Source of the DNA: an uncultured Planctomycetota bacterium
GTDB lineage: Bacteria > Planctomycetota > B143-G9
Length of the DNA: 64,000 nucleotides
Direction of reading: 5' to 3'
Assembly (NCBI GenBank): GCA_964571525.1
Contig: CAZNBY010000001.1
Coordinates: 90,329 to 154,328, forward strand
In this document: in pieces, positions 1 through 64,000 of the stretch
How the letters are laid out: each line of letters opens with the position of its first letter
How positions within the stretch are numbered: the first letter of the stretch is position 1
Translations under genes and position numbers: made by a program
Notes under the pieces: model-generated
The model's database searches: none
What the model was told of the DNA's origin: nothing
Seen by the model: only the letters and a program-made list of their open reading frames with translations

Positions 1-724
1 ACGCGACGCCGTCAATCACGCTTGCGGGCGGATAGTAGCCGTTTGTGCCCGACCAAGAGTGGAAATAGTACATTGAGGGCGCTGCGGCGACATCCTGCAA
101 CAGCTCTTTTGGAACAGGATTATTAAACTGGTCGCGTATGCGCAGTGTGACGAGGTAGTCGAGATACACGCGGATATAAACTGGTCCGCTCGTGTTGCTC
201 CAGACGAACTCGTTCGTCGCTTTCTGCGCGGCGAGATAGTTGAATATGTAAGGAGTGGCAGCCGAACCGTTTCCGCCAGCTTCGGCATTGGCGATTCCGG
301 TCCACGCTGAGCCAGCCGATGTCACATACCCGGGGGCGTACGCAATAACGCCGCACACCTGGCCGTTAACAACGGTCGTCGTTCCACCACTATTGAAACC
401 AGAACGACCGTTAAGAAACTCGACATCGTTGTCAGCGCCACCGGCAGGCGGCACGGCCGTTCTATCATCATCAGGATTAGATGGCGATGTTGAGCCGTCG
501 TAGCCGTATAGCACGACATTGGGTGTGACGGTAATCGAGCCGTCAGCGTCAGGAAGATGGATTTCCACGGTAGCCGTGTTAATCGGCTTACCATCTCTGC
601 CTATGACTTCGACAATAATGTCGCCGTTACCCGTGAGCTGATACGCGGCGTACGCGTTGCTCGCGGATAGCAGAAGTGTGAGTGCCGCAAGAACGGCAAG
701 GGTCAAACCAAGAAATCGTCTCAT
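1..724 (-). CDS. Secreted hypothetical protein, 5'-complete, runs off left window edge (partial)
   Basis: Hand translation of the third minus frame from ATG at 724 (MRRFLGLTLAVLAALTLLLSASNAYA|AYQLTGNG...), no stop to position 1; AGGAG Shine-Dalgarno 6 nt upstream; signal-peptide-like N-terminus. Not in ORF track, which appears to omit edge-truncated ORFs. Confidence 0.55.
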   Translation of the reverse strand, partial: MRRFLGLTLAVLAALTLLLSASNAYAAYQLTGNGDIIVEVIGRDGKPINTATVEIHLPDADGSITVTPNVVLYGYDGSTSPSNPDDDRTAVPPAGGADNDVEFLNGRSGFNSGGTTTVVNGQVCGVIAYAPGYVTSAGSAWTGIANAEAGGNGSAATPYIFNYLAAQKATNEFVWSNTSGPVYIRVYLDYLVTLRIRDQFNNPVPKELLQDVAAAPSMYYFHSWSGTNGYYPPASVIDGVA

Positions 725-1015
725 AACCAGCTCCTTATTTGGATAAGTACTGTTGTGTGCCATTTTTAAGGATACCTCGAAAGGCATCCGGCGTCGAACG
801 CCACTTAAGAGCCTATCTGAACTATCGCAGTTGCCCGCGATTTTCGCAAAATTCAAAGAACAAATCGGCCATTTATGCATGCCGATAATGATGCACCGAC
901 GGTGCTCCTAACACACACCGCCTGACATCAGATATATGTAATTCAACTCGTTTTCACAAGCGAAGGTTGCTTCCTCCACTTGCCCTCCGCGTAGGAACCT
1001 CCGTCAATTGCCGAT

Positions 1016-1044
1016 ACTATACACCAGCAATTCCCCGTTGTCAA
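1016..1044 (-). promoter_or_regulatory. Sigma-70-type promoter P1 (TTGACA-N17-TATAGT on minus strand)
   Basis: Minus-strand reading: cgcTTGACAacggggaattgctggtgTATAGT; -35 at 1039-1044, -10 at 1016-1021; points toward the CDS starting at 724. Confidence 0.45.
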
Positions 1045-1096
1045 GCGCTACCGGTTTTTATCGAAAAAAGACGGTACCGCTAAATAAGGGTCGAGT

Positions 1097-1124
1097 ATTA
1101 TAACCATCCAAATCCCCTTGTCAA
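1097..1124 (-). promoter_or_regulatory. Sigma-70-type promoter P2 (TTGACA-N16-TATAAT on minus strand)
   Basis: Minus-strand reading: cgcTTGACAaggggatttggatggtTATAAT; shares extended motif CGCTTGACAA(C/G)GGGGA with P1, about 80 bp upstream of it. Confidence 0.45.
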
Positions 1125-1307
1125 GCGAATTTTTCCGCATCTGATTCGCGGCAAACTTGAATCTGACGCGGGTTCCCGCATAATTTGCTTCACAAACACA
1201 ATATATAGGCATATCTTCACGCAAGCCACTACATATTGCGTAACATTTTTTCGCGAAAAATTCTTGTTTGAGCACCTTGCAGGCCGAAATATTTGGATAT
1301 ACTTGTT

Positions 1308-2795
1308 ATGATGATTCGATTTCTTGCCATTCTTGCCATACTCGTGTTGTTCTGCCAGAATTCGTGGGCAGAGTCTATTTCATTCCTTAACTCGGGTAAG
1401 GGTAGACTCCGCATGGCAAAGTTTGTCGCAGACGACTTTACCTTTACCGAGGTCGCTGGCGAGCTTTCGATAAAGGACGGCATCATCTCAGTCTCTCAGC
1501 TTACCGCAAAGGCTATGGGTGGGAGCGTGGTCGGTCGCGCTTCTTTCGACCTTAATATCTTTCCGCCCAGCTATGAGGTCGAAATTGACCTGCTTGACTG
1601 CGAGGCTGAGGAGCTTAAACGCCAGATTGACATTGACACATATTTTCTTAACGGCAAACTTAACGGCAGAATCAAAATCACCGGCAAGTTCGACGATGCT
1701 AACCCCACAATGCTAATTACAGGCCATCTTAAAATGACCGCGCGCGAGAACGACATTCTTACCTATGCCGAAGCCGACATCACCTATCGCTTGCACCATC
1801 TCACCCTGTCCAATATATACGGCAGAGAGCCAGCTAACGGAACCGTGAACGCAAATCTTGAAATTCTGTTCGAAAAAGGCTCAACGCGCATCATCGGCAC
1901 AGTCGGTTTGCAGGATGTCGGCATTCATACGCTTGCGCGCATCGGCAAAGATGATCCAGAATGGCTTGATGGGCATGTTACCGGCAATTCTGAATTGAGG
2001 CTTTGTTTTGGCAAAGGAATGGTTATCGAGGACTGTCTGACCAACGGCATAATCACCTCTTCGTCATTTACTGTCTTTGGCGTTCCCATCACAGGAGCAG
2101 CGAACTTTACATTCGACGGCGACAGGCTAACCGTGCGCGATTTCGTTGGACAATCGTGTGGAGGCTCTGTTAAGGGGATGTTCTACACCGAAAATGCGGG
2201 TTCTCGCGTAGAGGTTGCAGGAGAAAAGGTTCGGCTTGCAGAGGTATTGAAGGCATTAAAGCTTGGCAACGAGCTTAGCGGTGATACCACTTTTACGACT
2301 GCTTTCGAAACCAAGACAAATGTGCCCGGTTTGACGGGTGACTGGTTTGTTGAGGTAAAGAATGGGCTTTTAACCAAGGCTCCGGGAATAATGAGCGTCG
2401 TAACACTGCTTGGGCTTCCAACCTTTGGGCAGCACGAGTTCACCGAAGGCAAAGCGAAGATGCGCTTCAACGGCAGACGCATAGTGGTTGACGACGCGCA
2501 GCTTGTATCCAAACGCCTTACGCTTCAATACGGCACGGGATATGTTGATTTCGACGGCCCGATGCACATGCAGTTCGACATATACTCCGAGGGAACGCTT
2601 TTAAGCCTTTTGTTGGGAAAGTTTGGGTCGGCGATTGCAAATCTGTTAGATCCGGTATCCAAGGTCTTTAAAGTTGAGATAAAGGGCACTATTGGCGAAC
2701 CTATCGCCTCGATGCGCGCTTTTTCAAAGCGAATTGACAAGGAGGGCGCGCCACCGGAACAACCCACAGAGAACCAGAAAGAAGGGGATAAGTGA
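1308..2795 (+). CDS. Secreted AsmA-like / outer-membrane-assembly-type protein (function uncertain)
   Basis: ORF 1293-2795 (track start is TTG; ATG at 1308 gives MMIRFLAILAILVLFCQNSWA signal peptide). C-terminal region (FDGPMHMQFDI...GTIGEP) resembles AsmA-family C-termini; assignment from memory of family features only. Confidence 0.45.
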   Translation: MMIRFLAILAILVLFCQNSWAESISFLNSGKGRLRMAKFVADDFTFTEVAGELSIKDGIISVSQLTAKAMGGSVVGRASFDLNIFPPSYEVEIDLLDCEAEELKRQIDIDTYFLNGKLNGRIKITGKFDDANPTMLITGHLKMTARENDILTYAEADITYRLHHLTLSNIYGREPANGTVNANLEILFEKGSTRIIGTVGLQDVGIHTLARIGKDDPEWLDGHVTGNSELRLCFGKGMVIEDCLTNGIITSSSFTVFGVPITGAANFTFDGDRLTVRDFVGQSCGGSVKGMFYTENAGSRVEVAGEKVRLAEVLKALKLGNELSGDTTFTTAFETKTNVPGLTGDWFVEVKNGLLTKAPGIMSVVTLLGLPTFGQHEFTEGKAKMRFNGRRIVVDDAQLVSKRLTLQYGTGYVDFDGPMHMQFDIYSEGTLLSLLLGKFGSAIANLLDPVSKVFKVEIKGTIGEPIASMRAFSKRIDKEGAPPEQPTENQKEGDK

Positions 2796-3853
2796 ACAAA
2801 CAGAAAGTTAAAGACATTTCGTCTGGCGATAATTTCTCCGGCGTGTTATTGATTAAGTCAGCGAACTTGATGACCACGAAATCGGGCAATCTGTACATGG
2901 ATCTTGAGCTTGTTGATTCAACCGGACGCATCAAGGCTAAGTACTGGGATGCCACGCGAGAGACCGCAGAGGACTTGAAAGATGGTAGTTTCGCGCTCTT
3001 TCGCGGCTTCGTTGATAAATTCCGTGACGAGCTTCAACTCAAAATAGACAACTATAGCCTTGTCAACGAGAAGGAAATAGACATCACCGCATTCATGCCG
3101 GTTTCGCGTTTTCCTATCGAGGACATGGTGGCGTACCTTCACCGAATTGGCGATTCGCTCGGTAATTCATATCTGCGCAAGTTCTGGGCGCTGATGCTTG
3201 ACGACAAGATAATTATGCAGAGCTTTGTGCGATGCCCTGCCGCGGTAAGTTATCACCATGTGTTTCTTGGCGGACTGCTTGAGCACACCTGCGAAGTGAT
3301 AAGGCTCGGAGATGCAATCGCGGCTATTCGCCCCGAGCTTGACCGCGATCTGCTTCTTTCTGGTGCGCTGTTGCACGATCTTGGCAAAATCGCCGAATAT
3401 TCAAGCGGTCCAGCGTTCACCAATCTCGATGAGGGTCTGCTGCTCAGTCATCTGTACATCGGTGCAGAGATGATAGACCGCCTTGTATCTGAAATCGAGG
3501 ATTTTCCACCCGACATATCGGCAATGCTTAAGCACCTTGTGCTTTCGCACCATGGCACAAGGGAATTCGGCTCGCCGGTTGAGCCTTGTTTCGCAGAGGC
3601 AGTTGTTTTGCACTACATAGACAATATTGACGCAAAGATCAATAACATACGCACGACAATTAACGAGGATGCTGGCAGCGAGGGCGAGATGTTCACTTCG
3701 CAGCAGAGCCGCATGTTAAAGCGGCGCATATTGCGCACAACGTTCCGCCCAGAGCCAGACGGCTACAACCCGTTTGCGCAAACTGCTGAAAAGGAAACAC
3801 CCAAAGAAGAATCAGGGGTAAAGGGTAAGGGGGAAGAACCTAAACTTTGGTAA
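2792..3853 (+). CDS. OB-fold + HD-domain phosphohydrolase (YhaM-like 3'-5' exoribonuclease family)
   Basis: GTG start overlapping upstream stop (operon); HD motifs HHVFLGGLLEHT, LLHDLGK, LSHHGTREFGSP; N-terminal OB-fold-like region. Confidence 0.6.
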   Translation: MNKQKVKDISSGDNFSGVLLIKSANLMTTKSGNLYMDLELVDSTGRIKAKYWDATRETAEDLKDGSFALFRGFVDKFRDELQLKIDNYSLVNEKEIDITAFMPVSRFPIEDMVAYLHRIGDSLGNSYLRKFWALMLDDKIIMQSFVRCPAAVSYHHVFLGGLLEHTCEVIRLGDAIAAIRPELDRDLLLSGALLHDLGKIAEYSSGPAFTNLDEGLLLSHLYIGAEMIDRLVSEIEDFPPDISAMLKHLVLSHHGTREFGSPVEPCFAEAVVLHYIDNIDAKINNIRTTINEDAGSEGEMFTSQQSRMLKRRILRTTFRPEPDGYNPFAQTAEKETPKEESGVKGKGEEPKLW

Positions 3854-3857
3854 AGGC

Positions 3858-4859
3858 CTAATCTTTACCACCACCCACGACATCATGAAGCCTGATCAGG
3901 CCGACGCAGACGCCTTCATCGCTTACAACCGGCAGCACATTGATCTGAGATGAGCGATACTCCATTTTCTTGTACGCTTCGTCGGCAAGCGATTCAGGTG
4001 ATACCGTTATCGGGTTTGCCGTCATAATCGCTGAAGCGTTAAGTTCGAAAAACCGCGCACCCAACTTCAGCATACGCCGCACATCGCCGTCGGTTATAAC
4101 TCCAAGCAACTTGCCGTCAGCATCAACGACATTCAATCCACCGAGCCGGAAGTCAGACAACTTCTCCACAACAGACAGAGCGGGTGCATCTGGCGTCGTT
4201 ACGGGATTTCTATCACCCGAATGCATAAGGTCACTGACACGCAGGTTGAGCCTTGAACCGAGCGAGCCGCCCGGGTGAATGGAAGCGAAGTCTTGAGGAG
4301 TGAAATTTCTAAGCCTTACAAGAGCGACAGCAAGCGCATCGCCCATTGCCAGTGCTGCGGTTGTCGAGCAGGTGGGGGCTGGAACGAGATTGCGAGGGCA
4401 AGCCTCACGCGTAACACCGCAATCGAGCACAACATCTGATTTTCGCGCAAGAGTGGAGTTTGTGCTGCCAACCATGGCTATAAGACTCGCGCCCCTGTTG
4501 CGCAAGAAAGGGATTAAGTTGACAAGCTCTGTCGTCTCACCGCTTTTGGATAGCGCTATTACAATATCGTTCTTAGCGACAATACCCAAATCTCCATGAG
4601 CCCCTTCAGTAGGATGCAGAAACACAGATGGGACACCAGTAGAGCTGAATGTGGCAGAAATCTTCTCGCCAATAATTCCGCTTTTGCCGACACCGGTAAG
4701 AATGACCTTGCCCTTGCAGTCTGCGATCATGCGCACGGCACGGACAAAATCCGCCCCTATTGTCGCTGTAAGGCGACCGACTGCCTCTGCTTCAATTTGT
4801 AGTGCTGAAATGCCTTCTGAAATTATCTCGTCGTCGGTCAAGTTGAGGTGGTCGCTCAT
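3858..4859 (-). CDS. kdsD: Arabinose-5-phosphate isomerase, KpsF/GutQ/KdsD family (SIS + tandem CBS)
   Basis: SIS motifs (VILTGVGKSG, ALSKSGET), C-terminal CBS pair; 333 aa typical length. Confidence 0.85.
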   Translation of the reverse strand: MSDHLNLTDDEIISEGISALQIEAEAVGRLTATIGADFVRAVRMIADCKGKVILTGVGKSGIIGEKISATFSSTGVPSVFLHPTEGAHGDLGIVAKNDIVIALSKSGETTELVNLIPFLRNRGASLIAMVGSTNSTLARKSDVVLDCGVTREACPRNLVPAPTCSTTAALAMGDALAVALVRLRNFTPQDFASIHPGGSLGSRLNLRVSDLMHSGDRNPVTTPDAPALSVVEKLSDFRLGGLNVVDADGKLLGVITDGDVRRMLKLGARFFELNASAIMTANPITVSPESLADEAYKKMEYRSSQINVLPVVSDEGVCVGLIRLHDVVGGGKD

Positions 4860-5356
4860 CTCTCAGATTCCATGCTTCTCTTTTTAGAGCTTATGTTCAA
4901 TTCAAGTTGCACGCGCGAGATCTCGCGTTCGAGATGGCGAATTTCGCGGCGCCAGCGAAGGCGACTTTCAAAGCCGATAACTGAATCGTAGAATTCTTTA
5001 GCCTTGTGTAGCTGAATATTCAATGTCTCAAGCTCTTTTGGAATTCGCACCGAGGCTTTATCATCCTTGTTGCGCCTTGTGCGGCGGCGGGGACGAAGCT
5101 CGGGCGATATCTTTCCACTTCGCCAAAGCTGCCCATAATGTGTGTTGCAGTAACCGCGCGCATGTGCTGCGTTCGAACAACCCGGCACCTTGCATAGCTT
5201 TTTGTCCTTGCGGCCGATGTCTGAGATTATTTGCGAATAAAGCTCCATTTCAGTCGCATGCTTTTCACAGAAACCGTTCTTCGAGGCGGGGCGGTTGCAG
5301 CTACGCACCTTACAAGGTTTGAAGCTCCGTTGATCGGGTGTTGTGTTCTTGTTCAT
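4856..5356 (-). CDS. Hypothetical protein with two tandem Cys/His zinc-binding motifs and basic coiled-coil C-terminus
   Basis: Motifs CKVRSCNRPASKNGFCEKH and CKVPGCSNAAHARGYCNTHY; 4-bp overlaps with both flanking genes (translational coupling in regulator-ZnR-kdsD operon). Confidence 0.5.
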   Translation of the reverse strand: MNKNTTPDQRSFKPCKVRSCNRPASKNGFCEKHATEMELYSQIISDIGRKDKKLCKVPGCSNAAHARGYCNTHYGQLWRSGKISPELRPRRRTRRNKDDKASVRIPKELETLNIQLHKAKEFYDSVIGFESRLRWRREIRHLEREISRVQLELNISSKKRSMESER

Positions 5357-7584
5357 TGCCTTCCAGCCTTTTCTCTATGCCGCCCGACACGCGGGGGGCG
5401 AATGCCGAATTTCTTCATCTTGTTATAAAGCGTTGTGCGGCTGACTCCAAGTTCGTCCGCCGTCAAAGAGCAATTCCACTTGTTGGCCTTTAACTTTGAG
5501 ACCAACAGATCCTTCTCAGGCGCGGCTAAAGCGGTCTTCAGAGTCTGAAGATCAATCTGATGCTCATCTTCTGCCGGTGCAACGGCAATCTTCAGGTCCT
5601 TCGGTTCGATATGCGTTCCGCGCGCCAATATCACAGCCTGCTCAATCACATTTCTCAGTTCGCGAACATTTCCCGGCCAAGAGTAGTTCGTAAGAGCACG
5701 AACCGCGGTATCCGAAAGCTTGACAGACAATCGCTTATGAACTGTAGCGAACTGCTCAACAAAGCTGTTTGCAAGCAGTGGTATGTCTTGCCGTCTTTCG
5801 CGAAGTGGTGGTATCGGTATTGATACCACATTTAGGCGATAGAACAGGTCAGAACGGAACTCACCTCGAGCCACAGCCCTGTTCAGATCGCTGTTTGTCG
5901 CCGCAATGACCCGCGCGTTAGATCTCAGCACCCGGGTAGAACCTACAGGCTCGTATTGACCATCTTGCAGAACACGCAACAACTTTGTTTGCACTTCAAT
6001 AGGTAAATTGCCTATCTCGTCGAGAAATATTGTGCCGCCCTTCGCAAGTTCAAACCGCCCTGCTCTATCCTTGATCGCGCTTGTGAACGATCCCTTAACA
6101 TGGCCGAACAGCTCGCTTTCAAGCAAATTTACAGAAAGAGCGCCGCAGTCAACCTTAACAAAAGGCGCATCCTTAACAGGCGAACTGTAATGAATAGCCC
6201 TGGCGACAAGCTCTTTGCCTGTGCCGGTTTCTCCAGTTATCAAAACGGTCGCGGTCGTATTTGAAATGCGGTCAATCATTGAGAAGACAGACTGCATTGC
6301 TTCTGAACGACCGATTATGGTCACATTTCCGAATCTGTCAGAAAGCTCTGCACTAAGCAGAGATACCCTTTCAGCCAATAACTCGCGCTCACGATTAAGC
6401 TCCTTGGCCTGCGTTATCGCCTCGGTAACATCAAGGGCTGAACACAGAAACTCGGGCTTGCTTGCGCGTATTTCTACGGGCGCGGCAGAGATCGAAAGCA
6501 CCTTTCCGTCGAGCAGCGCAATCTCGGCTCTTGCGGTGCCATCGCTCGCGTTCAATCTGCCCATCAGGTCGCGGAACTCTGCTTTTGAAGTCGCTTCCTC
6601 CATGTTAGTAATCAGCTTGCCATCCAAGGTCTTTAGCAACTCGGCGCATCTGCCGTTCAAAGGATCAATGTCACCCTTGTGCGACATAAAGAAGAAGGCT
6701 TCTGCCGCGTTCTCTACTACCTGTCTGAAGCGCTTTTCGGCAGTTGAAAGAGTCTGACGAGCCTTGCAGCGCTCTAAGACCGCGCCAATTAGCAAGGCAA
6801 GCTCTGATGCTGCCGAGCGTCGTTCTTGCCCAAAAAGACCTGATTCACGGCGCAGAAACAAGGCTCCCTCAACTCCTGCGCCCCGCATAACTGGTATAAG
6901 AATTTCATCTGAGGCTGGCTGCGATTCGCCAATCATCTGCGCGACAGAGCGAATACGCTCAAAATCCACAAAGCCGCCTTCAGCCGATGTTGCAAACCCG
7001 CGATTAAGTATTGGCTCGATTGCTCCGTTTTCGACAAGAAGAAAATCGGCAAAATCGGCCTCAAAAGCCGTCTTAACATCGCTTGTGATAACCTCTGCAA
7101 CAGCTCGTATGTCCTCTGCTGCGTTAAGAGCCTTCGCGATGCGATAAAGAGCCGCGACTTTCTCCTTCTCCTTAAAAAGCCGTTCGTGAAGCCGCTTAAG
7201 GCGCATGCCCACCTTAACGCGTGCCAAAAGATCATCGAGCCGAAATGGCTTAGTAAGAAAGTCATCCGCGCCAAGCTCGATTCCGAAATCGCGGTGAGAA
7301 CTTGAAAGCGCGGTTAAAAGTATAACGGGAATATATGGCCGTCCCTCCATCGCCCTTATGCGCCGCAGCGTTTCAAAGCCGTCCATGCCCTCCATTCGCA
7401 CATCTAAAAGAACGATGTCGAAATCTTCGCGGCTTAGCTGATCCATTGCCTCGAAACCTGATTTGACAGCAACAGCCTCATAGCCCTGAGATAAAACAGC
7501 CTCGGCGGTCAAGCGGCAGGCATCGCTCTCGTCATCAACGACGAGAACACGACCCAAAGCGCTCTGGCGAGGCTTTATCAACAT
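5353..7584 (-). CDS. Sigma-54-dependent response regulator (REC + sensory domains + AAA+ sigma-54 activator + Fis-type HTH)
   Basis: Canonical receiver (VLVVDDESD, LLDVRMEGMDG, LLTA, TKP); Walker A TGETGTGKE; GAFTGA-like GHVKGSFTSA; C-terminal HTH LTADELGVSRTTLYNKMKKFGI. Confidence 0.9.
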   Translation of the reverse strand: MLIKPRQSALGRVLVVDDESDACRLTAEAVLSQGYEAVAVKSGFEAMDQLSREDFDIVLLDVRMEGMDGFETLRRIRAMEGRPYIPVILLTALSSSHRDFGIELGADDFLTKPFRLDDLLARVKVGMRLKRLHERLFKEKEKVAALYRIAKALNAAEDIRAVAEVITSDVKTAFEADFADFLLVENGAIEPILNRGFATSAEGGFVDFERIRSVAQMIGESQPASDEILIPVMRGAGVEGALFLRRESGLFGQERRSAASELALLIGAVLERCKARQTLSTAEKRFRQVVENAAEAFFFMSHKGDIDPLNGRCAELLKTLDGKLITNMEEATSKAEFRDLMGRLNASDGTARAEIALLDGKVLSISAAPVEIRASKPEFLCSALDVTEAITQAKELNRERELLAERVSLLSAELSDRFGNVTIIGRSEAMQSVFSMIDRISNTTATVLITGETGTGKELVARAIHYSSPVKDAPFVKVDCGALSVNLLESELFGHVKGSFTSAIKDRAGRFELAKGGTIFLDEIGNLPIEVQTKLLRVLQDGQYEPVGSTRVLRSNARVIAATNSDLNRAVARGEFRSDLFYRLNVVSIPIPPLRERRQDIPLLANSFVEQFATVHKRLSVKLSDTAVRALTNYSWPGNVRELRNVIEQAVILARGTHIEPKDLKIAVAPAEDEHQIDLQTLKTALAAPEKDLLVSKLKANKWNCSLTADELGVSRTTLYNKMKKFGIRPPRVGRHREKAGRQ

Positions 7585-7669
7585 GCCCTATGCTCCTATT
7601 GTGCAAAAAAGGTTTTGCATTATACGGCACAGAGGGCGTCTGTCAAGTAGGTCATTTTGCTCGGTTTTG

Positions 7670-8149
7670 CTAAATCGGCTTGGAAAGCAGCTTGAAAATG
7701 GTCTCTAAATCGTGCGGAAGCACCTTTGTTTCTGCAAGTACTGTCATGAAATTCGTGTCGCCCTGCCACCTTGGCACAATATGAAAATGCAGATGCCCCT
7801 CTACACCCGCACCCGCGGCACGACCGATGTTGACCCCCATATTAAAGCCATGCGGCCGCATTGCGTGGCGCAATTTCTGTGTCATGCGATCAAGAAGGCG
7901 CATCATGTCAATTATCTCGTCATTTGACAGAAGATTGAACTCAGCAACATGCCTGTTCGGAACAACCAATATGTGACCGGTGTTGTATGGGTACCGATTG
8001 AGCAGAGCAAGACTCATACATGTTCGCTCGACCACATAATTTTCGGCATCACGACCGATTTCGGAAACAACGCGGCATATAAAGCAAGCATCGCCGTCAT
8101 TTATGTTCGATACAAATTCACCACGCCAAGGTGCCCAAAGTTTGTCCAT
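7670..8149 (-). CDS. HIT-family (histidine triad) nucleotide hydrolase
   Basis: Histidine triad HLHFHIVPR; start placed at MDKLWAPWRG (ATG 8149) rather than the upstream extension of the ORF. Confidence 0.8.
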   Translation of the reverse strand: MDKLWAPWRGEFVSNINDGDACFICRVVSEIGRDAENYVVERTCMSLALLNRYPYNTGHILVVPNRHVAEFNLLSNDEIIDMMRLLDRMTQKLRHAMRPHGFNMGVNIGRAAGAGVEGHLHFHIVPRWQGDTNFMTVLAETKVLPHDLETIFKLLSKPI

Positions 8150-8269
8150 CTGATACCTCCAATGGCATTTTACGGCTTTCGCATCCTGCGGCAAAGAACT
8201 CTGTTTTCTACAGGATATTTCCTGTGGCCGCTTATGTTTACGGTGCTCCAAAAGCGTCAAATGTCTGGT

Positions 8270-8307
8270 AGGATTACATTAGACAATCATTTGACTTCTT
8301 GTATAAT
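8270..8307 (+). promoter_or_regulatory. Promoter with extended -10 (TGTATAAT) for the giant secreted protein gene
   Basis: ttagac-N17-TGtataat, -10 at 8302-8307; ATG at 8351 preceded by AGAGG. Confidence 0.4.
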
Positions 8308-8350
8308 GCTCTTAGAAGCTGTCCAAAGCCCCTTTAGAAGAGGCATAACT

Positions 8351-11300
8351 ATGACACGCACCGCCAGACGCGTTTTTCTACTTCTTCTTTGTACTTGCGC
8401 CTGTTTTCTGACATATATCCCTAATCTGCGTGCAGAGGATTTACAAACGCCTCCAAGCCTTATCCCCTATCCCCCAGGTGCCGAGATATTCTTTCGAGAC
8501 TCCTTTATGCGCGAAAAGCCCGAGGAGGGTGAATGGACGCAAATTTGTGGTAAGTGGGAATTCGACCAGATGGCAAAGCCGGGTGTCAGCGCGAATCCCT
8601 TCTCTGTTGTCGGCAGCTCTAAAGACGAAGCGATGCTTGTTACTGGCTATGACTGGTGGCGAAACTATTACTTCAATGCGGCTCTGCGTACTCCTCCGAT
8701 TTACAACTCGTTTGGCGTAGTTTACTGCTTTAGAGGCAGGCAGAACTTCGTGTTCTTCGGTTTCTCACAGAAAGATGGTTTGGTTCTTCAACTGACTTTG
8801 AACGGAAGCGATAAGCAGTTTGCCGTTGAAAAGAAATTCGCCGTGCCGTACCAGTGGTACGATGTCGGCATTGCGATATCTGGCAAAACCGTTGTTGCAA
8901 TGCTCGATAGAAGGCCAGTCTTCACAGTGGAACTGCCATTTGAACTTAGCGGAAAAGCGGGCGTTCGGGTTACCGGTGCGCCAGATTACGGAATGACGGT
9001 TGACGATTGCTCTGCGACGGGTTTTAAGTACGATCGCGATGCGATGCTTGCCGACTCAAAGAATGGTTTTTCGCTGCTGCTTGCCTCTGATAGGCTTTCA
9101 AAACCGAAGTTCCCAGTGTTCTTTGAGCGAGATAGGCTTATGCGGAAATGGGCGTCTGCGGATGCAGATTGGTATCCGTTTGAAGTCCCCACCGTCGCAG
9201 AGGGCGAGCAACCTCAACCTCCGACAAGTTACAGCTTTCCGCTACCCATGTTCAACGACATCGCCATGCAGGTGAAACTGCCCGGGCTTGTGTGGGAACC
9301 TTATATCGAGCTTCGCAAGCAAAAAGCTGATGGCGTAATTGGCGACTCCATACTGCGTGTGCAGTTCATACCAAAAGGCAAGTTATACACGGTGATTTGC
9401 GCCTTACCGAACGGCAAAGAGCTAATAAATGTCCCCGATGTGACAGGACAAGACGGCATTGTCGAGGTGTTTTGCACGGGTGACAAGATTACATTCGGGG
9501 CGGTTAATGGTGCGAAGTACTCCGAGACCGTGTCGCAATTGGCTCGTGAGTTGAACAATGGCGTTCGTGTGATAATCTCGCGTGAGATGTTCGAAGTAGT
9601 TAAATTTGGCAACTTCAACCTCGATTCATCAAGCTTTTTCGAAGACACCTTCTACAACTCCCCATCAAACTGGATGACAGTTTTTGGAAACTGGGAAATT
9701 GCGTCACGGTGGGCATGCAATCCGATATACACCTATCTCTCATCTTGGGACCGCATGTCGTCGCAGTTGTACTGCAAGCACCTCTTTGGTGGCGATGTGT
9801 ATTGCGAGGTTTGGTTTTCGCCTAAAATGGCATCTCTTTCAAGACCAAGCTATTATCCAATTCAATGGTTTTCTGTATCAAATCCCTCTGTCGCGGGCGA
9901 TCTTTCGACCGGTTATACCTGCGCTATCGCAACACCTGATTCAGATTCAATGTCGTTGTTCTATAACGGCAAGAGCATCAGCACTACAAAGCTGCGTGGC
10001 GCAATGTCAGGTGGAAATTTGCATCACACTTGGTTTCATCTTTTGCAAACTCGTCTGTCGAATAGATTGTCGTACGATTTAAACTTCATTGACGAGCGCG
10101 ATGACCCGCGTATTTTCACTGTGGAAGACAAGCGCAAGCAGGACTTGAAACCCCAACCGTTCGCAATATGGAACTCGCTAACCGGTCTTACAGTCACTCG
10201 CGTTCGCCTGACTGCCCGCGAAATAGTGTGGGGCGGAATGAACAAGTCGCTGTACAACCGCATGCCAACCCCGTGCGGTGTGAAGACTTCTGTACAAAAC
10301 CCTTCTGATCCATTTGAATTCATCGCCCCTTCTTACGATTTTTCAAAAGGCAGTGCAGGTTGGTATGTATCTTCATCTCAGCCCGCAATAATCACATCAC
10401 CCTATCCTAACGACAACAACAGAACCGGCATCGCAGTTACATCGCCCTTCTGCGGATCTCGCATGGAATTTGTGTCGCCCGATATGAGCGTTGATTCGCG
10501 AGTCTATCAGAATCTGACGGTGAAATACCGAACTGATGTATCCCTTGACCTTTACATACACTCTGGAAGCCGTAAATTCCGCGTTCCACTCGACAGCGAT
10601 AAAAAGGCAGAGACTCTCGACTGGGCTATTCCTGTCGGCAAACGATATTACACAAAGTCGAAGGCAGGCGGTTACGACTCTGTAAAGATTGACCTTGTGC
10701 AGATGTTCGAGGAGTATCAGACCCTTGATATCCCACCCATAATTGACAAACTGACATTCGAGCGGATTGATGATTCTGACGAATCTCTGGGCGTTACAAG
10801 CCGTGATAAGATGTTCTTCGCTGTCTCGGAAGTTGCATTTTCAAGCCCTTTTAAGCCTGAAGTCAACGATCAGACTGCTCCTTTGTTCTCAGGTGACCCT
10901 CAGCAAAATGATTCGGTGCGCGAGTTTGTAAGTGGTTATCGCCAAAATAAGGTAGTTCTTACCCCCGAATTTGCCGCTACATCCTTGCCAAAGCAGGGCG
11001 AAAAGAAGATATATGAGCGCGCCGGTGCCATCATCCTTGAGTTCACTGATGGAATGCAGAAGCTCTCTCCCATTGGTGCTGTTGACGAAACTCTTTTGTG
11101 GCGCAAGCGTGAAAACAAGGAGAACTTGCTTATCGCCCATAAATCGGGCAGATTTGGGTTCTTTGGCGTAAAGGTACTACCTGAACCTGTTACATCCGAC
11201 CAGTATCCTGCTATGGCAATAAAGCTCAAAGGCAATACCGACCTGTTGTGTCTTGGAGTTAAGGCTGGGGATTGGCAATGGATTCCCCTCAAAACAGGAT

Positions 11301-12697
11301 CGAAGATTCGTCGTAATTCATCTGATTCAAAGTTCACCACCATCTGCCCTGTTGTTATCACCGATAACGATTATTCGTGGATAGTCTGCTATTTCCCCGA
11401 TCATCCAAAGCTCGCTGAAGCACCGATTTTCGAGGAAGTGATTCTTTGCTCTGTTTACGGCGCGCCTCCACCCACCGGCGAATCAATTGCTATTAGCTCG
11501 GTGATTTTCTTCGATCCGTCGAAATTAAGCCGATTCGCTTCCCTAAGCAAGAGCGAGATCACTGTGACAAGGGATGGCGTGGCCATTGCTGGAATAAGCG
11601 AGGCAAAGGTGCGCAATGTTGAGACATTCCTTATCAGCCTGAAAACGCCTAAAAGCCCGCCGCCACCATCAAATGTTACCGCAACCCTGCGCGATTCGCT
11701 TATCGAGTTCGCTTTCGACCGACCCTTGACGCCATCTGAGCTTGCTGTAAAGATCGGTGAACAAGAGTTTTCGTGGAGACTTTTTCGCTTCAAGGATGGC
11801 GCAAAGACGGCGATGCTTGAGCGTGATGAGGTCTTCAACTCAACTGCAAACGGTGTGAAATGGACTGCAAAGGTCGGTTCTAAGACTGTTGGCGATGGTG
11901 TTCTTGATTTTCAAGCCGCCCGCCCACCCGCAATTCGGCGTGCAATGGTGATTCCTGAAGACTCGCTTGTATTCGAGGACTACGAATACGGTATGGGCAC
12001 TGCAGGTTCTCGCGGAACTCCTATCTTCCTCGCCAGCGCGTTTCCCTTTATGGGTTCATCCTATATTGAAAATCTCGACCCGGCAGCCGGAAGCGTGATG
12101 GGGTACCTTGTTCGCGCTAACATTGATGCTGTCAGGTATCCCAACATGAGCTTTGCCTGCCGCTTGAATAAGGCTCTGGTTAATCTTCACTTCAAATGCG
12201 AGGGGCACTTTAAGGATGTCGCCATATCGCCAAGCGATGTAAAGCAAGGCAAATCCTATTGGACTCAGGGTGTGTTCGGCGAGTTAGCTGGCATACGCGA
12301 TAATGATCGTTGGCAGACAGTGAAGTTCAAGATTCTTGATAAGCTGCAAGGCACGCCTTTCAACGGCAAGTACTTTATCACCGAGATTGCGATAGACACC
12401 TTCAAGAAGTCAGAGCCCGGCGGTTCGATTTGCATTGACAACCTTTGCATCTATGGAGACCGCTCGACATATTACACTGTGGTTGTCGAACCTCCTGCAG
12501 GATTGGATGCCAAGACCAAATTCGCTTATGAGTGGTGGTTTGTGGACGCGACAAACAGACCATTGTCGCTATCTCAGCTATCTAAGCTTGAGCGTTTTCG
12601 TGCCGATATACCCGATACAAAACCTGCCAAGATTAGGGTTAGGCTTCATATAAACGGTGAGATGTCGCAGGCGATAACAGATCTTGAACTTCCGTAG
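8351..12697 (+). CDS. Giant secreted protein (1448 aa) with repeated concanavalin-A-like / DUF1080-like beta-sandwich modules
   Basis: Start moved to ATG 8351 (MTRTARRVFLLLLCTCACFLTYIPNLRA signal peptide) because the track ORF 7949 start overlaps the HIT gene antisense; repeated G-x-W-E/F modules (GEWTQICGKWEFDQ, FGNWEIASRW). Confidence 0.6.
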   Translation: MTRTARRVFLLLLCTCACFLTYIPNLRAEDLQTPPSLIPYPPGAEIFFRDSFMREKPEEGEWTQICGKWEFDQMAKPGVSANPFSVVGSSKDEAMLVTGYDWWRNYYFNAALRTPPIYNSFGVVYCFRGRQNFVFFGFSQKDGLVLQLTLNGSDKQFAVEKKFAVPYQWYDVGIAISGKTVVAMLDRRPVFTVELPFELSGKAGVRVTGAPDYGMTVDDCSATGFKYDRDAMLADSKNGFSLLLASDRLSKPKFPVFFERDRLMRKWASADADWYPFEVPTVAEGEQPQPPTSYSFPLPMFNDIAMQVKLPGLVWEPYIELRKQKADGVIGDSILRVQFIPKGKLYTVICALPNGKELINVPDVTGQDGIVEVFCTGDKITFGAVNGAKYSETVSQLARELNNGVRVIISREMFEVVKFGNFNLDSSSFFEDTFYNSPSNWMTVFGNWEIASRWACNPIYTYLSSWDRMSSQLYCKHLFGGDVYCEVWFSPKMASLSRPSYYPIQWFSVSNPSVAGDLSTGYTCAIATPDSDSMSLFYNGKSISTTKLRGAMSGGNLHHTWFHLLQTRLSNRLSYDLNFIDERDDPRIFTVEDKRKQDLKPQPFAIWNSLTGLTVTRVRLTAREIVWGGMNKSLYNRMPTPCGVKTSVQNPSDPFEFIAPSYDFSKGSAGWYVSSSQPAIITSPYPNDNNRTGIAVTSPFCGSRMEFVSPDMSVDSRVYQNLTVKYRTDVSLDLYIHSGSRKFRVPLDSDKKAETLDWAIPVGKRYYTKSKAGGYDSVKIDLVQMFEEYQTLDIPPIIDKLTFERIDDSDESLGVTSRDKMFFAVSEVAFSSPFKPEVNDQTAPLFSGDPQQNDSVREFVSGYRQNKVVLTPEFAATSLPKQGEKKIYERAGAIILEFTDGMQKLSPIGAVDETLLWRKRENKENLLIAHKSGRFGFFGVKVLPEPVTSDQYPAMAIKLKGNTDLLCLGVKAGDWQWIPLKTGSKIRRNSSDSKFTTICPVVITDNDYSWIVCYFPDHPKLAEAPIFEEVILCSVYGAPPPTGESIAISSVIFFDPSKLSRFASLSKSEITVTRDGVAIAGISEAKVRNVETFLISLKTPKSPPPPSNVTATLRDSLIEFAFDRPLTPSELAVKIGEQEFSWRLFRFKDGAKTAMLERDEVFNSTANGVKWTAKVGSKTVGDGVLDFQAARPPAIRRAMVIPEDSLVFEDYEYGMGTAGSRGTPIFLASAFPFMGSSYIENLDPAAGSVMGYLVRANIDAVRYPNMSFACRLNKALVNLHFKCEGHFKDVAISPSDVKQGKSYWTQGVFGELAGIRDNDRWQTVKFKILDKLQGTPFNGKYFITEIAIDTFKKSEPGGSICIDNLCIYGDRSTYYTVVVEPPAGLDAKTKFAYEWWFVDATNRPLSLSQLSKLERFRADIPDTKPAKIRVRLHINGEMSQAITDLELP

Positions 12698-12750
12698 ATT
12701 AGATTTTTGCGGATAACTCTAATGGGAAACCCGCCGCAAATTGCGGCAGG

Positions 12751-13437
12751 TTACTTGCAGCATCTGAATCCAATATGTACCTGATAGTATTGCTTCTGAT
12801 AACCCGAACCAGCCTTGTAGCAAGACGCGCCTCGCCCGTGTCCCCAAGAACCACCTAAAGTGAATATGGTGCCGTTGGGGCCTGGGTCAACCCATTCGAA
12901 CACATTTCCAATCATATCCTGCGCGCCCCACGCGCTTTTGCAGTTTGCGAAGGTACCTGACGGCACGGCTTTGGTGTTCTGTATATTGCAGTTTTCGAGC
13001 ACAAAGACATCACCGTAAGAAAATCTTCGGAGTTCCCCGCCATCTGGCGAACCGTCGCAAGCTCTTATCCACTCCTCTTCAGAACACAGCCTTTTTCCAA
13101 GCTTTGCACACTCAGCTTGCGCATCAAACCAGTTGATATAAGTTTTTGGCATGGCTCCTGCGCGATTGGGAAACTCGAACCTATCAATGCAGAAATTGTC
13201 AACCTTCACCATGTCATCTGGGCATACAAGACCTGGATTTACAGTCGGTCGAGGCATGATGGGCGGCAATTCGCTTACAAATGGATATGGAGATAGCGGA
13301 CGGAATGACGGCATGACAAGTGCAGTGTCGCCTTGGGAATCGGGCGGAGAAGCCGGAGAATACCGCCAACGGATCGAAACGACCCAAAACGAAAAAATGG
13401 CTGCAGCTAAAAGAAGCACCTTGAAAAACTGCCTCAT
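12751..13437 (-). CDS. Membrane-anchored FGE-sulfatase (formylglycine-generating enzyme) family domain protein
   Basis: N-terminal TM helix; C-terminal hallmark motifs GNVFEWV, GGSWGHGRG, HIGFRCC. Confidence 0.7.
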   Translation of the reverse strand: MRQFFKVLLLAAAIFSFWVVSIRWRYSPASPPDSQGDTALVMPSFRPLSPYPFVSELPPIMPRPTVNPGLVCPDDMVKVDNFCIDRFEFPNRAGAMPKTYINWFDAQAECAKLGKRLCSEEEWIRACDGSPDGGELRRFSYGDVFVLENCNIQNTKAVPSGTFANCKSAWGAQDMIGNVFEWVDPGPNGTIFTLGGSWGHGRGASCYKAGSGYQKQYYQVHIGFRCCK

Positions 13438-14369
13438 TCGAACTCCAAAAGCAGGTCGAGCGGAGGATTATCTTTGAACAGCGGCAGTATGCCATCCCAA
13501 CGGACGCGAAGAGCCGCAGCAGCCTTCACTCGAGCATCTTCTTCATCGTACCAGTTATACTCGATTTCGCCCATGTATCTGCGCAAAAAAGACTCGGCAT
13601 CATACCGCAGCAACGGGTCGGTGCTCGTCAATCCTTTGTACAGCGCGTCATTGGCCGCAATTTTCAGCCACTCATACTGCGTTTTTTTGCCGTTGATTCG
13701 AATCCAGTCGTCAATGCTGGCCATCACAGCGACCTTGTCGCTGTCAAAGCCCGAATGTTCGTAGTTGAAATTCGTGTATGTGAAGGCAGAAAAAGCCCGT
13801 GCAACAGAATCCCTTACGAAGGCCGATGCATCGTCATAACCCGACCGAAGAATCTCCAAAGCTCCTTCTTGTATAACGAAGATTGCTGCTTCGTATGCGC
13901 GCGCCCGTAACAATTCGTCATCAGACTTCAAAGCTTTTCTTACGCTTGCACTGAACCGCATATCCCTGCATTTTGCCCCGATAGTCAGTGCGACATAGGC
14001 GATTCCGACCGGCTCGCGTGATGAAAGCTCAACAGCAATATCCGAGGCGGCTTGCTTATCTATCCTGTACAGTGCGACAAGCGCATCCCTTCGCTGCAAA
14101 ATCGTGCCATTTCGAATCAACACTTTTAAAGGTTCTATCATCGAAACACCCAGCGCGGTAACCTCCTCAATCGCTAATTGAGCGGCGATTCTATCTTGCG
14201 CGCCAAGGCCATTATGAATGACCGATGGAGTGGGGGACATGAGAGAAGGGCCAAGGGATGGCGGTTGTTGTGTGGGAGAAGGGGCTGGGAAAAAGTATGT
14301 GCGGGCGATCATAAAGCTTACGACCACCAGAATTGTTGCAAGAAAACCTATGCTGAAGTGCTTCTTCAA
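13434..14369 (-). CDS. Membrane-anchored HEAT/ARM-like repeat protein
   Basis: N-terminal TM, helical repeat composition; 4-bp overlaps with both neighbours (operon). Confidence 0.55.
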   Translation of the reverse strand: MKKHFSIGFLATILVVVSFMIARTYFFPAPSPTQQPPSLGPSLMSPTPSVIHNGLGAQDRIAAQLAIEEVTALGVSMIEPLKVLIRNGTILQRRDALVALYRIDKQAASDIAVELSSREPVGIAYVALTIGAKCRDMRFSASVRKALKSDDELLRARAYEAAIFVIQEGALEILRSGYDDASAFVRDSVARAFSAFTYTNFNYEHSGFDSDKVAVMASIDDWIRINGKKTQYEWLKIAANDALYKGLTSTDPLLRYDAESFLRRYMGEIEYNWYDEEDARVKAAAALRVRWDGILPLFKDNPPLDLLLEFE

Positions 14370-14818
14370 CTTAAGCCCTCGTTATCTGACTCTGACTTGC
14401 CCATGTGAAAATACGAATTCGAATCTTGCCTTTGATGGTTGACTTTGTTCTTTAAAGTGTAGATTCGAAAGACCTCATCCGCATCCATACCCGCAACAAG
14501 CGCAAGGGACAGCCAGAAATGCAAAGCATCAACAATCTCGATTCGAGCGTTCTGCAAATCAACAGCCTTGTCCTTGCTCCACCACTTCCATGGTGTCGAG
14601 TCGAGAAGCTCGGCAGTCTCTTGCGAAAGCGCACGGCTGTAATTCTGAAGCCATTGCGCAACGATGCCTCCCTTGCCAAGCTCCCCGTTTCTGCACGCCG
14701 CGACAAAATCAGCCATCGTGAGCGTCTCGCCGGTAGCAGGATTTGCTATACCGTTCTTCGCGAAGGTCTTGTCGTTAAGCTCTGATTGCAGCTCGAAGAG
14801 CCTTTCTAACTTGTCCAT
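14366..14818 (-). CDS. All-alpha NTP pyrophosphohydrolase, dimeric dUTPase-like (tentative)
   Basis: Motifs LFELQSELN, TPWKWWSKD, EIVDALHFWLSLA, YTLKNKVNHQR resemble the dimeric dUTPase/MazG-like family; ATG 14818 has GAGGTG RBS. Confidence 0.45.
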   Translation of the reverse strand: MDKLERLFELQSELNDKTFAKNGIANPATGETLTMADFVAACRNGELGKGGIVAQWLQNYSRALSQETAELLDSTPWKWWSKDKAVDLQNARIEIVDALHFWLSLALVAGMDADEVFRIYTLKNKVNHQRQDSNSYFHMGKSESDNEGLS

Positions 14819-14899
14819 TTGCACCTCGACAATATTGTGTCATCTTTTACACTTTGCGCCACACTGAGGTCGCATTATGTAACCTATCACAGCCTTTAG

Positions 14900-14933
14900 C
14901 AAAAAAAAGAGGGGCACGCGACGCGTGCCCCCA
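14900..14933 (-). terminator. Rho-independent terminator downstream of the porin gene
   Basis: GGGGCACGCG-A-CGCGTGCCCC hairpin (14911-14932) followed on minus strand by a U8 run (A-run 14901-14908 on plus). Confidence 0.7.
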
Positions 14934-14953
14934 CCAAACTGTCTAAGCAGAAA

Positions 14954-16339
14954 TTAGAACTTCATCTGAATAGTGAAGTACAGCATGCTCGCGTTGTCAT
15001 CCAAGCCAAGGTCATCAAGCATGTTGCAGCCGAACATCGTGGCGTAACCGAATGTCAGCACAGTCCACTTTTCAAGCTGGTAAGAAATTGCAAGGTCAAT
15101 TTCACTGCCGAGAGTGCGGGCTTCGAAAACGCCTGTTGCGTACTGATTGCCGCGCTGATCGTACCAAGCATCATTGCGCTCGTTGCGTGAATAGTGGAAG
15201 AAGTCGAGTTTCACGGTGAGGTTTTCGATAGGCTCGATGCTACCACCAAACCCGAAAATTTGCGAGTTCGACATGCCAACGCTCTGAATCCTGCCAAAGC
15301 GGTCTGCACGATCGCCGATAAGCGGATCGAATGAGTGATATTCGCCGTCGAGACCGTTGTCATCACCGCTTGCGAATGTATACGAGCCCCAAATCTTAGG
15401 ATTCATCGCGTATTCAAAAGCGTACTTTGCGCGGATATCATATCCATAAGCTTCGATATCATCGGTGCCATGATTGCCACCCTGAAGCGCAATCGTGACA
15501 CTGTAATCAAACCCGTAAAGGTTGCCGTAACCACGAACGCCGTAAGTATAGCTGCGCCAGTCTTCGAACAGGCCGTCTTCGCCCTGCGTCTGGGCGTTTG
15601 AATCCTGCTTCATAATGACAAAGGCGCCCATTGAAAGCTCTTCCATAAACTTATAATCGCCCCAAATTGCGATATAGGCAAAGTCGTCATTGAAGGTCGG
15701 GTCTTCATGATAGGTAGCCTGATCGAAATTGTTGTTGTCAGGCCAAACCGGAAGCCCAACGAAAATGTTTGCCGACCACACATCCTCGCCCTTGAAGGTG
15801 AACTTAACGCCGTCAAAGACCTGTGGAGTCTGGTCCCAATCGCTGTGGCCAATAAGAAGGCCGTCGCCAATTTGCAAATACTGGCGGCCAACGCGAAGCG
15901 CAAGAGGCCAGTTGACGGGATGGAGCTCAAGCCAGAACTGATGAATATCAAGCGAATTTTCAAGATAAGAAGGCTCGTCGTCTGGATAAGATCCAACGCG
16001 CGCGTCAACTATCTCCAAGAATGCCTGCACAGAATCACCAGCTGCAAAGTCGAGACTGACTAAATTTCTGAATGTTACATAGGTGTCAGCATTTTCTACC
16101 GGCCCAAACATTTGATTGTCGCCGTGCGTGTAGGAAATCAGGCGGAAACGAGTGTCGAGGCCGAATTTCAGCGAAACTTTGCCACTTTCATAAAGAGTGG
16201 GGTCTTCACGGAATTTGTCGGCTCTGTCCTTAAGTGTAACGAGTGGCGAGTCCGACGATGGCGCGGTTTCAGCGTATGCTGGAACACTTAGGCAGACCAC
16301 CGCCAAGGCAAACGCCGCAAACAACAATAGTCTCTTCAT
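14954..16339 (-). CDS. Outer-membrane beta-barrel protein, alginate-export (AlgE-like) family
   Basis: Signal peptide MKRLLLFAAFALAVVCLSVPAYA; alternating aromatic/hydrophilic beta-strand pattern; C-terminal Phe (QMKF). Confidence 0.6.
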   Translation of the reverse strand: MKRLLLFAAFALAVVCLSVPAYAETAPSSDSPLVTLKDRADKFREDPTLYESGKVSLKFGLDTRFRLISYTHGDNQMFGPVENADTYVTFRNLVSLDFAAGDSVQAFLEIVDARVGSYPDDEPSYLENSLDIHQFWLELHPVNWPLALRVGRQYLQIGDGLLIGHSDWDQTPQVFDGVKFTFKGEDVWSANIFVGLPVWPDNNNFDQATYHEDPTFNDDFAYIAIWGDYKFMEELSMGAFVIMKQDSNAQTQGEDGLFEDWRSYTYGVRGYGNLYGFDYSVTIALQGGNHGTDDIEAYGYDIRAKYAFEYAMNPKIWGSYTFASGDDNGLDGEYHSFDPLIGDRADRFGRIQSVGMSNSQIFGFGGSIEPIENLTVKLDFFHYSRNERNDAWYDQRGNQYATGVFEARTLGSEIDLAISYQLEKWTVLTFGYATMFGCNMLDDLGLDDNASMLYFTIQMKF

Positions 16340-16380
16340 AAACTACTCTCCTGAGTGCGGTTTTTAGACAATATGGTACG

Positions 16381-16408
16381 AATATAGCACCGAAAACATA
16401 ATTGTCAA
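16381..16408 (-). promoter_or_regulatory. Sigma-70-type promoter for porin gene (TTGACA-N16-TATATT)
   Basis: Minus-strand TTGACA at 16403-16408, TATATT at 16381-16386; CAGGAGAG RBS before ATG 16339. Confidence 0.4.
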
Positions 16409-16527
16409 CACAAAAATCTTGCGCGTTTGCATAGCGAGCGTGAAAATACATCTTCCGCTTGTCTCAAACTAAGTCGTCTTTGACTTCTTGACAACACAAA
16501 CAAGGCATTCTGGAAAGGGAGGTTTTT

Positions 16528-17526
16528 ATGGCAAACATTCTGATCTGCGGTGGTGCTGGTTACATCGGCTCACACATGGTTCGCCTTCTTGTCGAACAGA
16601 CGGCACACAATGTAATAGTACTCGACAACCTAAGTATGGGACATCGTGAGGCTGTTCCGAATGGCGTTTCAATTGAGGTTGGTGACATTGGTGATCCGGC
16701 ATTGATTCGCACAATTTTAAAGAAGCACTCAATTGACGCGGTAATGCACTTCGCCGCCTTGTTAGCTGTCGGTGATTCAGTAAAAGACCCCCTTGGATAT
16801 TACCGAAACAATGTCATTGCAACGCACAATGTTATCTCCGCAATGGTCGAGCGGGGAGTTAAGCACTTCGTCTTCTCTTCAAGCGCTGCTGTTTATGGAA
16901 TGCCTGAACGCTCACCGATTTCAGAAAACACGCAGAAGCATCCCATAAACCCATACGGTTGGACAAAGTACATAGTGGAGAATCTGCTTTCGGATTGTGA
17001 TACTGCGCATGGTCTAAAGTTTGCGGCATTGCGTTATTTCAATGCTGCCGGTGCTCATCCATCAGGCGAGATTGGAGAAGATCATACACCAGAGACGCAC
17101 CTTATTCCCCTTGTGCTTGATGTCGCTCTTGGCAAGCGCGAGTCAATAAGCATATTTGGTGATGTTTACCCCACGCGTGACGGTTCGTGCATCCGCGATT
17201 ACATCCATGTCTGCGACCTTGCATCCGCGCACCTTATAGCTCTTGAAAGGTTGCTTTCAGGTGGTGAAAGCTGCCGATATAACCTCGGAAACGGAAACGG
17301 CGTATCGGTGTTCGAGCTTGTTGAATCTTGCCGCCGTGTATCGGGAAGACCCATAAAGGCAGTTGTGAAGCCGCGCCGCCCAGGAGATCCCCCTTCTCTT
17401 GTCGCGGATTCATCAAAGGCTCAGCGTGAATTGGGCTGGGTGCCAAAATTCACTAAACTCGACGACATAATCTCGACTGCTTGGAACTGGCATTTCAAGC
17501 ATCCGAACGGTTATTCGAGCCAATAA
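16528..17526 (+). CDS. galE: UDP-glucose 4-epimerase
   Basis: Rossmann GGAGYIGSH, catalytic YGWTK, length 332 aa; GGGAGG RBS. Confidence 0.9.
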   Translation: MANILICGGAGYIGSHMVRLLVEQTAHNVIVLDNLSMGHREAVPNGVSIEVGDIGDPALIRTILKKHSIDAVMHFAALLAVGDSVKDPLGYYRNNVIATHNVISAMVERGVKHFVFSSSAAVYGMPERSPISENTQKHPINPYGWTKYIVENLLSDCDTAHGLKFAALRYFNAAGAHPSGEIGEDHTPETHLIPLVLDVALGKRESISIFGDVYPTRDGSCIRDYIHVCDLASAHLIALERLLSGGESCRYNLGNGNGVSVFELVESCRRVSGRPIKAVVKPRRPGDPPSLVADSSKAQRELGWVPKFTKLDDIISTAWNWHFKHPNGYSSQ

Positions 17527-17587
17527 AGCGAAACTGATGTTTTCCGGCACTCGACTTCAAGACTGAAGTCAAATAACTGATATAATT

Positions 17588-17625
17588 CCCGACTGCGTTC
17601 AGTTCTGTCGGGTTTATGCGTTTTT
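17588..17625 (+). terminator. Possible terminator/attenuator after galE
   Basis: CCCGAC-N13-GTCGGG hairpin followed by TTTATGCGTTTTT; sits immediately before the RBS of the next small gene. Confidence 0.3.
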
Positions 17626-17632
17626 CGGAGGT

Positions 17633-17860
17633 ATGATGCCAAGCGGTAATGTGCACAACAACAAAGTCCACTGCCCGTCATGCGGAGAATCGGACTACAA
17701 GATATACCGGCGCGAATCGTCGTTGGATGATGCGGTTCTTTGCCTTGCAAGCTGCCTTAAATGCGACGCGACTTTCAATTTTTCATTGGATAGATTCGGC
17801 AACCCCATCCCTGTTTGCGAAGATAATTCGCCCCAATTGCCGTTCGAGGAACACGATTGA
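17633..17860 (+). CDS. Small zinc-ribbon protein (75 aa), translationally coupled to downstream gene
   Basis: CPSC...C-x5-C-x2-C motif; GGAGG RBS; stop overlaps start of next CDS. Confidence 0.45.
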   Translation: MMPSGNVHNNKVHCPSCGESDYKIYRRESSLDDAVLCLASCLKCDATFNFSLDRFGNPIPVCEDNSPQLPFEEHD

Positions 17861-20091
17861 AATCGCTTCTCCGCGCCTCGCTCGCGGTTCTACTCATCCT
17901 TCATTTCGCGCTGCTCTCTACTCCCACATCGCAGGCTGAGCAGGGAGATTCGCGGCGTACGCCCTCTGTTACATGGACAGAGGTTTACACACAAATCAAT
18001 ATTTACAAAAACCTGCTGCTTGCGTCAATTGAGGCAAATGGGCGCGTAAGCTATCCGATGGATTTCTACTCGCTGGGAATAACGGCCCTGACTGGCTATG
18101 CACTGCTCGAAGCTGGAGTTCCCGCTGGAAGCGCAGAAATGTCTCGGCTTGTCAATTACTGCCTTGACCAACCGCATGATAGATATTCTGTCTACACTGT
18201 CTCGTGTTTGGCTCTGCTTTTTACCAAGATTGACCCTGACAAATACCGCACAAGACTTGGAATTCTGCATAACTTTCTTGTTGTTAACCAGCTTGAAAAT
18301 GGCATGTGGGGGTATGCAGCAAAAGGTGGCGATGTTCGCGGGATAAGCGAGATAGGTGATAATTCAAATACACAGTTCGCCATACTTGCGCTAAAAGCCC
18401 TGCACGATTGCGGCTTTCAGTCTCCTGAAAAGGTTTGGACTCGCTCTCGTGCGCATTTTGTCAACTCGCAGAACAAAGACGGCGGATGGGGTTACGCATC
18501 GTGGATTCGCTCTGCATCCTATCCCGCTATGACCGCAGCCGGCGTGGCGAGCCTTTGGATTATTCGCGAAGTTATGGAAGGCAAGCACAAGCATTGCGAA
18601 GAGGTTGTTAAGGATGTAGTTTTCGAACGGGCAATGACCTATCTCGACAACAATTTCGACCCCAGTTCAAGCACTATTGCATCGTGGAAGGGTTACATGC
18701 TATACGCAGTTGAACGGGTCGGCATATTCACCTCGCGCCGTTATATTGCCGATATGGATTGGTACCGCGCTGGAGCAGCGGAACTTGTGCAGAGGGGCGT
18801 GACTGCAGATCGCGCCGAGATAGCGTTCGGGTTGTTGTTTCTCGCAAAGGGCAAAGACCCGCTACTTGTTCAGAAGCTCGAGCTTACTGGGCGCGACTGG
18901 GATAATGACCACTACGACCTGCAGAACCTAACGCGTTTCTATATACAAAAAATGGGTGTACCAGTTGCTTGGCAGGTGGCAAAGGTAAGGGGTGATGCCC
19001 GTGATTTGCTCGAGGCTCCCGTATTGATTATCTCAACTCGAAAGGATTTCGATCTGATGATGGTCGAACGAAACGCTATTCTTGAATATCTGCAAAATGG
19101 CGGCACCATCCTTGCTCTTCCTGCAAGCGACTCAGAGAGCTTTGACCGGTCTTTTCGCAAAATAATGCAGGAAATGTTCCCCGATTCACCACTTATACCG
19201 CTTCCAAAGGACTGTGAAATATACACATATATCTATGATATTCCGATGGCTGACCGGCCAACTATCTATGCTCAATCGCAGGGCTGTGTTTTTAACCTGC
19301 TTTACATACCTCGCGGTAGATACACATGCAAATGGACGACAGAAGACAGGTCAAACCATTCATTCGAGCTGGGCGTGAATGTGCTTTCGTTTCTTTCGGG
19401 CGATAGGCAGTTAAAAAATCGCATAGACCCCGTAAGGTTCACGAAGTTGAGCGATCCGGATGAAAAGCGCGAACGACCATCGCGTGGTGCGGTAGTAGTT
19501 GGTCAGCTAAAACATGCTGGCCAGTGGCGCCCGCTCCGCCGCGATATCGTTCATTTAATGGAGCATTTGCGCGACAAAGCAGGCGTTACAGTGGGCATAT
19601 ATCCTGAGGTCGTTGACCTTGAGTTCGACGACCCATATCTATATCCAGTCCTTTACATGACCGGCCTGCACAGCTTTTCTGCAACTGAGGCTTCGTGCAA
19701 GAAACTGCGCGAGTTTATACTGCGAGGCGGTTTCCTTTTCGCAGATCCTGCTTGCGGACGCAAGGAATTCGACATAGCATTTCGCGAGTTTATGAAAAAG
19801 GTCTTCCCCGAAAAAGAGCTTACTGCAATTCCAATGTCGCACCAGATCCACACGATTGGCTATGATGTTCGCAGCATTAAATATCGGCCTTCCGTCCTTA
19901 AGCTTCACCCCGATTTGAACACGCCAAAGCTCGAAGGCGTGTTGATAGACGACCGCTACGGCGTAGTCTATTCGTCGTTTAATTTCAGCAGTGGCGTTGA
20001 CGGTATGCCTGCACCGATTTGCTGGGGTTATTCGCCAGAGGACTCCGTTAAAATTGCAGTGAACATAATGCTGTACGCACTTAACAATTAA
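17857..20091 (+). CDS. Secreted prenyltransferase/terpene-cyclase-like alpha-alpha toroid repeats fused to tandem DUF4159-like domains
   Basis: TTG start with GAGGAA RBS and signal peptide; repeats NGMWGY, DGGWGY; C-terminal halves LEYLQNGGTILA and LREFILRGGFLFADPACG resemble DUF4159. Confidence 0.5.
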   Translation: MKSLLRASLAVLLILHFALLSTPTSQAEQGDSRRTPSVTWTEVYTQINIYKNLLLASIEANGRVSYPMDFYSLGITALTGYALLEAGVPAGSAEMSRLVNYCLDQPHDRYSVYTVSCLALLFTKIDPDKYRTRLGILHNFLVVNQLENGMWGYAAKGGDVRGISEIGDNSNTQFAILALKALHDCGFQSPEKVWTRSRAHFVNSQNKDGGWGYASWIRSASYPAMTAAGVASLWIIREVMEGKHKHCEEVVKDVVFERAMTYLDNNFDPSSSTIASWKGYMLYAVERVGIFTSRRYIADMDWYRAGAAELVQRGVTADRAEIAFGLLFLAKGKDPLLVQKLELTGRDWDNDHYDLQNLTRFYIQKMGVPVAWQVAKVRGDARDLLEAPVLIISTRKDFDLMMVERNAILEYLQNGGTILALPASDSESFDRSFRKIMQEMFPDSPLIPLPKDCEIYTYIYDIPMADRPTIYAQSQGCVFNLLYIPRGRYTCKWTTEDRSNHSFELGVNVLSFLSGDRQLKNRIDPVRFTKLSDPDEKRERPSRGAVVVGQLKHAGQWRPLRRDIVHLMEHLRDKAGVTVGIYPEVVDLEFDDPYLYPVLYMTGLHSFSATEASCKKLREFILRGGFLFADPACGRKEFDIAFREFMKKVFPEKELTAIPMSHQIHTIGYDVRSIKYRPSVLKLHPDLNTPKLEGVLIDDRYGVVYSSFNFSSGVDGMPAPICWGYSPEDSVKIAVNIMLYALNN

Positions 20092-20102
20092 AGGAGAAGC
20101 CT

Positions 20103-21056
20103 GTGGGCAATGTCTCGACTTCGCTTGATGACATAAAACTGATGTACCTTATAAGGCGTTTTGAGGAAAAGGTCGAAGACCTGTTTGCAACAGGCGACAT
20201 ATTCGGCACAACTCACTTGTGCATTGGACAAGAGGCCGTTCCCGTCGGTGTTTCATCTTTGCTTACACCAAAAGATCTTACAGTTTCAAATCATCGCGGG
20301 CACGGCCATTTTTTGGCTCGCGGTGCCGATCCAGCAAGGCTTTTCGCTGAACTTATGGGCAGAATTGACGGCTACTGCAAGGGAAAAGGCGGTACACAGC
20401 ATCTTTCATGCCTCGAACTTGGTCATCTCGGCTCAAACGGTATTACAGGAGGAGGTCTGGCTGTCGGTACAGGCGCAGCGCTTGCACAAAAGCAACTCGG
20501 TACAGGTGCGGTTGTCGTCATCTATTTCGGCGACGGCGCGATAGGCGAAGGCATCTGGCATGAGAGCCTCAACATCGCCTCCTTGTGGAAACTGCCCGTT
20601 CTCTTTGTTTGCGAAAATAACCTTTATGCTATGTCAACCCCAGTATCTGCGGGAATCGCTGGTCGTGCGCTTGCACCTAAAGCCGCAAGTTACGATATAT
20701 CATGGACCATCGTTGACGGAAACGATCCCTATGCGGTGCGCGAGGCGGCAACTCAGTTTTTACCTCATGTTCGCGCATGCGAAGGGCCTGCGTTTATAGA
20801 GGCGCAGACCTATCGCTATCGTGGCCATTCAAAATCAGACGCGCGCGAATATCGCACACGCGAGGAAGAAAACACTTGGGCACAAAAAGACCCAATACTG
20901 CGCGAACGGCAAAGGCTCGAAGCCCTTGGTGTTCCCTCAGAGGCCATAGCAGGCGCTCTGAGCGAAATTGATTCGGATATTGCAGATGCGGTCGAATTTG
21001 CAAAGGAATCGCCCTTCCCGCCATTTGGTGAGGCTTTGAGCGACATCTTTGCGTAA
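20103..21056 (+). CDS. TPP-dependent dehydrogenase E1 component, alpha subunit
   Basis: TPP-binding motif YFGDGAIGEG...CENNLYAMSTP; 317 aa; no beta subunit gene adjacent. Confidence 0.8.
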   Translation: MGNVSTSLDDIKLMYLIRRFEEKVEDLFATGDIFGTTHLCIGQEAVPVGVSSLLTPKDLTVSNHRGHGHFLARGADPARLFAELMGRIDGYCKGKGGTQHLSCLELGHLGSNGITGGGLAVGTGAALAQKQLGTGAVVVIYFGDGAIGEGIWHESLNIASLWKLPVLFVCENNLYAMSTPVSAGIAGRALAPKAASYDISWTIVDGNDPYAVREAATQFLPHVRACEGPAFIEAQTYRYRGHSKSDAREYRTREEENTWAQKDPILRERQRLEALGVPSEAIAGALSEIDSDIADAVEFAKESPFPPFGEALSDIFA

Positions 21057-21210
21057 AAGGTGGCTATGACAGGTACTAATGCTGTATCAAGCGAAAAGTC
21101 GTCTCTTAGCTGCATTGAGAGAAAAGGTAAATGATGTATTATTTGTTGTATTTGCATAATTTGTATATGCGATATTGCTGCATTCTCCACAATCAGGAGG
21201 CGATACACCT

Positions 21211-21816
21211 GTGAACAATGAACAAAATACGCGCGAGATTCGCGAGCTTATCTTCAATCACTTTTCAGAGCACATTATTGACTTCAAGGTGCTTCAGCAA
21301 GATCGGACATTCAGCGATTCACTTCAAAGTACCGCTTCCTTGTGCATAACGGCAATCTTAAGTGGCGCTAAGATACTCGTTTGTGGAAACGGTGGCAGCG
21401 CTGCTGATGCCCAGCATTTGGCCGCTGAGCTTGTTGTGCGACTTGAAAAAAATCGCAGACCTGCTGCATGTCTTGCACTTACAACCGACACATCTGTCAT
21501 CACTGCATGCGGTAATGATTTTGGGTTTGAACAGATATTTAGCAGACAGGTCGAGGCTCTTGGTCGGCCGGGTGATGTACTTGTGGCTATTTCTACAAGC
21601 GGTAATTCACCTAATATACTGCTTGCAGCTTCCGCTGCGAAGAATATGGGCGTAAATGTAATTGGGCTTACCGGTAAGGATGGTGGCAAGCTTGCGTCCC
21701 TCTGTGACGCGTTACTCTGCGCACCAACTTCCCGAACAATGCGTGTGCAAGAGGTTCACTCTTTTGCCATTCACTTACTTTGCGATTTAATCGAACGAGC
21801 AATTGCTCGCGGATAA
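21211..21816 (+). CDS. gmhA: Phosphoheptose isomerase (sedoheptulose-7-phosphate isomerase)
   Basis: SIS-domain motifs ILVCGNGGSAADAQH and VAISTSGNSPN; start moved to GTG 21211 with AGGAGG RBS. Confidence 0.8.
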   Translation: MNNEQNTREIRELIFNHFSEHIIDFKVLQQDRTFSDSLQSTASLCITAILSGAKILVCGNGGSAADAQHLAAELVVRLEKNRRPAACLALTTDTSVITACGNDFGFEQIFSRQVEALGRPGDVLVAISTSGNSPNILLAASAAKNMGVNVIGLTGKDGGKLASLCDALLCAPTSRTMRVQEVHSFAIHLLCDLIERAIARG

Positions 21817-21821
21817 CCATA

Positions 21822-22712
21822 ATGCAGGGTGTAGAACGATATCTAAGACCTGAAGTTATCAAGTCTATTGCGAGCCTTGATCTAAAGGCGAGGTTCATTG
21901 TCGAGGGCTTTCTTTCTGGCTTGCACGGTAGCATTCGACATGGATTCAGCGTCGAGTTTTCTGAGTATCGGCGATATATAGCAGGCGACGATCCACGCTT
22001 TATTGACTGGGGAGCGTATGCCCGCACCGATAAGTACTTCATAAAGCTGTTTCAGGCCGAGACAACGCTTCAGGGCTTTTTGGCTGTAGATATCTCAGCA
22101 AGCATGCAGTATGGAACCACTCCTCTTAACAAGCTTGAGTATGCGATATGCCTTGCCGCCGCTCTTGGATTTCTAATGGTCAACCAAAAGGATTCTGTTG
22201 GGCTATTCACATTCGATGAAAAACCACGAACAATGTTTCCAGCCCGCAGTAAAAAACTGCATCTTACACGAATTCTTGCAGAGCTTGCTCGCGTTAAACC
22301 AGCTGGCAAAACTCAGTTCAGCGAATGCATGATGCGACTTGCCACATTTGCTCGCCACAGGTCACTTATAATGGTGTTCTCTGATTTGCTTGTGGCTCCT
22401 CAAGAAGCTATCAACGGCCTTGCACTTCTAAAACACGCTGGTCACGACATCATTCTGTTTCACATTCTCGATGAATCAGAACACACTTTTCCTTTCTCCG
22501 AACCCGTCGAGATGGTTGATCCGGAGTCTGGCGCAAAGATATCCGTTTCGCCAGAGATTGTGCGCGAATCATATCTTTCAGAAATCGGCAAGTTCACTGA
22601 GGAGATTAAGCGTGACTGCAACAGGCTGAAGATTGACTATGTTCCAATCAATACAGCAACGCCGTTCGATCGGGCATTGACATCATATTTGATTAGCAGA
22701 AGTGGCAGATAG
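21822..22712 (+). CDS. DUF58 domain protein (vWA-like, MoxR-associated family)
   Basis: Start ATG 21822 just after gmhA stop; motifs GDDPRFIDW, vWA-like core LAVDISASM. Confidence 0.65.
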   Translation: MQGVERYLRPEVIKSIASLDLKARFIVEGFLSGLHGSIRHGFSVEFSEYRRYIAGDDPRFIDWGAYARTDKYFIKLFQAETTLQGFLAVDISASMQYGTTPLNKLEYAICLAAALGFLMVNQKDSVGLFTFDEKPRTMFPARSKKLHLTRILAELARVKPAGKTQFSECMMRLATFARHRSLIMVFSDLLVAPQEAINGLALLKHAGHDIILFHILDESEHTFPFSEPVEMVDPESGAKISVSPEIVRESYLSEIGKFTEEIKRDCNRLKIDYVPINTATPFDRALTSYLISRSGR

Positions 22713-22721
22713 CGCTGCGCG

Positions 22722-23357
22722 TTATGGTTTCACCGCGATCCACTGACCCAACACGAGCACCTGCTTTGACAGAAAGAAATCGAGACTTTCGGAATACTCT
22801 CCAATTCGTGAGTCAAGTACATTCACCATTTGACCGTCGCTATAAGATACTATAACAAAGTGATTTGGGCCAAATCCGTCGCGAAACGCATATATCAGGG
22901 GAATGATAAGCGCACCATCGGATAACTCGCCCAGAAATACTTCGCGCCTTCGTTCGTATTCGTACAGCTTTACCTTCGAGTATCCCTTGTCATTGAACCA
23001 TTTGACTATCGCCGCAATGGATGTACCGCTTGTATGTGTGCCGTGAACTGCCTTCTTTATCTCGTCATACTTCCATTCGGTATTAAAGAACTTTCCTATC
23101 GAGTTTATTACGCAAACACCGCATTCGCTCGATAACAGCGATTGGCGCGTTACTTCAATCTTTGGTGCTCCCGAAAGTGGTAGGGACAATGTGCGCCGAT
23201 ATTGCAGGTAAGACAGGTAGCGTCCAGGGGTGATTGGAATCTCTTCGTAAACCTCGGGCTCTGCGGTAACTTTTTGTTCGACCTTGGCCTGAGTTGGGGC
23301 ACAACCAGACGCAAAGGCCAAGACGAGTGCGACAAGAAGTAGCTTGAGCAGTTTCAT
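22722..23357 (-). CDS. Lipoprotein, possible papain-like (C39-like) cysteine peptidase fold
   Basis: Lipobox LAFASGC; candidate Cys (ECGVCVINSI) and His (NHFVIVSYSDG) motifs; tentative. Confidence 0.4.
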   Translation of the reverse strand: MKLLKLLLVALVLAFASGCAPTQAKVEQKVTAEPEVYEEIPITPGRYLSYLQYRRTLSLPLSGAPKIEVTRQSLLSSECGVCVINSIGKFFNTEWKYDEIKKAVHGTHTSGTSIAAIVKWFNDKGYSKVKLYEYERRREVFLGELSDGALIIPLIYAFRDGFGPNHFVIVSYSDGQMVNVLDSRIGEYSESLDFFLSKQVLVLGQWIAVKP

Positions 23358-25720
23358 TCAAGTCTGAGTGTGAATATCCGCAAGCCTATATCGCCAGCGA
23401 AGTCTGGTATTTTAAGTTCTACGCGCCCAGCATCAATGTACTGAGAAAACTGGTTCACTGTTACTCCCTTGTGCGTATCCCACCATTCAATGCGGTAATA
23501 ACCGCGCGCAAAGCCGTCTAAACTCAGTATCAATCCGCGGTGGAAATATGGTTCTTTCGACGACGCAACTGTGCTAACCCATGTGTTATCGTCTGCCGTA
23601 AGCCAAGCAAGCCTCATATCTCGGCCTGTCAGCATTCTTACTGATACGCTGCCGACACGCTTTACATCGGTTGTAAAACGCTGATCGGCAAAGGAAATAC
23701 CCTCGCAGAATTTTGATAGGGCTGAATAGTGGTAAAGAAGGTCGTTTTCGAGTATGTGCGATTCCCACCACCAGTTCATCGAGCTGCCAGCGAATCCAGC
23801 GCTCATTGATGCCCACATCGCATTATGAAGATGCAAACCTTGCGTGTCAATGGCGTTGAAGCCGGGATTATCGTCTGTTACCGCGTATCCGAACTCTGCC
23901 ACAAGGGAGGGCAGGCCGTGTCTAAGCAGCTTATAAGCGGCACTGTCAACCATCTTTGTCGCGCTCTTTTCCTCTTCTGAAGTAGCAAAGGCGATATCCC
24001 TGGTGTAGCCGTGAAACTGCGTGAAATCTACATTCACCGTGTTCCAGAACTTCTCGTCATACGCGTTAAAGCCAAGGCTTGTCGTTACAAGATGCCTGTT
24101 CGAGTCCCAGCTTCGTATCTCGTAGTTGATATCCTGATGCCAATTAATCAACGATTCCGCTGGTTGACAGTAATCAAGCTCGTTGCCAGCTTCAAAAGCC
24201 ATGATAGACGAAAACGCGCTGTATCTGTTGACAATGTAACGCAGATAGTACTTGTAAACTCCACGGGGTTCTGCCAATGCGAAAAAATCCTCCATAGAGA
24301 CGCTTTCCGAGCCTTTCTTAAGATAGGGCAGCAAGTTCGCATTTTTGAGCAAGTCCTCGTGATTTAAAAGCACAAAAATGAACTTAATGCCGTATTTCAA
24401 CGCGCTCTTTGCGATCTCATCCATCGCCGCCATGCCTGCCTGATTAAAGCCGAAAGGCTCTGCGCTGTCCTCCATGCGTATTCCCCATGTGGATATCCAA
24501 ATTCGTGTCGCATTTATGCCCTTTGCAGCCATCTTTTTGAATAGGTTGTCATAAGACGATGGTGAACTGTCCTTTAGCCATGCGGTATTGAAGCCAATCG
24601 GAAAATATGACTCGCCCGAGCTAAGGATGAAGTATCGCGGATCCTGCGGAGCGCGAATAACAAATCCACCCGCCGCTTCCTTCACATCGAAAGACATAGT
24701 CTTGGATGCATAGAGATTTTCAGCAGACCCCAGAAAAACGCGATACTTGTGATTGACAGCGTTTCTTGGGCAATATCTGATAAGAAAATACGGCCTTCCC
24801 ACGGGAACGGTCTTTTTCGCTTCGCTGTCTATTTGCGGATAATAAGGCACGGCATATATCGGGCGGAGCGAGGTTTTACGCCCAAATTCATCCTCGAACA
24901 CTGCATTGATGGGATGTGTAGAAATGTCGTATGGATTTGTTATCTTCAATCCAAGGAATTGAAATGCTGCTTCAAATACACCGTATCTTTCGACCGTTTC
25001 AGAGGTTAATGGCTGAACTATCGAGCAATATGGCTGCGGTGGCAGGTCGCGGGATGATAGCCTTCCCGTTAGGAACAACGGGCAACCCGCGTTTGTCTTT
25101 GTTCCACCGGTAATCTCGACGAAAACGCTTACAAAGTCCCTGCCAGCTTCGTTGTTCTTCACAATTGTTAGAGGTAGTGCAGAAGCTAACTGAATTGCAA
25201 CTTGGCCGGGAAAGCCTTCTGCCAACACGATTGATGTTGCACGAACAGACACAGGTTTTTCGAGATTAAGGTCTCCGCGATGCTTACCGTCAACACTAAA
25301 TGTCTTTCCTGCAATCTCTGCGTACGGAAGGCGTATGCGCGAATAAAGGCTGTTGATGACAGTTTTAGGTGCTATTGCGACTGAAAAATACACGCCGTCT
25401 GACTCGAAAACTCGGCTTTCGCCGTTCATTGACATCCTCGACCGTCCGAGTTTGTAGCTTGATGAAAAACCAATGCCCTTGTCAAATGGAACAAGCTTGA
25501 AGTCCCTTTCTACGCTCCATGGGCGATCGAAAGAGGCTGATTCGTAAAAAAGCGTGTCAAATAACACCACATTTTGCGCGTCAGGGCGCGATACTGAGAA
25601 TAAGTGCGTGTTATAGCTTCCACCGGTCAACTTCCAGTCACCGGGCAGCCACTGCGCATGCACAGCAGCGAAGCTTGATGAAACAAGAAGGATGAGAATC
25701 AGCGCGGTTTTTCTGTACAC
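23354..25720 (-). CDS. Secreted putative glycoside hydrolase (GH5-like TIM barrel with N-terminal beta-sandwich domains)
   Basis: Signal peptide; candidate catalytic motifs EAGNELD and VAEFGY; family assignment tentative. Confidence 0.45.
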   Translation of the reverse strand: MYRKTALILILLVSSSFAAVHAQWLPGDWKLTGGSYNTHLFSVSRPDAQNVVLFDTLFYESASFDRPWSVERDFKLVPFDKGIGFSSSYKLGRSRMSMNGESRVFESDGVYFSVAIAPKTVINSLYSRIRLPYAEIAGKTFSVDGKHRGDLNLEKPVSVRATSIVLAEGFPGQVAIQLASALPLTIVKNNEAGRDFVSVFVEITGGTKTNAGCPLFLTGRLSSRDLPPQPYCSIVQPLTSETVERYGVFEAAFQFLGLKITNPYDISTHPINAVFEDEFGRKTSLRPIYAVPYYPQIDSEAKKTVPVGRPYFLIRYCPRNAVNHKYRVFLGSAENLYASKTMSFDVKEAAGGFVIRAPQDPRYFILSSGESYFPIGFNTAWLKDSSPSSYDNLFKKMAAKGINATRIWISTWGIRMEDSAEPFGFNQAGMAAMDEIAKSALKYGIKFIFVLLNHEDLLKNANLLPYLKKGSESVSMEDFFALAEPRGVYKYYLRYIVNRYSAFSSIMAFEAGNELDYCQPAESLINWHQDINYEIRSWDSNRHLVTTSLGFNAYDEKFWNTVNVDFTQFHGYTRDIAFATSEEEKSATKMVDSAAYKLLRHGLPSLVAEFGYAVTDDNPGFNAIDTQGLHLHNAMWASMSAGFAGSSMNWWWESHILENDLLYHYSALSKFCEGISFADQRFTTDVKRVGSVSVRMLTGRDMRLAWLTADDNTWVSTVASSKEPYFHRGLILSLDGFARGYYRIEWWDTHKGVTVNQFSQYIDAGRVELKIPDFAGDIGLRIFTLRLE

Positions 25721-25723
25721 CGG

Positions 25724-26446
25724 TTATCTCCCTTGAAACAGCCTATACGCAAGAATTTCTGGAAGCCCCGCATCAAGAATCTTCTGCGCGGCAGCTCGGA
25801 CATCGTATTTTACCCGATAGATCGTTACGACCCTTTGTTCGTCATCGTAATAAGCAAAAGAGGCCATAGGAATTTCGTCTCGCGGCTGACCAACCGACCC
25901 GACATTGAGAAGCATCTTCTGGTCTGGTTCAAGCACAAATTGGGTATCCATGCTGTAGCTTATGGGAGAAGTAGAAAAAAACGCGACAGGCATGTGCGAA
26001 TGACCCATGAAGCAAATCGGCTTGTCAAGAGCCTCGAACGATAACTTGGCCTCCAATAAAGTGAGTATGTAATTGAACTGCTCGGGTGAATGCAGCGTGC
26101 TGTGAGTTACGACAAACGAGTCGTAATGCTCCACAAACGGGGCATTCCTCAGCCATTCGACATTTTCGGGCGCAAGTTGTTCCCGAGTCCACAACGCTGC
26201 ATTGCGAGCGTACTCGTTGAAGAACTCAAGATTCAGCAAGCCTATTGCGGCGTGGTCATGGTTTCCAGCAAGAGTGCGCACTCCCTTAGCGCGAAGAAAT
26301 TCGCAGCACTCATTAGGCTCTGCGCCATATCCAACAACATCGCCAAGGCAGATCATTAAATCGCACCCAAGGCTTTCTATTGCCTCAATTGTCGTGCATA
26401 GCGCGTCGTAATTCCCGTGTATGTCACTAAATACGGCGAATTTCAT
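25724..26446 (-). CDS. Metallophosphoesterase (calcineurin-like)
   Basis: Motifs DIHGN, GDVVGYG, GNHD, GHSH. Confidence 0.8.
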   Translation of the reverse strand: MKFAVFSDIHGNYDALCTTIEAIESLGCDLMICLGDVVGYGAEPNECCEFLRAKGVRTLAGNHDHAAIGLLNLEFFNEYARNAALWTREQLAPENVEWLRNAPFVEHYDSFVVTHSTLHSPEQFNYILTLLEAKLSFEALDKPICFMGHSHMPVAFFSTSPISYSMDTQFVLEPDQKMLLNVGSVGQPRDEIPMASFAYYDDEQRVVTIYRVKYDVRAAAQKILDAGLPEILAYRLFQGR

Positions 26447-27177
26447 CAGATCAACTCCCTTCGCTCGAAGACCTGAACGCCTATTACGAACAAAACTGTC
26501 AGATATACAAGGGTGTAGAATGATGCAAGCGTGATATACCCTCCCGGGATGCTTAGACCTGTTATAAGTGCGCTCGACACATTAAAATGCTCTAAGTTAG
26601 GTATCGCAACATAGAAAACTGCCGCGATTGGATGCATCGTGTGGGTTATTGGGTCGCGAAAGACAGAAAAGACATAGTCAGAGATGTGCCCTGCCATAAA
26701 TATCAGGCCACACACAGCCATGTTAGGAAGCAGGCCGAGCCTAATCGAGAGCACAGTTGAAAATGCGCCCAATATCATCACTTGAAGATAGCAAAGGTAA
26801 ACGGCCTTAAACACCTCAGGATGCAAGAAAGGCTGGTTTTTATCCGAAAGATTGTACTCGTATTGCAGCAACCACCACAGCGCTATAAGAAAGAGAATCA
26901 GCATCACAGCGAACGCAAGCAGTACAGCGAACATGAGCCCGAGAAACTTGCCAAGCAACACCTCGCTGCGCGTTACAGGCCTTGATAGCACATTAAGAAT
27001 CGTCTTGTTCTCAATTTCGTCGTATATCGTTGAGGTTGCAGAGAAGACGACAAGGAGAAGACCGATAAGCAGAATCGTTGTTACACCGATGTCTTTGAAC
27101 ATGCGGACTTCGTCGCCAAGCGCGAATAAGGTCAGGTAACGCCCAAGCAACAAGGCGACACCGCCCAGCGCGAGCAA
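26446..27177 (-). CDS. ABC-2-type transporter permease-like membrane protein
   Basis: Six predicted hydrophobic segments; no ATPase gene adjacent. Confidence 0.5.
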   Translation of the reverse strand: MLALGGVALLLGRYLTLFALGDEVRMFKDIGVTTILLIGLLLVVFSATSTIYDEIENKTILNVLSRPVTRSEVLLGKFLGLMFAVLLAFAVMLILFLIALWWLLQYEYNLSDKNQPFLHPEVFKAVYLCYLQVMILGAFSTVLSIRLGLLPNMAVCGLIFMAGHISDYVFSVFRDPITHTMHPIAAVFYVAIPNLEHFNVSSALITGLSIPGGYITLASFYTLVYLTVLFVIGVQVFERRELI

Positions 27178-27239
27178 AACGAGAAAGGACGGCTGGCGGG
27201 TTATCTCTTTAAATGTGTTTCGGGCAATTACGATCGAGT

Positions 27240-27518
27240 TCAGCTTTCGCCCCTATGTCGTATGTCGAATGATGTGCATCCCTGTTCGGGCACACTATCA
27301 TTATAGACTATGTGCGAAATATATCCAGACATGCTTTTCTTCAAATCCTCAATAAAGGCCGAAATTTCGTCCTTTTCACCCTCGACAGCAAGAAAAACCG
27401 AGCCGTCCCGCATGTTCGCAACATAACCATACACCTTGTAACGCGTAGCAATTCGGTGTGCGGTGTACCGAAAGCCGACGCCCTGCACCGTTCCAAAAAA
27501 GGAAACTTCTAAACGCAT
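27240..27518 (-). CDS. acyP: Acylphosphatase
   Basis: VQGVGFR signature, 92 aa. Confidence 0.85.
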   Translation of the reverse strand: MRLEVSFFGTVQGVGFRYTAHRIATRYKVYGYVANMRDGSVFLAVEGEKDEISAFIEDLKKSMSGYISHIVYNDSVPEQGCTSFDIRHRGES

Positions 27519-27555
27519 AATAAAAAACCTTGCGCTTTATTCCCCGTCGCTATAA

Positions 27556-27571
27556 TGTTCCACGTGGAACA
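27556..27571. promoter_or_regulatory. parS-like centromere site overlapping the parA promoter
   Basis: TGTTCCACGTGGAACA, perfect 16-bp palindrome, 15/16 to TGTTNCACGTGAAACA; abuts TATAAT at 27551-27556, 12 bp before parA ATG. Confidence 0.6.
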
Positions 27572-27582
27572 TCGGAGATCGA

Positions 27583-28356
27583 ATGGCACAGAAGATCACG
27601 ATCGCCAATCAAAAGGGTGGAGTCGGCAAAACGACCACCGCGATTAACCTCGCTGCAGGTTTTGCTCTTGCTGGTCAAAAGGTCTTACTTATTGACCTCG
27701 ACCCGCAGGGAAACGCCTCTTCAGGGCTTGGGTCGTCGAAATCGCAAGCTGAATACAGCTCTGCGACAATCTTCACATTGCCCGAAGCCGCTGCTAACTT
27801 GCCGATGCAGACCGAAACGCCTAATCTCTTCATTATTGAAGGTTCGCTTGCCCTGCTTGAACTTGAATCCCGACTCGCTAACGAGCCTGACAAGTACATG
27901 CGCATGCGACTCGCGTGCGAGATCATTGATGAGCAATTTTCCGTAATTGTTATTGATTGTCCACCATCTCTTGGCCTTCTGACTCTTAACGCACTTAATG
28001 CGAGCGACAGGCTTATAATCCCCATCCAGTGCGAATATTTCTCGATGGAGGGTCTAACCCAGATTCTAAAGGTTACAAAAGAGATTCGGGCAGAATCCAA
28101 CCCTTACCTTGAGCTTGGCGGCATATTGTTCACAATGTACTCGCCCGGCATCCGCCTTGCTGAAGAAGTTCGCGACGAGGTGTTAAAGCACTTTCAACGC
28201 GATGTGTATTCAGCCGTCATCGCCCGGGATATCGCTCTCAGCGAGGCGCAAAGCTTCGCAAAGTCAATTTACGAATACGCGCCGCGCTCGATTGGCGCAA
28301 GAAACTATGTCGAACTCTCGCGGGAGGTTATGAAGCAATGGCAAATCGGAGTTTAG
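27583..28356 (+). CDS. parA: Chromosome partitioning ATPase ParA/Soj
   Basis: Deviant Walker A KGGVGKTT; GGAGA RBS. Confidence 0.9.
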   Translation: MAQKITIANQKGGVGKTTTAINLAAGFALAGQKVLLIDLDPQGNASSGLGSSKSQAEYSSATIFTLPEAAANLPMQTETPNLFIIEGSLALLELESRLANEPDKYMRMRLACEIIDEQFSVIVIDCPPSLGLLTLNALNASDRLIIPIQCEYFSMEGLTQILKVTKEIRAESNPYLELGGILFTMYSPGIRLAEEVRDEVLKHFQRDVYSAVIARDIALSEAQSFAKSIYEYAPRSIGARNYVELSREVMKQWQIGV

Positions 28357-29219
28357 GCCGCGGTTTCAGCTCGCTGCTGAACAACACGACAAATCAGCCA
28401 ATGACTACCAAGCGGCTCGCACTGTCGGTGGAGATTCCGCTTGACAGGATATCGCCAAATCCATACCAGCCACGCCGAGAATTCGACGAAGATTCATTGC
28501 TCGACCTTGCAAAGAGCATTGAGCAAGATGGCGTCCTTTCACCGGTAATTGTCAAGAGGCATAACGACTCTTACATACTCGTCGCGGGTGAGCGCCGCTT
28601 CCGTGCCGCCCAATTGGCCGGTCTTACGCGAATACCCGCAATTGTGCGCGATGTTACAGAACGCGAGATGCTCGAGCTTTCCATAATTGAAAACATACAG
28701 CGTGAAGACCTGAATCCTCTTGATAAGGCCATTGCTTACAACGATCTGCTAACAAAATTCAGCATGACACAGGAACAGGTCGCCGAGCGGGTCGGGCAGA
28801 AGCGCTCGACCGTCGCAAACTTCATCCGCCTTCTCAACCTGCCGGAATATGTGCAACAAGCGCTGCGCGAGGAAAAGATCTCGATGGGGCACGCCCGTGC
28901 TATCCTCTCATGCCAAGATGCTGACCGTCAAGCCCAACTATGCAAAATGGCAATTGAAGAAGACATGTCGGTGAGGCAGGTCGAAAAGCTCTCTGGCATC
29001 GCTCAGGCATCGCCCGCGCAATTGGTCGAGAAGACTGAACCTGCGCCAAAACCTCCAGCAGAGCAGGGCATCGCTGAGGTTGAGGACTTTTTGCGCCGCT
29101 TCTTTGGCACAAAGGTAACTCTGAAGCATAACAAGGGGCGCGGCAAGATTGTTATTGACTACTTCAGCGTTGACGATCTGAACCGCATACTCGCGATCCT
29201 CGAATCTACCAACAAATAA
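28338..29219 (+). CDS. parB: Chromosome partitioning protein ParB/Spo0J
   Basis: ParB motifs (GLGRG-like N-terminus, GERRFRAA, ENIQREDLNPLD), HTH; overlaps parA by 19 bp. Confidence 0.9.
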   Translation: MANRSLGRGFSSLLNNTTNQPMTTKRLALSVEIPLDRISPNPYQPRREFDEDSLLDLAKSIEQDGVLSPVIVKRHNDSYILVAGERRFRAAQLAGLTRIPAIVRDVTEREMLELSIIENIQREDLNPLDKAIAYNDLLTKFSMTQEQVAERVGQKRSTVANFIRLLNLPEYVQQALREEKISMGHARAILSCQDADRQAQLCKMAIEEDMSVRQVEKLSGIAQASPAQLVEKTEPAPKPPAEQGIAEVEDFLRRFFGTKVTLKHNKGRGKIVIDYFSVDDLNRILAILESTNK

Positions 29220-29250
29220 AAAACGCGCACTCGCCAAAACGGGTGCGCGA
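29214..29250 (-). terminator. Terminator downstream of the TPR gene (hairpin + U-run on minus strand)
   Basis: CGCGCAC-N12-GTGCGCG stem, followed on minus strand by TTTTTTATTTG. Confidence 0.45.
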
Positions 29251-29266
29251 TACAAACTGACCTTAT

Positions 29267-30097
29267 TTAGAGACGGTGCTTCGCCTCGTCAAGCTCCTTT
29301 AACCATACCGACACATATTCTTCGTGCAGATAATCCCTTGTATAATGTATATATCTATTATAATTTATCTCTGCGTTAATAATCAAAAACTGCAACTGCT
29401 CGCGATCAGCCGATGCATCTGCTCGTGATTCAATCCACTCCTCCCTAAACCGATTTCCCAATAAGTAATAGATGTGCGCATCGTCTGGCGCTATATCGAG
29501 AGCTTCGCGAAGATAACGTTCCGCTTCAGGGTACTTTCGAAGCCTGATAAGCGAACTGCCAAGGTTCGAAAGAACCTCCACATCCTGTGGTGCGAGCTTA
29601 TACGCCTTTTGAAAGACTTTAAGAGACTGTACAAATCTGCCCGTCTTGCGAAGTGTTGCGCCGAAGTTGTTCAATAGCCTGACATCGTCAGGTGCAATCG
29701 AGACCGCATGTTCAAAGGTCTTAAGGGCCGCAATGTAGTTCCCGTCTATCGTCTCAACAAGCGCAAGATGGCAAAGCGCGTCAATATGATCTGGTTTTGT
29801 CTCAATTACCTTGCTTAGAACCTGCCGAGCGCCTGAAAGATCTCCCGTGTGCATAAGGGCGTAACCGTAGTTGCACGCTATGTCGGTATTCTCTGGCTCT
29901 TGCCCGTATGCTTCGCGAAGAAGGTCAAGCGCACGATCAGGCTCGTCGTCTTCAAGGTAAAGACATGCGAGGTTGTTCAATATCTTTGGGTCGTTAGGAA
30001 ACTCAGATAGACCGTCGGCAAGCAGCTCAAGCGCTGCATTGCGGTCGCCGTTTGTAAGAAGTTGCGCGGCTTGTTCGAGTATCTTTTCGGGGATCAT
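29267..30097 (-). CDS. TPR repeat protein
   Basis: Repeated TPR-like 34-residue helical motifs (ALDLLREAYGQEP, ALKTFEHAVSIAP, etc.). Confidence 0.8.
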   Translation of the reverse strand: MIPEKILEQAAQLLTNGDRNAALELLADGLSEFPNDPKILNNLACLYLEDDEPDRALDLLREAYGQEPENTDIACNYGYALMHTGDLSGARQVLSKVIETKPDHIDALCHLALVETIDGNYIAALKTFEHAVSIAPDDVRLLNNFGATLRKTGRFVQSLKVFQKAYKLAPQDVEVLSNLGSSLIRLRKYPEAERYLREALDIAPDDAHIYYLLGNRFREEWIESRADASADREQLQFLIINAEINYNRYIHYTRDYLHEEYVSVWLKELDEAKHRL

Positions 30098-30120
30098 CTT
30101 CCCGCCTTTCAGACCGCTGA

Positions 30121-30148
30121 ATTATATCCCTTAAAAACTTATGTCAAC
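30121..30148 (-). promoter_or_regulatory. Sigma-70-type promoter for TPR gene (TTGACA-N15-TATAAT)
   Basis: Minus-strand TTGACA 30143-30148 and TATAAT 30121-30126; spacer is short (15). Confidence 0.4.
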
Positions 30149-30185
30149 AAGTCTCTTCAAAACGGAGTGTTTTCAACTCTGTATG

Positions 30186-30587
30186 TCAGGTACTTCGCTT
30201 GTCTCGCCGCTTGGTCGTCAACTTTTTGAAGAACGACGATGAGTTCAGCCTTCGCGTGTCGGCTTCATTGTTGATACTCTGAACATACGCCTCGATCTCA
30301 CCTAAATCGCCAGACTCTAAACGAAGTTGAATGCTTCGGCAGTGGTCGTAAAAGCCCTCGTGCAGAATCACCTCAACACGGGTGTCAGTGTCAAGCTCAA
30401 GCAGCACCCAGCCATCCGTGGTCGGAAGACACTGCCCCTGCACGACAAATCCCCGCTTGTCGAGCGTAACTTTCTTTGTGATCACGCGAACCTTTGCCAA
30501 GCATCCTCCGTCTAACCGTCGAGGAAATAGGCTACAATCGTTTCGATAAGGCGAAAATCGGGTAAACTTGCCGATTATCGCGCACAT
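30186..30587 (-). CDS. Hypothetical small protein
   Basis: ORF only; no convincing family motif (PilZ considered, motifs do not fit). Confidence 0.3.
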   Translation of the reverse strand: MCAIIGKFTRFSPYRNDCSLFPRRLDGGCLAKVRVITKKVTLDKRGFVVQGQCLPTTDGWVLLELDTDTRVEVILHEGFYDHCRSIQLRLESGDLGEIEAYVQSINNEADTRRLNSSSFFKKLTTKRRDKRST

Positions 30588-30681
30588 GTCGCGAAAAGCA
30601 CCGACTTCTCTTAATTATACGCGACCTTCAGACTTCCGCAAAGCGTATTGCCCTATTTGGCGACTTTGCGCGGGAGATTCG

Positions 30682-31566
30682 ATGAGATACCTAATTTTGC
30701 GGCTTAACTATCTTCCCATATTCGACACCGAGCGATGGCCTTTACGCGAGTTTTTAAGCCGTTTTTTCGGCGTCGCCGCGGTCTTGGCGGTGTGTATTCG
30801 CACCGTGCTCGCCAACAAAGATTACATAAATAATGTGCTGCTGAAGCAATCTACTTTTTTCGTCCCGCTCTGGCAAAAAGTCACCGGCTCTGCAAGCGCA
30901 CCTGCCGAATCGAGCCTCCCCATTACGCATGAGGGTGGCCTTAGCATGAACTACTACGATTTCAGGCTCCTTGCGTTTGCACTTACTCTTGCGATATTCC
31001 TCGGCTACATAATCGCGTTTCTCACAAGATCCGATACGAAATCTGCGCCGCGCGGTTTCATGGAAGTTGTGTTTCCTTTCATTATCGCTGGTATTCCGTT
31101 TTCTTTCGGCATGTTTCGGCCCACATTCGACATCTGGTGCCCTGCAACCGTATCACTTGGGTTTATGACCTTATCTAAAACACATATATTGCTTATTTTG
31201 ATGTCAATATCCGCTCTTGGAGCCTTGCTCAACTTGATAGGCCTGTTGACTCTTCGCCGCGGGTTCACGATAATGACTGATGCTCGTGCTTTAATCACGG
31301 CAGGTCCTTTCAGGTTCGTGCGCCATCCGCTCTATGCAGGCCATTTCTTAGAATTCTTCGGCATCATGATGCTTGTGTTCAACTACTACACCGCGGCTCT
31401 ATATGTCATCTTCATTGCAGGGCAGTATGTGCGCGCCCGAAATGAAGAAAAGAAGCTCGCATTGGTCTTTCCAGAATACGAGGATTACAAGTCGCGTACC
31501 GGTATGTTCTTTCCCAAATTATTCCGCGGCAAGAAGGCAGATAAGCCAACCGCCGAAATATCTTGA
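30682..31566 (+). CDS. Membrane methyltransferase, isoprenylcysteine carboxyl methyltransferase (ICMT)/PEMT-like family
   Basis: Start ATG 30682 (GGGAG RBS); C-terminal signature RFVRHPLYAG...EE..L...FPEYEDYKSRT; multiple TM helices. Confidence 0.65.
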   Translation: MRYLILRLNYLPIFDTERWPLREFLSRFFGVAAVLAVCIRTVLANKDYINNVLLKQSTFFVPLWQKVTGSASAPAESSLPITHEGGLSMNYYDFRLLAFALTLAIFLGYIIAFLTRSDTKSAPRGFMEVVFPFIIAGIPFSFGMFRPTFDIWCPATVSLGFMTLSKTHILLILMSISALGALLNLIGLLTLRRGFTIMTDARALITAGPFRFVRHPLYAGHFLEFFGIMMLVFNYYTAALYVIFIAGQYVRARNEEKKLALVFPEYEDYKSRTGMFFPKLFRGKKADKPTAEIS

Positions 31567-31580
31567 TTGGAGGCTGTTTC

Positions 31581-33389
31581 ATGTTCAAACGGGCATCCCT
31601 TTTGTGTGTTATCTTTCTTACTCTATCTCTCTTCGTCTCAGCCGCCGAACTAAAGCAGACATGGTCGGATGGCGACAGCGCGTTCTCCAACGGCGCAGCG
31701 CTTATTGGGCTTGATATCAGCCCAGACCGTTCGAAGATATATACCCTTGACGAAAGCCATCTGCGCGAATGGGAAGCCGCAACAGGTCGCTGCACAAGGT
31801 CACTTAAGATCGAATACGCTCTTATCGGTCCAAGGCTTTCAACCGACGGTTCGCGAATTCTTATCGGCACCGTTCCCAAACTGTATGTGTTAGAGACAAA
31901 GACCTTTCGTCAGGAATACGCACATGAGTTTCCGCAGGATATTCCCGGCGCGTTCGTTTGTGACGGTAATAAAATCGTGGTTGGCACAAAAGGCGGAAAG
32001 CTCTGGAAGGGTATTGTGAATAACCTTGGTTCTTGGGAAATGGCCGAGCCAGATCGTGAATGGGAGCAACCCATCACATGGATCGCTCGTTCGAACGACG
32101 GCAAACTCGCTGTGAGCTGTGCCGACGCAATTCGGATTTACGATTCATCGCTTGCGCTCAAATGGGAGAAACTCGCCCCCACAACGGGCATCTTCGCATC
32201 GCACTTTTTACAGGGCAAAAACAAACAGTGGTTAGCTGTAACCTCGGTAAAACAGACATTTTTCTTCGATCCCGATACAGGTGAGTCGCGTTCTGAAATC
32301 ACCAACGAGGCGCAGATTATGAGCTCTGCCGCATTTAACTCGAAGCTCGCTTTGGGCGGTCGAGGCCAGAAGATGGTCATATACGATGTCTCTGAACCGA
32401 TACTCGACAGCACAGAATTCTCAACCGAATCCATCATATATGCGGTTTGCTGGTTAGGCGCGTCGGAGTTGGCGGGCTTCTCGTTAACTGGCGACTGGTA
32501 CAAATGGGAGAGCAGGGGGCGCAAGATAGGCGGCCCGACCGATAACGGTGGCGCGGTCTCTTGCGTATCATTTGGCTCTCTGACTGGCGCGAGTGGATGG
32601 GTGGCAATATCTCGCGAGCGCGGAATAAAGGTCTTTAGTTGGCCAAGCGGAGATGCGTTGAAGTCGCCCGAAGGTTATAAGCGTTGCGCCTTGCGTCTGC
32701 GTGATGGCGGAAGCGGTAAGATGATCGCTTTATATGCTGACCGTTCTCTGGCGATTTTTGATGTGGAAAGGGGCGTTGAGCTTGGCCTTTACAAGCTTGC
32801 CTCCATCCCAATTGACGCATATCTCGACTCAGACGGCAAGCCTGTCTATCTATCGCGAAAGGGCGAGCTTATCAAGGTGACATCTGGCGAAAACAAGGAT
32901 GAGGTGGTGGAAGAAATCATTAAGATGCCGTCGTACCGTTATTGGGCTATTGCTCGCGCCGATCGTTTATTGCTTGCATCAAAACCATCTCATGACATCG
33001 TGCTTGTCAATATGGACGATGCATCAACAATACTACTCGGTGCTCATTTTTCACTTGAGGGCGCTCCCTTCGCACTATCGGCAATTGACGCAAAGGGCGA
33101 TACGGTTGCTTCTGTCGCTCGCAACTCGCTTATGTTTTGGTCGAAGAAATCCCGATCTGCGATATCGAGCATGATAACCTTTGAAAAGGATCTGCGCGAT
33201 GTTCAGGTTCTTGATGAAAAAAGGGCTGCAGTAGGGTTTAACGACGGAGGCATTGCAGTTGTAAACCGCAGTGGCGCGGTGGAGGCAGAGTACACAGGCA
33301 GTTCTCCAATAATGTCGCTTGCCTGCACCGGTAACGGCGTTTTAGCCGGACTTCGGGACGGCGCAGCGCTGTTTTTCGAAATCAAATAA
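31581..33389 (+). CDS. Secreted beta-propeller (WD40/PQQ-like) repeat protein
   Basis: ATG 31581 with GGAGG RBS, signal peptide; repetitive beta-strand-rich sequence. Confidence 0.45.
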   Translation: MFKRASLLCVIFLTLSLFVSAAELKQTWSDGDSAFSNGAALIGLDISPDRSKIYTLDESHLREWEAATGRCTRSLKIEYALIGPRLSTDGSRILIGTVPKLYVLETKTFRQEYAHEFPQDIPGAFVCDGNKIVVGTKGGKLWKGIVNNLGSWEMAEPDREWEQPITWIARSNDGKLAVSCADAIRIYDSSLALKWEKLAPTTGIFASHFLQGKNKQWLAVTSVKQTFFFDPDTGESRSEITNEAQIMSSAAFNSKLALGGRGQKMVIYDVSEPILDSTEFSTESIIYAVCWLGASELAGFSLTGDWYKWESRGRKIGGPTDNGGAVSCVSFGSLTGASGWVAISRERGIKVFSWPSGDALKSPEGYKRCALRLRDGGSGKMIALYADRSLAIFDVERGVELGLYKLASIPIDAYLDSDGKPVYLSRKGELIKVTSGENKDEVVEEIIKMPSYRYWAIARADRLLLASKPSHDIVLVNMDDASTILLGAHFSLEGAPFALSAIDAKGDTVASVARNSLMFWSKKSRSAISSMITFEKDLRDVQVLDEKRAAVGFNDGGIAVVNRSGAVEAEYTGSSPIMSLACTGNGVLAGLRDGAALFFEIK

Positions 33390-34099
33390 TGGTTGAAGTC
33401 GAAATACTTGAAAGTGGTAACTGGCGCATTCTGCTCCTAAACGAGCCAAAGCGGAGAAATCCGATCTCTTCGCATGTCGAGGAGGTTCTTCGTAGCGAGT
33501 TTGAGTATTGCAGACTAAGCAACTTGGATTTCGCCCTTGCGGGCAACGGCCCTGCCTTTTCGAGCGGAGCCGATTTGCGTGAATTAGCTGTTTTAGACGA
33601 GGTTTCTGCATACAACCGTTCTATAAAGGCTCAAAAACTTCTGTTAGAAATTGCCAATTCGAGCGTTCGTTCGCTTGCGGTAGTCTGCGGAGCCTGCCTT
33701 GGCAAGGGATTTGAGTTAATTCTCTCGTTCAAGGTCGTTGCTGCAAGCCCAGAAGCATGGTTTCAGTTCCCCGAGCACCAGTTAGGTTTCGAACCAGGCT
33801 CTGGTGGTTTGAAGCTGTTAGAAAGGCGATGTGGTAAAGAAGCTGCGTTTCGAATGTTCGCTGATTCATCTCGGCTATCCGCAGCCAACGCGGCCAACTT
33901 GGGCATTGTTGATGTTCTAATTGAAAGCTGTCCGACTTCGATTGACGCTGTTTTGTTGGATAAGATCTACGCAAAAGCAAATCCATGCAACCTAATGCCA
34001 GCACCCGACTTTCCCGACGAAACTCTTGCCCGCAAATATGCAACTGACATTTGTTCTCAAGCAGCAAAACAGGCGATAACAAACAGGCTTACGCAATAA
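33389..34099 (+). CDS. Enoyl-CoA hydratase/isomerase (crotonase) superfamily protein
   Basis: Oxyanion-hole motifs AFSSGADLRE and GACLGKGFEL; TAATG overlap with upstream gene. Confidence 0.65.
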   Translation: MVEVEILESGNWRILLLNEPKRRNPISSHVEEVLRSEFEYCRLSNLDFALAGNGPAFSSGADLRELAVLDEVSAYNRSIKAQKLLLEIANSSVRSLAVVCGACLGKGFELILSFKVVAASPEAWFQFPEHQLGFEPGSGGLKLLERRCGKEAAFRMFADSSRLSAANAANLGIVDVLIESCPTSIDAVLLDKIYAKANPCNLMPAPDFPDETLARKYATDICSQAAKQAITNRLTQ

Positions 34100-34112
34100 G
34101 CAGACCGCGCCG

Positions 34113-34143
34113 ATAATAAAATGGGGAGGTTTGCACCTCCCCA
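34113..34143 (-). terminator. Terminator (bidirectional-capable) after the HtrA-like gene cluster
   Basis: TGGGGAGGT-TTGC-ACCTCCCCA 9-bp stem, followed on minus strand by TTTTATTATC. Confidence 0.6.
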
Positions 34144-34165
34144 TTGAAGCTTTAAAGAAACAACC

Positions 34166-36295
34166 TTAATCGTAGTTAACAACCATCTTCACAAAGTCGT
34201 TGGCCATTGTGCCAAGCCCGGCAATAGACCTGCGCTTTCCTTCGATTAAGAAGCTCTTTTTGCGCGTTGCGTCAAGGTTCTTATAAGTCGAGTTAAAGGA
34301 GTTCACATTCTGAATTCCTTTCGAATCAACTGATACAATCACAAATCCGGGTGTGATATAGGCCCTTTCGGCGGCAGAATTCTCCATCACCGCGATGACC
34401 TTGACACCAAGCCCTTCAGGCAGACCATACTGTAATGACTCTGTCTTTGAAAGCGGAGATACAACCAATCCCCAACGCTCTGCGACGACAATTTCGTCAA
34501 CGCTCTTCGGTTGGGGCGCGGTCTTAATCTTCACTTTGCGCTTCCCCTCGCCGGTGTTTTCCTTCACATATAAGGTCAGCTCCGTATTGATAGGTAAAGA
34601 GGCAAAGATGTGATAGATGATGCCGAGGTCTGGTGAATTACGGCAGTTTATTGGCTTCTGAACGGTATTTTCTCCATCTGTGTATTCAATCTGATAAATC
34701 AACTGACCAGGCTTGATGTCTGTGCTGGAAGCAGGTGAGTCTGCGTCTATTCCTGCAATTGCAACGCCTTTTTCTGTGGCTGGAAGCTCAAGGCTCTTAA
34801 GTGAATCAAAGATGATTCCAGTGTATGAGCGGTTGACTTTGCCGTATTTGCGGATCGAATTAGCTATCTCGCGAACATAGTTCGAATGAATCGCAAAGAA
34901 CAAGCCTTCATAGTCTGTTAATCCAAACGCTCTGTGCAATCCCGCAACACAAACGCCAACAACCTTGCCGTCAAGATCAACCAGCGGCCCACCGGTGCTG
35001 CCCCAGTTTATGGGTGCATCGGTCTGGAAAAACTGGTGATAGAAACCGCTGGATTCACCTGTGCGAACCTGATACACCGTGTAACGATCAGGGCATGAAA
35101 GAATGCCAAGCGCAACCGAATTTGCCCTGCCGTTCGGTGACCCAACGCTTAACACCGTTTGTGCGACATTCTCTTTCGCTGCGTCTGAATCAGCCCACTC
35201 TACATCGTAAAGCACCTGATTATGAGCCTTCAACAGAGCCTGATCGAGCAAGAGCACCGCAATATTCGATGGTACATCAGGCTTGCCGATTACCTTTGCG
35301 GGGTACACGCTTTTATCGTGTAACATGACGCGGATCGAACGAGCGCCTGCGATGTTCTCATAGCATGTTACGACATAACCTTCAATGCCGAGTGAACCTT
35401 CCGGCTTGAAGATGAATCCAGATCCATAATACTCGATGCGTTTTGGGCGGCCACGCTCGAATACATCAATGTCGGCAATAACCGTCACAGTGCCCTTAAC
35501 AGCGCGCTCCGACGCGGTAGAGTACTTCTTCTGAACGCCTCGATATATTGTCTCTTGATCAACCTTGCCAAGCATTCCAGCAGCGATCAGTTTATCCTTC
35601 AATATTTTCGACACTTCCTCTGCTGTCTTCTGATAGGTACGAACATTGGATTCTACTGCATCGCTTTTAACTGTGCCGCCCATCATGTTCAACACAAAAT
35701 AGCCGCCTACGATAAGCGCGATAAAGACGATAAAGTTGAGAATCAATGCGACCCCAAAGAACGAAGGAGCCTTTGCCAGTGCCTCACGCTTGCGCTGTGC
35801 ATAGTCAACTTTGCCAACAAGCACGCCTTCGGGAATGTCTTCAACGACATCTTCAGGTTCTTCCTCGACAACAGGCTCTTCGATAGGAGCTGGAGTTCTT
35901 CTGCGCGACTGCTCAGGTGCTTCTTCTCTTCGCGCTCTTGCTGGAGGAGGTTCCTCCGGTTCCGGTTCTGGTCTGCCACGCCTCGACCTGATTGGGGGCC
36001 CTTCCTCAACCATGGGTTCGGGGGTATAGTCATCCTCAACCGGCGCAGGAATCGGCACTGCTGGTTCCGGTATGCGCGAACGGGCAGGGCGTTCTTCAGC
36101 AATTGGGCGCGGCGTTTCTGCGCGCGGAGTTTCACGCCGTTGGGGAATCGGGGTAGGTATCGGAGGTGGTGCGACAACAGGTTCATCTGCAACAGTCAGT
36201 ATCCCACCGCATTTCTTACAGCGAATCTTCGATCCGACTGGAAATTTCTCGACATTAAACTTTGCGCCACAAGAGCATTCTTGAATTCTTGCCAT
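34166..36295 (-). CDS. HtrA/DegP-like pseudo-protease with N-terminal MJ0042-type zinc ribbon, Pro/Glu-rich linker, TM helix and PDZ domain
   Basis: Zn ribbon MARIQECSCGAKFNVEKFPVGSKIRCKKCGGILTV; TM; trypsin-fold core aligns to gene 38038-39759 but His->Glu (VVTCYENI), Asp->Asn (SNIAVLLL), Ser->Thr (WGSTGGPLV). Confidence 0.7.
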   Translation of the reverse strand: MARIQECSCGAKFNVEKFPVGSKIRCKKCGGILTVADEPVVAPPPIPTPIPQRRETPRAETPRPIAEERPARSRIPEPAVPIPAPVEDDYTPEPMVEEGPPIRSRRGRPEPEPEEPPPARARREEAPEQSRRRTPAPIEEPVVEEEPEDVVEDIPEGVLVGKVDYAQRKREALAKAPSFFGVALILNFIVFIALIVGGYFVLNMMGGTVKSDAVESNVRTYQKTAEEVSKILKDKLIAAGMLGKVDQETIYRGVQKKYSTASERAVKGTVTVIADIDVFERGRPKRIEYYGSGFIFKPEGSLGIEGYVVTCYENIAGARSIRVMLHDKSVYPAKVIGKPDVPSNIAVLLLDQALLKAHNQVLYDVEWADSDAAKENVAQTVLSVGSPNGRANSVALGILSCPDRYTVYQVRTGESSGFYHQFFQTDAPINWGSTGGPLVDLDGKVVGVCVAGLHRAFGLTDYEGLFFAIHSNYVREIANSIRKYGKVNRSYTGIIFDSLKSLELPATEKGVAIAGIDADSPASSTDIKPGQLIYQIEYTDGENTVQKPINCRNSPDLGIIYHIFASLPINTELTLYVKENTGEGKRKVKIKTAPQPKSVDEIVVAERWGLVVSPLSKTESLQYGLPEGLGVKVIAVMENSAAERAYITPGFVIVSVDSKGIQNVNSFNSTYKNLDATRKKSFLIEGKRRSIAGLGTMANDFVKMVVNYD

Positions 36296-36316
36296 GTGTA
36301 ATCCCCTTAATTCGGG

Positions 36317-38026
36317 CTATTCGTCACCTTCGTCTTCTTCGTCTTCTTCGTCGTCTTCTCCACCGCCATCATCTCCCTCTGAGCTAATTCTGAGAGAATT
36401 GCTAACAAGAAAACAGCGCGTAAAGCCAGAACGAAGCACTTTGAAGAAAACCCATTTGAGTGACTTATCGCCAGCCAATTTTTGATATAGCTGCTCGATA
36501 CCCGCCTTAGTGGTTGGGGTTTCGTTTTCAATCGCCAAGATAACATCACCTATCCTTATTCCTGCATCGTAGGCACTTCCTGTTCTGTCAACAAACGATA
36601 CAAAAAAGCCCTTGCCTTGCTTAAAACCGCGGCGTGCCGCCTCGCGAGGCGTTAGGGGCTTTAAGGAAATCTCCCACATGGTACAAAGGAATTCGAAATC
36701 TCCCTCCTCTGACCATTCTTGAGGTGTTACTTTTACAGTAACCGATGAACCGTTGCGGTCGAGTTTTAGCTCGACATTAGAACCAGTCTTAAGTTCAGAA
36801 AGACGGCGACGCACAACGGCAAGGTCATCGTTGTCACGGGCTTCCACCGGAGAAGGGCCGACTGTGAGCAACACATCCCCCGGCTTCACTCCTGCCTTGT
36901 CTGCGGGCGAATCTGGAGCAACATAGGATACAAGAACCTTGCCGCTCTTGCCCTCAACATCAAATGTCTGAAGATCGAATCCAAGGTAAGCACGCGATAC
37001 ATGTCCCTGTGCAACAATATCGTCCGCAACCTTCATTGCGTAACCGATTGGAAGGCTGAAGTTAAGGTTTTTCACATACTCATAATTGAACGAGAAATTG
37101 CGGTATAGGTCTTCAGTGCTGAGCCAGTGCATGTTTACAGCTACAACTTCGCCCTTTGAGTTTGCGGTCGGGCCACCTTCAATTCCTCTGCTTATCGGAG
37201 AGCTGACTTGATAGAAAACTGAGTTTGTACCGGCAATCTGTCCATTACGAAGTGTGAATTCAAGAGATCTGTTAAGGTTTGATACTGCGCCGCGGAAAAA
37301 AGCTGATTTCCAGCGATGTGATGCTCCGGCGGTGATCACAGGTTCACCAAGCCCCACTTCAGTGCAGATTTCGACAACTGATATAGCACTGGGGTTGTCA
37401 ATCAGCGACATATCAATTTTCAAAACGCCTATGTTTGAGTCAGCATCGCCACCAATGACCTTTGCGCGGGTGATTTGCTCGTCCGGCAGAGTTACAATTG
37501 CGTAATCTGCACCGTCAACCGCATTGTAAGTCGTCAGAATATAGCCTTCGTTTTCGCGCTTGCCGGTCGGCATGAAGAAGAAACCCGAATATGGGCGGGA
37601 ATATGTATTGGCGACGCGCTTTGAATCTACGATCTCGTAGTAAACAGGCTCTACATAAGCCAGCGACTTTGCCACTTTCTTGCATGCATTTGGCACTTCA
37701 TTGAGGATGATCTCGTCAATGACCTTTTTTACATTCACATCCGTTTTCTTCGATTCGTCAATGCGCTTATCAATCTGAGATTTAAGCGTCGTCCAATCGT
37801 TCTGGTGCCGCTTTATATCGAAATTGTGCTCTGCCAAGCCGAATCTGACGGATTCGGAAATTGCGATTAACGCAATTATGGCAATAACCGCCAACACGAC
37901 ATTCAGCCAGAAAACTGGGGCAAGCCCGAGAAACTGCGCCGGTTTGACGACAGCCGGGCGAAACGGAATCGGCCTTATCCGCTTCTTTGCGCTTGCCGTA
38001 TCCTGCTTTGGTCTTCTTGCAGACAT
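36317..38026 (-). CDS. HtrA/DegP-like pseudo-protease, TM-anchored, two PDZ-like regions, poly-acidic C-terminal tail
   Basis: Trypsin-fold core with His->Asn (ILTTYNAV), Asp->Asn (SNIGVLKI), Ser->Glu (SRGIEGGPT); C-terminal EGDDGGGEDDEEDEEDEGDE. Confidence 0.7.
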   Translation of the reverse strand: MSARRPKQDTASAKKRIRPIPFRPAVVKPAQFLGLAPVFWLNVVLAVIAIIALIAISESVRFGLAEHNFDIKRHQNDWTTLKSQIDKRIDESKKTDVNVKKVIDEIILNEVPNACKKVAKSLAYVEPVYYEIVDSKRVANTYSRPYSGFFFMPTGKRENEGYILTTYNAVDGADYAIVTLPDEQITRAKVIGGDADSNIGVLKIDMSLIDNPSAISVVEICTEVGLGEPVITAGASHRWKSAFFRGAVSNLNRSLEFTLRNGQIAGTNSVFYQVSSPISRGIEGGPTANSKGEVVAVNMHWLSTEDLYRNFSFNYEYVKNLNFSLPIGYAMKVADDIVAQGHVSRAYLGFDLQTFDVEGKSGKVLVSYVAPDSPADKAGVKPGDVLLTVGPSPVEARDNDDLAVVRRRLSELKTGSNVELKLDRNGSSVTVKVTPQEWSEEGDFEFLCTMWEISLKPLTPREAARRGFKQGKGFFVSFVDRTGSAYDAGIRIGDVILAIENETPTTKAGIEQLYQKLAGDKSLKWVFFKVLRSGFTRCFLVSNSLRISSEGDDGGGEDDEEDEEDEGDE

Positions 38027-38037
38027 TGCTTCACCCT

Positions 38038-39759
38038 CTATTGTATATCAACGAAAATGAATATCTTCGCATTGCCGCGAAGAACCTCGAACACCGTTGG
38101 TGGAACCGCACCGCGTCCGATGTATCGGTTTATGTGTTGGATAATTATGTTGCGCATGTGATCGTGGGTTTCAGGTTTAACTCCGCACACTCGGAGAATT
38201 AGATCTCCCCTTTGAAATCCATACGGCTTGAGGTTGATCACATAGCGCGCATAGTTTTCAAGGCGCGAAGTGCCATCATTCCAGGCGCGTATGGCGATGC
38301 CGCCGTCGTCTTCATCAGGAAAGCCAGCCATCTCAAGGTCAGCCTCTGAGACCTTCTCGAAATACGCACCCCAAAGAATTTCTGCAAATTGCTTAAATGG
38401 TTGTTCTCTTCCGGGGAAGCCAATGCTGCGCATGGTCGCAGTCTTCTCTTCTCCAGTAATGTAGTTGCGCCAAGTAAGCTCGAACTCGGTCAGCACTTCA
38501 TTCATTTCGAACAGATAGTTTATGCGAGCAAGGTCGGCAAGGGTCTTTATGGTTGTATATTCCTCTGCCCCTGTCTTTATGTTGCGCACCTTTGTTACGA
38601 CATCGCCAGGGCGAAGCCCCGCTTCGTATGCCGGGCTTGATGATTCAACAGCGATAACCGGCGCACCGTTTCGGTTCTCCATACCGAAGAACGAAAGCGG
38701 AGCAAACGATACGCCTATTTTTGAACGATTGATAAAAGTGGTCGAGCCTGACTCATGTGCACGAACGATACGGTTCACAATGTCGCGCTCGTAGTTTGAC
38801 GCGATCGCGTAACCCACTCTCTGGAATTCGAACCATCCCAGAGTGTTCATACCAATAACCTTGCCTTCGATGCTCACCAGGGGGCCGCCGGAATTTCCGT
38901 GGTTGATTGGCGAGTCCATTTGGAAAAACACATGCTGCTGGTGTGCATAATGATTGCCAAGCATCATGGGAATAAAGCGATTTAGCCCGACTATTATTCC
39001 GAAAGATACCGACCTGCCAAGACCTTGCGGAGCACCCATTGCCATGCAGAATTCACCTACACGGATCTTGTCGCTATCGCCGAACTCGGCAGGACGAATG
39101 TTTGCTGCCTTTGATGTGTCGCGAAGTTTGATAACAGCAATGTCGCAAAAATCGTCTGCGAAAATTATGTCGGAAGGCACGATTTCCTGATTTGAGAGAA
39201 TTGACTCGACAATAGTTGCGCCTTGTACCACATGGAAATTTGTGACGATGTAGCCCTCGCGACGGTCGGTGTGGTGGTCGGGTCTAAATATAACTCCTGA
39301 ACCTGTACCATTGTTGCAGCTTACCATTACAACAGCGGGATAGACAATCTTGCGGGCGTCGGTTATCTTTTCGAACACCTTGTTCATAAAGTTCGTTGCG
39401 CGCTGCTCAGACTCGTCAACGATCTCTATCTTGCCTGCGTCAGCCTCCCAACGCTTTAGCTCGGGAGCAATGTCCTGAACTTCTTTTTCAAGCTTGTCTT
39501 TCGCCGTCTCGGCCTTTGCTTTGACCTTAAACGCGCCAATCGCGACACCAAGCAGCGATAACGCGATGATTAGAATGACAGAAATCATCGCGCCGGTCTT
39601 TGGGACCGATTCCTCCTGCTCTGCTGCGATCGCATCGGGGTCAACCGAGTATTCGACCGACAATACAGCTCCGCACTCAACGCACTTGTAGAGCTTTGCG
39701 GGATCCAGTTTGTCTGAATCGTAAACCGAACCGCATTTGCAAAATAATGACCTTGCCAT
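38038..39759 (-). CDS. HtrA/DegP-family serine protease with N-terminal MJ0042-type zinc ribbon and TM anchor (catalytic triad intact)
   Basis: Start ATG 39759 (GGAGGT RBS); Zn ribbon MARSLFCKCGSVYDSDKLDPAKLYKCVECGAVLSV; His (IVTNFHVV), Asp (DIAVIKL), Ser (NHGNSGGPLV) all present; PDZ domain. Confidence 0.8.
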   Translation of the reverse strand: MARSLFCKCGSVYDSDKLDPAKLYKCVECGAVLSVEYSVDPDAIAAEQEESVPKTGAMISVILIIALSLLGVAIGAFKVKAKAETAKDKLEKEVQDIAPELKRWEADAGKIEIVDESEQRATNFMNKVFEKITDARKIVYPAVVMVSCNNGTGSGVIFRPDHHTDRREGYIVTNFHVVQGATIVESILSNQEIVPSDIIFADDFCDIAVIKLRDTSKAANIRPAEFGDSDKIRVGEFCMAMGAPQGLGRSVSFGIIVGLNRFIPMMLGNHYAHQQHVFFQMDSPINHGNSGGPLVSIEGKVIGMNTLGWFEFQRVGYAIASNYERDIVNRIVRAHESGSTTFINRSKIGVSFAPLSFFGMENRNGAPVIAVESSSPAYEAGLRPGDVVTKVRNIKTGAEEYTTIKTLADLARINYLFEMNEVLTEFELTWRNYITGEEKTATMRSIGFPGREQPFKQFAEILWGAYFEKVSEADLEMAGFPDEDDGGIAIRAWNDGTSRLENYARYVINLKPYGFQRGDLILRVCGVKPETHDHMRNIIIQHINRYIGRGAVPPTVFEVLRGNAKIFIFVDIQ

Positions 39760-40024
39760 CGTACCTCCGAGGCAGGCGATAAAACAATGATTCTGCGTGA
39801 CTAATACCGAATTATAGGCTCTTTTGACAGCCGACAAACAATTATGTAGTGTTGAACTCAATAAGAGGCTATTCTATCTGTTCGTCGTGCAATCTTAGGT
39901 CACCTACAATTCAGTAAGACGAACAAACCGCTTAGTATGTTTCACCAACTTGCTCGCTAACAATTATCCTCGATCCAATGCGTACCCATTCGGCAATCCG
40001 CGCCCGATGCAAGCTCATTTTTAG

Positions 40025-40052
40025 TTGACACGACCGTAGCTACATATACACT
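40025..40052 (+). promoter_or_regulatory. Possible sigma-70-type promoter for cyclophilin gene
   Basis: TTGACA at 40025-40030, TACACT at 40047-40052 (spacer 16); AGGAG RBS before ATG 40095. Confidence 0.35.
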
Positions 40053-40094
40053 TGCCCATTCGCAACATCCGTCTTTGACAGGAGTTCAGTCAAT

Positions 40095-41123
40095 ATGAGG
40101 TATTCGTTATTTGCACTTGCCTTGTTGTTTGTTTTTGTGGCTTCTTTCGTTGTAGCCGAAAACGACGAACCGACACCTACAACTTCACCAACCGCTGCTG
40201 CGGAACAGACCCCCGCGCCCACGCCAAAGCCGGAACTTGAGCTTGGCCACGATGCGGATGGCCTTTCTCTGCACCTTAACGGACCTTTTCATTTCAAGGT
40301 GGTTGATGGCGATATTATTGACCCAGTCAATATCGAGTTCAAGCTCGACCTTGTCGGCGACACAAAGGATGTCAAGCTCAACACAAACCCTTATGCCTCG
40401 TTTAAAATCGAGGCGATTGATGATGACAAACGCGAACCATTAAAAACGCTCAGCGAACAGCCTAAGGATGGAGTCGAGTTCACTCTTAAACTCACCGAAG
40501 GTTCATATTTCGGCGGTAAATTTAAGAGCCTTGAAAAGTACTTCGACTTCAGCGCTGGTGGCCGCTTCCATGTGCGCGCAAGCTACACGGTTGGTGAAAA
40601 GACCGCCGTCAGCGATTGGGCGGCAGTTGACATTTACACCCGCACCGTCGTTCGCATCAATACGCGTGAGGGCGAATTTGTTGTTCTTATGCGCGAAGAC
40701 AAGGCGCCACAGACCTGCGCAAACTTTGTCACGCTTGCAAAGCGCGGCTTCTATGATCACCTTATCTTCCACCGCGTCGAAAGCAAGCCCAACTTTAAGC
40801 TCATACAGGGCGGATGCCCACACGGCGATGGTTCTGGCGACGCTGGTTACAAAATTGACTTTGAAACTAATGATCTGAAGCATGAGGCCGGAGCAGTTGC
40901 TATGGGTCTTTCTCCCGGCGATAAAAACTCCGCAGGCAGCCAGTTTTACATCTGCGTCGAGCCCACTCCAAGCCTTGACGGTCAGTACTGCGTATTCGGC
41001 TTGGTAATCGAAGGCATGGAGACCATCAAGCGCATCGGCGCTGTGCAGGTCGGCAAGGTTGAGCCCACTCGTCCAAATATCCCAGTTGAAATGTCAAAGG
41101 TTGCCGTCGAATACTGGAAGTAA
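40095..41123 (+). CDS. Secreted peptidyl-prolyl cis-trans isomerase, cyclophilin type, with N-terminal domain of unknown function
   Basis: Signal peptide; cyclophilin motifs FHRVESKPNFKLIQGG, SAGSQFYIC. Confidence 0.85.
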   Translation: MRYSLFALALLFVFVASFVVAENDEPTPTTSPTAAAEQTPAPTPKPELELGHDADGLSLHLNGPFHFKVVDGDIIDPVNIEFKLDLVGDTKDVKLNTNPYASFKIEAIDDDKREPLKTLSEQPKDGVEFTLKLTEGSYFGGKFKSLEKYFDFSAGGRFHVRASYTVGEKTAVSDWAAVDIYTRTVVRINTREGEFVVLMREDKAPQTCANFVTLAKRGFYDHLIFHRVESKPNFKLIQGGCPHGDGSGDAGYKIDFETNDLKHEAGAVAMGLSPGDKNSAGSQFYICVEPTPSLDGQYCVFGLVIEGMETIKRIGAVQVGKVEPTRPNIPVEMSKVAVEYWK

Positions 41124-41144
41124 TTCCACTCAATTCATCACATG

Positions 41145-41177
41145 AAAAGGCGGGCAAAATCCCGCCTTTTTTGTTTT
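41145..41177 (+). terminator. Rho-independent terminator after cyclophilin gene
   Basis: AAAGGCGGG-CAAAAT-CCCGCCTTT hairpin followed by TTTTTTGTTTT. Confidence 0.8.
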
Positions 41178-41234
41178 ACCTCTGCGCAACTGCTCAGTCA
41201 TTGTATTCGCAACGGTGGTAAAGCCTGATAGAAT

Positions 41235-43388
41235 GTGCAAATGGAATTTGGAGCCTCGCACCTTGCCGCGATTCTGTTCTTCGCCCTTATACCTGTTCTG
41301 ATATATCTGCTCTTCAAGCGCAGATACAGAAGGCAGGAACTGGGTACAATGACCATTCTTCTTCGCGCCTATCGCAAGATTGGCAAACTGCTTCGAATAA
41401 AAGAGATGATCTTACTTGTGCTTCGTACTGCGGCAATGCTCGCATTTCTTGCCGCGCTCCTGCAACCGCTTTTGTCTAAGGGGGCGGGTGACCGCAAAAC
41501 CCACCTTGTTTTCGCTTTCGATTCATCTCTTTCAATGCGCATGAAAGTCGGCGAGACAAATCGCTTTAAGCAAGCCGTCGAGCACGCGAAGAGCACAATT
41601 GAGAGTTCGGGTCGCAATACAACCGTCTCGGTTTTTGTTTTCGACGACAAATGCCGTCCACAAGGCAGCAGCTTCATGCCAGTTACCGACGCGCTTCGGC
41701 TGCTTGACTCCCTATCCCCCGGATTCGGCGGAACAAATCCTTTTTCAATTGCTCGCCCGTTGCTTGATGAGGCAAAGCGGGCAGGCGAAATCAATGCGCG
41801 GTGCGAAGTTTTTGTGCTTTCGGATTTCGCGGTAAATTCGTGGACATCTGGTGACGGCCTTCGAGAGGCCAGCGCGAAGGAGCGTTTCACTGAGCTTTCT
41901 GATATATCTACACTTACATTTGTGGATTGTGCGCTTGGACATAAAAGCAACCGCGCAATTAATTCCATACGCCCGACACGCGGCACATTTTGTGTCGGCC
42001 TCGACACAATGCTTCACGCCGCTGTTTCATACTCATCACCTACAGGCGGCGAGACTGCTGTTGTATCGCTTGAGCGCGATAATGAGGCTTTTGGGCAAAG
42101 ATCTGCAGATGTAGCCGCTGGTGAACAGGTTACATGCGCTTTTCCTGATCGCCCACTTGACGAAGGCCCCCATTACTATCGGGTCTTTGTTGAGCCAGAC
42201 GAGCTTGCGGAGGATGATCAGCGTTTTCTTGCGGCAGATGTGCGAAGGAAGATTGATGTGCTGATTGTGGACGGTCGCCCTGATGCAGAGAAGTATCGTT
42301 CTGCTTCTGGATTTGCTGAAACCGCGCTTGCGCCTTCAGAGCTTCGCGATCTTTCACCACTTGCGCCGCGGGTAATCTCTTTGGCTGATCTTGAATCCGA
42401 TAACATCTCTCTCCCTTCAGTCGTTATACTTTGTGACCCGCCAGCACTTTCCAAACGAGCAGGGGAGTTGCTCGCAAAATTCGTCGCTTCAGGCGGTGGA
42501 CTTCTTGTAGCACTTGGGCAATCTGCGCGGCTCGATTTGATTAACGAATCGCTTGGAGGCAAAACGGGTTTTCTGCCAGCAACCCTCGTTTCAGCTCATT
42601 CAGGTGGCGACAACGACTGGCTCGGTATTGACAGACTGAACCTCCCTGAACCCTTAGAGGGTATGGGAGCGCTGTGGAAATCTGGTATGAAGCGGTTGAA
42701 GATATTCTCTTTTGTAGAGGCAACACCGCATGAGGATTCCATGGTGCTGCTGGCTCTTTCTGGCGGCAAGCCATTGCTAATATCCCGCAGTTTGGGAAAG
42801 GGCAAGTGCATGTTGTGGACTTCATCCTTCGACGGCGAGTGGACAAACCTGCCTGCATTGCCAATGTTCCCGCCCCTTTTGCACGAGCTTGTCTTCTTTC
42901 TGACCGAAAACGAGCGCGAGCGCTTAAACTTGACCGTTGGTGAGAGCATCAACCTCGCATTGCCTCTATCGGATATTGGCGGGGCTGCGACCTTATACCC
43001 ACCTGAAGGCGATGAACTTGAACTTCGTCCAACGCTCGACGGTGAACCGAGGATCGAATACGGCCCCCTTACCACCCCCGGCATCTACCGTTTACAGCTT
43101 GCATCAGGAAGACTGGTGCTGCTTGCAGCAAACCCCCCGCACGAGGAAAGCGACACAGAGCCACTTACAGAGCGGGCTTTGCGTAAGCTGCTCGATGGGG
43201 TCTCTTTCAAGCTCGCCTCTATAAAATCCGCCGATTCTGTCGCTGATGAAAGACCAAAAGACCTTGTCCGTCTGCTGATTCTTATTGCGCTCGGCCTGCT
43301 AATTCTTGAAACAGTGCTTGCTTCTATCTTCAGCGCACCGCCAAAGACCGTCAATCTCGACTTTTCATCTGGGGCATTCGGCAAATGA
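41235..43388 (+). CDS. BatA-like protein: N-terminal double-TM domain + von Willebrand factor A domain + C-terminal TM
   Basis: N-terminal hydrophobic pair with RRYRRQ; vWA MIDAS motif LVFAFDSSLSMR. Confidence 0.6.
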   Translation: MQMEFGASHLAAILFFALIPVLIYLLFKRRYRRQELGTMTILLRAYRKIGKLLRIKEMILLVLRTAAMLAFLAALLQPLLSKGAGDRKTHLVFAFDSSLSMRMKVGETNRFKQAVEHAKSTIESSGRNTTVSVFVFDDKCRPQGSSFMPVTDALRLLDSLSPGFGGTNPFSIARPLLDEAKRAGEINARCEVFVLSDFAVNSWTSGDGLREASAKERFTELSDISTLTFVDCALGHKSNRAINSIRPTRGTFCVGLDTMLHAAVSYSSPTGGETAVVSLERDNEAFGQRSADVAAGEQVTCAFPDRPLDEGPHYYRVFVEPDELAEDDQRFLAADVRRKIDVLIVDGRPDAEKYRSASGFAETALAPSELRDLSPLAPRVISLADLESDNISLPSVVILCDPPALSKRAGELLAKFVASGGGLLVALGQSARLDLINESLGGKTGFLPATLVSAHSGGDNDWLGIDRLNLPEPLEGMGALWKSGMKRLKIFSFVEATPHEDSMVLLALSGGKPLLISRSLGKGKCMLWTSSFDGEWTNLPALPMFPPLLHELVFFLTENERERLNLTVGESINLALPLSDIGGAATLYPPEGDELELRPTLDGEPRIEYGPLTTPGIYRLQLASGRLVLLAANPPHEESDTEPLTERALRKLLDGVSFKLASIKSADSVADERPKDLVRLLILIALGLLILETVLASIFSAPPKTVNLDFSSGAFGK

Positions 43389-44209
43389 GAAAGCGGCTGC
43401 AACTTATATCAGCAGCGGCGATACTTGCGATTATATGTTTTGTCATCGCAACTCGGCCTGACCGCCCATCCATCGTTGCCGTTGCCTATGACCCATCAGA
43501 TACAGTATCAACCGACCGCTCTCGCCGCTTCCTCAAGCAGCTCGATACGCTTTCGCGAGAAGCACAAGCCGCGCAGTTCGTGCTTGAGATACTTATAGGC
43601 GAGCAGATGACATTGCGCACAGCAAGTGGCGATTTTCCTGTGGATGACAAGGGTAAAAAGCTGCTTGACAGGGTAGAGGTCTTCTATCCCTCCACCCCGC
43701 AGGTCGCTGAAAGAATGCTTAAGGAATCGGCCTGCCTGAAAGCAGTTTGGGTTGTAAGCACAGATGACTATGAAAAGCCAAAATGGGCTGAGGTTCTTTC
43801 AGGCGACAAGGTCAAAAGCAGAATTGATGGCGAACCTCTATCGTTTGAACAGATAGAAGCTGAGATCAAAAAAGTAAAGCAAAGTATCTCTAAGTTCGCT
43901 TTAGTTCGAGTTGGAAAACCCATCAACCTTCCAGATAACTGGACCTTTGCAGAGACAGAGTCCGCAGTCTTGGATAAAGACTTCGCCGTTGTTTTCGAGT
44001 CACCTCACGCCCCGCCACAAGAACGCGTGTTCGCATTCTATGCGCTTATCGGAGAGCAGAAGCCCGATGGTTTCGATCTGCTGATTCACAAGGATACTGC
44101 TACGATCGCGGCCTATATGGCGCGCCAGAACCTCGACAAAAAGAAGACGCTCACCTATGATAAACCCCCGTTTAAGATTCGCACTATATCAAATGCTGTT
44201 GCAGACTGA
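43385..44209 (+). CDS. Membrane-anchored hypothetical protein (coupled to BatA-like gene)
   Basis: ATGA start/stop overlap; N-terminal TM helix; no recognised motif. Confidence 0.4.
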   Translation: MRKRLQLISAAAILAIICFVIATRPDRPSIVAVAYDPSDTVSTDRSRRFLKQLDTLSREAQAAQFVLEILIGEQMTLRTASGDFPVDDKGKKLLDRVEVFYPSTPQVAERMLKESACLKAVWVVSTDDYEKPKWAEVLSGDKVKSRIDGEPLSFEQIEAEIKKVKQSISKFALVRVGKPINLPDNWTFAETESAVLDKDFAVVFESPHAPPQERVFAFYALIGEQKPDGFDLLIHKDTATIAAYMARQNLDKKKTLTYDKPPFKIRTISNAVAD

Positions 44210-44281
44210 CGATTTATAATGTATTGCGAAACAAGATGCGTGTGAGTTAGTCGAAAGCCGCGTAGCACAATCGGAGAGAAA

Positions 44282-45220
44282 ATGAAGAAAGCACTAATCA
44301 CAGGCGGCGCAGGTTTTCTTGGCTCTCATCTATGTGACCTGTTGACCTCACGCGGGATCGAAGTCGTGGTGCTCGACAACTTCAGCACCGGCCTCATGCA
44401 GAATCTCTCCACCAGCAACTCCACCGGCTTTCTTTCCGTGATAAATGGTGACTGTAGAGACCCGCTGATTGTCGAAAAGGCTATACAAAATTGCGACACC
44501 GTGTTTCACCTTGCCGCGCAGGTAGGTGTTGACCGTGTTATAGCTTCACCCCTTGACACTATTGAAATCAACACTGCATCCACAAAAATCGTTGCTGAAG
44601 CATGCCTGAGGAAAAACTGCCTGCTTATATTCTCCTCAACCTCAGAGGTGTACGGAAGAAACGAGCGGGTACCGTTTCGCGAGGATGACGATCTTGCCGT
44701 GGGTTCTCCCTTAATCAACCGCTGGTCTTACGCGGTAAGCAAGATTCTTGACGAACACTATATATGCGCAATGGTGCGCGAAAAAGGTCTTAGGGCCGTG
44801 GTGTTGAGGCTTTTCAATGCTGTGGGGCCACGGCAACGGCCAGATTTCGGCATGGTTTTACCCAAGTTCATCACCGCTGCGCGCGAAGACAGGGATTTGA
44901 TCGTGTACGGCGACGGTTCGCAAAAACGCTGCTTCACCTGGTGCGGTGATACCGTTGAGGCTCTTTGTGCAGTTGTGCGATATCCGTCAGCAATTGGCAA
45001 TGTGTACAATGTGGGTTCATCTGAAGAGATCTCTATCGCCGAGTTAGCCGAGAAGATTATCTCGCGCTTCAAGGGTGGTCACATAAGATTCGTGCCAGAG
45101 GAAAAGCGAGGCCCGGGATTCGCGGATATGCAACGGCGTGTACCGGATACTTCACGAATTCAATCTCTTTGTGGATGGCACTTAACACTGAATATGAATC
45201 AGATCCTCGATAGGATGTAG
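44282..45220 (+). CDS. NAD-dependent epimerase/dehydratase family protein (SDR, UDP-sugar-modifying type)
   Basis: Rossmann motif ITGGAGFLGSH, catalytic Y-x3-K (YAVSK). Confidence 0.8.
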   Translation: MKKALITGGAGFLGSHLCDLLTSRGIEVVVLDNFSTGLMQNLSTSNSTGFLSVINGDCRDPLIVEKAIQNCDTVFHLAAQVGVDRVIASPLDTIEINTASTKIVAEACLRKNCLLIFSSTSEVYGRNERVPFREDDDLAVGSPLINRWSYAVSKILDEHYICAMVREKGLRAVVLRLFNAVGPRQRPDFGMVLPKFITAAREDRDLIVYGDGSQKRCFTWCGDTVEALCAVVRYPSAIGNVYNVGSSEEISIAELAEKIISRFKGGHIRFVPEEKRGPGFADMQRRVPDTSRIQSLCGWHLTLNMNQILDRM

Positions 45221-45229
45221 ATAATACCG

Positions 45230-46342
45230 CTATTCCTCTGACTTTTCTGCATCGTTCTTCTTGGTGCGATTCTGTGGCTTATCACCTGTTTTAGTCTTAA
45301 TCGGCTTTTTGTTACGAAGTTCTTCAAGCATCTTTGCTGATTGGCGAAGATCCTCTACATAATGGGCTTCGGCGGCGTTTTCAGCCGCAATTCTGCGCTT
45401 TTCAGCATAGTTCTCATATTGACCCTCCGCCCAATCAAAGGCATCCTCATGGCTGATTGTGCCCGTTCCATCAAGCACCGGCAGTTCTGTATCAATCAGA
45501 AACTTATCAAGATATACTTCCCAATCGTGCATTCTTATGTTCTGCCGCCTCATCGCACGAAATTCGGCTTGATCAAGAAACATGACTGTTATGCGGTTAA
45601 GTGTATCTATCTCCTTTTCATCAAGGTAATTCTTCGCGGTCACTATATCGCGCTTCAGCACTTTTTCGCCCTTCCATGAGGTCAAGCCCATATTCGGCTT
45701 ACTTGAATCAGCGCGCTGTCTGACTATCTCCGCAGCGGTCATTCCTGTTGCAGCATAATGCATCTTGTTCTGCATCGTGGCAAAAAACATCTGGGTCTCG
45801 CGTTCACCCTCCATATAGTCGCATGCAAGTGCAAAAATCTCACGAATGCGCTGATATACGCGCGCTTCGCTCGCCCGAATGTCCCTTATGCGCGCAAGCA
45901 GTTCGTCGAAATAGTCAACTATACCAACTCTGCCCTTCAACCTCTCATCGTCAATAACAAATCCCTTGACAATATATTCACGCAACCGCGCAGTCGCCCA
46001 CTGGCGGAACTTTGTCGCGACCGGCGATTTCACTCGATATCCTACCGCAAGGATCATTTCAAGACTGTAATGCTGTATCTTGCGTGTTATCTTCCGTTTA
46101 CCCTCTAATCGAACTATTAAGTAATCCTTAACAGTTGCCTCTACCTTCAACTCACCCTCAGTATAGATGTTCCTCAGATGGATGTTGATGTTTGGAATCG
46201 TTGTTTGGTACAATTCTGCAATCTGGTTCTGCGTCAGCCATACAGTGTCGCCATCGAGCATCACTTGTATGTGACTTCTTCCGTCTTCAGTCTGATAGAC
46301 GACTATCTCGCCACCAGGACGCGGAGCATCCATTTGATTCAT
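45230..46342 (-). CDS. RhuM-family protein (virulence/genomic-island-associated family)
   Basis: Characteristic N-terminal block VVYQTEDGRSHIQVMLDGDTVWLTQNQIAELYQTT...HYSLEMILAVGYRVKSPVATKFRQWATARL. Confidence 0.7.
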   Translation of the reverse strand: MNQMDAPRPGGEIVVYQTEDGRSHIQVMLDGDTVWLTQNQIAELYQTTIPNINIHLRNIYTEGELKVEATVKDYLIVRLEGKRKITRKIQHYSLEMILAVGYRVKSPVATKFRQWATARLREYIVKGFVIDDERLKGRVGIVDYFDELLARIRDIRASEARVYQRIREIFALACDYMEGERETQMFFATMQNKMHYAATGMTAAEIVRQRADSSKPNMGLTSWKGEKVLKRDIVTAKNYLDEKEIDTLNRITVMFLDQAEFRAMRRQNIRMHDWEVYLDKFLIDTELPVLDGTGTISHEDAFDWAEGQYENYAEKRRIAAENAAEAHYVEDLRQSAKMLEELRNKKPIKTKTGDKPQNRTKKNDAEKSEE

Positions 46343-46623
46343 GATTCACCTCAATGAGTCTATATTACGCCATCATTCAACAACGGCAAGCGACTTAGAT
46401 GTCTACCGCTGCTTTTGGTTCGACACTTCGCGGCTCATGTCTGGGCATAAACACGGCTATTCGCGACGGTTTCTTATCTTGTGATATCTATTGGGTTACA
46501 TCAATAACGCGCAGGTATGTATAGAGGGCGAATCACTTCGATTGGATGTCATTCTGTCAGGGAAAATTCGAGGAATAAAGGCAAAAATTAGTTCGAAATT
46601 GAAGTTGTTGTGACCCGTTGCGT

Positions 46624-48072
46624 CTATTTCTTCGGCTTGTCCGCCTTGCCATCTTCGTCGCTAATCATATCGAATATTGTAAAGTTGCCCATATCCGGTT
46701 CGTCTTTCCGTTCTGGTTTTGTCTGGGCAACAGGATTGCGGAGTTTGCGGTTTGTTCCGTTTGTCTTAGGGTCGGCATCTGGCATCTTGTCGGCTCCCCC
46801 TCTGAAAAACCCTGTCGTGCCTGCCGCTGCACTGCTCTCATCACCATTGCGGTGTACATAGTCGAAGTCAACAAATTCCTCAAGCTTCTCACGCTTTTTC
46901 AAAGGTTCGCCGGTTGCTGCGGTGGGCATGAACTCAAACACATCCGGTTCTATGTCCTCCACAAAAGTGTCCTCCTCCTTTGCGTGCTGCTGGGGTTTTG
47001 GTTGAGGGTTACTTTCGGGCGCTTGTCTTTCCTCAACTATTGTGGAGGCGGCAACAGCTTGTTTGCGCTCAGGGCCAAGCACAAGAAGGTATGAATAACT
47101 GCCTCCTGCACAGAATAAGGCGATCGCAAGCGTAACGGGAAACGCAAACGACAGCATAAGCGCCGCAATGAACAAATAACCTGCCGATGGTATGCGTTTT
47201 ATTCCGTATCTATCTATCGGCGATGTGTTTGTGTTGGCGTTCAGCCTCGTGGCAAGGTTGTTCGCAAACGAAGAGGGGAGAATGCTGTCATCAGATATCA
47301 CAGCCACACAATCGGCAAGAAGGTTGTCTTTGCCGATAACCTCCAACTCGAGCCTTGTTCCCATCACAAGCGACGACGAATCCAAGGCGCGCTTCACGGC
47401 AATCTTCCATACCGGAAAAAAGATAAACCAGAACACCAAAATCGTTAGAACTAACCATAGAGCAGCTTGGCTGAATGCCTTAAAAGCCCTTTCGCTTATC
47501 ATCGTGTAAAACTGCATTGCCAGTTTGCGTGGCGATCCACCCATGCGCTCGGTGTGTGGCACCCAAAGAAAGAAGTAGAAAAGCACAGCTAAAACTACCA
47601 GAATGTTGAACACAAAGGTGAAAAACAGCACGATGTACAACGCAGGAAATACCCAGATAGGCAGTTTTGAGAGCGTAAATAGATAGACTATTCCGGTTTG
47701 AAGCATGTAGATTACAAAGAACCCGCCGATGAAGATAAACGGGGCAGCAAGGTATGTGAAAGGCGCTGATAAGACAGCAGAAAAGAAGGTCTTTTCGCTG
47801 TTAGGCGTTATAAGCGCGTTGTTAACATCAAAGGCAATCGAGGTAACTCCCCATGTCAATAACAGGAAAAGAAACGACTGACCGAAAAGGCCGATGGGGA
47901 ATTCACCAGTGGGAGAGCCCGACTTGAGCGAGCGAAGCAGAAGCAAAACGGCAATTTCGAGTATTATCACCGAGACAGCAAACGCAGTAAAAAGGGCGGA
48001 GGGCTTAAACAGCACCTTCGACGCCTCGAGCGTCTTGAAGAAGTCTATCTCTGTCCGCGGTCGTAATGTCAA
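46624..48072 (-). CDS. Polytopic membrane protein with charged disordered C-terminal tail (hypothetical)
   Basis: Multiple hydrophobic segments; C-terminal Glu/Lys/Pro-rich region; no recognised family. Confidence 0.45.
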   Translation of the reverse strand: MTLRPRTEIDFFKTLEASKVLFKPSALFTAFAVSVIILEIAVLLLLRSLKSGSPTGEFPIGLFGQSFLFLLLTWGVTSIAFDVNNALITPNSEKTFFSAVLSAPFTYLAAPFIFIGGFFVIYMLQTGIVYLFTLSKLPIWVFPALYIVLFFTFVFNILVVLAVLFYFFLWVPHTERMGGSPRKLAMQFYTMISERAFKAFSQAALWLVLTILVFWFIFFPVWKIAVKRALDSSSLVMGTRLELEVIGKDNLLADCVAVISDDSILPSSFANNLATRLNANTNTSPIDRYGIKRIPSAGYLFIAALMLSFAFPVTLAIALFCAGGSYSYLLVLGPERKQAVAASTIVEERQAPESNPQPKPQQHAKEEDTFVEDIEPDVFEFMPTAATGEPLKKREKLEEFVDFDYVHRNGDESSAAAGTTGFFRGGADKMPDADPKTNGTNRKLRNPVAQTKPERKDEPDMGNFTIFDMISDEDGKADKPKK

Positions 48073-48085
48073 AATGCCTGTCTTT

Positions 48086-48844
48086 CTAACTCAAGTCCTT
48101 CTTTTGTGCGAGTTTGTTGTAGATAATCAAATCGTCAACACCGTTATACAGGCCCGAGGAGAGCACCAGCAAAACCTCGTCACCAAACGAGTGAAGGCGC
48201 AGATTTCCCTTTGCCATGCTTAGTTCTAATGTGCCGTTACCACCGATACTGAACGAGTCGCCGAAATACTTCGCAACTTTGTGAAGATAATAGAACGAAT
48301 TAGAGATCATCTCTGCATCGAATTCCGTTGGGCATTGGGCTGCAAGAAGCATTGCATCGCGGGAGAAGATGAATGCGGCGATAATCTTTCTTTGGCGGAA
48401 CACATCCTCAAGCGCTGGCACATACTCCGAGTCAGCAAATCTTCGCGACGATGGAGCAGGGGCGGGGGCCACTTTCTGTGCGCGTATTTTAGAGCCGTGT
48501 TCTACCACTTCCTCAACCGTCTCTGATGTTGTCGTCTCCTCGTTCGTCTCGCGCACTTCCTCAAGCATTTCGGTGCGCTTGTCGGGCTGAGACCCTCTAA
48601 CAGGGCGCGGCATGCCGGTGTTATCAACATCCATTATCGAGCCGCACTTAGAGCAACGGAATCGAATACCGGGCTTCATGCTTCGCGCATCGAACATCGC
48701 TCCACATGCAACACATGCGATAGAGCGACCGCCCGGCACCGTCAGATACATAGAACAACCGCGGCACTTAATTCTTGTGCCCGGCTTCAGCTTTTCAACG
48801 CTGTAATCCCTGTTGCATTCTGTACAGGTTATGATCTTTGCCAT
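48086..48844 (-). CDS. Tandem MJ0042-type zinc-ribbon protein with C-terminal roadblock/LC7 (MglB-like) domain (tentative)
   Basis: Two ribbons (MAKIITCTECNRDYSVEKLKPGTRIKCRGCSMYLTV; IACVACGAMFDARSMKPGIRFRCSKCGSIMDV); C-terminal alpha/beta segment assigned to roadblock fold from pattern only. Confidence 0.4.
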   Translation of the reverse strand: MAKIITCTECNRDYSVEKLKPGTRIKCRGCSMYLTVPGGRSIACVACGAMFDARSMKPGIRFRCSKCGSIMDVDNTGMPRPVRGSQPDKRTEMLEEVRETNEETTTSETVEEVVEHGSKIRAQKVAPAPAPSSRRFADSEYVPALEDVFRQRKIIAAFIFSRDAMLLAAQCPTEFDAEMISNSFYYLHKVAKYFGDSFSIGGNGTLELSMAKGNLRLHSFGDEVLLVLSSGLYNGVDDLIIYNKLAQKKDLS

Positions 48845-49005
48845 TTCGTCTTTTGTCCGTTATTTACGCACGAGGGGAATCGCGCGCGGGGGAAGGCTGG
48901 GTGTAAAAAAGTCAACCGTATAAGCAAGTGATTCGAACGAATCAAGTCTGCACAATATATATGATTGCGCTTATTCTGTCAAGTTTCACGCTTTGCGTGC
49001 ATTCT

Positions 49006-51231
49006 TTACGAAAGAAACGAGTCGAGCACACCTATCAGCGCGCCGCTTACTCCCTGCTTTGTAAAGTCGAAGTCGGTGCGCTTCTTTGTCTCGTCAATTC
49101 CATACTTACCAAGCGCAGTGCCGACTTTCCAGCTAAGCGTCCCTTCCCGATACAGCACTGCAACACGATGGCGGCGAAACTTGACAAGTGCAAGAGATAA
49201 AGCATCAATTTCAAGGTCCTCAAGCGACGGATCAGGCAATCCAATTATCACGGCACCCATCGCGCGGTCGAGTATGTTTTCTGCCTCAAAAGAGTCCATT
49301 TCGTCGTAGGTCATGCCAATCACATAAAGCGTGTTCTCAATATCGCCAGCGAGTCGCGTTAACAGGCAGTTGTCGTTGTTTGTTAAAGACACCGTTGCGC
49401 CAGTAAGATTTGAAAAATAGTCTGAAAGGTCATGCACATTGCCCAATACGATTATACACAGAACATTTGCGCGCGAGTAGAACGCCTCAGAAAGAATCCT
49501 GCCTGCCTTAGAAAGCGCCATCTCTCGCGCAACAGGCGAGTTTTGAAGTCGGCTTGCGAACTCCTCCCTGGCTTCTGGCGTTAAAATCATCCCGCTTATC
49601 TTTGCAAGTTCGACCTGCATCATCTCAACCACATCGGGCGGGAATCGTTGTATCAAGCGCGGTGCTTTGGGCTCCTCTGCTTTCTCGACAACAGCAGATT
49701 CGGGCTTCTTTTCCTCTACCTTATCATCCTCTTCAACCTCTTCTTGGATGACAAACTTCGGTACATCATTCACAGGATCATCGTCAAACAGCTCTTCTTC
49801 GTCAATCTCTGGCTCATTTGCTTTCTGTTCGATTTCGATTTCAGGTTCCGGCTGTGACTTTGGCTGTTCGTTGTATTGAAACTGCCTTACATCAACTTCA
49901 TGTCCTTGTGCAAGCGTTTCAGATACAGGTTCTTCAATTTTGCTGACGGGAATCGTTACCGTCTCGTCGGCATCAGCATACGAAGGAGTTTCGATTTCTT
50001 GCTTGCCTTGCGGTTCTTGCGCAGGTTGAGCAACTTCTGGCACAACTGACGGAGTTTGAGAAGGCTCTGGCTGCCATGCGGGAGCCTGCGGTTCAACGGC
50101 AGATTGAGATTGCGTTTCTGTTGATGGTGTCTGTGCTGCATCAGGCGCGGTTGCCGGTGGTTGAGAAGCCGAGGCAGCAGGTTTGTTGGCCGCCTGCCGG
50201 GCCGAGCGACGGTTCTGAGCAGGTGTCGGCATACCTTCAATGACCGACTTCACTCGTTCAAGCTCGTTGCCGATCCACTTTATGCTGTCTTCGACCTTGC
50301 GGACTATAAGCGATGCCTCTTCAATGTTCTCGTCTTCAAGCATCTTTTCGCCGTTTGCGATCATTGTCTCGCACTTGCCTACCGCATAGGGTATATACTT
50401 CTGCGCACCCTTTTCGATAAGCGCAGAAAACGCGGATTTGTGTCCGTCAAGCTCGCTCTTTATGGTCTGTTTGCGCGACACAGTGTAGGTGTCGAGCTTG
50501 CGCGAGAATTCGAGCAGCATGAACATCTGCGAACGCTGAATGTTCTCAGCACGAAGTTGCTCACCCTCTATGAATTCGAACCTCGCGCCAGTCGCTTTTA
50601 CAAGGTTGTATATTGACTGAACTCCCTCGTCCATCTCGTCGCGTGCGAAGGACATCACGCCTTTGCGAAACCATATCTGTGTTACAGAGGGGCCGGATAT
50701 AATGCGCAGAAGTCCAGTTCGGTTTGTCGTATTGAGAAGCTGCACAATGTCAGAGAACTGGCGTGGGTTAAACCGCCCGATAAGGCTCGCCTCAGAAAGC
50801 ACATCCATTCGGGTCGAACGGTTCAATACTATCTGTACCTTCAGCCTTAAAAGCTCATTATTGACAGGCAGTTCGAGGTAGTCATCGGCACCAGCGTTGA
50901 CAGCCTTTTCGAGTGCCGCTGCGCCCTCATCATACCCAACTAACAGCACGGGCAGGTTGCGCAGAAAGTGAGATCTTCTCACTTCGCTTGCAAGTTTGTA
51001 GCCATCGAGTTTTGGCATTGCAGTAGCAGCGATGAGAAATTCGAAACGCTCTGAGAAAAGACAATCGAGCGCGGTTTGACCATTGAGCGCTGTGCGCACA
51101 AGAAAGCCGTACGCTGATAGCGAGTGCGATGCAGACCCTAACCAAGCCGCATCGTCTGTCGCTAATAGAAGACGAGAGGATGAGTTACCGTTGACTATCA
51201 TGTTGTGCATATTATAGCGATAACCTTGCAA
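49006..51231 (-). CDS. Atypical receiver-domain protein with DUF4388-like domain, long Pro/Gln/Glu-rich disordered linker and C-terminal alpha/beta domain
   Basis: Receiver-like N-terminus has acidic pocket (LLLATDD) but phosphoacceptor position reads FLIAATAMP; DUF4388-like block TGLLRIISGPSVTQIWFRKG; about 250-aa low-complexity linker. Confidence 0.5.
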   Translation of the reverse strand: MQGYRYNMHNMIVNGNSSSRLLLATDDAAWLGSASHSLSAYGFLVRTALNGQTALDCLFSERFEFLIAATAMPKLDGYKLASEVRRSHFLRNLPVLLVGYDEGAAALEKAVNAGADDYLELPVNNELLRLKVQIVLNRSTRMDVLSEASLIGRFNPRQFSDIVQLLNTTNRTGLLRIISGPSVTQIWFRKGVMSFARDEMDEGVQSIYNLVKATGARFEFIEGEQLRAENIQRSQMFMLLEFSRKLDTYTVSRKQTIKSELDGHKSAFSALIEKGAQKYIPYAVGKCETMIANGEKMLEDENIEEASLIVRKVEDSIKWIGNELERVKSVIEGMPTPAQNRRSARQAANKPAASASQPPATAPDAAQTPSTETQSQSAVEPQAPAWQPEPSQTPSVVPEVAQPAQEPQGKQEIETPSYADADETVTIPVSKIEEPVSETLAQGHEVDVRQFQYNEQPKSQPEPEIEIEQKANEPEIDEEELFDDDPVNDVPKFVIQEEVEEDDKVEEKKPESAVVEKAEEPKAPRLIQRFPPDVVEMMQVELAKISGMILTPEAREEFASRLQNSPVAREMALSKAGRILSEAFYSRANVLCIIVLGNVHDLSDYFSNLTGATVSLTNNDNCLLTRLAGDIENTLYVIGMTYDEMDSFEAENILDRAMGAVIIGLPDPSLEDLEIDALSLALVKFRRHRVAVLYREGTLSWKVGTALGKYGIDETKKRTDFDFTKQGVSGALIGVLDSFLS

Positions 51232-51333
51232 TTTGCAAACACCTTGACAACATGCGCTTGCAACAGCGCATGCGCCGAAAATTAGACAAAATCTGTGTAT
51301 CGAATTGTGTCAACAGGCGTATAATACTAATGT

Positions 51334-52929
51334 ATGGGGCCTAAATCGCCTATTACTATCGCGTTGGTAACGCTTTTGTGCGTTATCGCGGTGCAGTGTT
51401 CGTTTTACCGCTTCGCAAGCGCTTTCGAGTTCGATTGGCGTGTCTTTGTGCGGGGCAATGAACGGGCGTTGCTGCCTTCCGCGCCCTCCTCATTCGACAT
51501 TCCCTCACAAGGTCTTAGTCTGACACCACAGTGTTATTGCCGAATTCTTTCGTTTAACGGAACAGCAAACGACATTGTGCGCGACTCGGTTCTGACTATT
51601 GCCACAAAAGACAAAACCGCCCCCACATCGGATCAGTGGCTTGCATACGCACTGATGCAGAATGACTTTCGCCGCCCCCCGATTGCCGGTCTTGACAGAA
51701 GCGGAGCAAATGGCCTCGCACTGCTCTTCGCTCTCAACTCAGCACCTGATCGCGATATGCTGCTTGATTCGCTCGATATGGCAAGGCTCGTAAAGTGCGA
51801 CCTTATCCCTGCCTATCTATATTCATTGGGCGCGTACGGAGACCGCATCAAAGAGGCAAAGTTCAACGCTCTCGCCTCTGCGGTATCGCGTGATGACAGG
51901 GTATTTCTATACGCAATTGCGGCAAAGTACCCCGACCTTTTTGGCGAGTTTCTGCGCAAGGCGGTGAAGGAATCCCCACCGTCCGAGTCTGCCATCGCCC
52001 TTCTCGCAATCTCAAAGGCTGCCCTTCCCATTGGGCAGGAAGAGCTTGCCGAGATAATCCGCAAGATACTTCTCACAAACGACTACTGGGCAATCATGCA
52101 CGCTGCGCTGGCGATGACAGCAATATATGATCCCTTCAGCACGCGCTTGTTCGAGAACTTTGTAACCAGCGACGACCTTGCCCTCGCCTCTTGTTGCGCC
52201 TTGGCAATTGGCGCAAACCTGCCTGCAGTTGATGTCGCCCGCTGGTATGGCAATGAGGGGCTTCAAGGTGTGGTGCGCGGTCATCTTGTGCTCGGTTGCG
52301 CAAAAAGGGAGGGCGCTGAGTTCGATGCTCTAATTGACGCCGCACTATCATCCTCAGAGGCAGTTTTGCGTGAACTTGGGGCAATCTCAGTGGGTCTGCG
52401 TGGCGAAAGGCTTTTTAGATTGAACGCCCTGTTTCAGGATGCGTCTTATGAAGTGAGGGCGTGCAGCGCAATTGGCGCGGGATTCCGACGCGAACGCTCG
52501 ACCTTTGGAGTATTGAAGAGCTTTGTGCAGGATAAGCATCATGAAGAGCTTACCGCCATCGCCTCGTTGTTGCTCGGTGCTCGTCCGTCCGATGCAGCCG
52601 CGCGATTGCTAACAGGTGTTGATGAGTACTTGTACGAACGCGAGCGCGGCTCTGCTTTCGTCGCGCTTGGCGCAGTTTCAAAGCAGTTATTCAATGAGGC
52701 TGCACCACGCCATCTTAAATCGGCGAAAACACCATATCTACGGCGTATGATTGCAATCGGCGGGCTTCTTACCGGCGATTCGCGCTGGCTTGTTGAACTT
52801 GACAAAGCTCTGTCTGAATATGCTGAATACCGCCCATTCGGGCATCCGGTCGCGCTTCGTTTCGAGGCGCTTTCTTCGCTTGTAAACGACCCGTTCGACT
52901 ATCTGCTTGAATATTGTTGGGAAAGATAG
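51334..52929 (+). CDS. Secreted helical-repeat hypothetical protein
   Basis: Signal-peptide-like N-terminus MGPKSPITIALVTLLCVIAVQC; alpha-helical repeat composition. Confidence 0.4.
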   Translation: MGPKSPITIALVTLLCVIAVQCSFYRFASAFEFDWRVFVRGNERALLPSAPSSFDIPSQGLSLTPQCYCRILSFNGTANDIVRDSVLTIATKDKTAPTSDQWLAYALMQNDFRRPPIAGLDRSGANGLALLFALNSAPDRDMLLDSLDMARLVKCDLIPAYLYSLGAYGDRIKEAKFNALASAVSRDDRVFLYAIAAKYPDLFGEFLRKAVKESPPSESAIALLAISKAALPIGQEELAEIIRKILLTNDYWAIMHAALAMTAIYDPFSTRLFENFVTSDDLALASCCALAIGANLPAVDVARWYGNEGLQGVVRGHLVLGCAKREGAEFDALIDAALSSSEAVLRELGAISVGLRGERLFRLNALFQDASYEVRACSAIGAGFRRERSTFGVLKSFVQDKHHEELTAIASLLLGARPSDAAARLLTGVDEYLYERERGSAFVALGAVSKQLFNEAAPRHLKSAKTPYLRRMIAIGGLLTGDSRWLVELDKALSEYAEYRPFGHPVALRFEALSSLVNDPFDYLLEYCWER

Positions 52930-52982
52930 ACCCTTTCTGGCGTCTAATAGACATCTCGGGGTATTTTGTGATGGAGATTCGT

Positions 52983-55520
52983 ATGAAAAAGCTATTGTTC
53001 GCTATTGCCGTTGCGGTTTGCCTTGCCATCTCGTTTTCGACCAACGAGGTCGGTGGCGAGATGCCCAATGTAAGCCAGCTTCTTTCAGACCGCGCAGCCA
53101 ATTTCAGCCCCACGCCGACGCCCCCGCTCGACTTAAACGAGCGCAGTTGGGAACGCTGGTGGCGTGGTAACCGCGCACCGTTGCTCGTTGACCTTACACC
53201 CGCATTCAAGGCACCGGTGATTGTTGACGGCCAGCCCACGCGCACACCCACAAGCTACGAAGTCTTCCCGTCAAAAAAGCCTAAGTCAATTGTCTCAGAA
53301 GACAAGGTCAATACGCTGCAGATTCTTGTGTTGCTCGGTTACGGCGGCGACTTCAAAGAGATAACACGCGAGATGGCTTTGACAGAGCTTGAAGCCCGCG
53401 GAGATAAGGCTCTTGACGAGCTTATTGAAATTGCGTCGGGCAGACAAGTGCTTGCGCCCATCGCCGGTATGTCGAGCCGCCAGCTTCGCAACTACGCCGT
53501 GCTCGCCTTAGGCGAAATCAAGTCCCCTAAAAGCTTCGATGCGCTCGTCGAGGCATTCAATAAGGGAGAGCAAGAGACTCAGTTCTTCGCCGCTATTGGT
53601 TTGGGAAGGCTTGGAGACAAACGCGCGGTCAAGGTGCTTACAGAAAATGCCGGTGCGCGCAACCAGTTCCACAGCCCCGCCGTCTGCCTCGCGCTCGGTA
53701 TGCTTGGTGCGTTCGAGGGTTTCGACTTTATGAAGCAGACCTTTCAGCACGGAGGCGCAAACGAGGAGCGTCTGTTCGCGGCGCTATCTCTTGGCATGCT
53801 CGGTGCAAAAGACCCGCGCAAGACACTTATCGAAATTGTTAAAAATGGCAGCGACCCACTTGAAAAGGCCCTTGCCGGTTTTATTTATCTGTCTTTCTGC
53901 GAACCAAAGTCAAACGAACCCGCCGCTGTCGCCTCGCTGCTTGAGATTAACGACGACTTCACCCGCGTGATTACGCTAATGGGCATGGGTATATTGATGT
54001 ACCGCGATAATCTCGATAGAGTTTTCGATATAGCGAAGAATATGGAGACCACGCCCGAAGTCGCAAAAGCTGCGATGCTGATGCTCGCGATGAGCAACTC
54101 AAAGGACGGCAACACGCTTCTTGTTAAACTGCGCGATTCACTGCAAGACGAGCTTAAGGCCGCCGCCGAGTTTGCGCTCGACCTGATGGAGAATAAAAAG
54201 CGCGCTAACATACTTGAAAACTGGTCGCTCGTAAAGGACAAACAGATCCGCCTGCTCATGCCATTTGTCTTGGTGCGATATTTGGGCGAGCCCGCTGTTG
54301 TGAACATGGACCGCGCGGTCAAGTTGGTACACGATTACAACCCGGGCTATCTCGCTCTTGCCTATGGATGGGCGTTTGAGGTCGGCAAACCCGCACCGAT
54401 TTCCAAGGTGCTTACAGCAGAGAAAGTCGAGCATCGAGCCTGCGCAATTGCCGCACTCGCCGTTTCACGCACAAATGTCACCGTTGACATGCTTACTAAA
54501 TTAGGCGTTCCCGACGGCCCCGAGCAGATGGCACTCAACCTATCGCTAAAGGCAATCGCGCCCAATATCATTCTCAAGTTCTTCCGCGACAACCCCCAGC
54601 GCGGCAATCCCCGTGTATGTGTTGGCATAGCCACAGCACTTGGCGGGCTGCAATGCGAGGGCGTGGAAGACGAGCTTGACCAATACATATCCTTCTATCA
54701 CCCTGATGTGCGATGCTACGCCTACCTTGCGATGGGAAGGCTTGGCACAAAGGCCGCTGCAGATCGCCTTATCGGCAGATATGGTGCTGAAAAGCATCCG
54801 TTCGCACTCGGCAACCTTATCCTCGCTGCGGGTTTTCTGTTAAGGCAACTGCCGCAGGATAAGGATATGTTAGAGATCGTTCGGGGCGGAATGTACAACA
54901 CAGCGCATGGCGAGGCACGCGCTTACGCTTCGTTGGCATGGGGCGTGTCGCACGATATCAATCGCTTCGATATGATTGGCAGCATATTCGGCACCGACCG
55001 CGACCCGCGCGTAATGTCGGCAGCGGCTCTCGCCTTTGGCCTGTCTGAGCACGAAAGCTCTGTCTTCTCACTGCGCCGTGCGCTTGAGGTTAAATCATAC
55101 AAACAGGTGCGTGAGTTCGGTTGTTTCGGCCTCGGTGTGCTTAAGAACCGCGACACGCTCAATTCGCTGCTCGATATGGTGAAGGATAAGGATAATGATG
55201 TGCGCATAGCCGCCACGGTCTCAATTGGCGCAATGCGCGACAACGCCTGCAAGGGCGTGGTAAAACCGCTTGCCGAAAGCGATGGCAGCATGAGCGTGCG
55301 CCGCCTTGCCTCGGTCGGCCTTATGCTGCTTGAGGACGGATACGGTTTCGAATGCTTTATAAATTCATTCAAGGGACGCGGCGACGAGGCCATACGCGAG
55401 ATGGGCTGGGTAGAGCTTACCGAGGTTTCGAACCTTTATATGCCGGTAGGTTTTAAGATTGATGACTACCTGCAAGACCTTGCCATTCCCGAGGAAGCCG
55501 AAGAAGGCACAAAGAAATAG
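52983..55520 (+). CDS. Secreted HEAT (PBS-lyase-type) repeat protein
   Basis: Start ATG 52983 (GGAGA RBS, signal peptide MKKLLFAIAVAVCLAISFS); many repeats of A-x-x-ALG-x-IG/LG pattern. Confidence 0.6.
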   Translation: MKKLLFAIAVAVCLAISFSTNEVGGEMPNVSQLLSDRAANFSPTPTPPLDLNERSWERWWRGNRAPLLVDLTPAFKAPVIVDGQPTRTPTSYEVFPSKKPKSIVSEDKVNTLQILVLLGYGGDFKEITREMALTELEARGDKALDELIEIASGRQVLAPIAGMSSRQLRNYAVLALGEIKSPKSFDALVEAFNKGEQETQFFAAIGLGRLGDKRAVKVLTENAGARNQFHSPAVCLALGMLGAFEGFDFMKQTFQHGGANEERLFAALSLGMLGAKDPRKTLIEIVKNGSDPLEKALAGFIYLSFCEPKSNEPAAVASLLEINDDFTRVITLMGMGILMYRDNLDRVFDIAKNMETTPEVAKAAMLMLAMSNSKDGNTLLVKLRDSLQDELKAAAEFALDLMENKKRANILENWSLVKDKQIRLLMPFVLVRYLGEPAVVNMDRAVKLVHDYNPGYLALAYGWAFEVGKPAPISKVLTAEKVEHRACAIAALAVSRTNVTVDMLTKLGVPDGPEQMALNLSLKAIAPNIILKFFRDNPQRGNPRVCVGIATALGGLQCEGVEDELDQYISFYHPDVRCYAYLAMGRLGTKAAADRLIGRYGAEKHPFALGNLILAAGFLLRQLPQDKDMLEIVRGGMYNTAHGEARAYASLAWGVSHDINRFDMIGSIFGTDRDPRVMSAAALAFGLSEHESSVFSLRRALEVKSYKQVREFGCFGLGVLKNRDTLNSLLDMVKDKDNDVRIAATVSIGAMRDNACKGVVKPLAESDGSMSVRRLASVGLMLLEDGYGFECFINSFKGRGDEAIREMGWVELTEVSNLYMPVGFKIDDYLQDLAIPEEAEEGTKK

Positions 55521-55536
55521 CACTTTGCATAATTGT

Positions 55537-55566
55537 AAAAAACCCCGCTTTCGGCGGGGTTTTTTG
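55537..55566. terminator. Bidirectional rho-independent terminator between convergent genes
   Basis: AAAAAA-CCCCGC-TTTCG-GCGGGG-TTTTTT. Confidence 0.8.
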
Positions 55567-55589
55567 TCGCTATATCGAGTTTTAACGGA

Positions 55590-56996
55590 TCAGAACTTGA
55601 TGTTGGCAAGGAAGTTATCAACCTCGGGTATGCCGCCCTGGAAGACAAGGTAACCATTTGAAGGCTCGCCCTCGGTGATATCGTGGCAGATGGGGTTCAA
55701 CATGATCTTCTTAACTTCCTCGCGGTCCTCTGTCTGGCCAAGTGCCCAGCCGAGCTTCATATAGGCCGTCTCGGGCAGCATGTTCGCGCACTGCACAACG
55801 CCCAGCTCAAGAAGGTCGCGCCCCGTATCGTACACAAACATCTGCACAAAGCCCCACAGCGTCTGCACGGTCATATAAATATGCATGCCAGAGTCAACGG
55901 CGCGCTTAAGCGCGGGATTGAGCTTACGGTTCACATGCCCAAGACCCGTGCCAGCTATGATAAGTCCCTTGTAACCGTTGTCGCGCAACGAGTCAACAAG
56001 GTCGGGGTCCATGTTCGGGTAATAATATAGTATCGAGACGCGGTCGTTAAAGGTCGGCATGAGCTTCATCTTGCGGCTCTTGTCGCGCCTCTTGTAGTCG
56101 TTCTGTATTGGCTTTATCCAGTTAGGCGACACCATGCCCAGCGGCGTATCACCAATCGTGCGGAATGTAGAACGGTATGACGAGTGCATCTTGCGCACCC
56201 TTGTGCCCCTGTGCAAAAGGTCGTACTGGTCGCTTGTCGGGCCGAACATGCAAACCATCACCTCGGCAAAATCGCTCAATGCGGCGGTGCGAACAGCGTT
56301 GACCAGATTTATCGCCGCGTCGGAAGAGGGTCTGTCGCTCGACCTCTGCGAGCCCACCAACACCACCGGTACGGGCAGGTCTTGGCACATATATGTCAGA
56401 ATCGAGGCCGAATAGTGCATTGTGTCAGTCCCGTGGCCGATCACAATACCATCAACATCGTTCTGTTCTATTTCGTTGTAGATCTCTTGCGCGATGACCT
56501 TCCACTGCACCGAAGACATATCTTCAGAGAATATGCCGAAGATTTTACGCGTTCTCAAATTGCATATATCGGCAAGCTCTGGCACAGCGCTGTAAAGCTC
56601 ACCGGGTGAGAATGCCGGTATAACGGCACCGGTGCGATAGTCAAGGCGCGATGCGATAGTTCCGCCTGTGCCGAGCATGACAACATTGGGGCGGTTTGGC
56701 GAGTATGGGAACTCTTTTTCTGGTATCTTGTACTTGCCCTCTTTGAAGCCAGTTTCGCGAATATCAATTATGCTATTGACGGCGACACCGGTGTTGTAGC
56801 CCGTCGGCAGCTTCAACACAAGGTAACCATCTGGCGATTGCTCGGCGCGGGGCAAAATGATACCGACAAAGGTGCCTTGCATAGCGCGCACAACAACATC
56901 GCTCCAGACCTTAACGCCGAAGCGCTTCATGCACTCTATCGAGTCGCCTTTGTAACCTTTGTACAGCTCTTTTTCAGCTTGAGTTATCGTTGTCAC
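55590..56996 (-). CDS. L-asparaginase-fold protein with GatD-like N-terminal domain (Glu-tRNA(Gln) amidotransferase subunit D-like)
   Basis: Asparaginase motifs TGGTIAS and HGTDTM; about 100-aa N-terminal extension (GYLVLKLPTGYNTGV) resembling archaeal GatD; start set at GTG 56996 with GGAGA RBS. Confidence 0.6.
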   Translation of the reverse strand: MTTITQAEKELYKGYKGDSIECMKRFGVKVWSDVVVRAMQGTFVGIILPRAEQSPDGYLVLKLPTGYNTGVAVNSIIDIRETGFKEGKYKIPEKEFPYSPNRPNVVMLGTGGTIASRLDYRTGAVIPAFSPGELYSAVPELADICNLRTRKIFGIFSEDMSSVQWKVIAQEIYNEIEQNDVDGIVIGHGTDTMHYSASILTYMCQDLPVPVVLVGSQRSSDRPSSDAAINLVNAVRTAALSDFAEVMVCMFGPTSDQYDLLHRGTRVRKMHSSYRSTFRTIGDTPLGMVSPNWIKPIQNDYKRRDKSRKMKLMPTFNDRVSILYYYPNMDPDLVDSLRDNGYKGLIIAGTGLGHVNRKLNPALKRAVDSGMHIYMTVQTLWGFVQMFVYDTGRDLLELGVVQCANMLPETAYMKLGWALGQTEDREEVKKIMLNPICHDITEGEPSNGYLVFQGGIPEVDNFLANIKF

Positions 56997-57191
56997 GACA
57001 TCTCCACTGTTGGGTGATGAACGGGGGCAAACCGCCATTCTACCGGCCGTTAGGGCGCGCGCAACTAAAAGCGGGGGCGGGGAAAGGGGGGAAGTGCAGC
57101 TTCCTTTGTTGACAATATAAAATCAACGCTAAAATACATTCATCAGCATGATTTCGCGTCGAAGGCTTTCTCGCACTACAGTTACGCTATA

Positions 57192-57222
57192 CCTAAGACT
57201 GTATTTTTACACTAGTCTTAGG
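57192..57222. repeat. Perfect 9-bp inverted repeat (CCTAAGACT-N13-AGTCTTAGG) 30 bp upstream of the DUF262 gene
   Basis: Read directly; lies in the 5' leader/promoter region of the 57254 CDS. Confidence 0.6.
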
Positions 57223-57253
57223 AATAATCTCTTACCCAAAACCGGAGATTCCA

Positions 57254-59212
57254 ATGCAGGCCAAAGAGACTAAGCTACAAGACATGATCGAAGGTACTAA
57301 GCAATATGTGGTTCCTCTTTTCCAAAGAACATACAGTTGGTCAGAAACACATTGGGAAACCCTTTGGAAAGACATCTGCGATATCTATGAGTCTGATTCG
57401 AGAAAGAGCCACTTCATTGGTTCTATCGTAAGTATGCAGACTACATCTGTACCGCAAGGTGTATCAAAGTTCCTTCTAATCGACGGGCAGCAGCGGCTAA
57501 CCACAATTTTTATCATCCTTACTCTCCTGCGGGACAAAGCGAATTCAAACAATAATACTGTATTTGCTGAAGAAATAGCAAACACATTGCTTGTTAACCC
57601 ATACAAAAAAGACTACGACTATTTCAAGCTCTTGCCTACACAACACGACCGAGACAATTATAAAGATCTTATTAATGGAACACTGTCAACCTCTAACAAC
57701 CGCATTTCTCGTGCATACCGCTATTTTGATAATAAATTAAAACAAACTGATTTTGACATTGAAAAGCTAAAATCAATTATTTCAAGTGACCTTTCTGTTG
57801 TCAGTATAACTCTCGACGCTGATGATAACCCATATCTTGTTTTTGAAAGCCTAAACGCAAAGGGAAGTCCTCTTACGCAGGCAGACCTGATCAGAAACTA
57901 CTTGTTCATGCGGATTCATGTTAATGACCAAAACGCAATTTTTGATAAATATTGGCATCCCATGCAAACAGCATTAGACGATAAACTCACAGAGTTCATT
58001 CGCCACTATTTAATGGATAAGGGAAGCGTTATTCGTCAATCTGATGTATATTTTACCATTAAGGAGGCGGTATCTGCTGACAATGTTATTGATTACATGA
58101 AGCAAATGCATATATATTCACAATATTATAGTCGCCTGCTTAATCCTGACGAGGAACCTGAATCGTCCATAAGAAAATATCTTAAGCGTTTGAATATAAT
58201 CGAGGTGACAACAGCATATCCATTTCTGCTTAGGATGTATAATTATTATGGATGCGGAACAATCAGTAGAAGTGATTTCGTCCAAATATTATCTACCACG
58301 GAGAACTATTTAATCAGGCGTCTAATTTGCCATGTCCCAACAAATCAGCTTAGTCGTATTTTCGCTTCTTTATACCCACAGATTAAAGGCATCGCTGGCC
58401 CTAATATACCAAAAGAATATGAGAGTCTTCTTGTAATGAAGCAATATCCACGAGACTCTGAGTTTCGCGCAAAATTTAAGGAATATAGATTTTACGCTGC
58501 TGGTGAGCGGGCGGCAAGGGCGAAATTGGTACTTGAATCAATAGAGAACAGCTTTGGGCATAAGGAACACATTGATTACAATAATGTTTCTATTGAGCAT
58601 ATCATGCCTCAGGTATTGACATCTGAATGGCGGAAGGACCTTGGTGATGAAGCACAAGATATACACAGCCTTTTGCTTCATACTATCGGCAACTTGACGC
58701 TCACAGCATATAATTCGAATCTATCAAATAGCGAGTATCCATCCAAGAAGAAGGTATATCTGCAGAGTCATCTTGAAATTAATAAGTACTTCGATGGTGT
58801 TGATGTTTGGAATAAGGAGAGCATCGAAAAGCGAGCTGATGTGCTGGCCGGAATCGCAATGAGAATCTGGCCATATTTTGGAGTTGAATTTTCTGAACAG
58901 AGTGTTACAAACACAAAACCGAAATCTGTTCGAATATTAGGTCAAATATTTGATGTCGACTCATGGCGAGATGTGCTTGAATGCACGATGAACACCGTTG
59001 CGGAGCTTGAGCCTGCGAAATTTAACCGGATAATCAGTAGCTACCCCCGATATTTTAGCAAGCATCAGGACAAGTTGAGATGCGTGCGGAAGTTAAGAAA
59101 TAACCTGTTCTTAGAGGTTAACCTGTCCGCGAACGACATTCAAAGATTATGCCATCAGGCGATTCAGAGCATCGAACTCACTAGCGACGAGTGGTCCGTC
59201 GATTATGAATGA
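57254..59212 (+). CDS. DUF262 (ParB-like NTPase) + DUF1524 (HNH/His-Me finger) protein, GmrSD-like type IV restriction candidate
   Basis: N-terminal DGQQRLTT motif; C-terminal IEHIMPQ ... GNLTLTAYNSN nuclease-like motifs; gene is conspicuously AT-rich compared with flanks. Confidence 0.7.
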   Translation: MQAKETKLQDMIEGTKQYVVPLFQRTYSWSETHWETLWKDICDIYESDSRKSHFIGSIVSMQTTSVPQGVSKFLLIDGQQRLTTIFIILTLLRDKANSNNNTVFAEEIANTLLVNPYKKDYDYFKLLPTQHDRDNYKDLINGTLSTSNNRISRAYRYFDNKLKQTDFDIEKLKSIISSDLSVVSITLDADDNPYLVFESLNAKGSPLTQADLIRNYLFMRIHVNDQNAIFDKYWHPMQTALDDKLTEFIRHYLMDKGSVIRQSDVYFTIKEAVSADNVIDYMKQMHIYSQYYSRLLNPDEEPESSIRKYLKRLNIIEVTTAYPFLLRMYNYYGCGTISRSDFVQILSTTENYLIRRLICHVPTNQLSRIFASLYPQIKGIAGPNIPKEYESLLVMKQYPRDSEFRAKFKEYRFYAAGERAARAKLVLESIENSFGHKEHIDYNNVSIEHIMPQVLTSEWRKDLGDEAQDIHSLLLHTIGNLTLTAYNSNLSNSEYPSKKKVYLQSHLEINKYFDGVDVWNKESIEKRADVLAGIAMRIWPYFGVEFSEQSVTNTKPKSVRILGQIFDVDSWRDVLECTMNTVAELEPAKFNRIISSYPRYFSKHQDKLRCVRKLRNNLFLEVNLSANDIQRLCHQAIQSIELTSDEWSVDYE

Positions 59213-59378
59213 GCAACATGTTCTACGGCACAATGAGGCGGGAGGACTACAACCGGATCATCGAAGGCCAGTCTTAGTACTCTGTCAGAGTCTTTTGTCT
59301 ATGAGGCTCTGCGAGGCATTTACTCGCATCAGCATCAATGCGAGGTCCAATCGCCTGAATATGCGAAATGTACTGCCA

Positions 59379-60119
59379 CTACAACAGAGCACAGCATACT
59401 CCTGTCGGCATTTCATCCCAAGTTTGCCCTTCCAATAAACGCCCAGCCTTCTTTTTGTGAACCCCTCCCCATTGTTTGAAGAAGAACGGGACATTTGCAG
59501 CGACACACTGATCGCGTATATCCAATACCCACTTCTCTGACATTGGCCTTGCGCCTGGGCCAGATTCACCGCCAACTATCACCCAATCAATGCCTTCAAG
59601 GTTCAGGTTCGGTATCGGCCCGAGAAGGGGCTCTAAGGACAGGAATTTTAAAAACGCCCCTGTATTGCGAAGGTCGTCAATACGGTGTATGTAGTCTGCT
59701 GTTTCAACGCTCGTTCCCATCCAGATGTTGCTGGCCCAAGTCAGGGATTGGCTTAATTCGAGCGTTCTTTCCGGCCGCTTTGTCAGGATCTGAAATTGAT
59801 GCCAGTGTGCCCGGTTCATTACATCGAAGGCTCGTTCGATAAACCATACCGGCACATCTGCGTGAAACAGGTCGCTCATAGAATTGACAAAGATAACCTG
59901 AGGGGTTTTCCAATGCAAAGGTAATTCGAGTGTGCGTTCGTGTATTGTAAGACGAAAGCCATTTACATAATTAGCCTGCCCCATGGCTTGCAGTCGCTTG
60001 GCCATGCGCTCGGCGTAGCAGTGTTTGCAACCTGGGCTGACTTTTGTGCAGCCGGTTACAGGATTCCAAGTGGATTCAGTCCACTCGATTGAGGACTTAG
60101 TGCCCATGGTTCTCCCCAT
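59379..60119 (-). CDS. Phage Gp37/Gp68 family (DUF5131) three-Cys-motif protein
   Basis: N-terminal [27 protein letters not shown] signature. Confidence 0.55.
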
Positions 60120-60336
60120 GCCTTGCTCTGAGCGACCTCAAAAAGTGACAACCAAATACATTTTACACATTGGCTTTTGTGTTATCAACAAGCCCGATGA
60201 AAATGCCAACCTATCTTCCGAACGGCCTATATTGGGCGTTCGTGCAGGTGGAATGATTCTCATTCTGCTACTGTGTGGGCATATTACTCCGAGGGAACAA
60301 ACCCCTTTGGCACAGTAAATTACCAAGTTCTGACAT

Positions 60337-62319
60337 TCACTCTTTGTCGGCATTAACTAATGCACCAATCTCTTCCATGCATCGCTCAGCAGTCTTTAGA
60401 GCACTGGCAACTATGCGTTGATGCTCAGCGATATCGGCTTTCAGTTCCGGCGAGTCTTCCTCTTCTTTCTTTATTCGGTTAACCCATTGAGCGTACTTAC
60501 TGTATGACTCTGGATACTCATCGGCAATCTGATCTATGCGTGCTTCGGAAATCGCTTTAAGTGCTTTATATTCTGCGCTTTGCGAGTACTCGTATAGGTT
60601 CCAAGGGTAGTTACCATTCATGACAAGGACTTTTTTGTACCAAGCAGATATACTGTTGTGCAGTATCATCGGTTCAACTTCAATTACTTTCGCGTCCTCT
60701 GCTGGTTCGATGCACAGAATCCCAACTGGGAACCGAGCCCCTTTATCCCTAACTCCTGAATATATTAGAACCGAGTAGAGTTTCGCCACACACTTATCGA
60801 ATCTATAGAATATCGCGGGAGAGAAATACCGTTGAACGGCCTCAGCATGAGTAGCGAAAAGCGTTACCCCGTTCGTTCCCCGCAGAAACCTGTGAACTTT
60901 ATCACCCGAATACTTTTGAAAGCCGTCGGTTGTGAAGTCGTATGATGTTTCATGCCCGATTTTTACTTGTTCACGCTTCCAATCAAACTGGAGCATACCG
61001 TACTTTCGGTTTATCCATTTGAAGGCGTCAAGATCTCCAAGTAGCGAAGGATGGCAACTCACATCCTTCTGCAGGCAGTCGTAGTTTCCCCTCGATAGGG
61101 AGTTTGTCGCTCCAATTATCGAAAATGCCATGGGATATACATGGTCAGACTCAATGCGAGTGTCTTGCTTACCAATAGGTGTGAAGTCTCCAAGAAAAAG
61201 ACCCTCAGGAGCCTCATACTCCTCAAGCAGCTTCAGCCCAAAATCCATATTGCTGTATTTCTGCAGACATCTCTGCGTGTACATTTGCTTAATGAACAAG
61301 TCAGAGAACATGGCCTCGATCTTTGCGGGCGCAATTCCACACAGTTTCCCACCTATATTATAGAAGCACGAGAAGTATTTGCTCAGCGCTTTAAACGCTA
61401 CCGGCGTCGTGGAGTATCTGTTGTATAGGAGCACGCCGATTACCTGCATCTTGATCTCAGCGGTAAGGTTATCGAAGTCCACTGTGAAAACATGCCTTTC
61501 CTCTTCAATTTCAGCAATAAAATCCCTGCTGATAAAGTCGTTTAGAAACTTTGCCAGAAGAAAGTTATCCCCTGCAAAAGCCTCGACCGGTGGCTCAACA
61601 GGAAACACCTCTTTGAAGGCAACATGCTCGCATAGCCAAAGTGAGTGCGCGATTATTGCAGGGATTCCGACCGCCTGACCGAGTGATGCTTCCCAAGCCG
61701 AAAGCCTTTTTGAAAGTGAAGTCTCGGTCTCAGGCAAGTGAGAGGTTATCTTTCGCAGTTCATCATCGAAATCGAGTTTTGCATACGGATTATCTGTGAG
61801 TAGATAATACTCACACGCCAGAGGCAACCAATAGTCTTGGTCTAAATGCCCATCATTGCATATTTCATAACTGAGTAAGTTTCTCACAAACGAGCCGCGG
61901 CTCTTCAGATGAAACAGCAGAGTTTGTCTTCTTTCACCCTCCACTGCATCAATAGCGCTAAGCAGACATAAGTCGTAGCAGAATCGAAGCCAATGCATTT
62001 TTACAGGTGGGAAGACGATCCTGCCGGGAACATTCAAGACCCCGCCATCCATATCTCGTATTGGATAGTGGCCACTGCTTATCAATTGTTCGCCAATAGA
62101 AGCGAATCGTACATGCAGGACATGGGGAGACATCTCCCTCATTTCATCAAGCGTCGCAATAGACATCTCGGCTTTCATTGCCTTGATTAGTTTCGCGACC
62201 TGTTCAATTGAAGGTCTGTCGGTAAGCGACTCGAATACAGCCAATGCACTATCCTCGGCATGCGTGTTTGACAATGCCAGTACGACACAAATGAAGGATG
62301 CAAGTACGACCCGCTTCAT
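60337..62319 (-). CDS. Secreted hypothetical protein (660 aa), paralog of the next gene
   Basis: Signal peptide MKRVVLASFICVVLALSNTHA; shares block FSPAIFYRFDK with the 62710-64000 CDS (FRPAVYYKYER). Confidence 0.45.
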   Translation of the reverse strand: MKRVVLASFICVVLALSNTHAEDSALAVFESLTDRPSIEQVAKLIKAMKAEMSIATLDEMREMSPHVLHVRFASIGEQLISSGHYPIRDMDGGVLNVPGRIVFPPVKMHWLRFCYDLCLLSAIDAVEGERRQTLLFHLKSRGSFVRNLLSYEICNDGHLDQDYWLPLACEYYLLTDNPYAKLDFDDELRKITSHLPETETSLSKRLSAWEASLGQAVGIPAIIAHSLWLCEHVAFKEVFPVEPPVEAFAGDNFLLAKFLNDFISRDFIAEIEEERHVFTVDFDNLTAEIKMQVIGVLLYNRYSTTPVAFKALSKYFSCFYNIGGKLCGIAPAKIEAMFSDLFIKQMYTQRCLQKYSNMDFGLKLLEEYEAPEGLFLGDFTPIGKQDTRIESDHVYPMAFSIIGATNSLSRGNYDCLQKDVSCHPSLLGDLDAFKWINRKYGMLQFDWKREQVKIGHETSYDFTTDGFQKYSGDKVHRFLRGTNGVTLFATHAEAVQRYFSPAIFYRFDKCVAKLYSVLIYSGVRDKGARFPVGILCIEPAEDAKVIEVEPMILHNSISAWYKKVLVMNGNYPWNLYEYSQSAEYKALKAISEARIDQIADEYPESYSKYAQWVNRIKKEEEDSPELKADIAEHQRIVASALKTAERCMEEIGALVNADKE

Positions 62320-62709
62320 GCTTGAACTCCAGAAAAGGCTATGGATTTTGATAAGTCACACTCGAAGTATCCCTTGAATACCCATATGAGTCAGAGACAG
62401 TACCGGCACAATTGACCGTAAACTGATCCCACCAATTTTACACCACGATTTCACGGTTATCAACAGGTTCTAATAAGCAAATCCATCTCACAACTTACTC
62501 AAACTGGCGCAGTTTCACGGCTTGGTTACATGTTAGCGTAAGAATAGATAAAGCCGCACCCCCCAGAATGCTCATATAGATTGATATGTTACCACGCCCT
62601 TACTTGCTGCGGTTTACAAGAAACCTGTTTGCAGCAGGCATAAGTTTATATGCCTTTCTTAGAATACACCTCCCTCGCAGGTTTCCGCCAATCGTGGCTT
62701 CAATCCTCC

Positions 62710-64000
62710 CTACCGCAACTCCTCAAGGTGGTACTTGTCGTAAAGCTTCTGCCATGCTTCGCGAAGCTTGCCGCCGGTTGTGTCGGTGTTTTCAAGGTTT
62801 ATTGCTTCTGCTCTATCGAAAATAGGCTTGTTGGCCTCGGCCTCTCTAAACTCCTTCGCGCTCCAAAGCATGTCTCTTCCGTTGGGGATGCCAGCACGGC
62901 AATACCACGCATTTAACCTGTAATATATCAGCCCGGCCTTAACCTCGCTTGCAGGTTCGTCACCCAACGGTGTAATCTCCACAACACAAGCGGCGTTGTC
63001 ATGCCAGCACAGGCTGGTGACCGAATAGTAGTCTGAAAGCACATAGATGCGCCACTTAGTACGCTCGTATTTATAATATACCGCTGGCCTAAAATACTGC
63101 TTGAATAACAGGTTGCCACCCATCTTATCGAGGTTGGATATGCCATTTAGAAACCGTTCGGCCCATCCGTCTGCTATCATCTCGCCAAGCGCTTCGGGAA
63201 AGACGGGCATCGCTTTGAACGCACTGCCCACAGTGCGTGTTCCTATGCATCTTGGCGGTTCATTCTCCTCGAAGTATTTTTGCGACCATTCGTAATGATC
63301 GAGGTCAAACAGCAGGGTCTCCAATGAAATGGTCTTTGTCTCAAGTCGGCTGCCCTTAAAATCGCCGCGAATATAGAAATATTGTGGGTGCACGAAGTCC
63401 CTTTCGATCTTGGGCACCATGTTTGGATCGTACTCGACTCCGCCACAAAACCACGCCGGACCCGATTCGCCTTCCTCCACAAGCCTAAGCTTATGTGATA
63501 CAGGCAGTTGTTTCGGCTTATAAAGGTAATCTAAAACCTTGTTCATAACAACCCTTGACGCTTGCATAGCTTCTGGCAACAACAGGTGTTCACGAACTGG
63601 CGAATAAAGGCCATTGCACAACATATTAGTCAGATCAGTGTTCATGCTTGACATGTTTTCCCAAATCTCATTGTCATCCATACGGGTGTAGAGCAGGTAG
63701 GATACGAGGAAGTACGCGCTTCGATTGTAACTTGACAGAACGCCTGTATTGGAGAATTGCTCAAGGATTTCATAGAAGACTTCTTTCTTTCCGTAATTGT
63801 CAACAAATGCCTTCAATGGTTGATTGAACGATGGTGGAAGCGCTTTTTCATCCAGATCTGTCACATCCTCAGGCGTGATGTTCACGAAGAACCATGACAT
63901 CAACGCGATATTCATGAAAATGTTGTTTGTGTTGTCGAAGTATAGCTTCTGCCATACTTCAAGTTGATTAGCCTTGTCACCTGTAATGTTCAGTGCATCG
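62710..64000 (-). CDS. Hypothetical protein, paralog of 60337-62319; 5' end runs off right window edge (partial)
   Basis: Track ORF starts at Met 63915, but hand translation shows the frame stays open upstream to position 64000. Confidence 0.45.
   Translation of the reverse strand, partial: DALNITGDKANQLEVWQKLYFDNTNNIFMNIALMSWFFVNITPEDVTDLDEKALPPSFNQPLKAFVDNYGKKEVFYEILEQFSNTGVLSSYNRSAYFLVSYLLYTRMDDNEIWENMSSMNTDLTNMLCNGLYSPVREHLLLPEAMQASRVVMNKVLDYLYKPKQLPVSHKLRLVEEGESGPAWFCGGVEYDPNMVPKIERDFVHPQYFYIRGDFKGSRLETKTISLETLLFDLDHYEWSQKYFEENEPPRCIGTRTVGSAFKAMPVFPEALGEMIADGWAERFLNGISNLDKMGGNLLFKQYFRPAVYYKYERTKWRIYVLSDYYSVTSLCWHDNAACVVEITPLGDEPASEVKAGLIYYRLNAWYCRAGIPNGRDMLWSAKEFREAEANKPIFDRAEAINLENTDTTGGKLREAWQKLYDKYHLEELR

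Follow-up and report, generated by a model that had tools for sequence, protein, structure and literature searches.

Genes for abundant surface proteins with tandem sigma-70 promoters and long leaders that stabilise the message are already well known. Lactobacillus slpA and Bacillus brevis cwp have multiple promoters, and a long structured 5′ UTR keeps their mRNA stable. Polypurine elements in B. subtilis hbs and mycobacterial katG are reportedly 5′ mRNA stabilisers of a kind similar to STAB-SD, the SD-like element in the 5′ UTR of B. thuringiensis cry3A. STAB-SD is a binding site for 30S subunits and a barrier to RNase J1 (PMC4113751). As for tandem promoters themselves, native E. coli pairs that lie more than 35 bp apart show no mutual occlusion (PMC8830795). 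Giant genes (>5000 codons) have been catalogued in PVC-group bacteria, and one preprint on them never uses the words 'promoter', 'leader', 'untranslated' or 'transcription'.

The locus described here lies in a 64,000-nt stretch of DNA (the window, by which we mean the whole stretch analysed) from a Planctomycetota MAG. It resembles slpA and cwp in having multiple strong promoters (here predicted), a long leader with structure at its 5′ end and a secreted surface protein as product. We favour the reading, at a probability of roughly 0.55, that two strong sigma-70 promoters here form the expression module of a giant secreted (surface) protein, with a 5′ UTR that would tune mRNA stability and translation; the promoter activity, the transcription start sites (TSSs) and the stabilising and translational roles are what we infer from sequence. 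What is new is an undescribed, well-conserved example of such an arrangement before a giant gene of a little-known clade of Planctomycetota; since the kind of element is familiar, the gain is incremental. The locus offers a concrete, conserved picture of the signals that precede a giant gene, comprising two near-consensus promoters a set distance apart, an SD-like 5′ element and a predicted SD-occluding hairpin. If validated, it would supply strong promoters and a UTR for use in Planctomycetota genetics, and a way into the question of how a 20-kb message survives in the cell long enough to be translated.

A giant secreted-protein gene and its divergent partner

The sequence-only reading had placed a secreted-protein gene at 724 on the minus strand. 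The gene does begin with a typical signal peptide (MRRFLGLTLAVLAALTLLLSASNAYA), but it is far larger than that description implied: positions 1..724 hold only its first 241 codons before it runs off the window, and on the 99.4% identical contig L001 it continues for 6300 aa to the contig end, so that its length is at least 6300 codons. In the more distant relative L006 the corresponding protein is called at 7474 aa, with an N-terminus 48% identical to that of the window protein. This call begins 57 codons upstream of the signal-peptide methionine that aligns with the window start, and we take the real start to be L006:9484, which would give a protein of ~7400 aa. Unlike the products of S-layer genes, the product here, at 6300-7400 aa, has no recognisable S-layer domain, and Pfam returned no match in its first 2289 aa (window side) or 3161 aa.

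On the opposite strand, a gene for a 495-aa protein (1308..2795, plus strand, ATG start at 1308) is kept as a partner beside the giant gene in four lineages. The 495-aa protein has no match in Pfam; its remote profile matches carry AsmA, YhdP or DUF748 domains, and it is a predicted remote relative of AsmA/YhdP/DUF748 proteins. The length of 568 nt first given for the region between the two genes holds if a TTG start at 1293 is used, but with the recorded ATG at 1308 the region measures 583 nt.

Two near-consensus promoter signals on the minus strand

Two minus-strand promoters 80 bp apart had been proposed in this intergenic region, and their positions, hexamers and spacers were confirmed by strand reading and a consensus scan. 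P1 (1124-1097) consists of a -35 element TTGACA (1124-1119), a 16-nt spacer and a -10 element TATAAT (1102-1097), matching the consensus at 12/12 positions. P2 (1044-1016) consists of TTGACA (1044-1039), a 17-nt spacer and TATAGT (1021-1016), an 11/12 match, and the distance between the two -35 elements is 80 nt. Sigma-70-type hexamers with a spacer in the 16-18 nt range are therefore found twice on one strand. Placing the TSSs 7 nt past each -10 element predicts transcription from ~1091-1090 (P1) and from A1009 (P2). Leaders recomputed from these predicted TSSs to the ATG at 724 are ~366 nt (P1) and ~285 nt (P2), in agreement with the ~365 and ~285 nt originally suggested.

The pair is unlikely to have arisen by chance. 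Shuffled sequence yields an exact TTGACA-N15-19-TATAAT only 0.04 times per 64 kb, and just seven sites of at least 11/12 with a 16-18 nt spacer occur in the whole window, both strands counted; two such sites, 80 nt apart on one strand and within an intergenic region, are thus beyond chance expectation.

Promoter layout in related loci

We compared the window clade, including its near-identical members L001 and L002, with three other groups of loci: L006, L007 and L135 together with the moderately diverged L134; L136 and L137; and L139. L136 and L139 came from a full HMMER search, and with four lineages in all this part of the tree is sparsely sampled. In every relative recovered a homologue of the 495-aa protein faces a large or giant secreted-protein gene. 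These homologues are 44% (L006 group), 37% (L136/L137) and 30% (L139) identical to the window protein, and G+C content ranges across the lineages from 49 to 66%. The sources name the relatives as Planctomycetota or Candidatus Brocadiia bacterium.

Scanning genome contigs with the 495-aa protein gave nothing, and scanning them with the 495-aa alignment recovered only the known Guaymas scaffold and a non-syntenic match in Rifleibacteriota. A repeat protein search with that alignment made no additions, and no relatives came from a metagenome scan or from querying proteins with the giant protein's N-terminus. A DNA pattern describing the twin-promoter geometry matched at least 120 metagenome loci, none of them homologous by tblastn or blastn; duplicated consensus promoters ~80 nt apart are, by this pattern search of metagenomes, common.

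The case for tandem promoters is upheld by L006, which keeps both sites although its flanking proteins are only 44-48% identical to those of the window. L006 and L134 carry TTGACA-N16-TATAAT (12/12) and TTGACA-N17-TAGAAT (11/12, with TG) in the same place, 78 nt apart, where shuffles predict 0.1 promoter-like sites in a 900-nt stretch of L006. The P1 block TCGCTTGACAAGG and its 16-nt spacing are identical in the window and L006/L134, and the P2 promoters of the window and L006 have in common TTGACAAC, the 17-nt spacer and a discriminator/start region reading A.C.GCA. L139 has weaker versions of both sites, TTTACA-N18-TATGAT (10/12) and TTGACG-N16-TATGCT (9/12, with TG), spaced 77 nt apart, and L136 has a single promoter, TTGACA-N17-TATAAT, at 12/12. 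The leader is 204-309 nt long in 4/4 lineages. Because distant relatives keep the same layout, the P1 and P2 signals are real, and they are of an ordinary kind, with predicted TSSs and putative promoter activity.

An A-tract, GGAAAAATT (1128..1136, minus strand), lies just upstream of the P1 -35 element and, as read from the sequence, is UP-element-like. A/T-rich tracts also precede the distal promoter in L139 and L136, and L006 has a shorter AAA there; the tract by P1 could be an UP element.

In general form the pair is like E. coli tandem sigma-70 promoters such as rrn P1-P2, being two co-directional consensus-like promoters more than 35 bp apart. The P2 discriminator is G+C-rich (ATCGGC in the window, ACCCGC in L006), a feature that recalls rrn P1. 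Unlike rrn P1-P2, however, the promoters here would drive a single giant protein-coding gene and not stable RNA, their spacing is 75-81 nt as against ~120 nt, and a hairpin fills the gap between them. With predicted TSSs ~75-81 nt apart, P1 and P2 could both be occupied by polymerase at once, which is plausible since occlusion is expected only below ~35 bp (PMC8830795).

Sequence constraint along the leader

The window differs from L001 and L002 by 0.2-0.9%, which is too little for these comparisons to inform on leader constraint. Divergence between L134 and L006 is more useful, the neutral yardstick for this pair being 6.5-11.5% at third codon positions and 8.8% upstream of P1. From the P1 -35 element to position +60 of the P2 transcript the two differ at only 4 of 178 nt (2.2%), of which one lies in the P1 spacer, one in the loop of the inter-promoter hairpin and one in the loop of the +30 hairpin, and the last preserves a pair by turning a closing U.G into U-A. 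The P2 promoter has no differences in 35 nt, the hexamers of both promoters are unchanged, and positions +1 to +60 of the P2 transcript account for two of the four, the one in the loop of the +30 hairpin and the U.G -> U-A replacement. Beyond this point the middle 103 nt of the leader diverge by 11.7%, that is, at the neutral rate, and the last 41 nt before the ATG show no differences. Between the window and L006, alignable islands occur only at P1, at P2 plus ~60 nt and at the RBS block, and the centre of the window leader is ~80 nt longer than that of L006. These comparisons suggest that functional constraint is limited to the two ends of the UTR and that the middle is a variable spacer.

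RNA features of the leader

In the P1 transcript, the segment between the promoters is predicted to form a hairpin (1045..1080, minus strand) made of GCGGUACCG, an 18-nt loop with an inner U4/A4 stem, and CGGUAGCGC, with a folding energy of -13.1 kcal/mol. It abuts the P2 -35 element. L006/L134 (13 pairs, -25 kcal/mol) and, in weaker form, L139 (-4.6 kcal/mol) have hairpins of unrelated sequence at this position, and the single L134/L006 difference within this element falls in the loop.

The conserved 5′ module of the P2 transcript (950..1009, minus strand) holds GGAGG three times within its first 40 nt in the window, at 1002-998, at 988-983 (as GGAGGG) and at 977-973, together with an 11-bp hairpin (983-956). 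Three GGAGG per 60 nt compares with an expectation of 0.03, and only 0.05% of 60-nt windows reach that number. Four sequences drawn from three lineages all keep GGAGGG unchanged, the window at +22 to +27, L006/L134 at +24 to +30 and L139 at +28 to +33; it lies 170-260 nt upstream of the real SD and is missing from L136. Directly 3′ of it, a hairpin of 9-11 bp is present in the window and L006/L134 (RNAalifold consensus). Four of its pairs have changed on both sides, with four lineages being too few for statistical covariation. In L139, GGAGGG sits in the loop of a 9-bp hairpin of its own. The folds predict partial pairing of the GGAGG motifs.

At the other end of the leader, the ribosome-binding region (722..752, minus strand) contains the SD AAGGAG (736-731) and the ATG (724-722), and in the predicted fold CUUAU (746-742) pairs with AUAAG of the SD region. 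The RBS block GTACTT..ATAAGGAG..GGTTATGA.ACGA is common to the window and L006, and in L006 the predicted SD pairing is between UUCUUCU and AGGAGAG. Two small lineage-specific hairpins in the intervening leader (770..802, minus strand), GGCGU-UCG-ACGCC and GGAUGCCU-UUCG-AGGUAUCC, appear in both the MFE and centroid folds and lie within the ~80 nt missing from L006. The fold z-score of the whole leader is modest, at -2.9 for the window and -0.8 for L006, and no paralogues of the leader were found elsewhere in the window. Neither the twin promoters nor the 5′ GGAGG is universal, L136 having one promoter and no such motif.

A putative expression module for a very long message

Under the favoured reading of a dual expression module, transcripts from both P1 and P2 would carry a single long 5′ UTR, and the hairpin that separates the promoters may act on transcription from P1 where it enters P2, by pausing, trimming or insulating it. 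GGAGGG and its adjoining stable hairpin may constitute a 5′ element of the STAB-SD kind, a stabiliser or a docking site for ribosomes, which would protect a 19-22 kb message whose transcription and translation take minutes. The mid-leader would be a variable spacer, often with a terminator-like hairpin, and the real SD, partly paired with upstream pyrimidines, would set the rate of translation initiation.

The likeness to cry3A is twofold. Here as there, an SD-like purine motif lies near the 5′ end of a long UTR and far from the start codon, in a gene that is heavily expressed (here presumably so), and of two 5′ ends it is the proximal one that has the SD-like element close by (PMC4113751), the ends here being predicted. 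There are also differences: STAB-SD is documented in Gram-positives with RNase J1, the present organism is a Planctomycetota MAG and not a Firmicute, and in two lineages (the window and L006) a possible start codon follows 4 nt after the motif, which L136 lacks altogether. By analogy, a STAB-SD role is plausible for an mRNA of 19-22 kb.

Attenuation and other explanations

The main rival to the expression module is transcription attenuation, in which a terminator in the mid-leader would stop most transcripts and read-through would be conditional on a trigger; this could be a protein, a ribosome on a short leader ORF or a signal sensed through the conserved 5′ module. We consider it unlikely, although for this part of the leader it fits at least as well. 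A hairpin-plus-U-tail scan found a weak terminator-like hairpin in the window (847..886, minus strand) formed by AUCGGC, an 11-nt loop and GCCGAU (886-864) and followed by the U-rich tail UUGUUCUUUGAAUUUUG. The corresponding hairpin of L139 is canonical, GCGGGC-GAACA-GCCCGC followed by UCGUUUUUCG, and that of L136 has a 10-bp stem with 8 G-C pairs. As in known attenuators, a G+C-rich hairpin and U-tract stand between promoter and start codon in three of the four lineages, clearly so in L139 and L136 but only weakly in the window. Against this, terminator-like counts do not exceed those of shuffles at any locus, L006 and L134 have no clear terminator-like hairpin in a part of the leader that evolves neutrally, and the hairpins of the other lineages differ in position (+81, +124 and +175). 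Unlike attenuators, moreover, the leader lacks a conserved leader peptide and any known sensor RNA, and no conserved antiterminator pairing was found in the folds of the window, L006 or the other leaders.

Attenuation by a translating ribosome would draw on the GTG or ATG that, in the window and L006 respectively, follows a good SD upstream of the hairpin region. In the window this candidate short leader ORF (908..979, minus strand) starts at GTG 979, 4 nt downstream of GGAGGG, and runs for 23 codons (MEEATFACENELNYIYLMSGGVC) to TAG at 910-908. L006 has ATG at the same position, from which the frame runs into the giant ORF; in the window, too, the leader ORF is in frame with the main ORF, a single TAG standing between them. 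L006/L134 substitutions in the region number 3 synonymous against 9 nonsynonymous nt, giving no sign of purifying selection, and L139 has no start codon after GGAGGG and lacks the ORF. The start codon is also a stem position, at which 5/6 of the allowed pairs would retain a start codon. We downgraded the leader peptide on these three grounds, and regard the short ORF as possible but poorly supported.

A combination of these elements, in which the 5′ module (perhaps with a very short ORF) and the mid-leader terminator-like hairpins make up an undescribed control device for giant genes, strikes us as improbable. Were it true, a ribosome or 30S subunit loaded at the 5′ end would decide read-through past the leader terminator and protect the 19-22 kb message, costly transcription would be coupled to translational capacity, and the twin promoters, with their intervening hairpin, would serve as two inputs under different regulation.

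Three further explanations are less likely than attenuation. One is that a CsrA/RsmA-type regulator binds the 5′ GGAGG cluster and the SD AAGGAG and either represses or stabilises the message. There are indeed several GGA motifs, one of which overlaps the real SD, and the L139 GGAGGG, in the loop of its 9-bp hairpin, is presented as CsrA sites usually are. In the window and L006, however, the motifs lie mostly in stems or stem bases instead of apical loops, and GGAGG is ~170-250 nt from the SD; to our knowledge, site-to-SD distances in CsrA targets are far smaller. We therefore hold CsrA-type control to be a rather poor prospect.

We give still less credence to the idea that P2 (and P1) make an independent or 5′-UTR-derived small RNA of ~120-160 nt, the giant gene being expressed by read-through or from elsewhere. 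The very strong promoters would suit an abundant RNA, and in the window fold the first ~114 nt form a closed domain that is followed by a hairpin and U-tract. Yet no conservation extends past +60, whether lineages are compared or L006 with L134, no Rfam family matches, the L006 leader has no terminator, and no other promoter lies nearer the ATG.

Shared promoter flanks and a candidate operator

Both promoters had been described as embedded in a shared flanking motif that might bind a regulator. The motif is exact at P2 (CGCTTGACAACGGGGA), but at P1 it requires a 1-nt gap (CGCTTGACAA-GGGGA), P1 otherwise differing from it by 2 mismatches. If the flanks CGCTTGACAA.GGGGA were operators, one regulator would bind both promoters; a repeat finder does report P1 and P2 as a direct repeat of 25 nt with 76% identity, 80 nt apart, no further copy of the motif occurs in the window at up to 2 mismatches, and CGCTTGACAAGG at P1 is kept in L006. 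The P2 flank of L006/L134, on the other hand, reads GGGTTTGACAACCCGG, so that the window flank is not kept there, and the promoters of L139 and L136 share neither flank. The GCGC at P2 is part of the upstream hairpin stem, and flanks of the form CGC...GGGGA were not found at other promoters in the window. Since the flanks are missing at those promoters and are not kept at P2 of L006, a regulator site in the motif is unsupported, and we consider such operators very doubtful. The flanks look like a lineage-specific feature and not a conserved operator; they resemble the outcome of duplication or gene conversion within the lineage, which can explain their likeness.

A better operator candidate is a conserved inverted repeat between P1 and the divergent gene (1196..1241), which reads CAATAT, ~27 nt, ATATTGTG. 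It is also found in L006, the arm gaps being 20 nt in the window and 21 nt in L006, and it lies 72-75 nt upstream of the P1 -35 element in both. In L134, one arm carries a 1-nt difference.

The leader as a sensor RNA and other candidate elements

The suggestion that the leader might house a riboswitch fared worst. An Rfam scan gave no matches (and so no rRNA gene) at gathering score over the whole window, none at E<=10 over window positions 600-1450, only a 14-nt chance match (E=6) at E<=10 over L006 9400-10050, and none at E<=1 in L136 and L139; a covariance search of the leader thus returned no family even at permissive thresholds. In favour of a riboswitch are a sufficient leader length and the window fold's z-score of -2.9, but that of L006 is -0.8, no alignable core or covarying multi-helix core was found across the homologous leaders, in which only the one small 9-11 bp hairpin is common, and a leader-spanning ligand-binding riboswitch is unlikely because the centre varies by ~80 nt in length and drifts neutrally between L006 and L134 (11.7%). 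A new riboswitch or other ligand-sensing structured RNA is the least credible of the readings considered here.

Three other elements were considered and rejected. A sigma-54 promoter was suggested by TGGCAC at 763-758, but there is no GC at the -12 spacing in the window or in the matching L006 sequence. A 6S-like or other abundant small RNA was set aside on the basis of no family match and no conservation past +60. The ops element, which belongs to the RfaH (JUMPStart) leaders found before long operons and has the consensus GGCGGTAGCGTG, is represented only by its 8-nt core CGGTAGCG at 1053-1046, within the inter-promoter hairpin, and the core is missing there in L006/L134.

Past the 495-aa gene, the window continues with genes for an HD/OB-fold protein, KpsF, a small protein and a sigma-54 activator.

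Inverted repeat between the divergent genes

Between P1, the upstream member of the two predicted minus-strand sigma-70-type promoters, and the divergent gene lies an inverted repeat, CAATAT and ATATTGTG separated by ∼27 nt, with arms at 1196-1208 and 1229-1241 in the window and at 9877-9887 and 9909-9919 in L006, a locus of a related lineage. Its distance to P1 is alike in both (∼72–75 nt upstream), in lineages whose proteins are 44% identical; in L134, the moderately diverged relative of L006, one arm carries a 1-nt change. As a candidate site for a regulator of the divergent gene pair, the inverted repeat is preferable to the repeated flanks of the promoters, which the sequence-only reading had proposed.

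The divergent gene itself (window 1308-2795, plus strand) encodes a 495-aa protein, a remote AsmA/YhdP/DUF748 relative, and is kept as the partner of the giant gene in four of four lineages. Its ATG is preceded by TATACT (window 1296-1301) at a distance of only 6 nt, and of 7 nt in L006, which hints that its predicted transcript is leaderless or near-leaderless.

Giant gene and its leader

Downstream of P1 and P2, the giant secreted-protein gene occupies window 1-724 on the minus strand and continues beyond the window (L001:14136-21002 in a near-identical strain). Its product, which has a signal peptide, is at least 6,300 aa long in the window lineage and ∼7,400 aa in L006; no Pfam family was matched by the first 2,289 and 3,161 residues of the giant proteins. 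Comparison of the window with L002, another near-identical strain, revealed a hypervariable patch beginning ∼235 nt into the coding sequence, the first 723 nt of which diverge by 4.4% as against ∼0.3% elsewhere, and zero differences in the leader.

In the public annotation of L006, the giant protein starts 57 codons 5′ of the signal-peptide methionine, at an ATG with GGGAGGG just before it (L006:9484-9655, minus strand). In the corresponding minus-strand region of the window (724-979), a GTG at 979 shares the frame of the main ATG, the sole interruption being a TAG at 910-908. Either the start has been called wrongly, or the leader holds an ORF that is translated. In the more distant lineage L136, the leader carries a terminator-like hairpin (L136:1455-1480, minus strand) that could be a long-range SD-sequestering element; its loop, CUCCUU, is identical to the usual anti-SD sequence and lies ∼100 nt 5′ of the real SD (GGAGG).

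Other promoter-like and regulatory matches

On the minus strand at 1046-1053, in the 3′ arm of the P1–P2 hairpin, CGGTAGCG, which corresponds to the 8-nt core of the ops/JUMPStart element of enterobacteria, falls on the strand that is non-template for transcription from P1; since it is absent from L006 and L134, the match is probably due to chance. A perfect sigma-54 −24 element, TGGCAC, lies inside the leader (758-763, minus strand) and the adjoining locus encodes a sigma-54 activator; a promoter here is unlikely because GC at the −12 spacing is missing and TGGCAC is not conserved.

Two further exact TTGACA...TATAAT promoters lie on the minus strand of the window (7619-7646 and 30121-30147), one of them preceding the sigma-54 activator operon; these predicted sites show that canonical sigma-70 signals are in use in this organism. 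A pattern for the promoter pair matched at least 120 metagenome loci, and among the matches listed (120 loci) there were 43 instances that also carried a −10-like hexamer downstream of the second −35. In these contigs (L014–L133), which are unrelated and mostly A+T-rich, consensus pairs spaced ∼80 nt with nearly identical flanks occur frequently, so predicted strong promoters in duplicate form a motif that is common in itself.

What the first reader, a model, noticed from the sequence alone, without database searches (positions are those of the whole stretch)
34166..39759. Tandem trio of membrane-anchored HtrA-like paralogs: one intact protease followed by two copies with every catalytic residue replaced
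Three co-oriented, tightly spaced genes (gaps 11 and 21 bp) encode the same architecture: cytoplasmic N-terminus, one TM helix, trypsin-fold domain, PDZ. The first transcribed (38038-39759) keeps His (TNFHVV), Asp (DIAVIKL) and Ser (GNSGGPLV). By manual alignment the second (36317-38026) has His->Asn, Asp->Asn, Ser->Glu, and the third (34166-36295) has His->Glu, Asp->Asn, Ser->Thr. Complete triad loss in two independent copies with the fold and PDZ domains retained suggests selected pseudo-enzymes (substrate traps, adaptors or regulators of the active paralog) rather than decay. Two of the three also carry a cytoplasmic zinc ribbon, which would allow signalling across the membrane. I do not know of a described system with this arrangement.
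Basis: partly seen in the sequence, partly recalled or inferred. Interest (0 to 1): 0.8.

Follow-up and report, generated by a model that had tools for sequence, protein, structure and literature searches.

The report
One active HtrA, two pseudoprotease partners
A small uncultured group of Planctomycetota keeps a three-gene operon for membrane-anchored HtrA-type envelope proteases in which only the first can cut, while the other two have lost their catalytic residues but are still conserved by selection; this extends a known theme (active HtrA paired with a pseudo-HtrA) and is not a new kind of system.

Summary
Three co-oriented genes on the minus strand, with gaps of 11 and 21 nt, encode single-pass membrane-anchored HtrA homologues.

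- **A (38038-39759):** keeps His176/Asp206/Ser290.
- **B (36317-38026):** has Asn168/Asn198/Glu283 at those positions.
- **C (34166-36295):** has Glu313/Asn344/Thr434.

Profile alignments, PDB alignments and confident AlphaFold2 models (DegP/DegQ-like, protease plus two PDZ domains) agree on these positions.

The trio, in the order A-B-C, recurs in every related contig long enough to show it. I found five lineages at 43-61% amino-acid identity, all Planctomycetota MAGs. The substitutions are specific to each paralogue:

- A is always H/D/S.
- B is always x/Asn/acidic.
- C is always Glu/Asn/(Thr or Ser).

dN/dS is about 0.1 for A and B and for the one stretch of C that could be compared; C also shows 14 synonymous to 1 non-synonymous change between near-identical genomes. 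B and C are therefore selected pseudoproteases, not decaying copies.

The function is inferred. Most likely B and C are non-catalytic sensor or scaffold subunits of a mixed HtrA assembly with A. Active/inactive HtrA pairings are already known (MamE/MamO, DEG7), so this is a new variant of a known kind. It is confined to one small uncultured clade. Interest is moderate.

The parts
38038..39759 (-). Gene A: 573-aa membrane-anchored HtrA with an intact triad (H176 codon 39232-39234, D206 39142-39144, S290 38890-38892)
   Evidence: The start at ATG 39759 is supported by the GGAGG upstream and by the orthologue N-termini.
39673..39741 (-). A: N-terminal four-Cys zinc ribbon (aa 7-29, CKCG...CVEC)
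   Evidence: Pattern is conserved in all A orthologues. No Pfam zinc-ribbon family appeared for A at E <= 1.
39529..39591 (-). A: single transmembrane helix (aa 57-77)
   Evidence: Hydropathy. The flanking charges do not follow the positive-inside rule.
38848..39303 (-). A: trypsin-fold protease domain (Pfam Trypsin_2, aa 153-304)
   Evidence: E 3.2e-26
38539..38718 (-). A: PDZ domain (aa 348-407). The C-terminal 130 aa align with PDZ2 of B and C but are divergent.
36317..38026 (-). Gene B: 569-aa pseudoprotease (N168 codon 37523-37525, N198 37433-37435, E283 37178-37180). It has an acidic C-terminal tail in this lineage only.
37859..37921 (-). B: transmembrane helix (aa 36-56) with a conserved internal Asn; preceded by P-x-Q-F-L-G-L-A
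37136..37588 (-). B: degenerate trypsin-fold domain (Pfam Trypsin_2, aa 147-297)
   Evidence: E 2.8e-13; AF2 pLDDT 87; Foldseek to DegP/DegQ at 1e-29 to 1e-30
36470..36961 (-). B: PDZ1 (aa 356-433) and PDZ2 (aa ~471-519)
34166..36295 (-). Gene C: 709-aa pseudoprotease (E313 codon 35357-35359, N344 35264-35266, T434 34994-34996)
36209..36277 (-). C: N-terminal four-Cys zinc ribbon (aa 7-29)
   Evidence: Pfam Zn_ribbon_4 hit is only E 0.085.
35801..36187 (-). C: Pro/Arg/Glu-rich low-complexity linker between ribbon and membrane helix, presumed cytoplasmic (aa ~37-165)
   Evidence: Seen in the sequence. Its composition is conserved but its sequence is not (0.24 invariant).
35690..35752 (-). C: transmembrane helix (aa 182-202) with a conserved internal Asn
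34952..35425 (-). C: degenerate trypsin-fold domain (Pfam Trypsin_2, aa 291-448)
   Evidence: E 8.9e-20; AF2 pLDDT 88.5; Foldseek to DegP/DegQ at about 3e-28
34268..34828 (-). C: PDZ1 (aa ~490-595, from the model) and PDZ2 (aa 608-676, Pfam)
34120..34145 (-). Terminator-like hairpin (11-bp stem) just after gene C
   Evidence: This is a consensus scan only: 10 sites were found against 6.7 +/- 2.5 expected in the region.

Best explanation
**Proposal.** This is a conserved three-gene operon, htrA-like A-B-C, of a small uncultured clade of Planctomycetota (labelled Candidatus Brocadiia in NCBI records). All three products are type-II-anchored proteins. Each has an N-terminal tail taken to be cytoplasmic (with a zinc ribbon in A and C), one membrane helix, a helical linker, a DegP/DegQ-like protease fold and PDZ domains.

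**Roles.** A is a competent serine protease. B and C are pseudoproteases kept by purifying selection. I propose that the three act together at the cytoplasmic membrane as a mixed HtrA assembly. This could be a heterotrimer, since trimers are the basic HtrA unit, or stacked trimers. Catalysis would be confined to A. B and C would supply the non-catalytic HtrA functions:
- capture of exposed C-termini or unfolded segments by their intact PDZ1 carboxylate-binding loops and their clefts;
- transmission of activation to A through the conserved L3 arginine;
- scaffolding.

**Shown.** Architecture, triad states, conservation, selection, fold, co-localisation and gene order.

**Inferred.** Topology, co-transcription, physical association, allosteric role and substrates.
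For: - **Triad states.** A is H/D/S; B and C are degenerate. Four independent alignments agree.
- **Conserved trio.** The order A-B-C is found in every contig long enough to show it: L003/L004, L007-L009, L010-L012, L014 (B and C complete, A cut off) and L001. A, B and C have the same narrow distribution.
- **Purifying selection.** dN/dS is 0.104 for A, 0.090 for B and 0.104 for the first 93 codons of C. Between L007 and L008, C shows 14 synonymous and 1 non-synonymous change.
- **Fold.** The fraction of invariant columns in the protease domain is 0.57 for A, 0.33 for B and 0.54 for C. Models are confident (pLDDT 87-88.5) and their best matches are DegP/DegQ.
- **Operon signals.** Gaps are 11 and 21 nt, each gene has its own Shine-Dalgarno-like sequence, and a hairpin follows C.
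- **Regulatory elements kept in B and C.** The position equivalent to L3 Arg178 and to Gln191 is kept in all three proteins. The x-phi-G-phi loop of PDZ1 is kept (A KIGV, B YLGF, C YTGI). The LD-loop P-x-x-L that receives the activation signal is canonical only in A.
- **Published basis.** In DegS/DegP the activation cluster joins L3 of one subunit to LD' of its neighbour, and inactive HtrA variants keep a chaperone-like function (PMC11642142). Engineered HtrA2 heterotrimers show PDZ-protease crosstalk between subunits (bioRxiv 10.1101/2021.10.04.462974).
- **Membrane helices.** A conserved Asn sits inside the helices of B (4/4 orthologues) and C (5/5) but not of A. From general knowledge, this is a feature that often drives helix-helix association.
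Against: - No complex was predicted or measured.
- The paralogues are only 23-27% identical to one another, no closer than to unrelated HtrAs. Compatibility of their trimer interfaces is therefore not evident.
- In the best-studied natural hetero-assembly that I know of (Deg5/Deg8, from memory), homotrimers stack rather than mix.
- MamO promotes MamE proteolysis through its TauE transporter domain, not through its protease fold (PMC4794232), so pairing does not by itself imply a direct complex.
- Arg178 is invariant in all HtrAs examined and may simply be structural.
- The flanking charges of A's membrane helix do not fit an N-in topology.
- No promoter was identified.
Confidence: 0.5

Rival explanations
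1. B and C are stand-alone membrane-tethered holdases or chaperones. They would resemble a permanently 'protease-dead DegP' and work in parallel with A rather than in one complex with it. The operon would then be a triage module with separate degrade and hold arms.
For: Proteolytically inactive HtrA variants rescue stress phenotypes and show chaperone-like activity (PMC11642142). B and C keep the full protease fold plus two PDZ domains and intact PDZ1 binding loops. The divergently transcribed neighbour is a secreted cyclophilin-type prolyl isomerase, another folding factor, and it is conserved at this position in all lineages.
Against: This does not explain why two different pseudo-paralogues are always kept together with A in a fixed order. 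Synteny of the whole region is conserved as far as ParA/ParB, so the cyclophilin neighbour may mean little. The chaperone role of DegP itself is debated.
Confidence: 0.25
2. The trio is a trans-membrane signalling device. The pseudoprotease ectodomains of B and C would be sensors or substrates. On envelope stress, A would cleave them, as DegS cleaves RseA, and this would free or alter the cytoplasmic zinc-ribbon tails, which act on a cytoplasmic partner.
For: The zinc ribbons are highly conserved (0.50-0.56 invariant). C carries a long linker between its ribbon and its membrane helix. The same type of ribbon occurs twice in a soluble protein at 48086-48844, next to a response-regulator/DUF4388 gene, so the module has cytoplasmic partners or roles in this genome.
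Against: No sigma or anti-sigma factor, RseP-like site-2 protease or transcription factor lies in the conserved neighbourhood. B has lost its ribbon in four of five lineages. A, the putative cutter, carries a ribbon too. Nothing here tests cleavage.
Confidence: 0.12
3. C, and less likely B, is still an enzyme with a non-canonical centre. This would be a Ser/Thr nucleophile with Glu as general base, as in the Ser-Glu-Asp sedolisins, perhaps working at acidic pH.
For: Glu313 is invariant in 5/5 orthologues. The nucleophile position is always hydroxylated (Thr x3, Ser x2). The surrounding loops are almost invariant: TC[YH]ENIAGAR and NWGS[TS]GGPL.
Against: From my knowledge, no trypsin-fold enzyme with such a centre is known. 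Thr at this position is found in MamO and is dispensable there (PMC4794232). Asn replaces the orienting Asp. In B the would-be nucleophile is Glu or Asp.
Confidence: 0.07
4. B and/or C are metal-binding proteins like MamO and serve biomineralisation or metal handling.
For: MamO is the one characterised bacterial HtrA pseudoprotease; it binds transition metals and has Thr at the nucleophile position. B has conserved acidic residues in its former active site.
Against: Scores against the NCBIfam MamO and MamE models are 23-115 bits against a cut-off of 800. There is no TauE domain. No magnetosome genes are in the neighbourhood. The di-His motif was not examined.
Confidence: 0.03
5. B and C are decaying duplicates, or the triad 'loss' is an artefact of alignment or assembly.
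For: None beyond the low identity between paralogues.
Against: Identical or nearly identical proteins occur in at least four independent assemblies. The frames are intact in five lineages, dN/dS is about 0.1, and four concordant alignments and confident models agree.
Confidence: 0.01

Closest known systems
MamE / MamO (and the duplicated MamE1/MamE2 pairs) of magnetotactic bacteria (PMC4794232)
   Same: An active, membrane-anchored HtrA protease with PDZ domains is encoded together with an HtrA-fold pseudoprotease that is kept by selection. MamO has Thr at the nucleophile position, as C does. [quoted passage not shown]
   Different: There is no magnetosome context here, no TauE domain and no magnetochrome domains. 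Here there are two distinct pseudo-paralogues, both keeping PDZ domains, and all three proteins share the same ribbon-TM architecture. Sequence scores to the MamE/MamO models are far below cut-off. MamO retains His and Asp, whereas B and C have lost them.
E. coli DegP/DegQ (MEROPS S1C, protease + PDZ1 + PDZ2)
   Same: These are the best structural matches for B and C (Foldseek E about 3e-28 to 1e-30). The domain order is the same. The L3 Arg, Gln191 and the PDZ1 carboxylate-binding loop are conserved.
   Different: DegP and DegQ are soluble periplasmic homo-oligomers with intact triads. The proteins here are membrane-anchored and have N-terminal tails that precede the membrane helix. Two of them cannot use the canonical mechanism. 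All three score far below the TIGR02037 cut-off (154-189 bits against 416).
E. coli DegS and other anchored HtrAs (B. subtilis HtrA/HtrB, M. tuberculosis HtrA/PepD; from memory)
   Same: An N-terminal membrane anchor carries the protease-PDZ unit on the outer face of the membrane. Activation by peptide binding to the PDZ domain, with L3-to-LD' communication between subunits, is the mechanism I borrow.
   Different: Those proteins are homotrimers of active subunits and have no zinc ribbon. DegS has one PDZ domain and a defined substrate (RseA). No anti-sigma system is seen in the neighbourhood here.
Plant DEG7 / yeast Nma111-type proteins (PMC3194040, PMC3473262)
   Same: A duplicated HtrA protease domain degenerated and specialised in protein-protein interaction; it is the trimerisation module. 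This is a precedent for a scaffold role.
   Different: In DEG7 the active and degenerate units are fused in one eukaryotic polypeptide. Here they are separate bacterial genes, each with its own membrane anchor.
Synechocystis HtrA/HhoA/HhoB and chloroplast Deg5/Deg8 (PMC3195437 and PMC4877387 seen only in the search list; hetero-complex formation from memory)
   Same: Three HtrA paralogues in one organism, or hetero-oligomers of paralogues, acting in envelope or thylakoid quality control.
   Different: All members are catalytically active, the genes are not arranged as one operon, and there are no zinc ribbons.

Membership tests
HtrA/DegP family (MEROPS S1C; Pfam Trypsin_2 + PDZ) | Chymotrypsin-fold protease domain followed by one or two PDZ domains | tested here: met
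   Pfam hits lie above the gathering score for Trypsin_2 in A, B and C, and for PDZ_2/PDZ_6 in A and B (in C the best PDZ hit, PDZ_2 at 26.5 bits, is just under its 27-bit cut-off). AF2 models of B and C, which show two PDZ folds in each, match DegP/DegQ best.
HtrA/DegP family (MEROPS S1C; Pfam Trypsin_2 + PDZ) | Catalytic triad His-Asp-Ser | tested here: not met
   Met in A (H176/D206/S290). Not met in B (N/N/E) or C (E/N/T). B and C are homologues by descent but not peptidases of the family.
HtrA/DegP family (MEROPS S1C; Pfam Trypsin_2 + PDZ) | Score above the curated cut-off of NCBIfam TIGR02037 (Do family endopeptidase) | tested here: not met
   187, 154 and 189 bits against a cut-off of 416. 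All three are divergent members.
HtrA/DegP family (MEROPS S1C; Pfam Trypsin_2 + PDZ) | Trimer as the basic oligomeric unit | not testable with these tools
   No multimer prediction or experiment was possible.
MamO-type HtrA pseudoprotease | Degenerate active site in an HtrA fold, encoded with an active HtrA | tested here: met
   comparison with PMC4794232
MamO-type HtrA pseudoprotease | C-terminal TauE transporter domain, magnetosome island context, and score above the NCBIfam MamO cut-off | tested here: not met
   No TauE hit. MamO model scores are 23-33 bits against 800. Neighbours are cyclophilin, a BatA-like protein, an enoyl-CoA hydratase, a beta-propeller protein and an ICMT-family protein.
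MamO-type HtrA pseudoprotease | Surface di-histidine metal-binding motif (H148/H263 of MamO) | not tested
DEG7/Nma111-type degenerate protease domain | Active and degenerate protease domains fused in one polypeptide with four PDZ domains | tested here: not met
   There are three separate genes, each with its own stop codon, RBS and membrane anchor.
DegS-type anchored site-1 protease of a sigma-E-like pathway | Partner anti-sigma factor, ECF sigma factor and site-2 protease | tested here: inconclusive
   None was found among the called genes within about 10 kb in the window or in the orthologous loci. The rest of the genome was not available.
Zinc ribbon (Pfam Zn_ribbon_4/5, MJ0042-like) | Two CxxC-type knuckles about 15-20 residues apart; family score above threshold | tested here: inconclusive
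   The four-Cys pattern is invariant in all A and C orthologues. The trio HMM also finds the double-ribbon protein at 48089-48859 (E 1e-13). Pfam scores are below gathering (E 0.085 for C and 0.0025-0.005 for the soluble protein). Metal binding is untested.

The most novel reading that the evidence does not exclude
The three proteins form an obligate asymmetric 1:1:1 HtrA heterotrimer, with one catalytic subunit and two different sensor subunits. The subunits would be held together in the membrane by the Asn-containing helices. The cytoplasmic zinc ribbons would couple envelope protein damage to a cytoplasmic response. This would be a naturally evolved division of labour within an HtrA trimer that doubles as a trans-membrane signalling machine.
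Probability: 0.15. Interest if true: 0.75.

Novelty: new variant of a known kind. Interest (0 to 1): 0.5.

Why it matters
HtrA proteases are studied as homo-oligomers whose subunits activate one another. Asymmetric trimers have so far been made artificially to dissect that allostery.

A natural, selected set of one active and two differently disabled paralogues would show which HtrA functions survive without catalysis: PDZ sensing, L3 signalling and scaffolding. It would also give a ready-made system for studying activation in trans.

The finding adds a second, independent bacterial example, outside magnetosomes, of the active-plus-pseudo HtrA pairing. This supports the view that the pairing is a recurrent evolutionary solution.

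Its reach is limited. The trio occurs in one small uncultured Planctomycetota clade, and nothing is yet known about its substrates.

Tried and rejected
1. **Decay or artefact: rejected.** See selection, conservation and the independent assemblies.

2. **Wider distribution: not found.**
   - A B-profile scan of 185,579 GTDB species genomes found only two loci, both Planctomycetota.
   - An exhaustive C-profile search of 1.84 billion cluster representatives found one cluster at 1273 bits; the next hit scored 218 bits.
   - The A search drops from 554 to 154 bits after four orthologue clusters.

3. **Origin of the paralogues: unresolved.** In a neighbour-joining tree with bootstrap, each orthologue group has 100% support, B+C has 55% and A+B+C has 17%. 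A first attempt with Biopython timed out.

4. **Long (617-713 aa) Verrucomicrobia-like hits to B: not relatives of the trio architecture.** They have signal peptides or lipoprotein-like N-termini, H/D/S triads and no ribbons.

5. **Promoter scan: uninformative.** No convincing sigma-70-like site lies upstream of A, and the counts are not above the shuffled expectation.

6. **Rfam: nothing in the window**.

7. **Literature:** I found no paper on a planctomycete HtrA trio.

9. **First Python run failed** on file naming and was repeated.

Full report
**1. What is in the window**

Three ORFs lie head to tail on the minus strand:
- A: 38038-39759. The mechanical ORF runs on to a TTG at 39861.
- B: 36317-38026.
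- C: 34166-36295.

They are separated by 11 and 21 nt. Each ATG follows a purine-rich Shine-Dalgarno-like sequence (GGAGG, GAGGGTG, AAGGGGA). An 11-bp hairpin sits just after C, at 34145-34120. The ATG at 39759 is the true start of A, because all orthologues begin M[AP]RSLFC.

All three proteins match Pfam Trypsin_2 and PDZ families. Their best NCBIfam model is TIGR02037 (DegP/HtrA), although all three score far below its cut-off (154-189 bits against 416). Each has a single hydrophobic helix: A residues 57-77, B 36-56, C 182-202. A and C start with a four-cysteine ribbon, CxCG-x16-CxxCG, at residues 7-29. C also has a Pro/Arg/Glu-rich linker of about 130 residues between the ribbon and the membrane helix.

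**2. The catalytic residues**

Four independent alignments give the same answer: phmmer alignments to solved HtrA structures, a MAFFT alignment of all orthologues, an hmmalign run, and an alignment to E. coli DegS.

| Protein | His position | Asp position | Ser position |
|---|---|---|---|
| A | H176 | D206 | S290 |
| B | N168 | N198 | E283 |
| C | E313 | N344 | T434 |

It is not noise. Of the 243 proteins returned by the first two homology searches, 236 have H/D/S, and the only degenerate ones are orthologues of B and C, plus one H/E/S. Of the 150 nearest cluster representatives, 139 have H/D/S.

AlphaFold2 models of the periplasmic parts are confident: C has pLDDT 88.5 and pTM 0.76, B has 87.0 and 0.80. 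Foldseek places both next to DegP and DegQ, covering the protease domain plus PDZ1 and PDZ2, with E about 3e-28 to 1e-30. B and C therefore retain the whole HtrA fold with two PDZ domains.

**3. Conservation elsewhere**

The same trio, in the same order and with the same neighbours, is found in every related contig long enough to show it:
- near-identical assemblies of the same species from four sequencing runs (L003-L006, 99.6-99.7% nt);
- a second lineage (L001, L007-L009, and L015, a Guaymas MAG named Planctomycetota bacterium B143_G9);
- a third lineage (L010-L012 and L016, named Candidatus Brocadiia bacterium);
- two further lineages on short contigs (L014 with partial A plus B plus C; L013 with partial B plus C).

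The shared neighbours are, on one side, a divergent cyclophilin and a BatA-like gene, and on the other an enoyl-CoA hydratase, a beta-propeller protein and an ICMT-family protein, then ParB and ParA. Orthologues are 43-61% identical to the window proteins.

The substitutions are specific to each paralogue and conserved:
- A is H/D/S in all lineages.
- B is [N,D,A,D,D] / N / [E,D,E,E,E].
- C is E / N / [T,T,T,S,S].

So Asp->Asn is invariant in both pseudo-paralogues. The former nucleophile of B is always acidic. The former His of C is always Glu. C keeps Ser in two lineages.

All three orthologue groups have the same very narrow distribution:
- A profile of B found only two loci among 185,579 species-representative genomes.
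- An exhaustive profile search with C against 1.84 billion cluster representatives found one cluster at 1273 bits, followed by ordinary HtrAs at 218 bits or less.
- The A search drops from 554 to 154 bits after its four orthologue clusters.

**4. Selection**

| Comparison | Gene | Result |
|---|---|---|
| L015 vs L007 (95.7% nt) | A | dN/dS 0.104 |
| L015 vs L007 | B | dN/dS 0.090 |
| L015 vs L007 | C, first 93 codons | dN/dS 0.104 |
| L015 vs L007 | cyclophilin neighbour | dN/dS 0.031 |
| window vs L004 | B | 2 synonymous, 0 non-synonymous |
| window vs L004 | C | 5 synonymous, 1 non-synonymous |
| L007 vs L008 | C | 14 synonymous, 1 non-synonymous |

Between distant lineages synonymous sites are saturated. 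Non-synonymous divergence is similar in the three genes (pN 0.28-0.41), with B the fastest.

Across three lineages, the fraction of invariant columns in the protease domain is 0.57 for A, 0.33 for B and 0.54 for C. The PDZ domains of B and C are at least as conserved as that of A, and the ribbons are among the best conserved parts at 0.50-0.56.

B and C are therefore functional pseudoproteases, not decaying copies.

**5. Relationship of the paralogues**

The three groups are only 23-27% identical to one another, about the same as to unrelated HtrAs. A neighbour-joining tree does not resolve their origin: each group has 100% support, B+C has 55% and A+B+C has 17%.

Shared architecture argues for local duplication. 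The ribbon has the same spacing in A and C, and also in B of the L010 lineage, so B lost it later in the other lineages.

B and C additionally share:
- Asp->Asn;
- a juxtamembrane P-x-F-[LF]-G motif;
- an Asn inside the membrane helix, conserved in 4/4 B and 5/5 C orthologues and absent from A.

The two losses of activity may therefore not be independent.

**6. How it probably works**

*From the literature.* In DegS and DegP the active conformation is stabilised by an activation cluster that joins the L3 loop (Arg178) of one subunit to the LD' loop of the neighbouring subunit. Substrates or peptides bound to PDZ1 trigger it, partly in trans. Proteolytically inactive HtrA variants still protect cells, which is described as chaperone-like function (PMC11642142). 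Engineered HtrA2 heterotrimers confirm PDZ-protease crosstalk between subunits (bioRxiv 10.1101/2021.10.04.462974).

*Shown here.*
- The positions equivalent to Arg178 and Gln191 are kept in A, B and C.
- The PDZ1 carboxylate-binding loop (x-phi-G-phi) is kept in all three: KIGV, YLGF, YTGI.
- The LD-loop P-x-x-L is canonical only in A (PQGL), half kept in C and lost in B.

The pseudo-paralogues thus keep the parts of an HtrA subunit that sense and transmit, and have lost the parts that receive and cut.

*Inference.* This fits with the fixed three-gene operon, the common membrane anchoring, the trimer being the basic HtrA unit, and the conserved helix Asn of B and C. I infer a mixed assembly in which only A cuts, and in which B and C bind clients or activating C-termini and regulate or scaffold A. 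I give this about 0.5.

*Main rival, about 0.25.* B and C are separate tethered holdases working beside A.

*Lesser rivals.*
- A DegS-like signalling cascade that uses the cytoplasmic ribbons, about 0.12. No sigma/anti-sigma or site-2 protease genes are nearby, and the ribbon was lost from most B orthologues.
- A non-canonical Ser/Thr-Glu enzyme in C, about 0.07.
- MamO-like metal binding, about 0.03.

*Caveat.* Topology (ribbon in the cytoplasm, protease outside) is inferred. The flanking charges fit it for B and C but not for A.

**7. Comparison with what is known**

Pseudo-HtrAs are not new.
- MamO is an HtrA-fold pseudoprotease with Thr at the nucleophile position. It binds metal and promotes MamE-dependent proteolysis. 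Duplicated MamE genes lost a triad three separate times. The authors inferred selection for pairing active and inactive copies (PMC4794232).
- Plant DEG7 uses a degenerate protease domain as its trimerisation module (PMC3194040).
- Plant genomes list several inactive Deg proteins (PMC3473262).

The present locus differs in several ways:
- it has two distinct pseudo-paralogues plus one active gene in one conserved operon;
- both pseudo-paralogues retain two PDZ domains;
- all three proteins share the ribbon-TM architecture;
- there is no magnetosome context, no TauE domain, and MamE/MamO model scores are 23-115 bits against a cut-off of 800.

I found no paper describing it. I therefore class it as a new variant of a known kind.

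**8. Verdict**

The claims of independent loss and of no known precedent are overstated, and the mechanism remains inference.

Interest is moderate at 0.5. It is a clean natural example of division of labour among HtrA paralogues and would be useful for studying trans-activation. It is confined to one uncultured clade and has a conceptual precedent.

Noticed in passing
window 48086-48844 (-), with neighbour 49006-51231 (-): A 252-aa soluble protein carries two tandem zinc ribbons of the same type as the N-termini of the HtrA trio (for example CTECNRDYSVEKLKPGTRIKCRGC). The trio HMM hits it at E 1e-13. An acidic linker and a C-terminal domain of about 100 aa follow; that domain has no Pfam match. 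The next gene encodes a response-regulator receiver plus DUF4388. The ribbon is therefore a recurrent module in this genome, here in a protein with no membrane helix.
   Followed up: partly
window 37859-37921 and 35690-35752 (-); the same positions in L007, L010, L013, L014: An Asn inside the single membrane helix is conserved in all B (4/4) and C (5/5) orthologues but is absent from A. It is preceded by a shared P-x-F-[LF]-G motif. This suggests helix-helix association and a common origin of B and C.
   Followed up: partly
C-termini of the C orthologues (window 34169-34200; L007, L010, L013, L014): All C orthologues end in a hydrophobic strand with a Tyr at or near the C-terminus (VVNYD, VVDYD, LVIY, IVRYF, IVKY). 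This recalls the aromatic C-terminal motifs that activate DegS-type PDZ domains. It may be only the last PDZ2 strand.
   Followed up: no
window 36317-36391 (-), the last 24 residues of B: An Asp/Glu/Gly-rich acidic tail (EGDDGGGEDDEEDEEDEGDE) is present only in the window lineage. Other B orthologues end in short basic or polar tails.
   Followed up: no
window 40095-41123 (+): A divergently transcribed secreted cyclophilin-type prolyl isomerase has an N-terminal extension of about 180 aa. It is conserved next to the trio in all lineages and evolves very slowly (dN/dS 0.031).
   Followed up: partly
window 38064-38083 (-): A terminator-like hairpin (8-bp stem) lies inside the last codons of A, just upstream of the B start. 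It could modulate the A:B expression ratio, but the hairpin count in the region is not clearly above chance.
   Followed up: no
protein P0265 (615 aa) from the representative search: This is another HtrA homologue with a degenerate triad (H/G/D) among the 150 nearest cluster representatives. It is unrelated to the B and C groups. P0292 has H/D/A.
   Followed up: no
window 27583-29219 (+): A ParA/ParB pair lies about 5 kb from the trio, and the whole block from ParA to the BatA-like gene is syntenic across lineages. Gene-neighbourhood arguments for the trio are therefore weak.
   Followed up: partly

Follow-up and report, generated by a model that had tools for sequence, protein, structure and literature searches.

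Three proteins encoded on the minus strand of a 64-kb stretch of Planctomycetota DNA (the window, meaning the whole stretch that was analysed) begin with similar cysteine-rich segments, and their genes lie in two separate loci. The initial annotation read these segments as one zinc-ribbon (ZnR) module and took its reuse as a sign of a common binding partner or localisation signal linking the loci. Do the three N-termini carry the same module, what might it do on the proteins that bear it, and does a shared ribbon imply a shared partner?

A four-cysteine ribbon at three N-termini

The window encodes four ribbons of about 36 residues with four cysteines each (Cys4), one in p709 (34166-36295), one in p573 (38038-39759) and a tandem pair in p252 (48086-48844); these genes, and all features located below, are on the minus strand. 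In each protein the module begins with residue 1. The p709 ribbon, residues 1–35 (36191..36295), reads CxC-x16-CxxC with cysteines at positions 7, 9, 26 and 29 (HMM domain E 1e-16), and that of p573, residues 1–35 (39655..39759), places its cysteines identically (E 3.5e-12). Because a GGAGG ribosome-binding site (39764..39768) precedes the p573 ATG (39759) by 4 nt and fixes the start, this ribbon sits at the extreme N-terminus; orthologues of p573 begin MARSLFC or MPRSLFC. In p252, copy 1 spans residues 1–36 (48737..48844; CxxC-x16-CxxC; E 2e-18) and copy 2 residues 38–75 (48620..48733; E 3e-14), the latter with cysteines invariant among eight orthologues. All four copies are thus of a short-spacer variant, with 16 residues between the knuckles; those of p709 and p573 open with a CxC knuckle, those of p252 with CxxC. 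In the AlphaFold2 (AF2) model of p252, each ribbon consists of four short strands with a pLDDT of about 70–84 (about 75–84 for copy 1), the strands of copy 2 falling within residues 41–73.

A search of all 1252 six-frame ORFs of the window with a four-copy HMM retrieved p709, p573 and p252 at E 4e-42 to 1e-19, the next match having an E of 0.55; no further copies were found in the 64 kb. When single copies were used as queries, the other two carriers were the top non-self matches (E 6e-11 to 0.17), with unrelated ORFs appearing from about 0.4. Excluding the four cysteines, the copies are identical to one another at 6–11 of 33–34 positions. The ribbons are kept in orthologues at about 30–55% identity: that of p709 recurs in P0016/L007 and in a 705-residue protein of L015, and that of p573 in P0020, P0025 and a 575-residue protein of L007. 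A chance resemblance of cysteine-rich N-termini has in its favour that the domain is short and that four of its positions are cysteines, but the reciprocal single-sequence matches well over background, the restriction of the HMM hits to three proteins among 1252 ORFs, the conservation in orthologues and the ordered AF2 models effectively refute it.

The central observation of the initial annotation is therefore sound: the N-terminal sequences that it quoted match the encoded proteins letter for letter, the HMM and single-copy searches recover a shared module, and the second copy that it noticed in p252 is present. Its literal sequence pattern fares less well and, as written, fits not one of the N-termini. 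It has the wrong spacing, with P-x3-I where the proteins have P-x4-I, and p252 departs further in having CxxC for CxC and in lacking CG; a loosened version of the pattern matches all three N-termini.

Two architectures behind one ribbon

Three adjacent HtrA paralogs make up the first locus. In p709, the ribbon is followed by a linker rich in proline, glutamate and arginine (residues 36–178, 35762..36190; 33 P, 26 E and 19 R of 143), a single hydrophobic membrane anchor found by Kyte-Doolittle scan (about residues 179–209, 35669..35761) and a periplasmic HtrA-like pseudoprotease with one or more PDZ domains (34166..35668; Pfam Trypsin_2 9e-20, PDZ_2). The protein p573 follows the same plan, with its anchor at about residues 57–80 (39520..39591; Kyte-Doolittle scan) and a periplasmic HtrA protease with PDZ domain at 38038..39519 (Trypsin_2 3e-26). 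Both have the layout of ribbon, flexible linker, single transmembrane (TM) segment and extracytoplasmic domain. The middle paralog, p569 (36317..38026), comprises a TM anchor, a pseudoprotease, two PDZ domains and an acidic tail, and has no ribbon in this lineage. Trypsin_2 scores over its cut-off in all three proteins, which combine trypsin-like and PDZ domains; PDZ_2 and PDZ_6 are over cut-off in p569 and p573, and PDZ_2 is just under in p709 (26.5 vs 27 bits). TIGR02037 matches p709, p569 and p573 at 1e-55, 6e-45 and 7e-55, respectively, all under the subfamily cut-off of 416.

The catalytic triad is intact only in p573, where His, Asp and Ser lie in the motifs TNFHVV, CDIAV and GNSGGP. The corresponding positions are E/N/T in p709, with identical substitutions in its orthologue P0016, and N/N/E in p569; the three paralogs show the same states in their orthologues. 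Thus the HtrA assembly probably combines the active p573 with the pseudoproteases p709 and p569. Adjacent HtrA paralogs, one active and others catalytically dead, with N-terminal TM anchors, are also a feature of MamE/MamO of magnetotactic bacteria. Similarity of the window proteins to the MamE/MamO NCBIfam models is weak (115 vs an equivalog cut-off of 800 bits), and, unlike the magnetotactic proteins, p709, p569 and p573 lack magnetochrome and TauE domains. To our knowledge, MamE and MamO have not been reported to carry a zinc ribbon in the cytoplasm.

The ribbons of p709 and p573 lie upstream of a single TM anchor and the protease domains are periplasmic, so the placement of these ribbons in the cytoplasm, as first proposed, agrees with the topology that we infer from the TM position. 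In L015, a distant relative, all three HtrA paralogs carry a ribbon, and the 595-residue counterpart of p569 still has one of CxC type at its N-terminus. Because all three L015 paralogs carry it, the HtrA copies derive from one ancestral fusion: the ribbon would have been fused once to an ancestral HtrA protein, before the gene triplication, and the middle paralog of this lineage would have shed it afterwards.

The second locus centres on p252, in which a linker joins the two ribbons to a Roadblock/LC7 domain (about residues 141–249, 48098..48424). The linker is variable and disordered, with a pLDDT under 50 at residues 85–121, apart from a short conserved motif, AQ..APPPA.SRRF (48434..48487), in which Q123, P129 and R135 are invariant in an alignment of eight orthologues. 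No TM segment was found in p252, which sets it apart from the membrane-tethered layout of the ZitP and GltJ type. By AF2, residues 145–249 adopt an alpha-beta-beta-alpha-beta-beta-beta fold (pLDDT 80–93) that ends in a helix at 238–249. With the whole p252 model as Foldseek query, a search dominated by the Roadblock domain, the top 49 PDB matches were all Roadblock/LC7, Ragulator or MglB structures (TMt up to 0.72). The family profile matched the Roadblock structure 7YH1 (E 1.5e-3) and also CvnB5 (3LEQ), and Pfam Robl_LC7 scored 11.8 bits (E 0.21), under its gathering threshold of 23.

The conserved upstream neighbour of this gene, as judged by synteny in relatives, encodes p741 (P0162; 49006..51210), identified by Pfam, AF2 and Foldseek as a protein of REC, PATAN (DUF4388) and C-terminal Ras-like pseudo-GTPase domains. 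The C-terminal domain (49009 to about 49520) was modelled with a pLDDT of 81.5 and a pTM of 0.83, and all 50 Foldseek matches listed for it are GTPases (TMt 0.43–0.63), which identifies a G-domain fold. Nearly all of those listed are Ras-family proteins (K-Ras, H-Ras, Rap1B), with MglA included and two EngB. By sequence profile the domain had no PDB match. It contains no Walker A (GxxxxGK[ST]) or NKxD motif in five orthologues; the stretch after beta-1 reads LGNVHDLSD. DxxG is likewise missing from the domain, the sole occurrence (L010, residue 506) lying upstream of it. On the other side of p252, a multi-pass membrane protein with no Pfam match, p482 (46624..48072), is encoded downstream of the Roadblock gene in most relatives and is absent in L017.

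In the best explanation, p252 and p741 are by analogy an MglB/MglA-like pair. Neighbourhoods of PATAN and MglB are already known (Wuichet and Sogaard-Andersen 2014, PMC4316618), and the MglB/MglA and PATAN-associated modules described there and by Makarova et al. 2006 likewise combine a Roadblock gene with neighbours that encode a Ras-like domain and PATAN. The present locus differs in that the GTPase-like domain forms the C-terminus of the REC-PATAN protein and that the Roadblock protein bears two N-terminal ribbons. The ribbon would have been fused to the Roadblock protein in an event separate from the HtrA fusion and then duplicated in tandem. Triad alignment and Foldseek uphold the labels of protease, pseudo-protease and Roadblock protein given initially, but the description of three functionally different carriers holds only in part: the architectures are really two, HtrA and Roadblock, both HtrA copies tracing to one ancestral ZnR-HtrA fusion. 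Attachment of this ribbon to HtrA and Roadblock proteins has not been described before.

Family and probable role of the ribbon

Judged from its sequence, the shared module is a ribbon of the MJ0042-type or Pfam Zn_ribbon_4/5 family, a known and widespread cytoplasmic docking module. Among homologues of the window ribbons, TIGR02098 was the top NCBIfam family (50 of 100 modules at E <= 0.01, best 6e-9), and the GltJ model matched nine of the 100. Pfam Zn_ribbon_4 (PF13717) matched 61 of 136 carriers at E <= 1e-3 (best 1e-16) and Zn_ribbon_5 (PF13719) matched 32. The proposal of an MJ0042-type CxxC...CxxC ribbon hence stands at the level of the family, where the homologues match; the window copies themselves fall under the curated Pfam and NCBIfam cut-offs. 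Window proteins scored 13.2 and 18.2 bits against Zn_ribbon_4 (cut-off 30.3) and 11.2 and 17.1 bits against Zn_ribbon_5 (cut-off 29.3), and TIGR02098 gave no match at E <= 1 for four full-length window proteins. TIGR02098 is described as CXXC-X19-CXXC, with a spacer of about 19 residues. The window copies share with these families a CxxC...CxxC ribbon that is usually N-terminal, often tandem and found on many different proteins, and differ in their shorter spacer, in the CxC knuckle of two copies and in their sub-threshold scores. They are not isolated in these traits: a 16-residue spacer occurs in 96 of 99 retrieved homologues and a CxC first knuckle in 20 of 100 family members, and the four cysteines are invariant across the window copies and 100 homologues, which all have two knuckles. 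The window ribbons presumably bind zinc. A census of 1.84e9 representatives returned 422 carriers. Inspection of 150 of these showed that the module usually begins at residue 1–10, comes in one to eight tandem copies and often has a TM segment after it.

Against the PDB, a profile of 100 sequences gave single-stretch matches, each covering most of the profile, to the N-terminal zinc finger of Trx2 (7D6L, 5e-7), the GltJ/AgmX ZnR (7ZOK, 2e-6, with a 3-residue gap required), the 49-residue chain 2NB9, which we take to be the ZitP ZnR (2e-5), and LysW (3e-5); for a 36-residue Cys4 domain, such matches are driven partly by the cysteines. The four window copies alone, used as a profile, matched 7ZOK end to end (E 3e-3). 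The best single match of the family profile is therefore a thioredoxin-2 zinc finger and not a docking domain, and the best single-stretch matches include further Trx2-type fingers (1V98, 7YSI, 3P2A). A redox- or zinc-sensitive switch that informs the attached proteins of thiol or metal stress in the cytoplasm could be read from this, but p709, p573 and p252 contain no thioredoxin or other redox domain, the membrane-anchored layout agrees with ZitP and GltJ, and the Trx2-finger similarity probably reflects a common ribbon scaffold; we regard such a switch as very unlikely. Less credible still is binding to nucleic acid, by which the ribbons would tether DNA or RNA at the membrane. The ZitP ZnR fold has been noted to resemble the DNA-binding protein Cren7, and the profile weakly matched ribosomal and RNA-polymerase ribbons; yet the strand that contacts DNA is missing from ZitP, whose ligand is PopZ, the matches to ribosomal and polymerase ribbons are either weak or partial, and it is hard to see why a periplasmic protease or a Roadblock protein should bind nucleic acid.

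The family offers two precedents for binding and localisation, as was initially supposed. In Caulobacter crescentus, ZitP ZnR(1-43) alone suffices for PopZ-dependent polar targeting (Berge et al. 2016, PMC5182065), and the protein consists of ZnR, linker, TM segment and periplasmic DUF3426, its ribbon belonging to Pfam zinc_ribbon_5, PF13719 (PMC5182065). This ribbon of about 37–43 residues is by itself a cytoplasmic docking and localisation determinant. p709 and p573 resemble ZitP in their N-terminal Cys4 ribbon, linker, single TM segment and periplasmic domain, but the latter is HtrA/PDZ rather than DUF3426, the spacer is 16 residues rather than 19 (C5, C8, C28 and C31 in ZitP), and the first knuckle of the HtrA copies is CxC. 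PopZ, the partner of ZitP, is an alphaproteobacterial protein with no homologue seen in the window; nor do the window ribbons have a clear equivalent of W35, a residue of ZitP on which PopZ binding critically depends.

In Myxococcus xanthus, the ligands of the GltJ ZnR are the linker of GltJ itself and the C-terminal helix of MglB, whose GAP efficiency the ribbon increases fourfold (Attia et al. 2024, PMC11135422). Like the HtrA ribbons, that of GltJ/AgmX (7ZOK) is cytoplasmic, has four cysteines and stands at the N-terminus of a membrane protein, with a flexible linker after it. Its function involves the Roadblock protein MglB and the Ras-like GTPase MglA, whose folds recur in p252 and in the C-terminus of p741. 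The spacer is again 19 residues in GltJ and 16 in the window. GltJ has a GYF domain after its ribbon and acts on MglB in trans, whereas p252 has two ribbons in cis and no GYF domain; p252 would thus have built into the Roadblock protein itself what GltJ supplies to MglB in trans. MglA also differs from the p741 domain, which is devoid of nucleotide-binding motifs and fused to REC-PATAN. No MglA homologue was found in the window, and no MglB-type gene besides p252.

By analogy with these systems, the window ribbons most likely act as protein-docking handles, although the middle HtrA paralog does without one in this lineage. On the HtrA proteins, the ribbon would let a cytoplasmic factor position or regulate the periplasmic assembly. 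Taken as a whole, a reading of the module as an MJ0042-type cytoplasmic docking handle, with one ancestral HtrA fusion and a separate Roadblock fusion, has in our estimate a probability of about 70%.

Candidate partners at the two loci

If the ribbons are docking handles, p252 is itself a conceivable target. The HtrA ribbons might dock on a p252 Roadblock dimer as the GltJ ZnR docks on MglB, leaving the REC-PATAN-pseudoGTPase and Roadblock proteins in control of where or when HtrA acts. GltJ binds its Roadblock protein through a C-terminal helix, and p252 has the Roadblock fold with such a helix at 238–249; the presence of ZnR and Roadblock in cis in p252 gives support of the Rosetta-stone type to a ZnR-Roadblock relationship, and the GTPase-like neighbour p741 is at hand. 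We nonetheless consider this docking improbable: linkage of the loci is not conserved, the two ribbons of p252 could fill such a site themselves, and ligands of these ribbons probably vary outside Myxococcales, according to the authors of the GltJ study (PMC11135422). Equally doubtful is a broader proposal, a Planctomycetota polarity-type switch in which a REC-PATAN-pseudoGTPase protein and a Roadblock protein with built-in ribbons would, through ZnR/Roadblock contacts, recruit or gate the periplasmic HtrA assembly, one active protease and two pseudoproteases that are anchored in the membrane and have ribbons as handles in the cytoplasm. Were it true, cytoplasmic signalling would decide where or when envelope proteolysis happens.

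The question remains whether p709, p573 and p252 share one cytoplasmic partner or target site that functionally links the HtrA and Roadblock loci, as the initial annotation suggested. All three bear a ribbon of the same family, which nothing else does in the 64 kb or in related loci; both loci co-occur in every relative examined (for the distant one, within the same metagenome sample); and ZitP-PopZ provides a precedent for targeting within the family. Sequence comparisons, however, do not favour a single partner. Within the family, mutual similarity places the window copies only at ranks 6 to 79 of 99; they resemble one another no more than they do modules on unrelated proteins of other organisms, and the residues that they have in common are the family consensus. 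The ribbons of ZitP and GltJ have different ligands, and the AgmX ribbon placed in Caulobacter localises unlike that of ZitP; family membership is therefore no predictor of partner. Co-occurrence of the loci within one narrow lineage is expected anyway. A common partner thus seems to us unlikely, and neither it nor the proposed link between the loci is supported: in relatives, about 53 kb separates the two loci, compared with 6.9 kb in the window, where their closeness follows a rearrangement adjoining a RhuM gene.

Zinc ribbons in the window and their family

A Cys4 zinc ribbon (ZnR) of about 36 residues begins three proteins of the window, all encoded on the minus strand: the HtrA-family proteins p709 (34166–36295) and p573 (38038–39759), and the Roadblock protein p252 (48086–48844). 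The N-terminal peptides quoted in the initial annotation are present at the start of these genes, and the second copy that it reported in p252 was found at residues 38–75. The residue pattern given there is wrong in its spacing and fits none of the three sequences; once loosened, it matches every one of them. The start of p573 was placed at the ATG at 39759 because GGAGG lies 4 nt upstream and orthologues begin with MARSLFC or MPRSLFC, and a longer TTG-initiated reading frame was set aside on these grounds.

An HMM built from the four copies recovered only p709, p573 and p252 from the window's 1252 six-frame ORFs (E = 4e-42 to 1e-19; next match 0.55), and a 100-sequence HMM gave the same outcome over 275 kb comprising the window and related loci. 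With single copies as queries, the other two proteins were the best non-self matches (E = 6e-11 to 0.17), and unrelated ORFs appeared from about 0.4. The likeness among the copies is therefore not a matter of chance. A 97-residue ORF with CxxC motifs just upstream of a DUF4159 gene (17567–17857, +) matched the module HMM marginally, with a full-sequence E of 0.024 and no passing domain, and is probably not a true copy. Another Cys-rich protein, of 166 residues (4856–5356, −), matches DUF5763 and a WRKY19-type zinc-finger motif and is different from the ribbon; its gene shares the orientation of a REC-sigma54 activator gene (5353–7584) and lies immediately downstream of it, with a 4-nt overlap.

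Scanned directly against Pfam and NCBIfam, the window proteins gave sub-threshold matches only, with Zn_ribbon_4/5 at 11–18 bits against cut-offs of 29–30. Among 1.84 billion representative proteins, a profile search retrieved 422 carriers of the module at E ≤ 1e-3; in 150 inspected, its start usually falls in residues 1–10, one to eight copies stand in tandem, and a transmembrane (TM) segment often follows. Of ten carriers whose taxonomy was looked up, nearly all come from metagenomic fragments. Family content was assessed by aggregate scans and a ten-protein sample. Pfam Zn_ribbon_4 matched 61 of 136 carriers (best E = 1e-16) and Zn_ribbon_5 matched 32; of 100 excised modules, 50 matched NCBIfam TIGR02098 (MJ0042_CXXC; best E = 6e-9) and nine the NCBIfam GltJ model. 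A search of PDB sequences with just the four window copies gave an end-to-end alignment with the AgmX/GltJ ZnR (7ZOK, E = 3e-3), and a 100-sequence family profile gave single-stretch matches to the Trx2 N-terminal zinc finger (7D6L, E = 5e-7), the GltJ/AgmX ZnR (7ZOK, E = 2e-6), a 49-residue ‘uncharacterized protein’ that we take to be the ZitP ZnR (2NB9, E = 2e-5) and LysW (3WWL, E = 3e-5). Matches to C2H2 zinc-finger and Sir2 entries consisted of summed knuckle fragments or of embedded ribbons, from which no homology to those proteins was taken.

The label ‘MJ0042-type’, proposed at the outset, is thus right at the family level, as homologues match the Pfam and TIGR02098 models and PDB ribbons, but the window copies themselves score below threshold and belong to a sub-variant whose spacer is 16 residues rather than 19, as in 96 of 99 retrieved homologues. 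The first knuckle of the HtrA copies is CxC, likewise seen in 20 of 100 family members, and AF2 models of each p252 ribbon show four short strands at a pLDDT of about 70–84. The ribbon belongs to a known, widespread family, so that its mere reuse is ordinary. Co-occurrence of the module with DUF4388/PATAN (6 of 136 carriers) seemed to tie it to the neighbour of p252 and was rejected as evidence: the two DUF4388-matching carriers examined matched only in part, over about 30 residues, and no stretch passed, and a PATAN HMM from the window's family had no match among module carriers.

Characterised relatives of the ribbon are cytoplasmic docking domains. Residues 1–43 of ZitP, its ZnR, suffice for PopZ-dependent polar targeting (PMC5182065). 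The ZnR of GltJ binds its own linker until released by MglA-GTP, whereupon it attaches to MglB, a Roadblock protein, at the C-terminal helix and increases GAP efficiency fourfold; the authors expect ribbon ligands to vary outside Myxococcales (PMC11135422).

A protease/pseudoprotease set with ribbons

The adjacent genes for p573, p569 (36317–38026, −) and p709 encode HtrA/DegP-family paralogs with Trypsin_2 and PDZ domains and a single N-terminal hydrophobic anchor each. Only p573 keeps the His/Asp/Ser triad; the catalytic positions read E/N/T in p709 and N/N/E in p569 (34166–38026, −), with the same states in orthologues. The set thus comprises one protease and two pseudoproteases, and the conserved replacements suggest a protease/pseudoprotease hetero-oligomer.

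The periplasm is where HtrA proteases act and, as a rule, where they are regulated. Since the HtrA domains act on that side, the ribbons, lying upstream of the anchor, would be cytoplasmic. Between ribbon and anchor, p709 has a 143-residue linker (residues 36–178; 35762–36190, −) containing 33 P, 26 E and 19 R, and the linker of p573 is acidic and only 21 residues long. Both proteins share the layout of ZitP, namely ZnR, linker, TM segment and periplasmic domain, and ZitP, which links PopZ to pilus assembly, offers a model for cytoplasmic control of the HtrA set. By this analogy, the ribbons could serve as cytoplasmic handles to position or regulate the periplasmic HtrA assembly. A conserved cytoplasmic docking domain on such a set would imply that the cytoplasm has a means of placing or controlling proteolysis in the envelope.

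Relatives keep the HtrA triplet and its flanks in synteny. Neither the window's lineage nor one further relative, L007, has a ribbon on the middle paralog. In a more distant relative, L015, a CxC-type ribbon begins all three paralogs, including the counterpart of p569 (L015:9722–11509; MANFVQCKCGEK...). As all three L015 paralogs carry it, a single fusion of the ribbon to an ancestral HtrA preceded the triplication, and the middle paralog lost it later, in the lineage of the window.

The Roadblock protein and its pseudo-GTPase neighbour

The two ribbons of p252 are followed by a disordered linker and a C-terminal domain that Pfam matched to Roadblock at an E of 0.21 only. The p252 family profile matched PDB entry 7YH1 (E = 1.5e-3) as well as CvnB5, and the top 49 Foldseek matches of the p252 model were all Roadblock, Ragulator or MglB, confirming the domain as Roadblock/LC7. 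This fold, with the triad in p573 and its replacement in p709, bears out the description of the proteins as protease, pseudo-protease and roadblock-like. Homologues of p252 formed only two clusters among 5.8 billion, with eight representatives at 50% identity, and a single-protein query found no relative among species-representative genomes. The source names attached to cluster members assign the lineage to Planctomycetota / Ca. Brocadiia MAGs. The linker contains a motif, AQ..APPPA.SRRF (residues 120–137; 48434–48487, −), in which Q123, P129 and R135 are invariant in eight orthologues while the rest of the linker varies; by analogy with the linker of GltJ, this motif may bind the ribbons of p252 itself or a partner.

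Directly upstream of p252 lies the gene for p741 (49006–51210, −), a REC and PATAN (DUF4388) protein kept in every relative examined. Its C-terminus (49009–49665, −) is a conserved, unannotated domain of about 170–200 residues. Searches with full-length p741 were dominated by generic receiver domains, and the C-terminal domain alone yielded one extra homologue. An AF2 model of this domain, built from a three-sequence alignment, has a Ras-like small-GTPase fold (pLDDT 81.5, pTM 0.83), and the 50 Foldseek matches listed were GTPases without exception, almost entirely Ras-family members, M. xanthus MglA included, plus two EngB. None of the five orthologues has Walker A or NKxD, and DxxG does not occur within the domain, which is therefore a pseudo-GTPase. 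A ~481-residue multi-pass membrane protein is encoded downstream of p252 in most relatives and is absent in one (L017); no small GTPase, PopZ-like or GYF protein was found in the window.

In the p252–p741 pair, Roadblock, Ras-like and PATAN domains are encoded side by side, which is the known MglB/MglA/PATAN association (PMC4316618). In Myxococcus, GltJ and MglB bring ZnR and Roadblock together in trans, whereas p252 fuses both in one protein. On the GltJ analogy, the ribbons, linker motif, Roadblock domain and C-terminal helix (residues 238–249) may form a built-in ribbon/linker switch, which would work together with the p741 pseudo-GTPase. The union of Roadblock and two ZnRs in one protein, encoded beside a Ras-like pseudo-GTPase, supports the view that the ZnR–Roadblock relationship reported in 2024 is general, and p252 and p741 make a compact system for its study in Planctomycetota. 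The cell biology of this phylum, with its budding, polarity and unusual division, is poorly understood. What is new is the contexts in which the ribbon occurs, all rare, lineage-restricted variants: we found no description of ZnR-TM-HtrA, of ZnR-ZnR-Roadblock or of the REC-PATAN-pseudoGTPase neighbour in the literature searched.

Relation between the HtrA and Roadblock loci

The initial annotation took the shared ribbon to suggest a common partner or localisation signal tying the HtrA locus to the Roadblock locus, a reading that we consider unlikely. Every relative sampled has both systems, and for the distant one they occur within one metagenome sample, which in so narrow a lineage is weak evidence. 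The copies themselves do not support such a tie: in the family alignment, their similarity to one another places them no higher than 6th and as low as 79th of 99, the best matches of each are its own orthologues and then modules of unrelated proteins, and the residues that they have in common are the family consensus. Nor does their position, as relatives have the two loci on one contig with ~53 kb between them, against 6.9 kb in the window. At the junction, the window has a RhuM-family gene (45230–46342, −; Pfam E = 6e-106) where relatives have an ackA-pta-POR-ABC block downstream of the Roadblock operon; the loci are closer here because this block is missing, and the RhuM-family gene in its place marks a rearrangement that brought them together. 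A direct variant, in which the HtrA ribbons would dock on the p252 Roadblock dimer, is an attractive conjecture from the GltJ analogy, but one we consider improbable.

Elsewhere in the window, a 1582-residue ORF (7949–12697, +) has no Pfam match at E ≤ 1e-3. The gene at 55590–57038 (−) encodes GatD_N and asparaginase domains in the archaeal-type GatD architecture and is kept in relatives (L010–L014). A GmrSD-type restriction endonuclease with N and C domains adjoins a DUF5131 protein (57254–60119), followed by two large ORFs without Pfam matches (60337–63915); the region from 57254 to 63915 may be a defence island.
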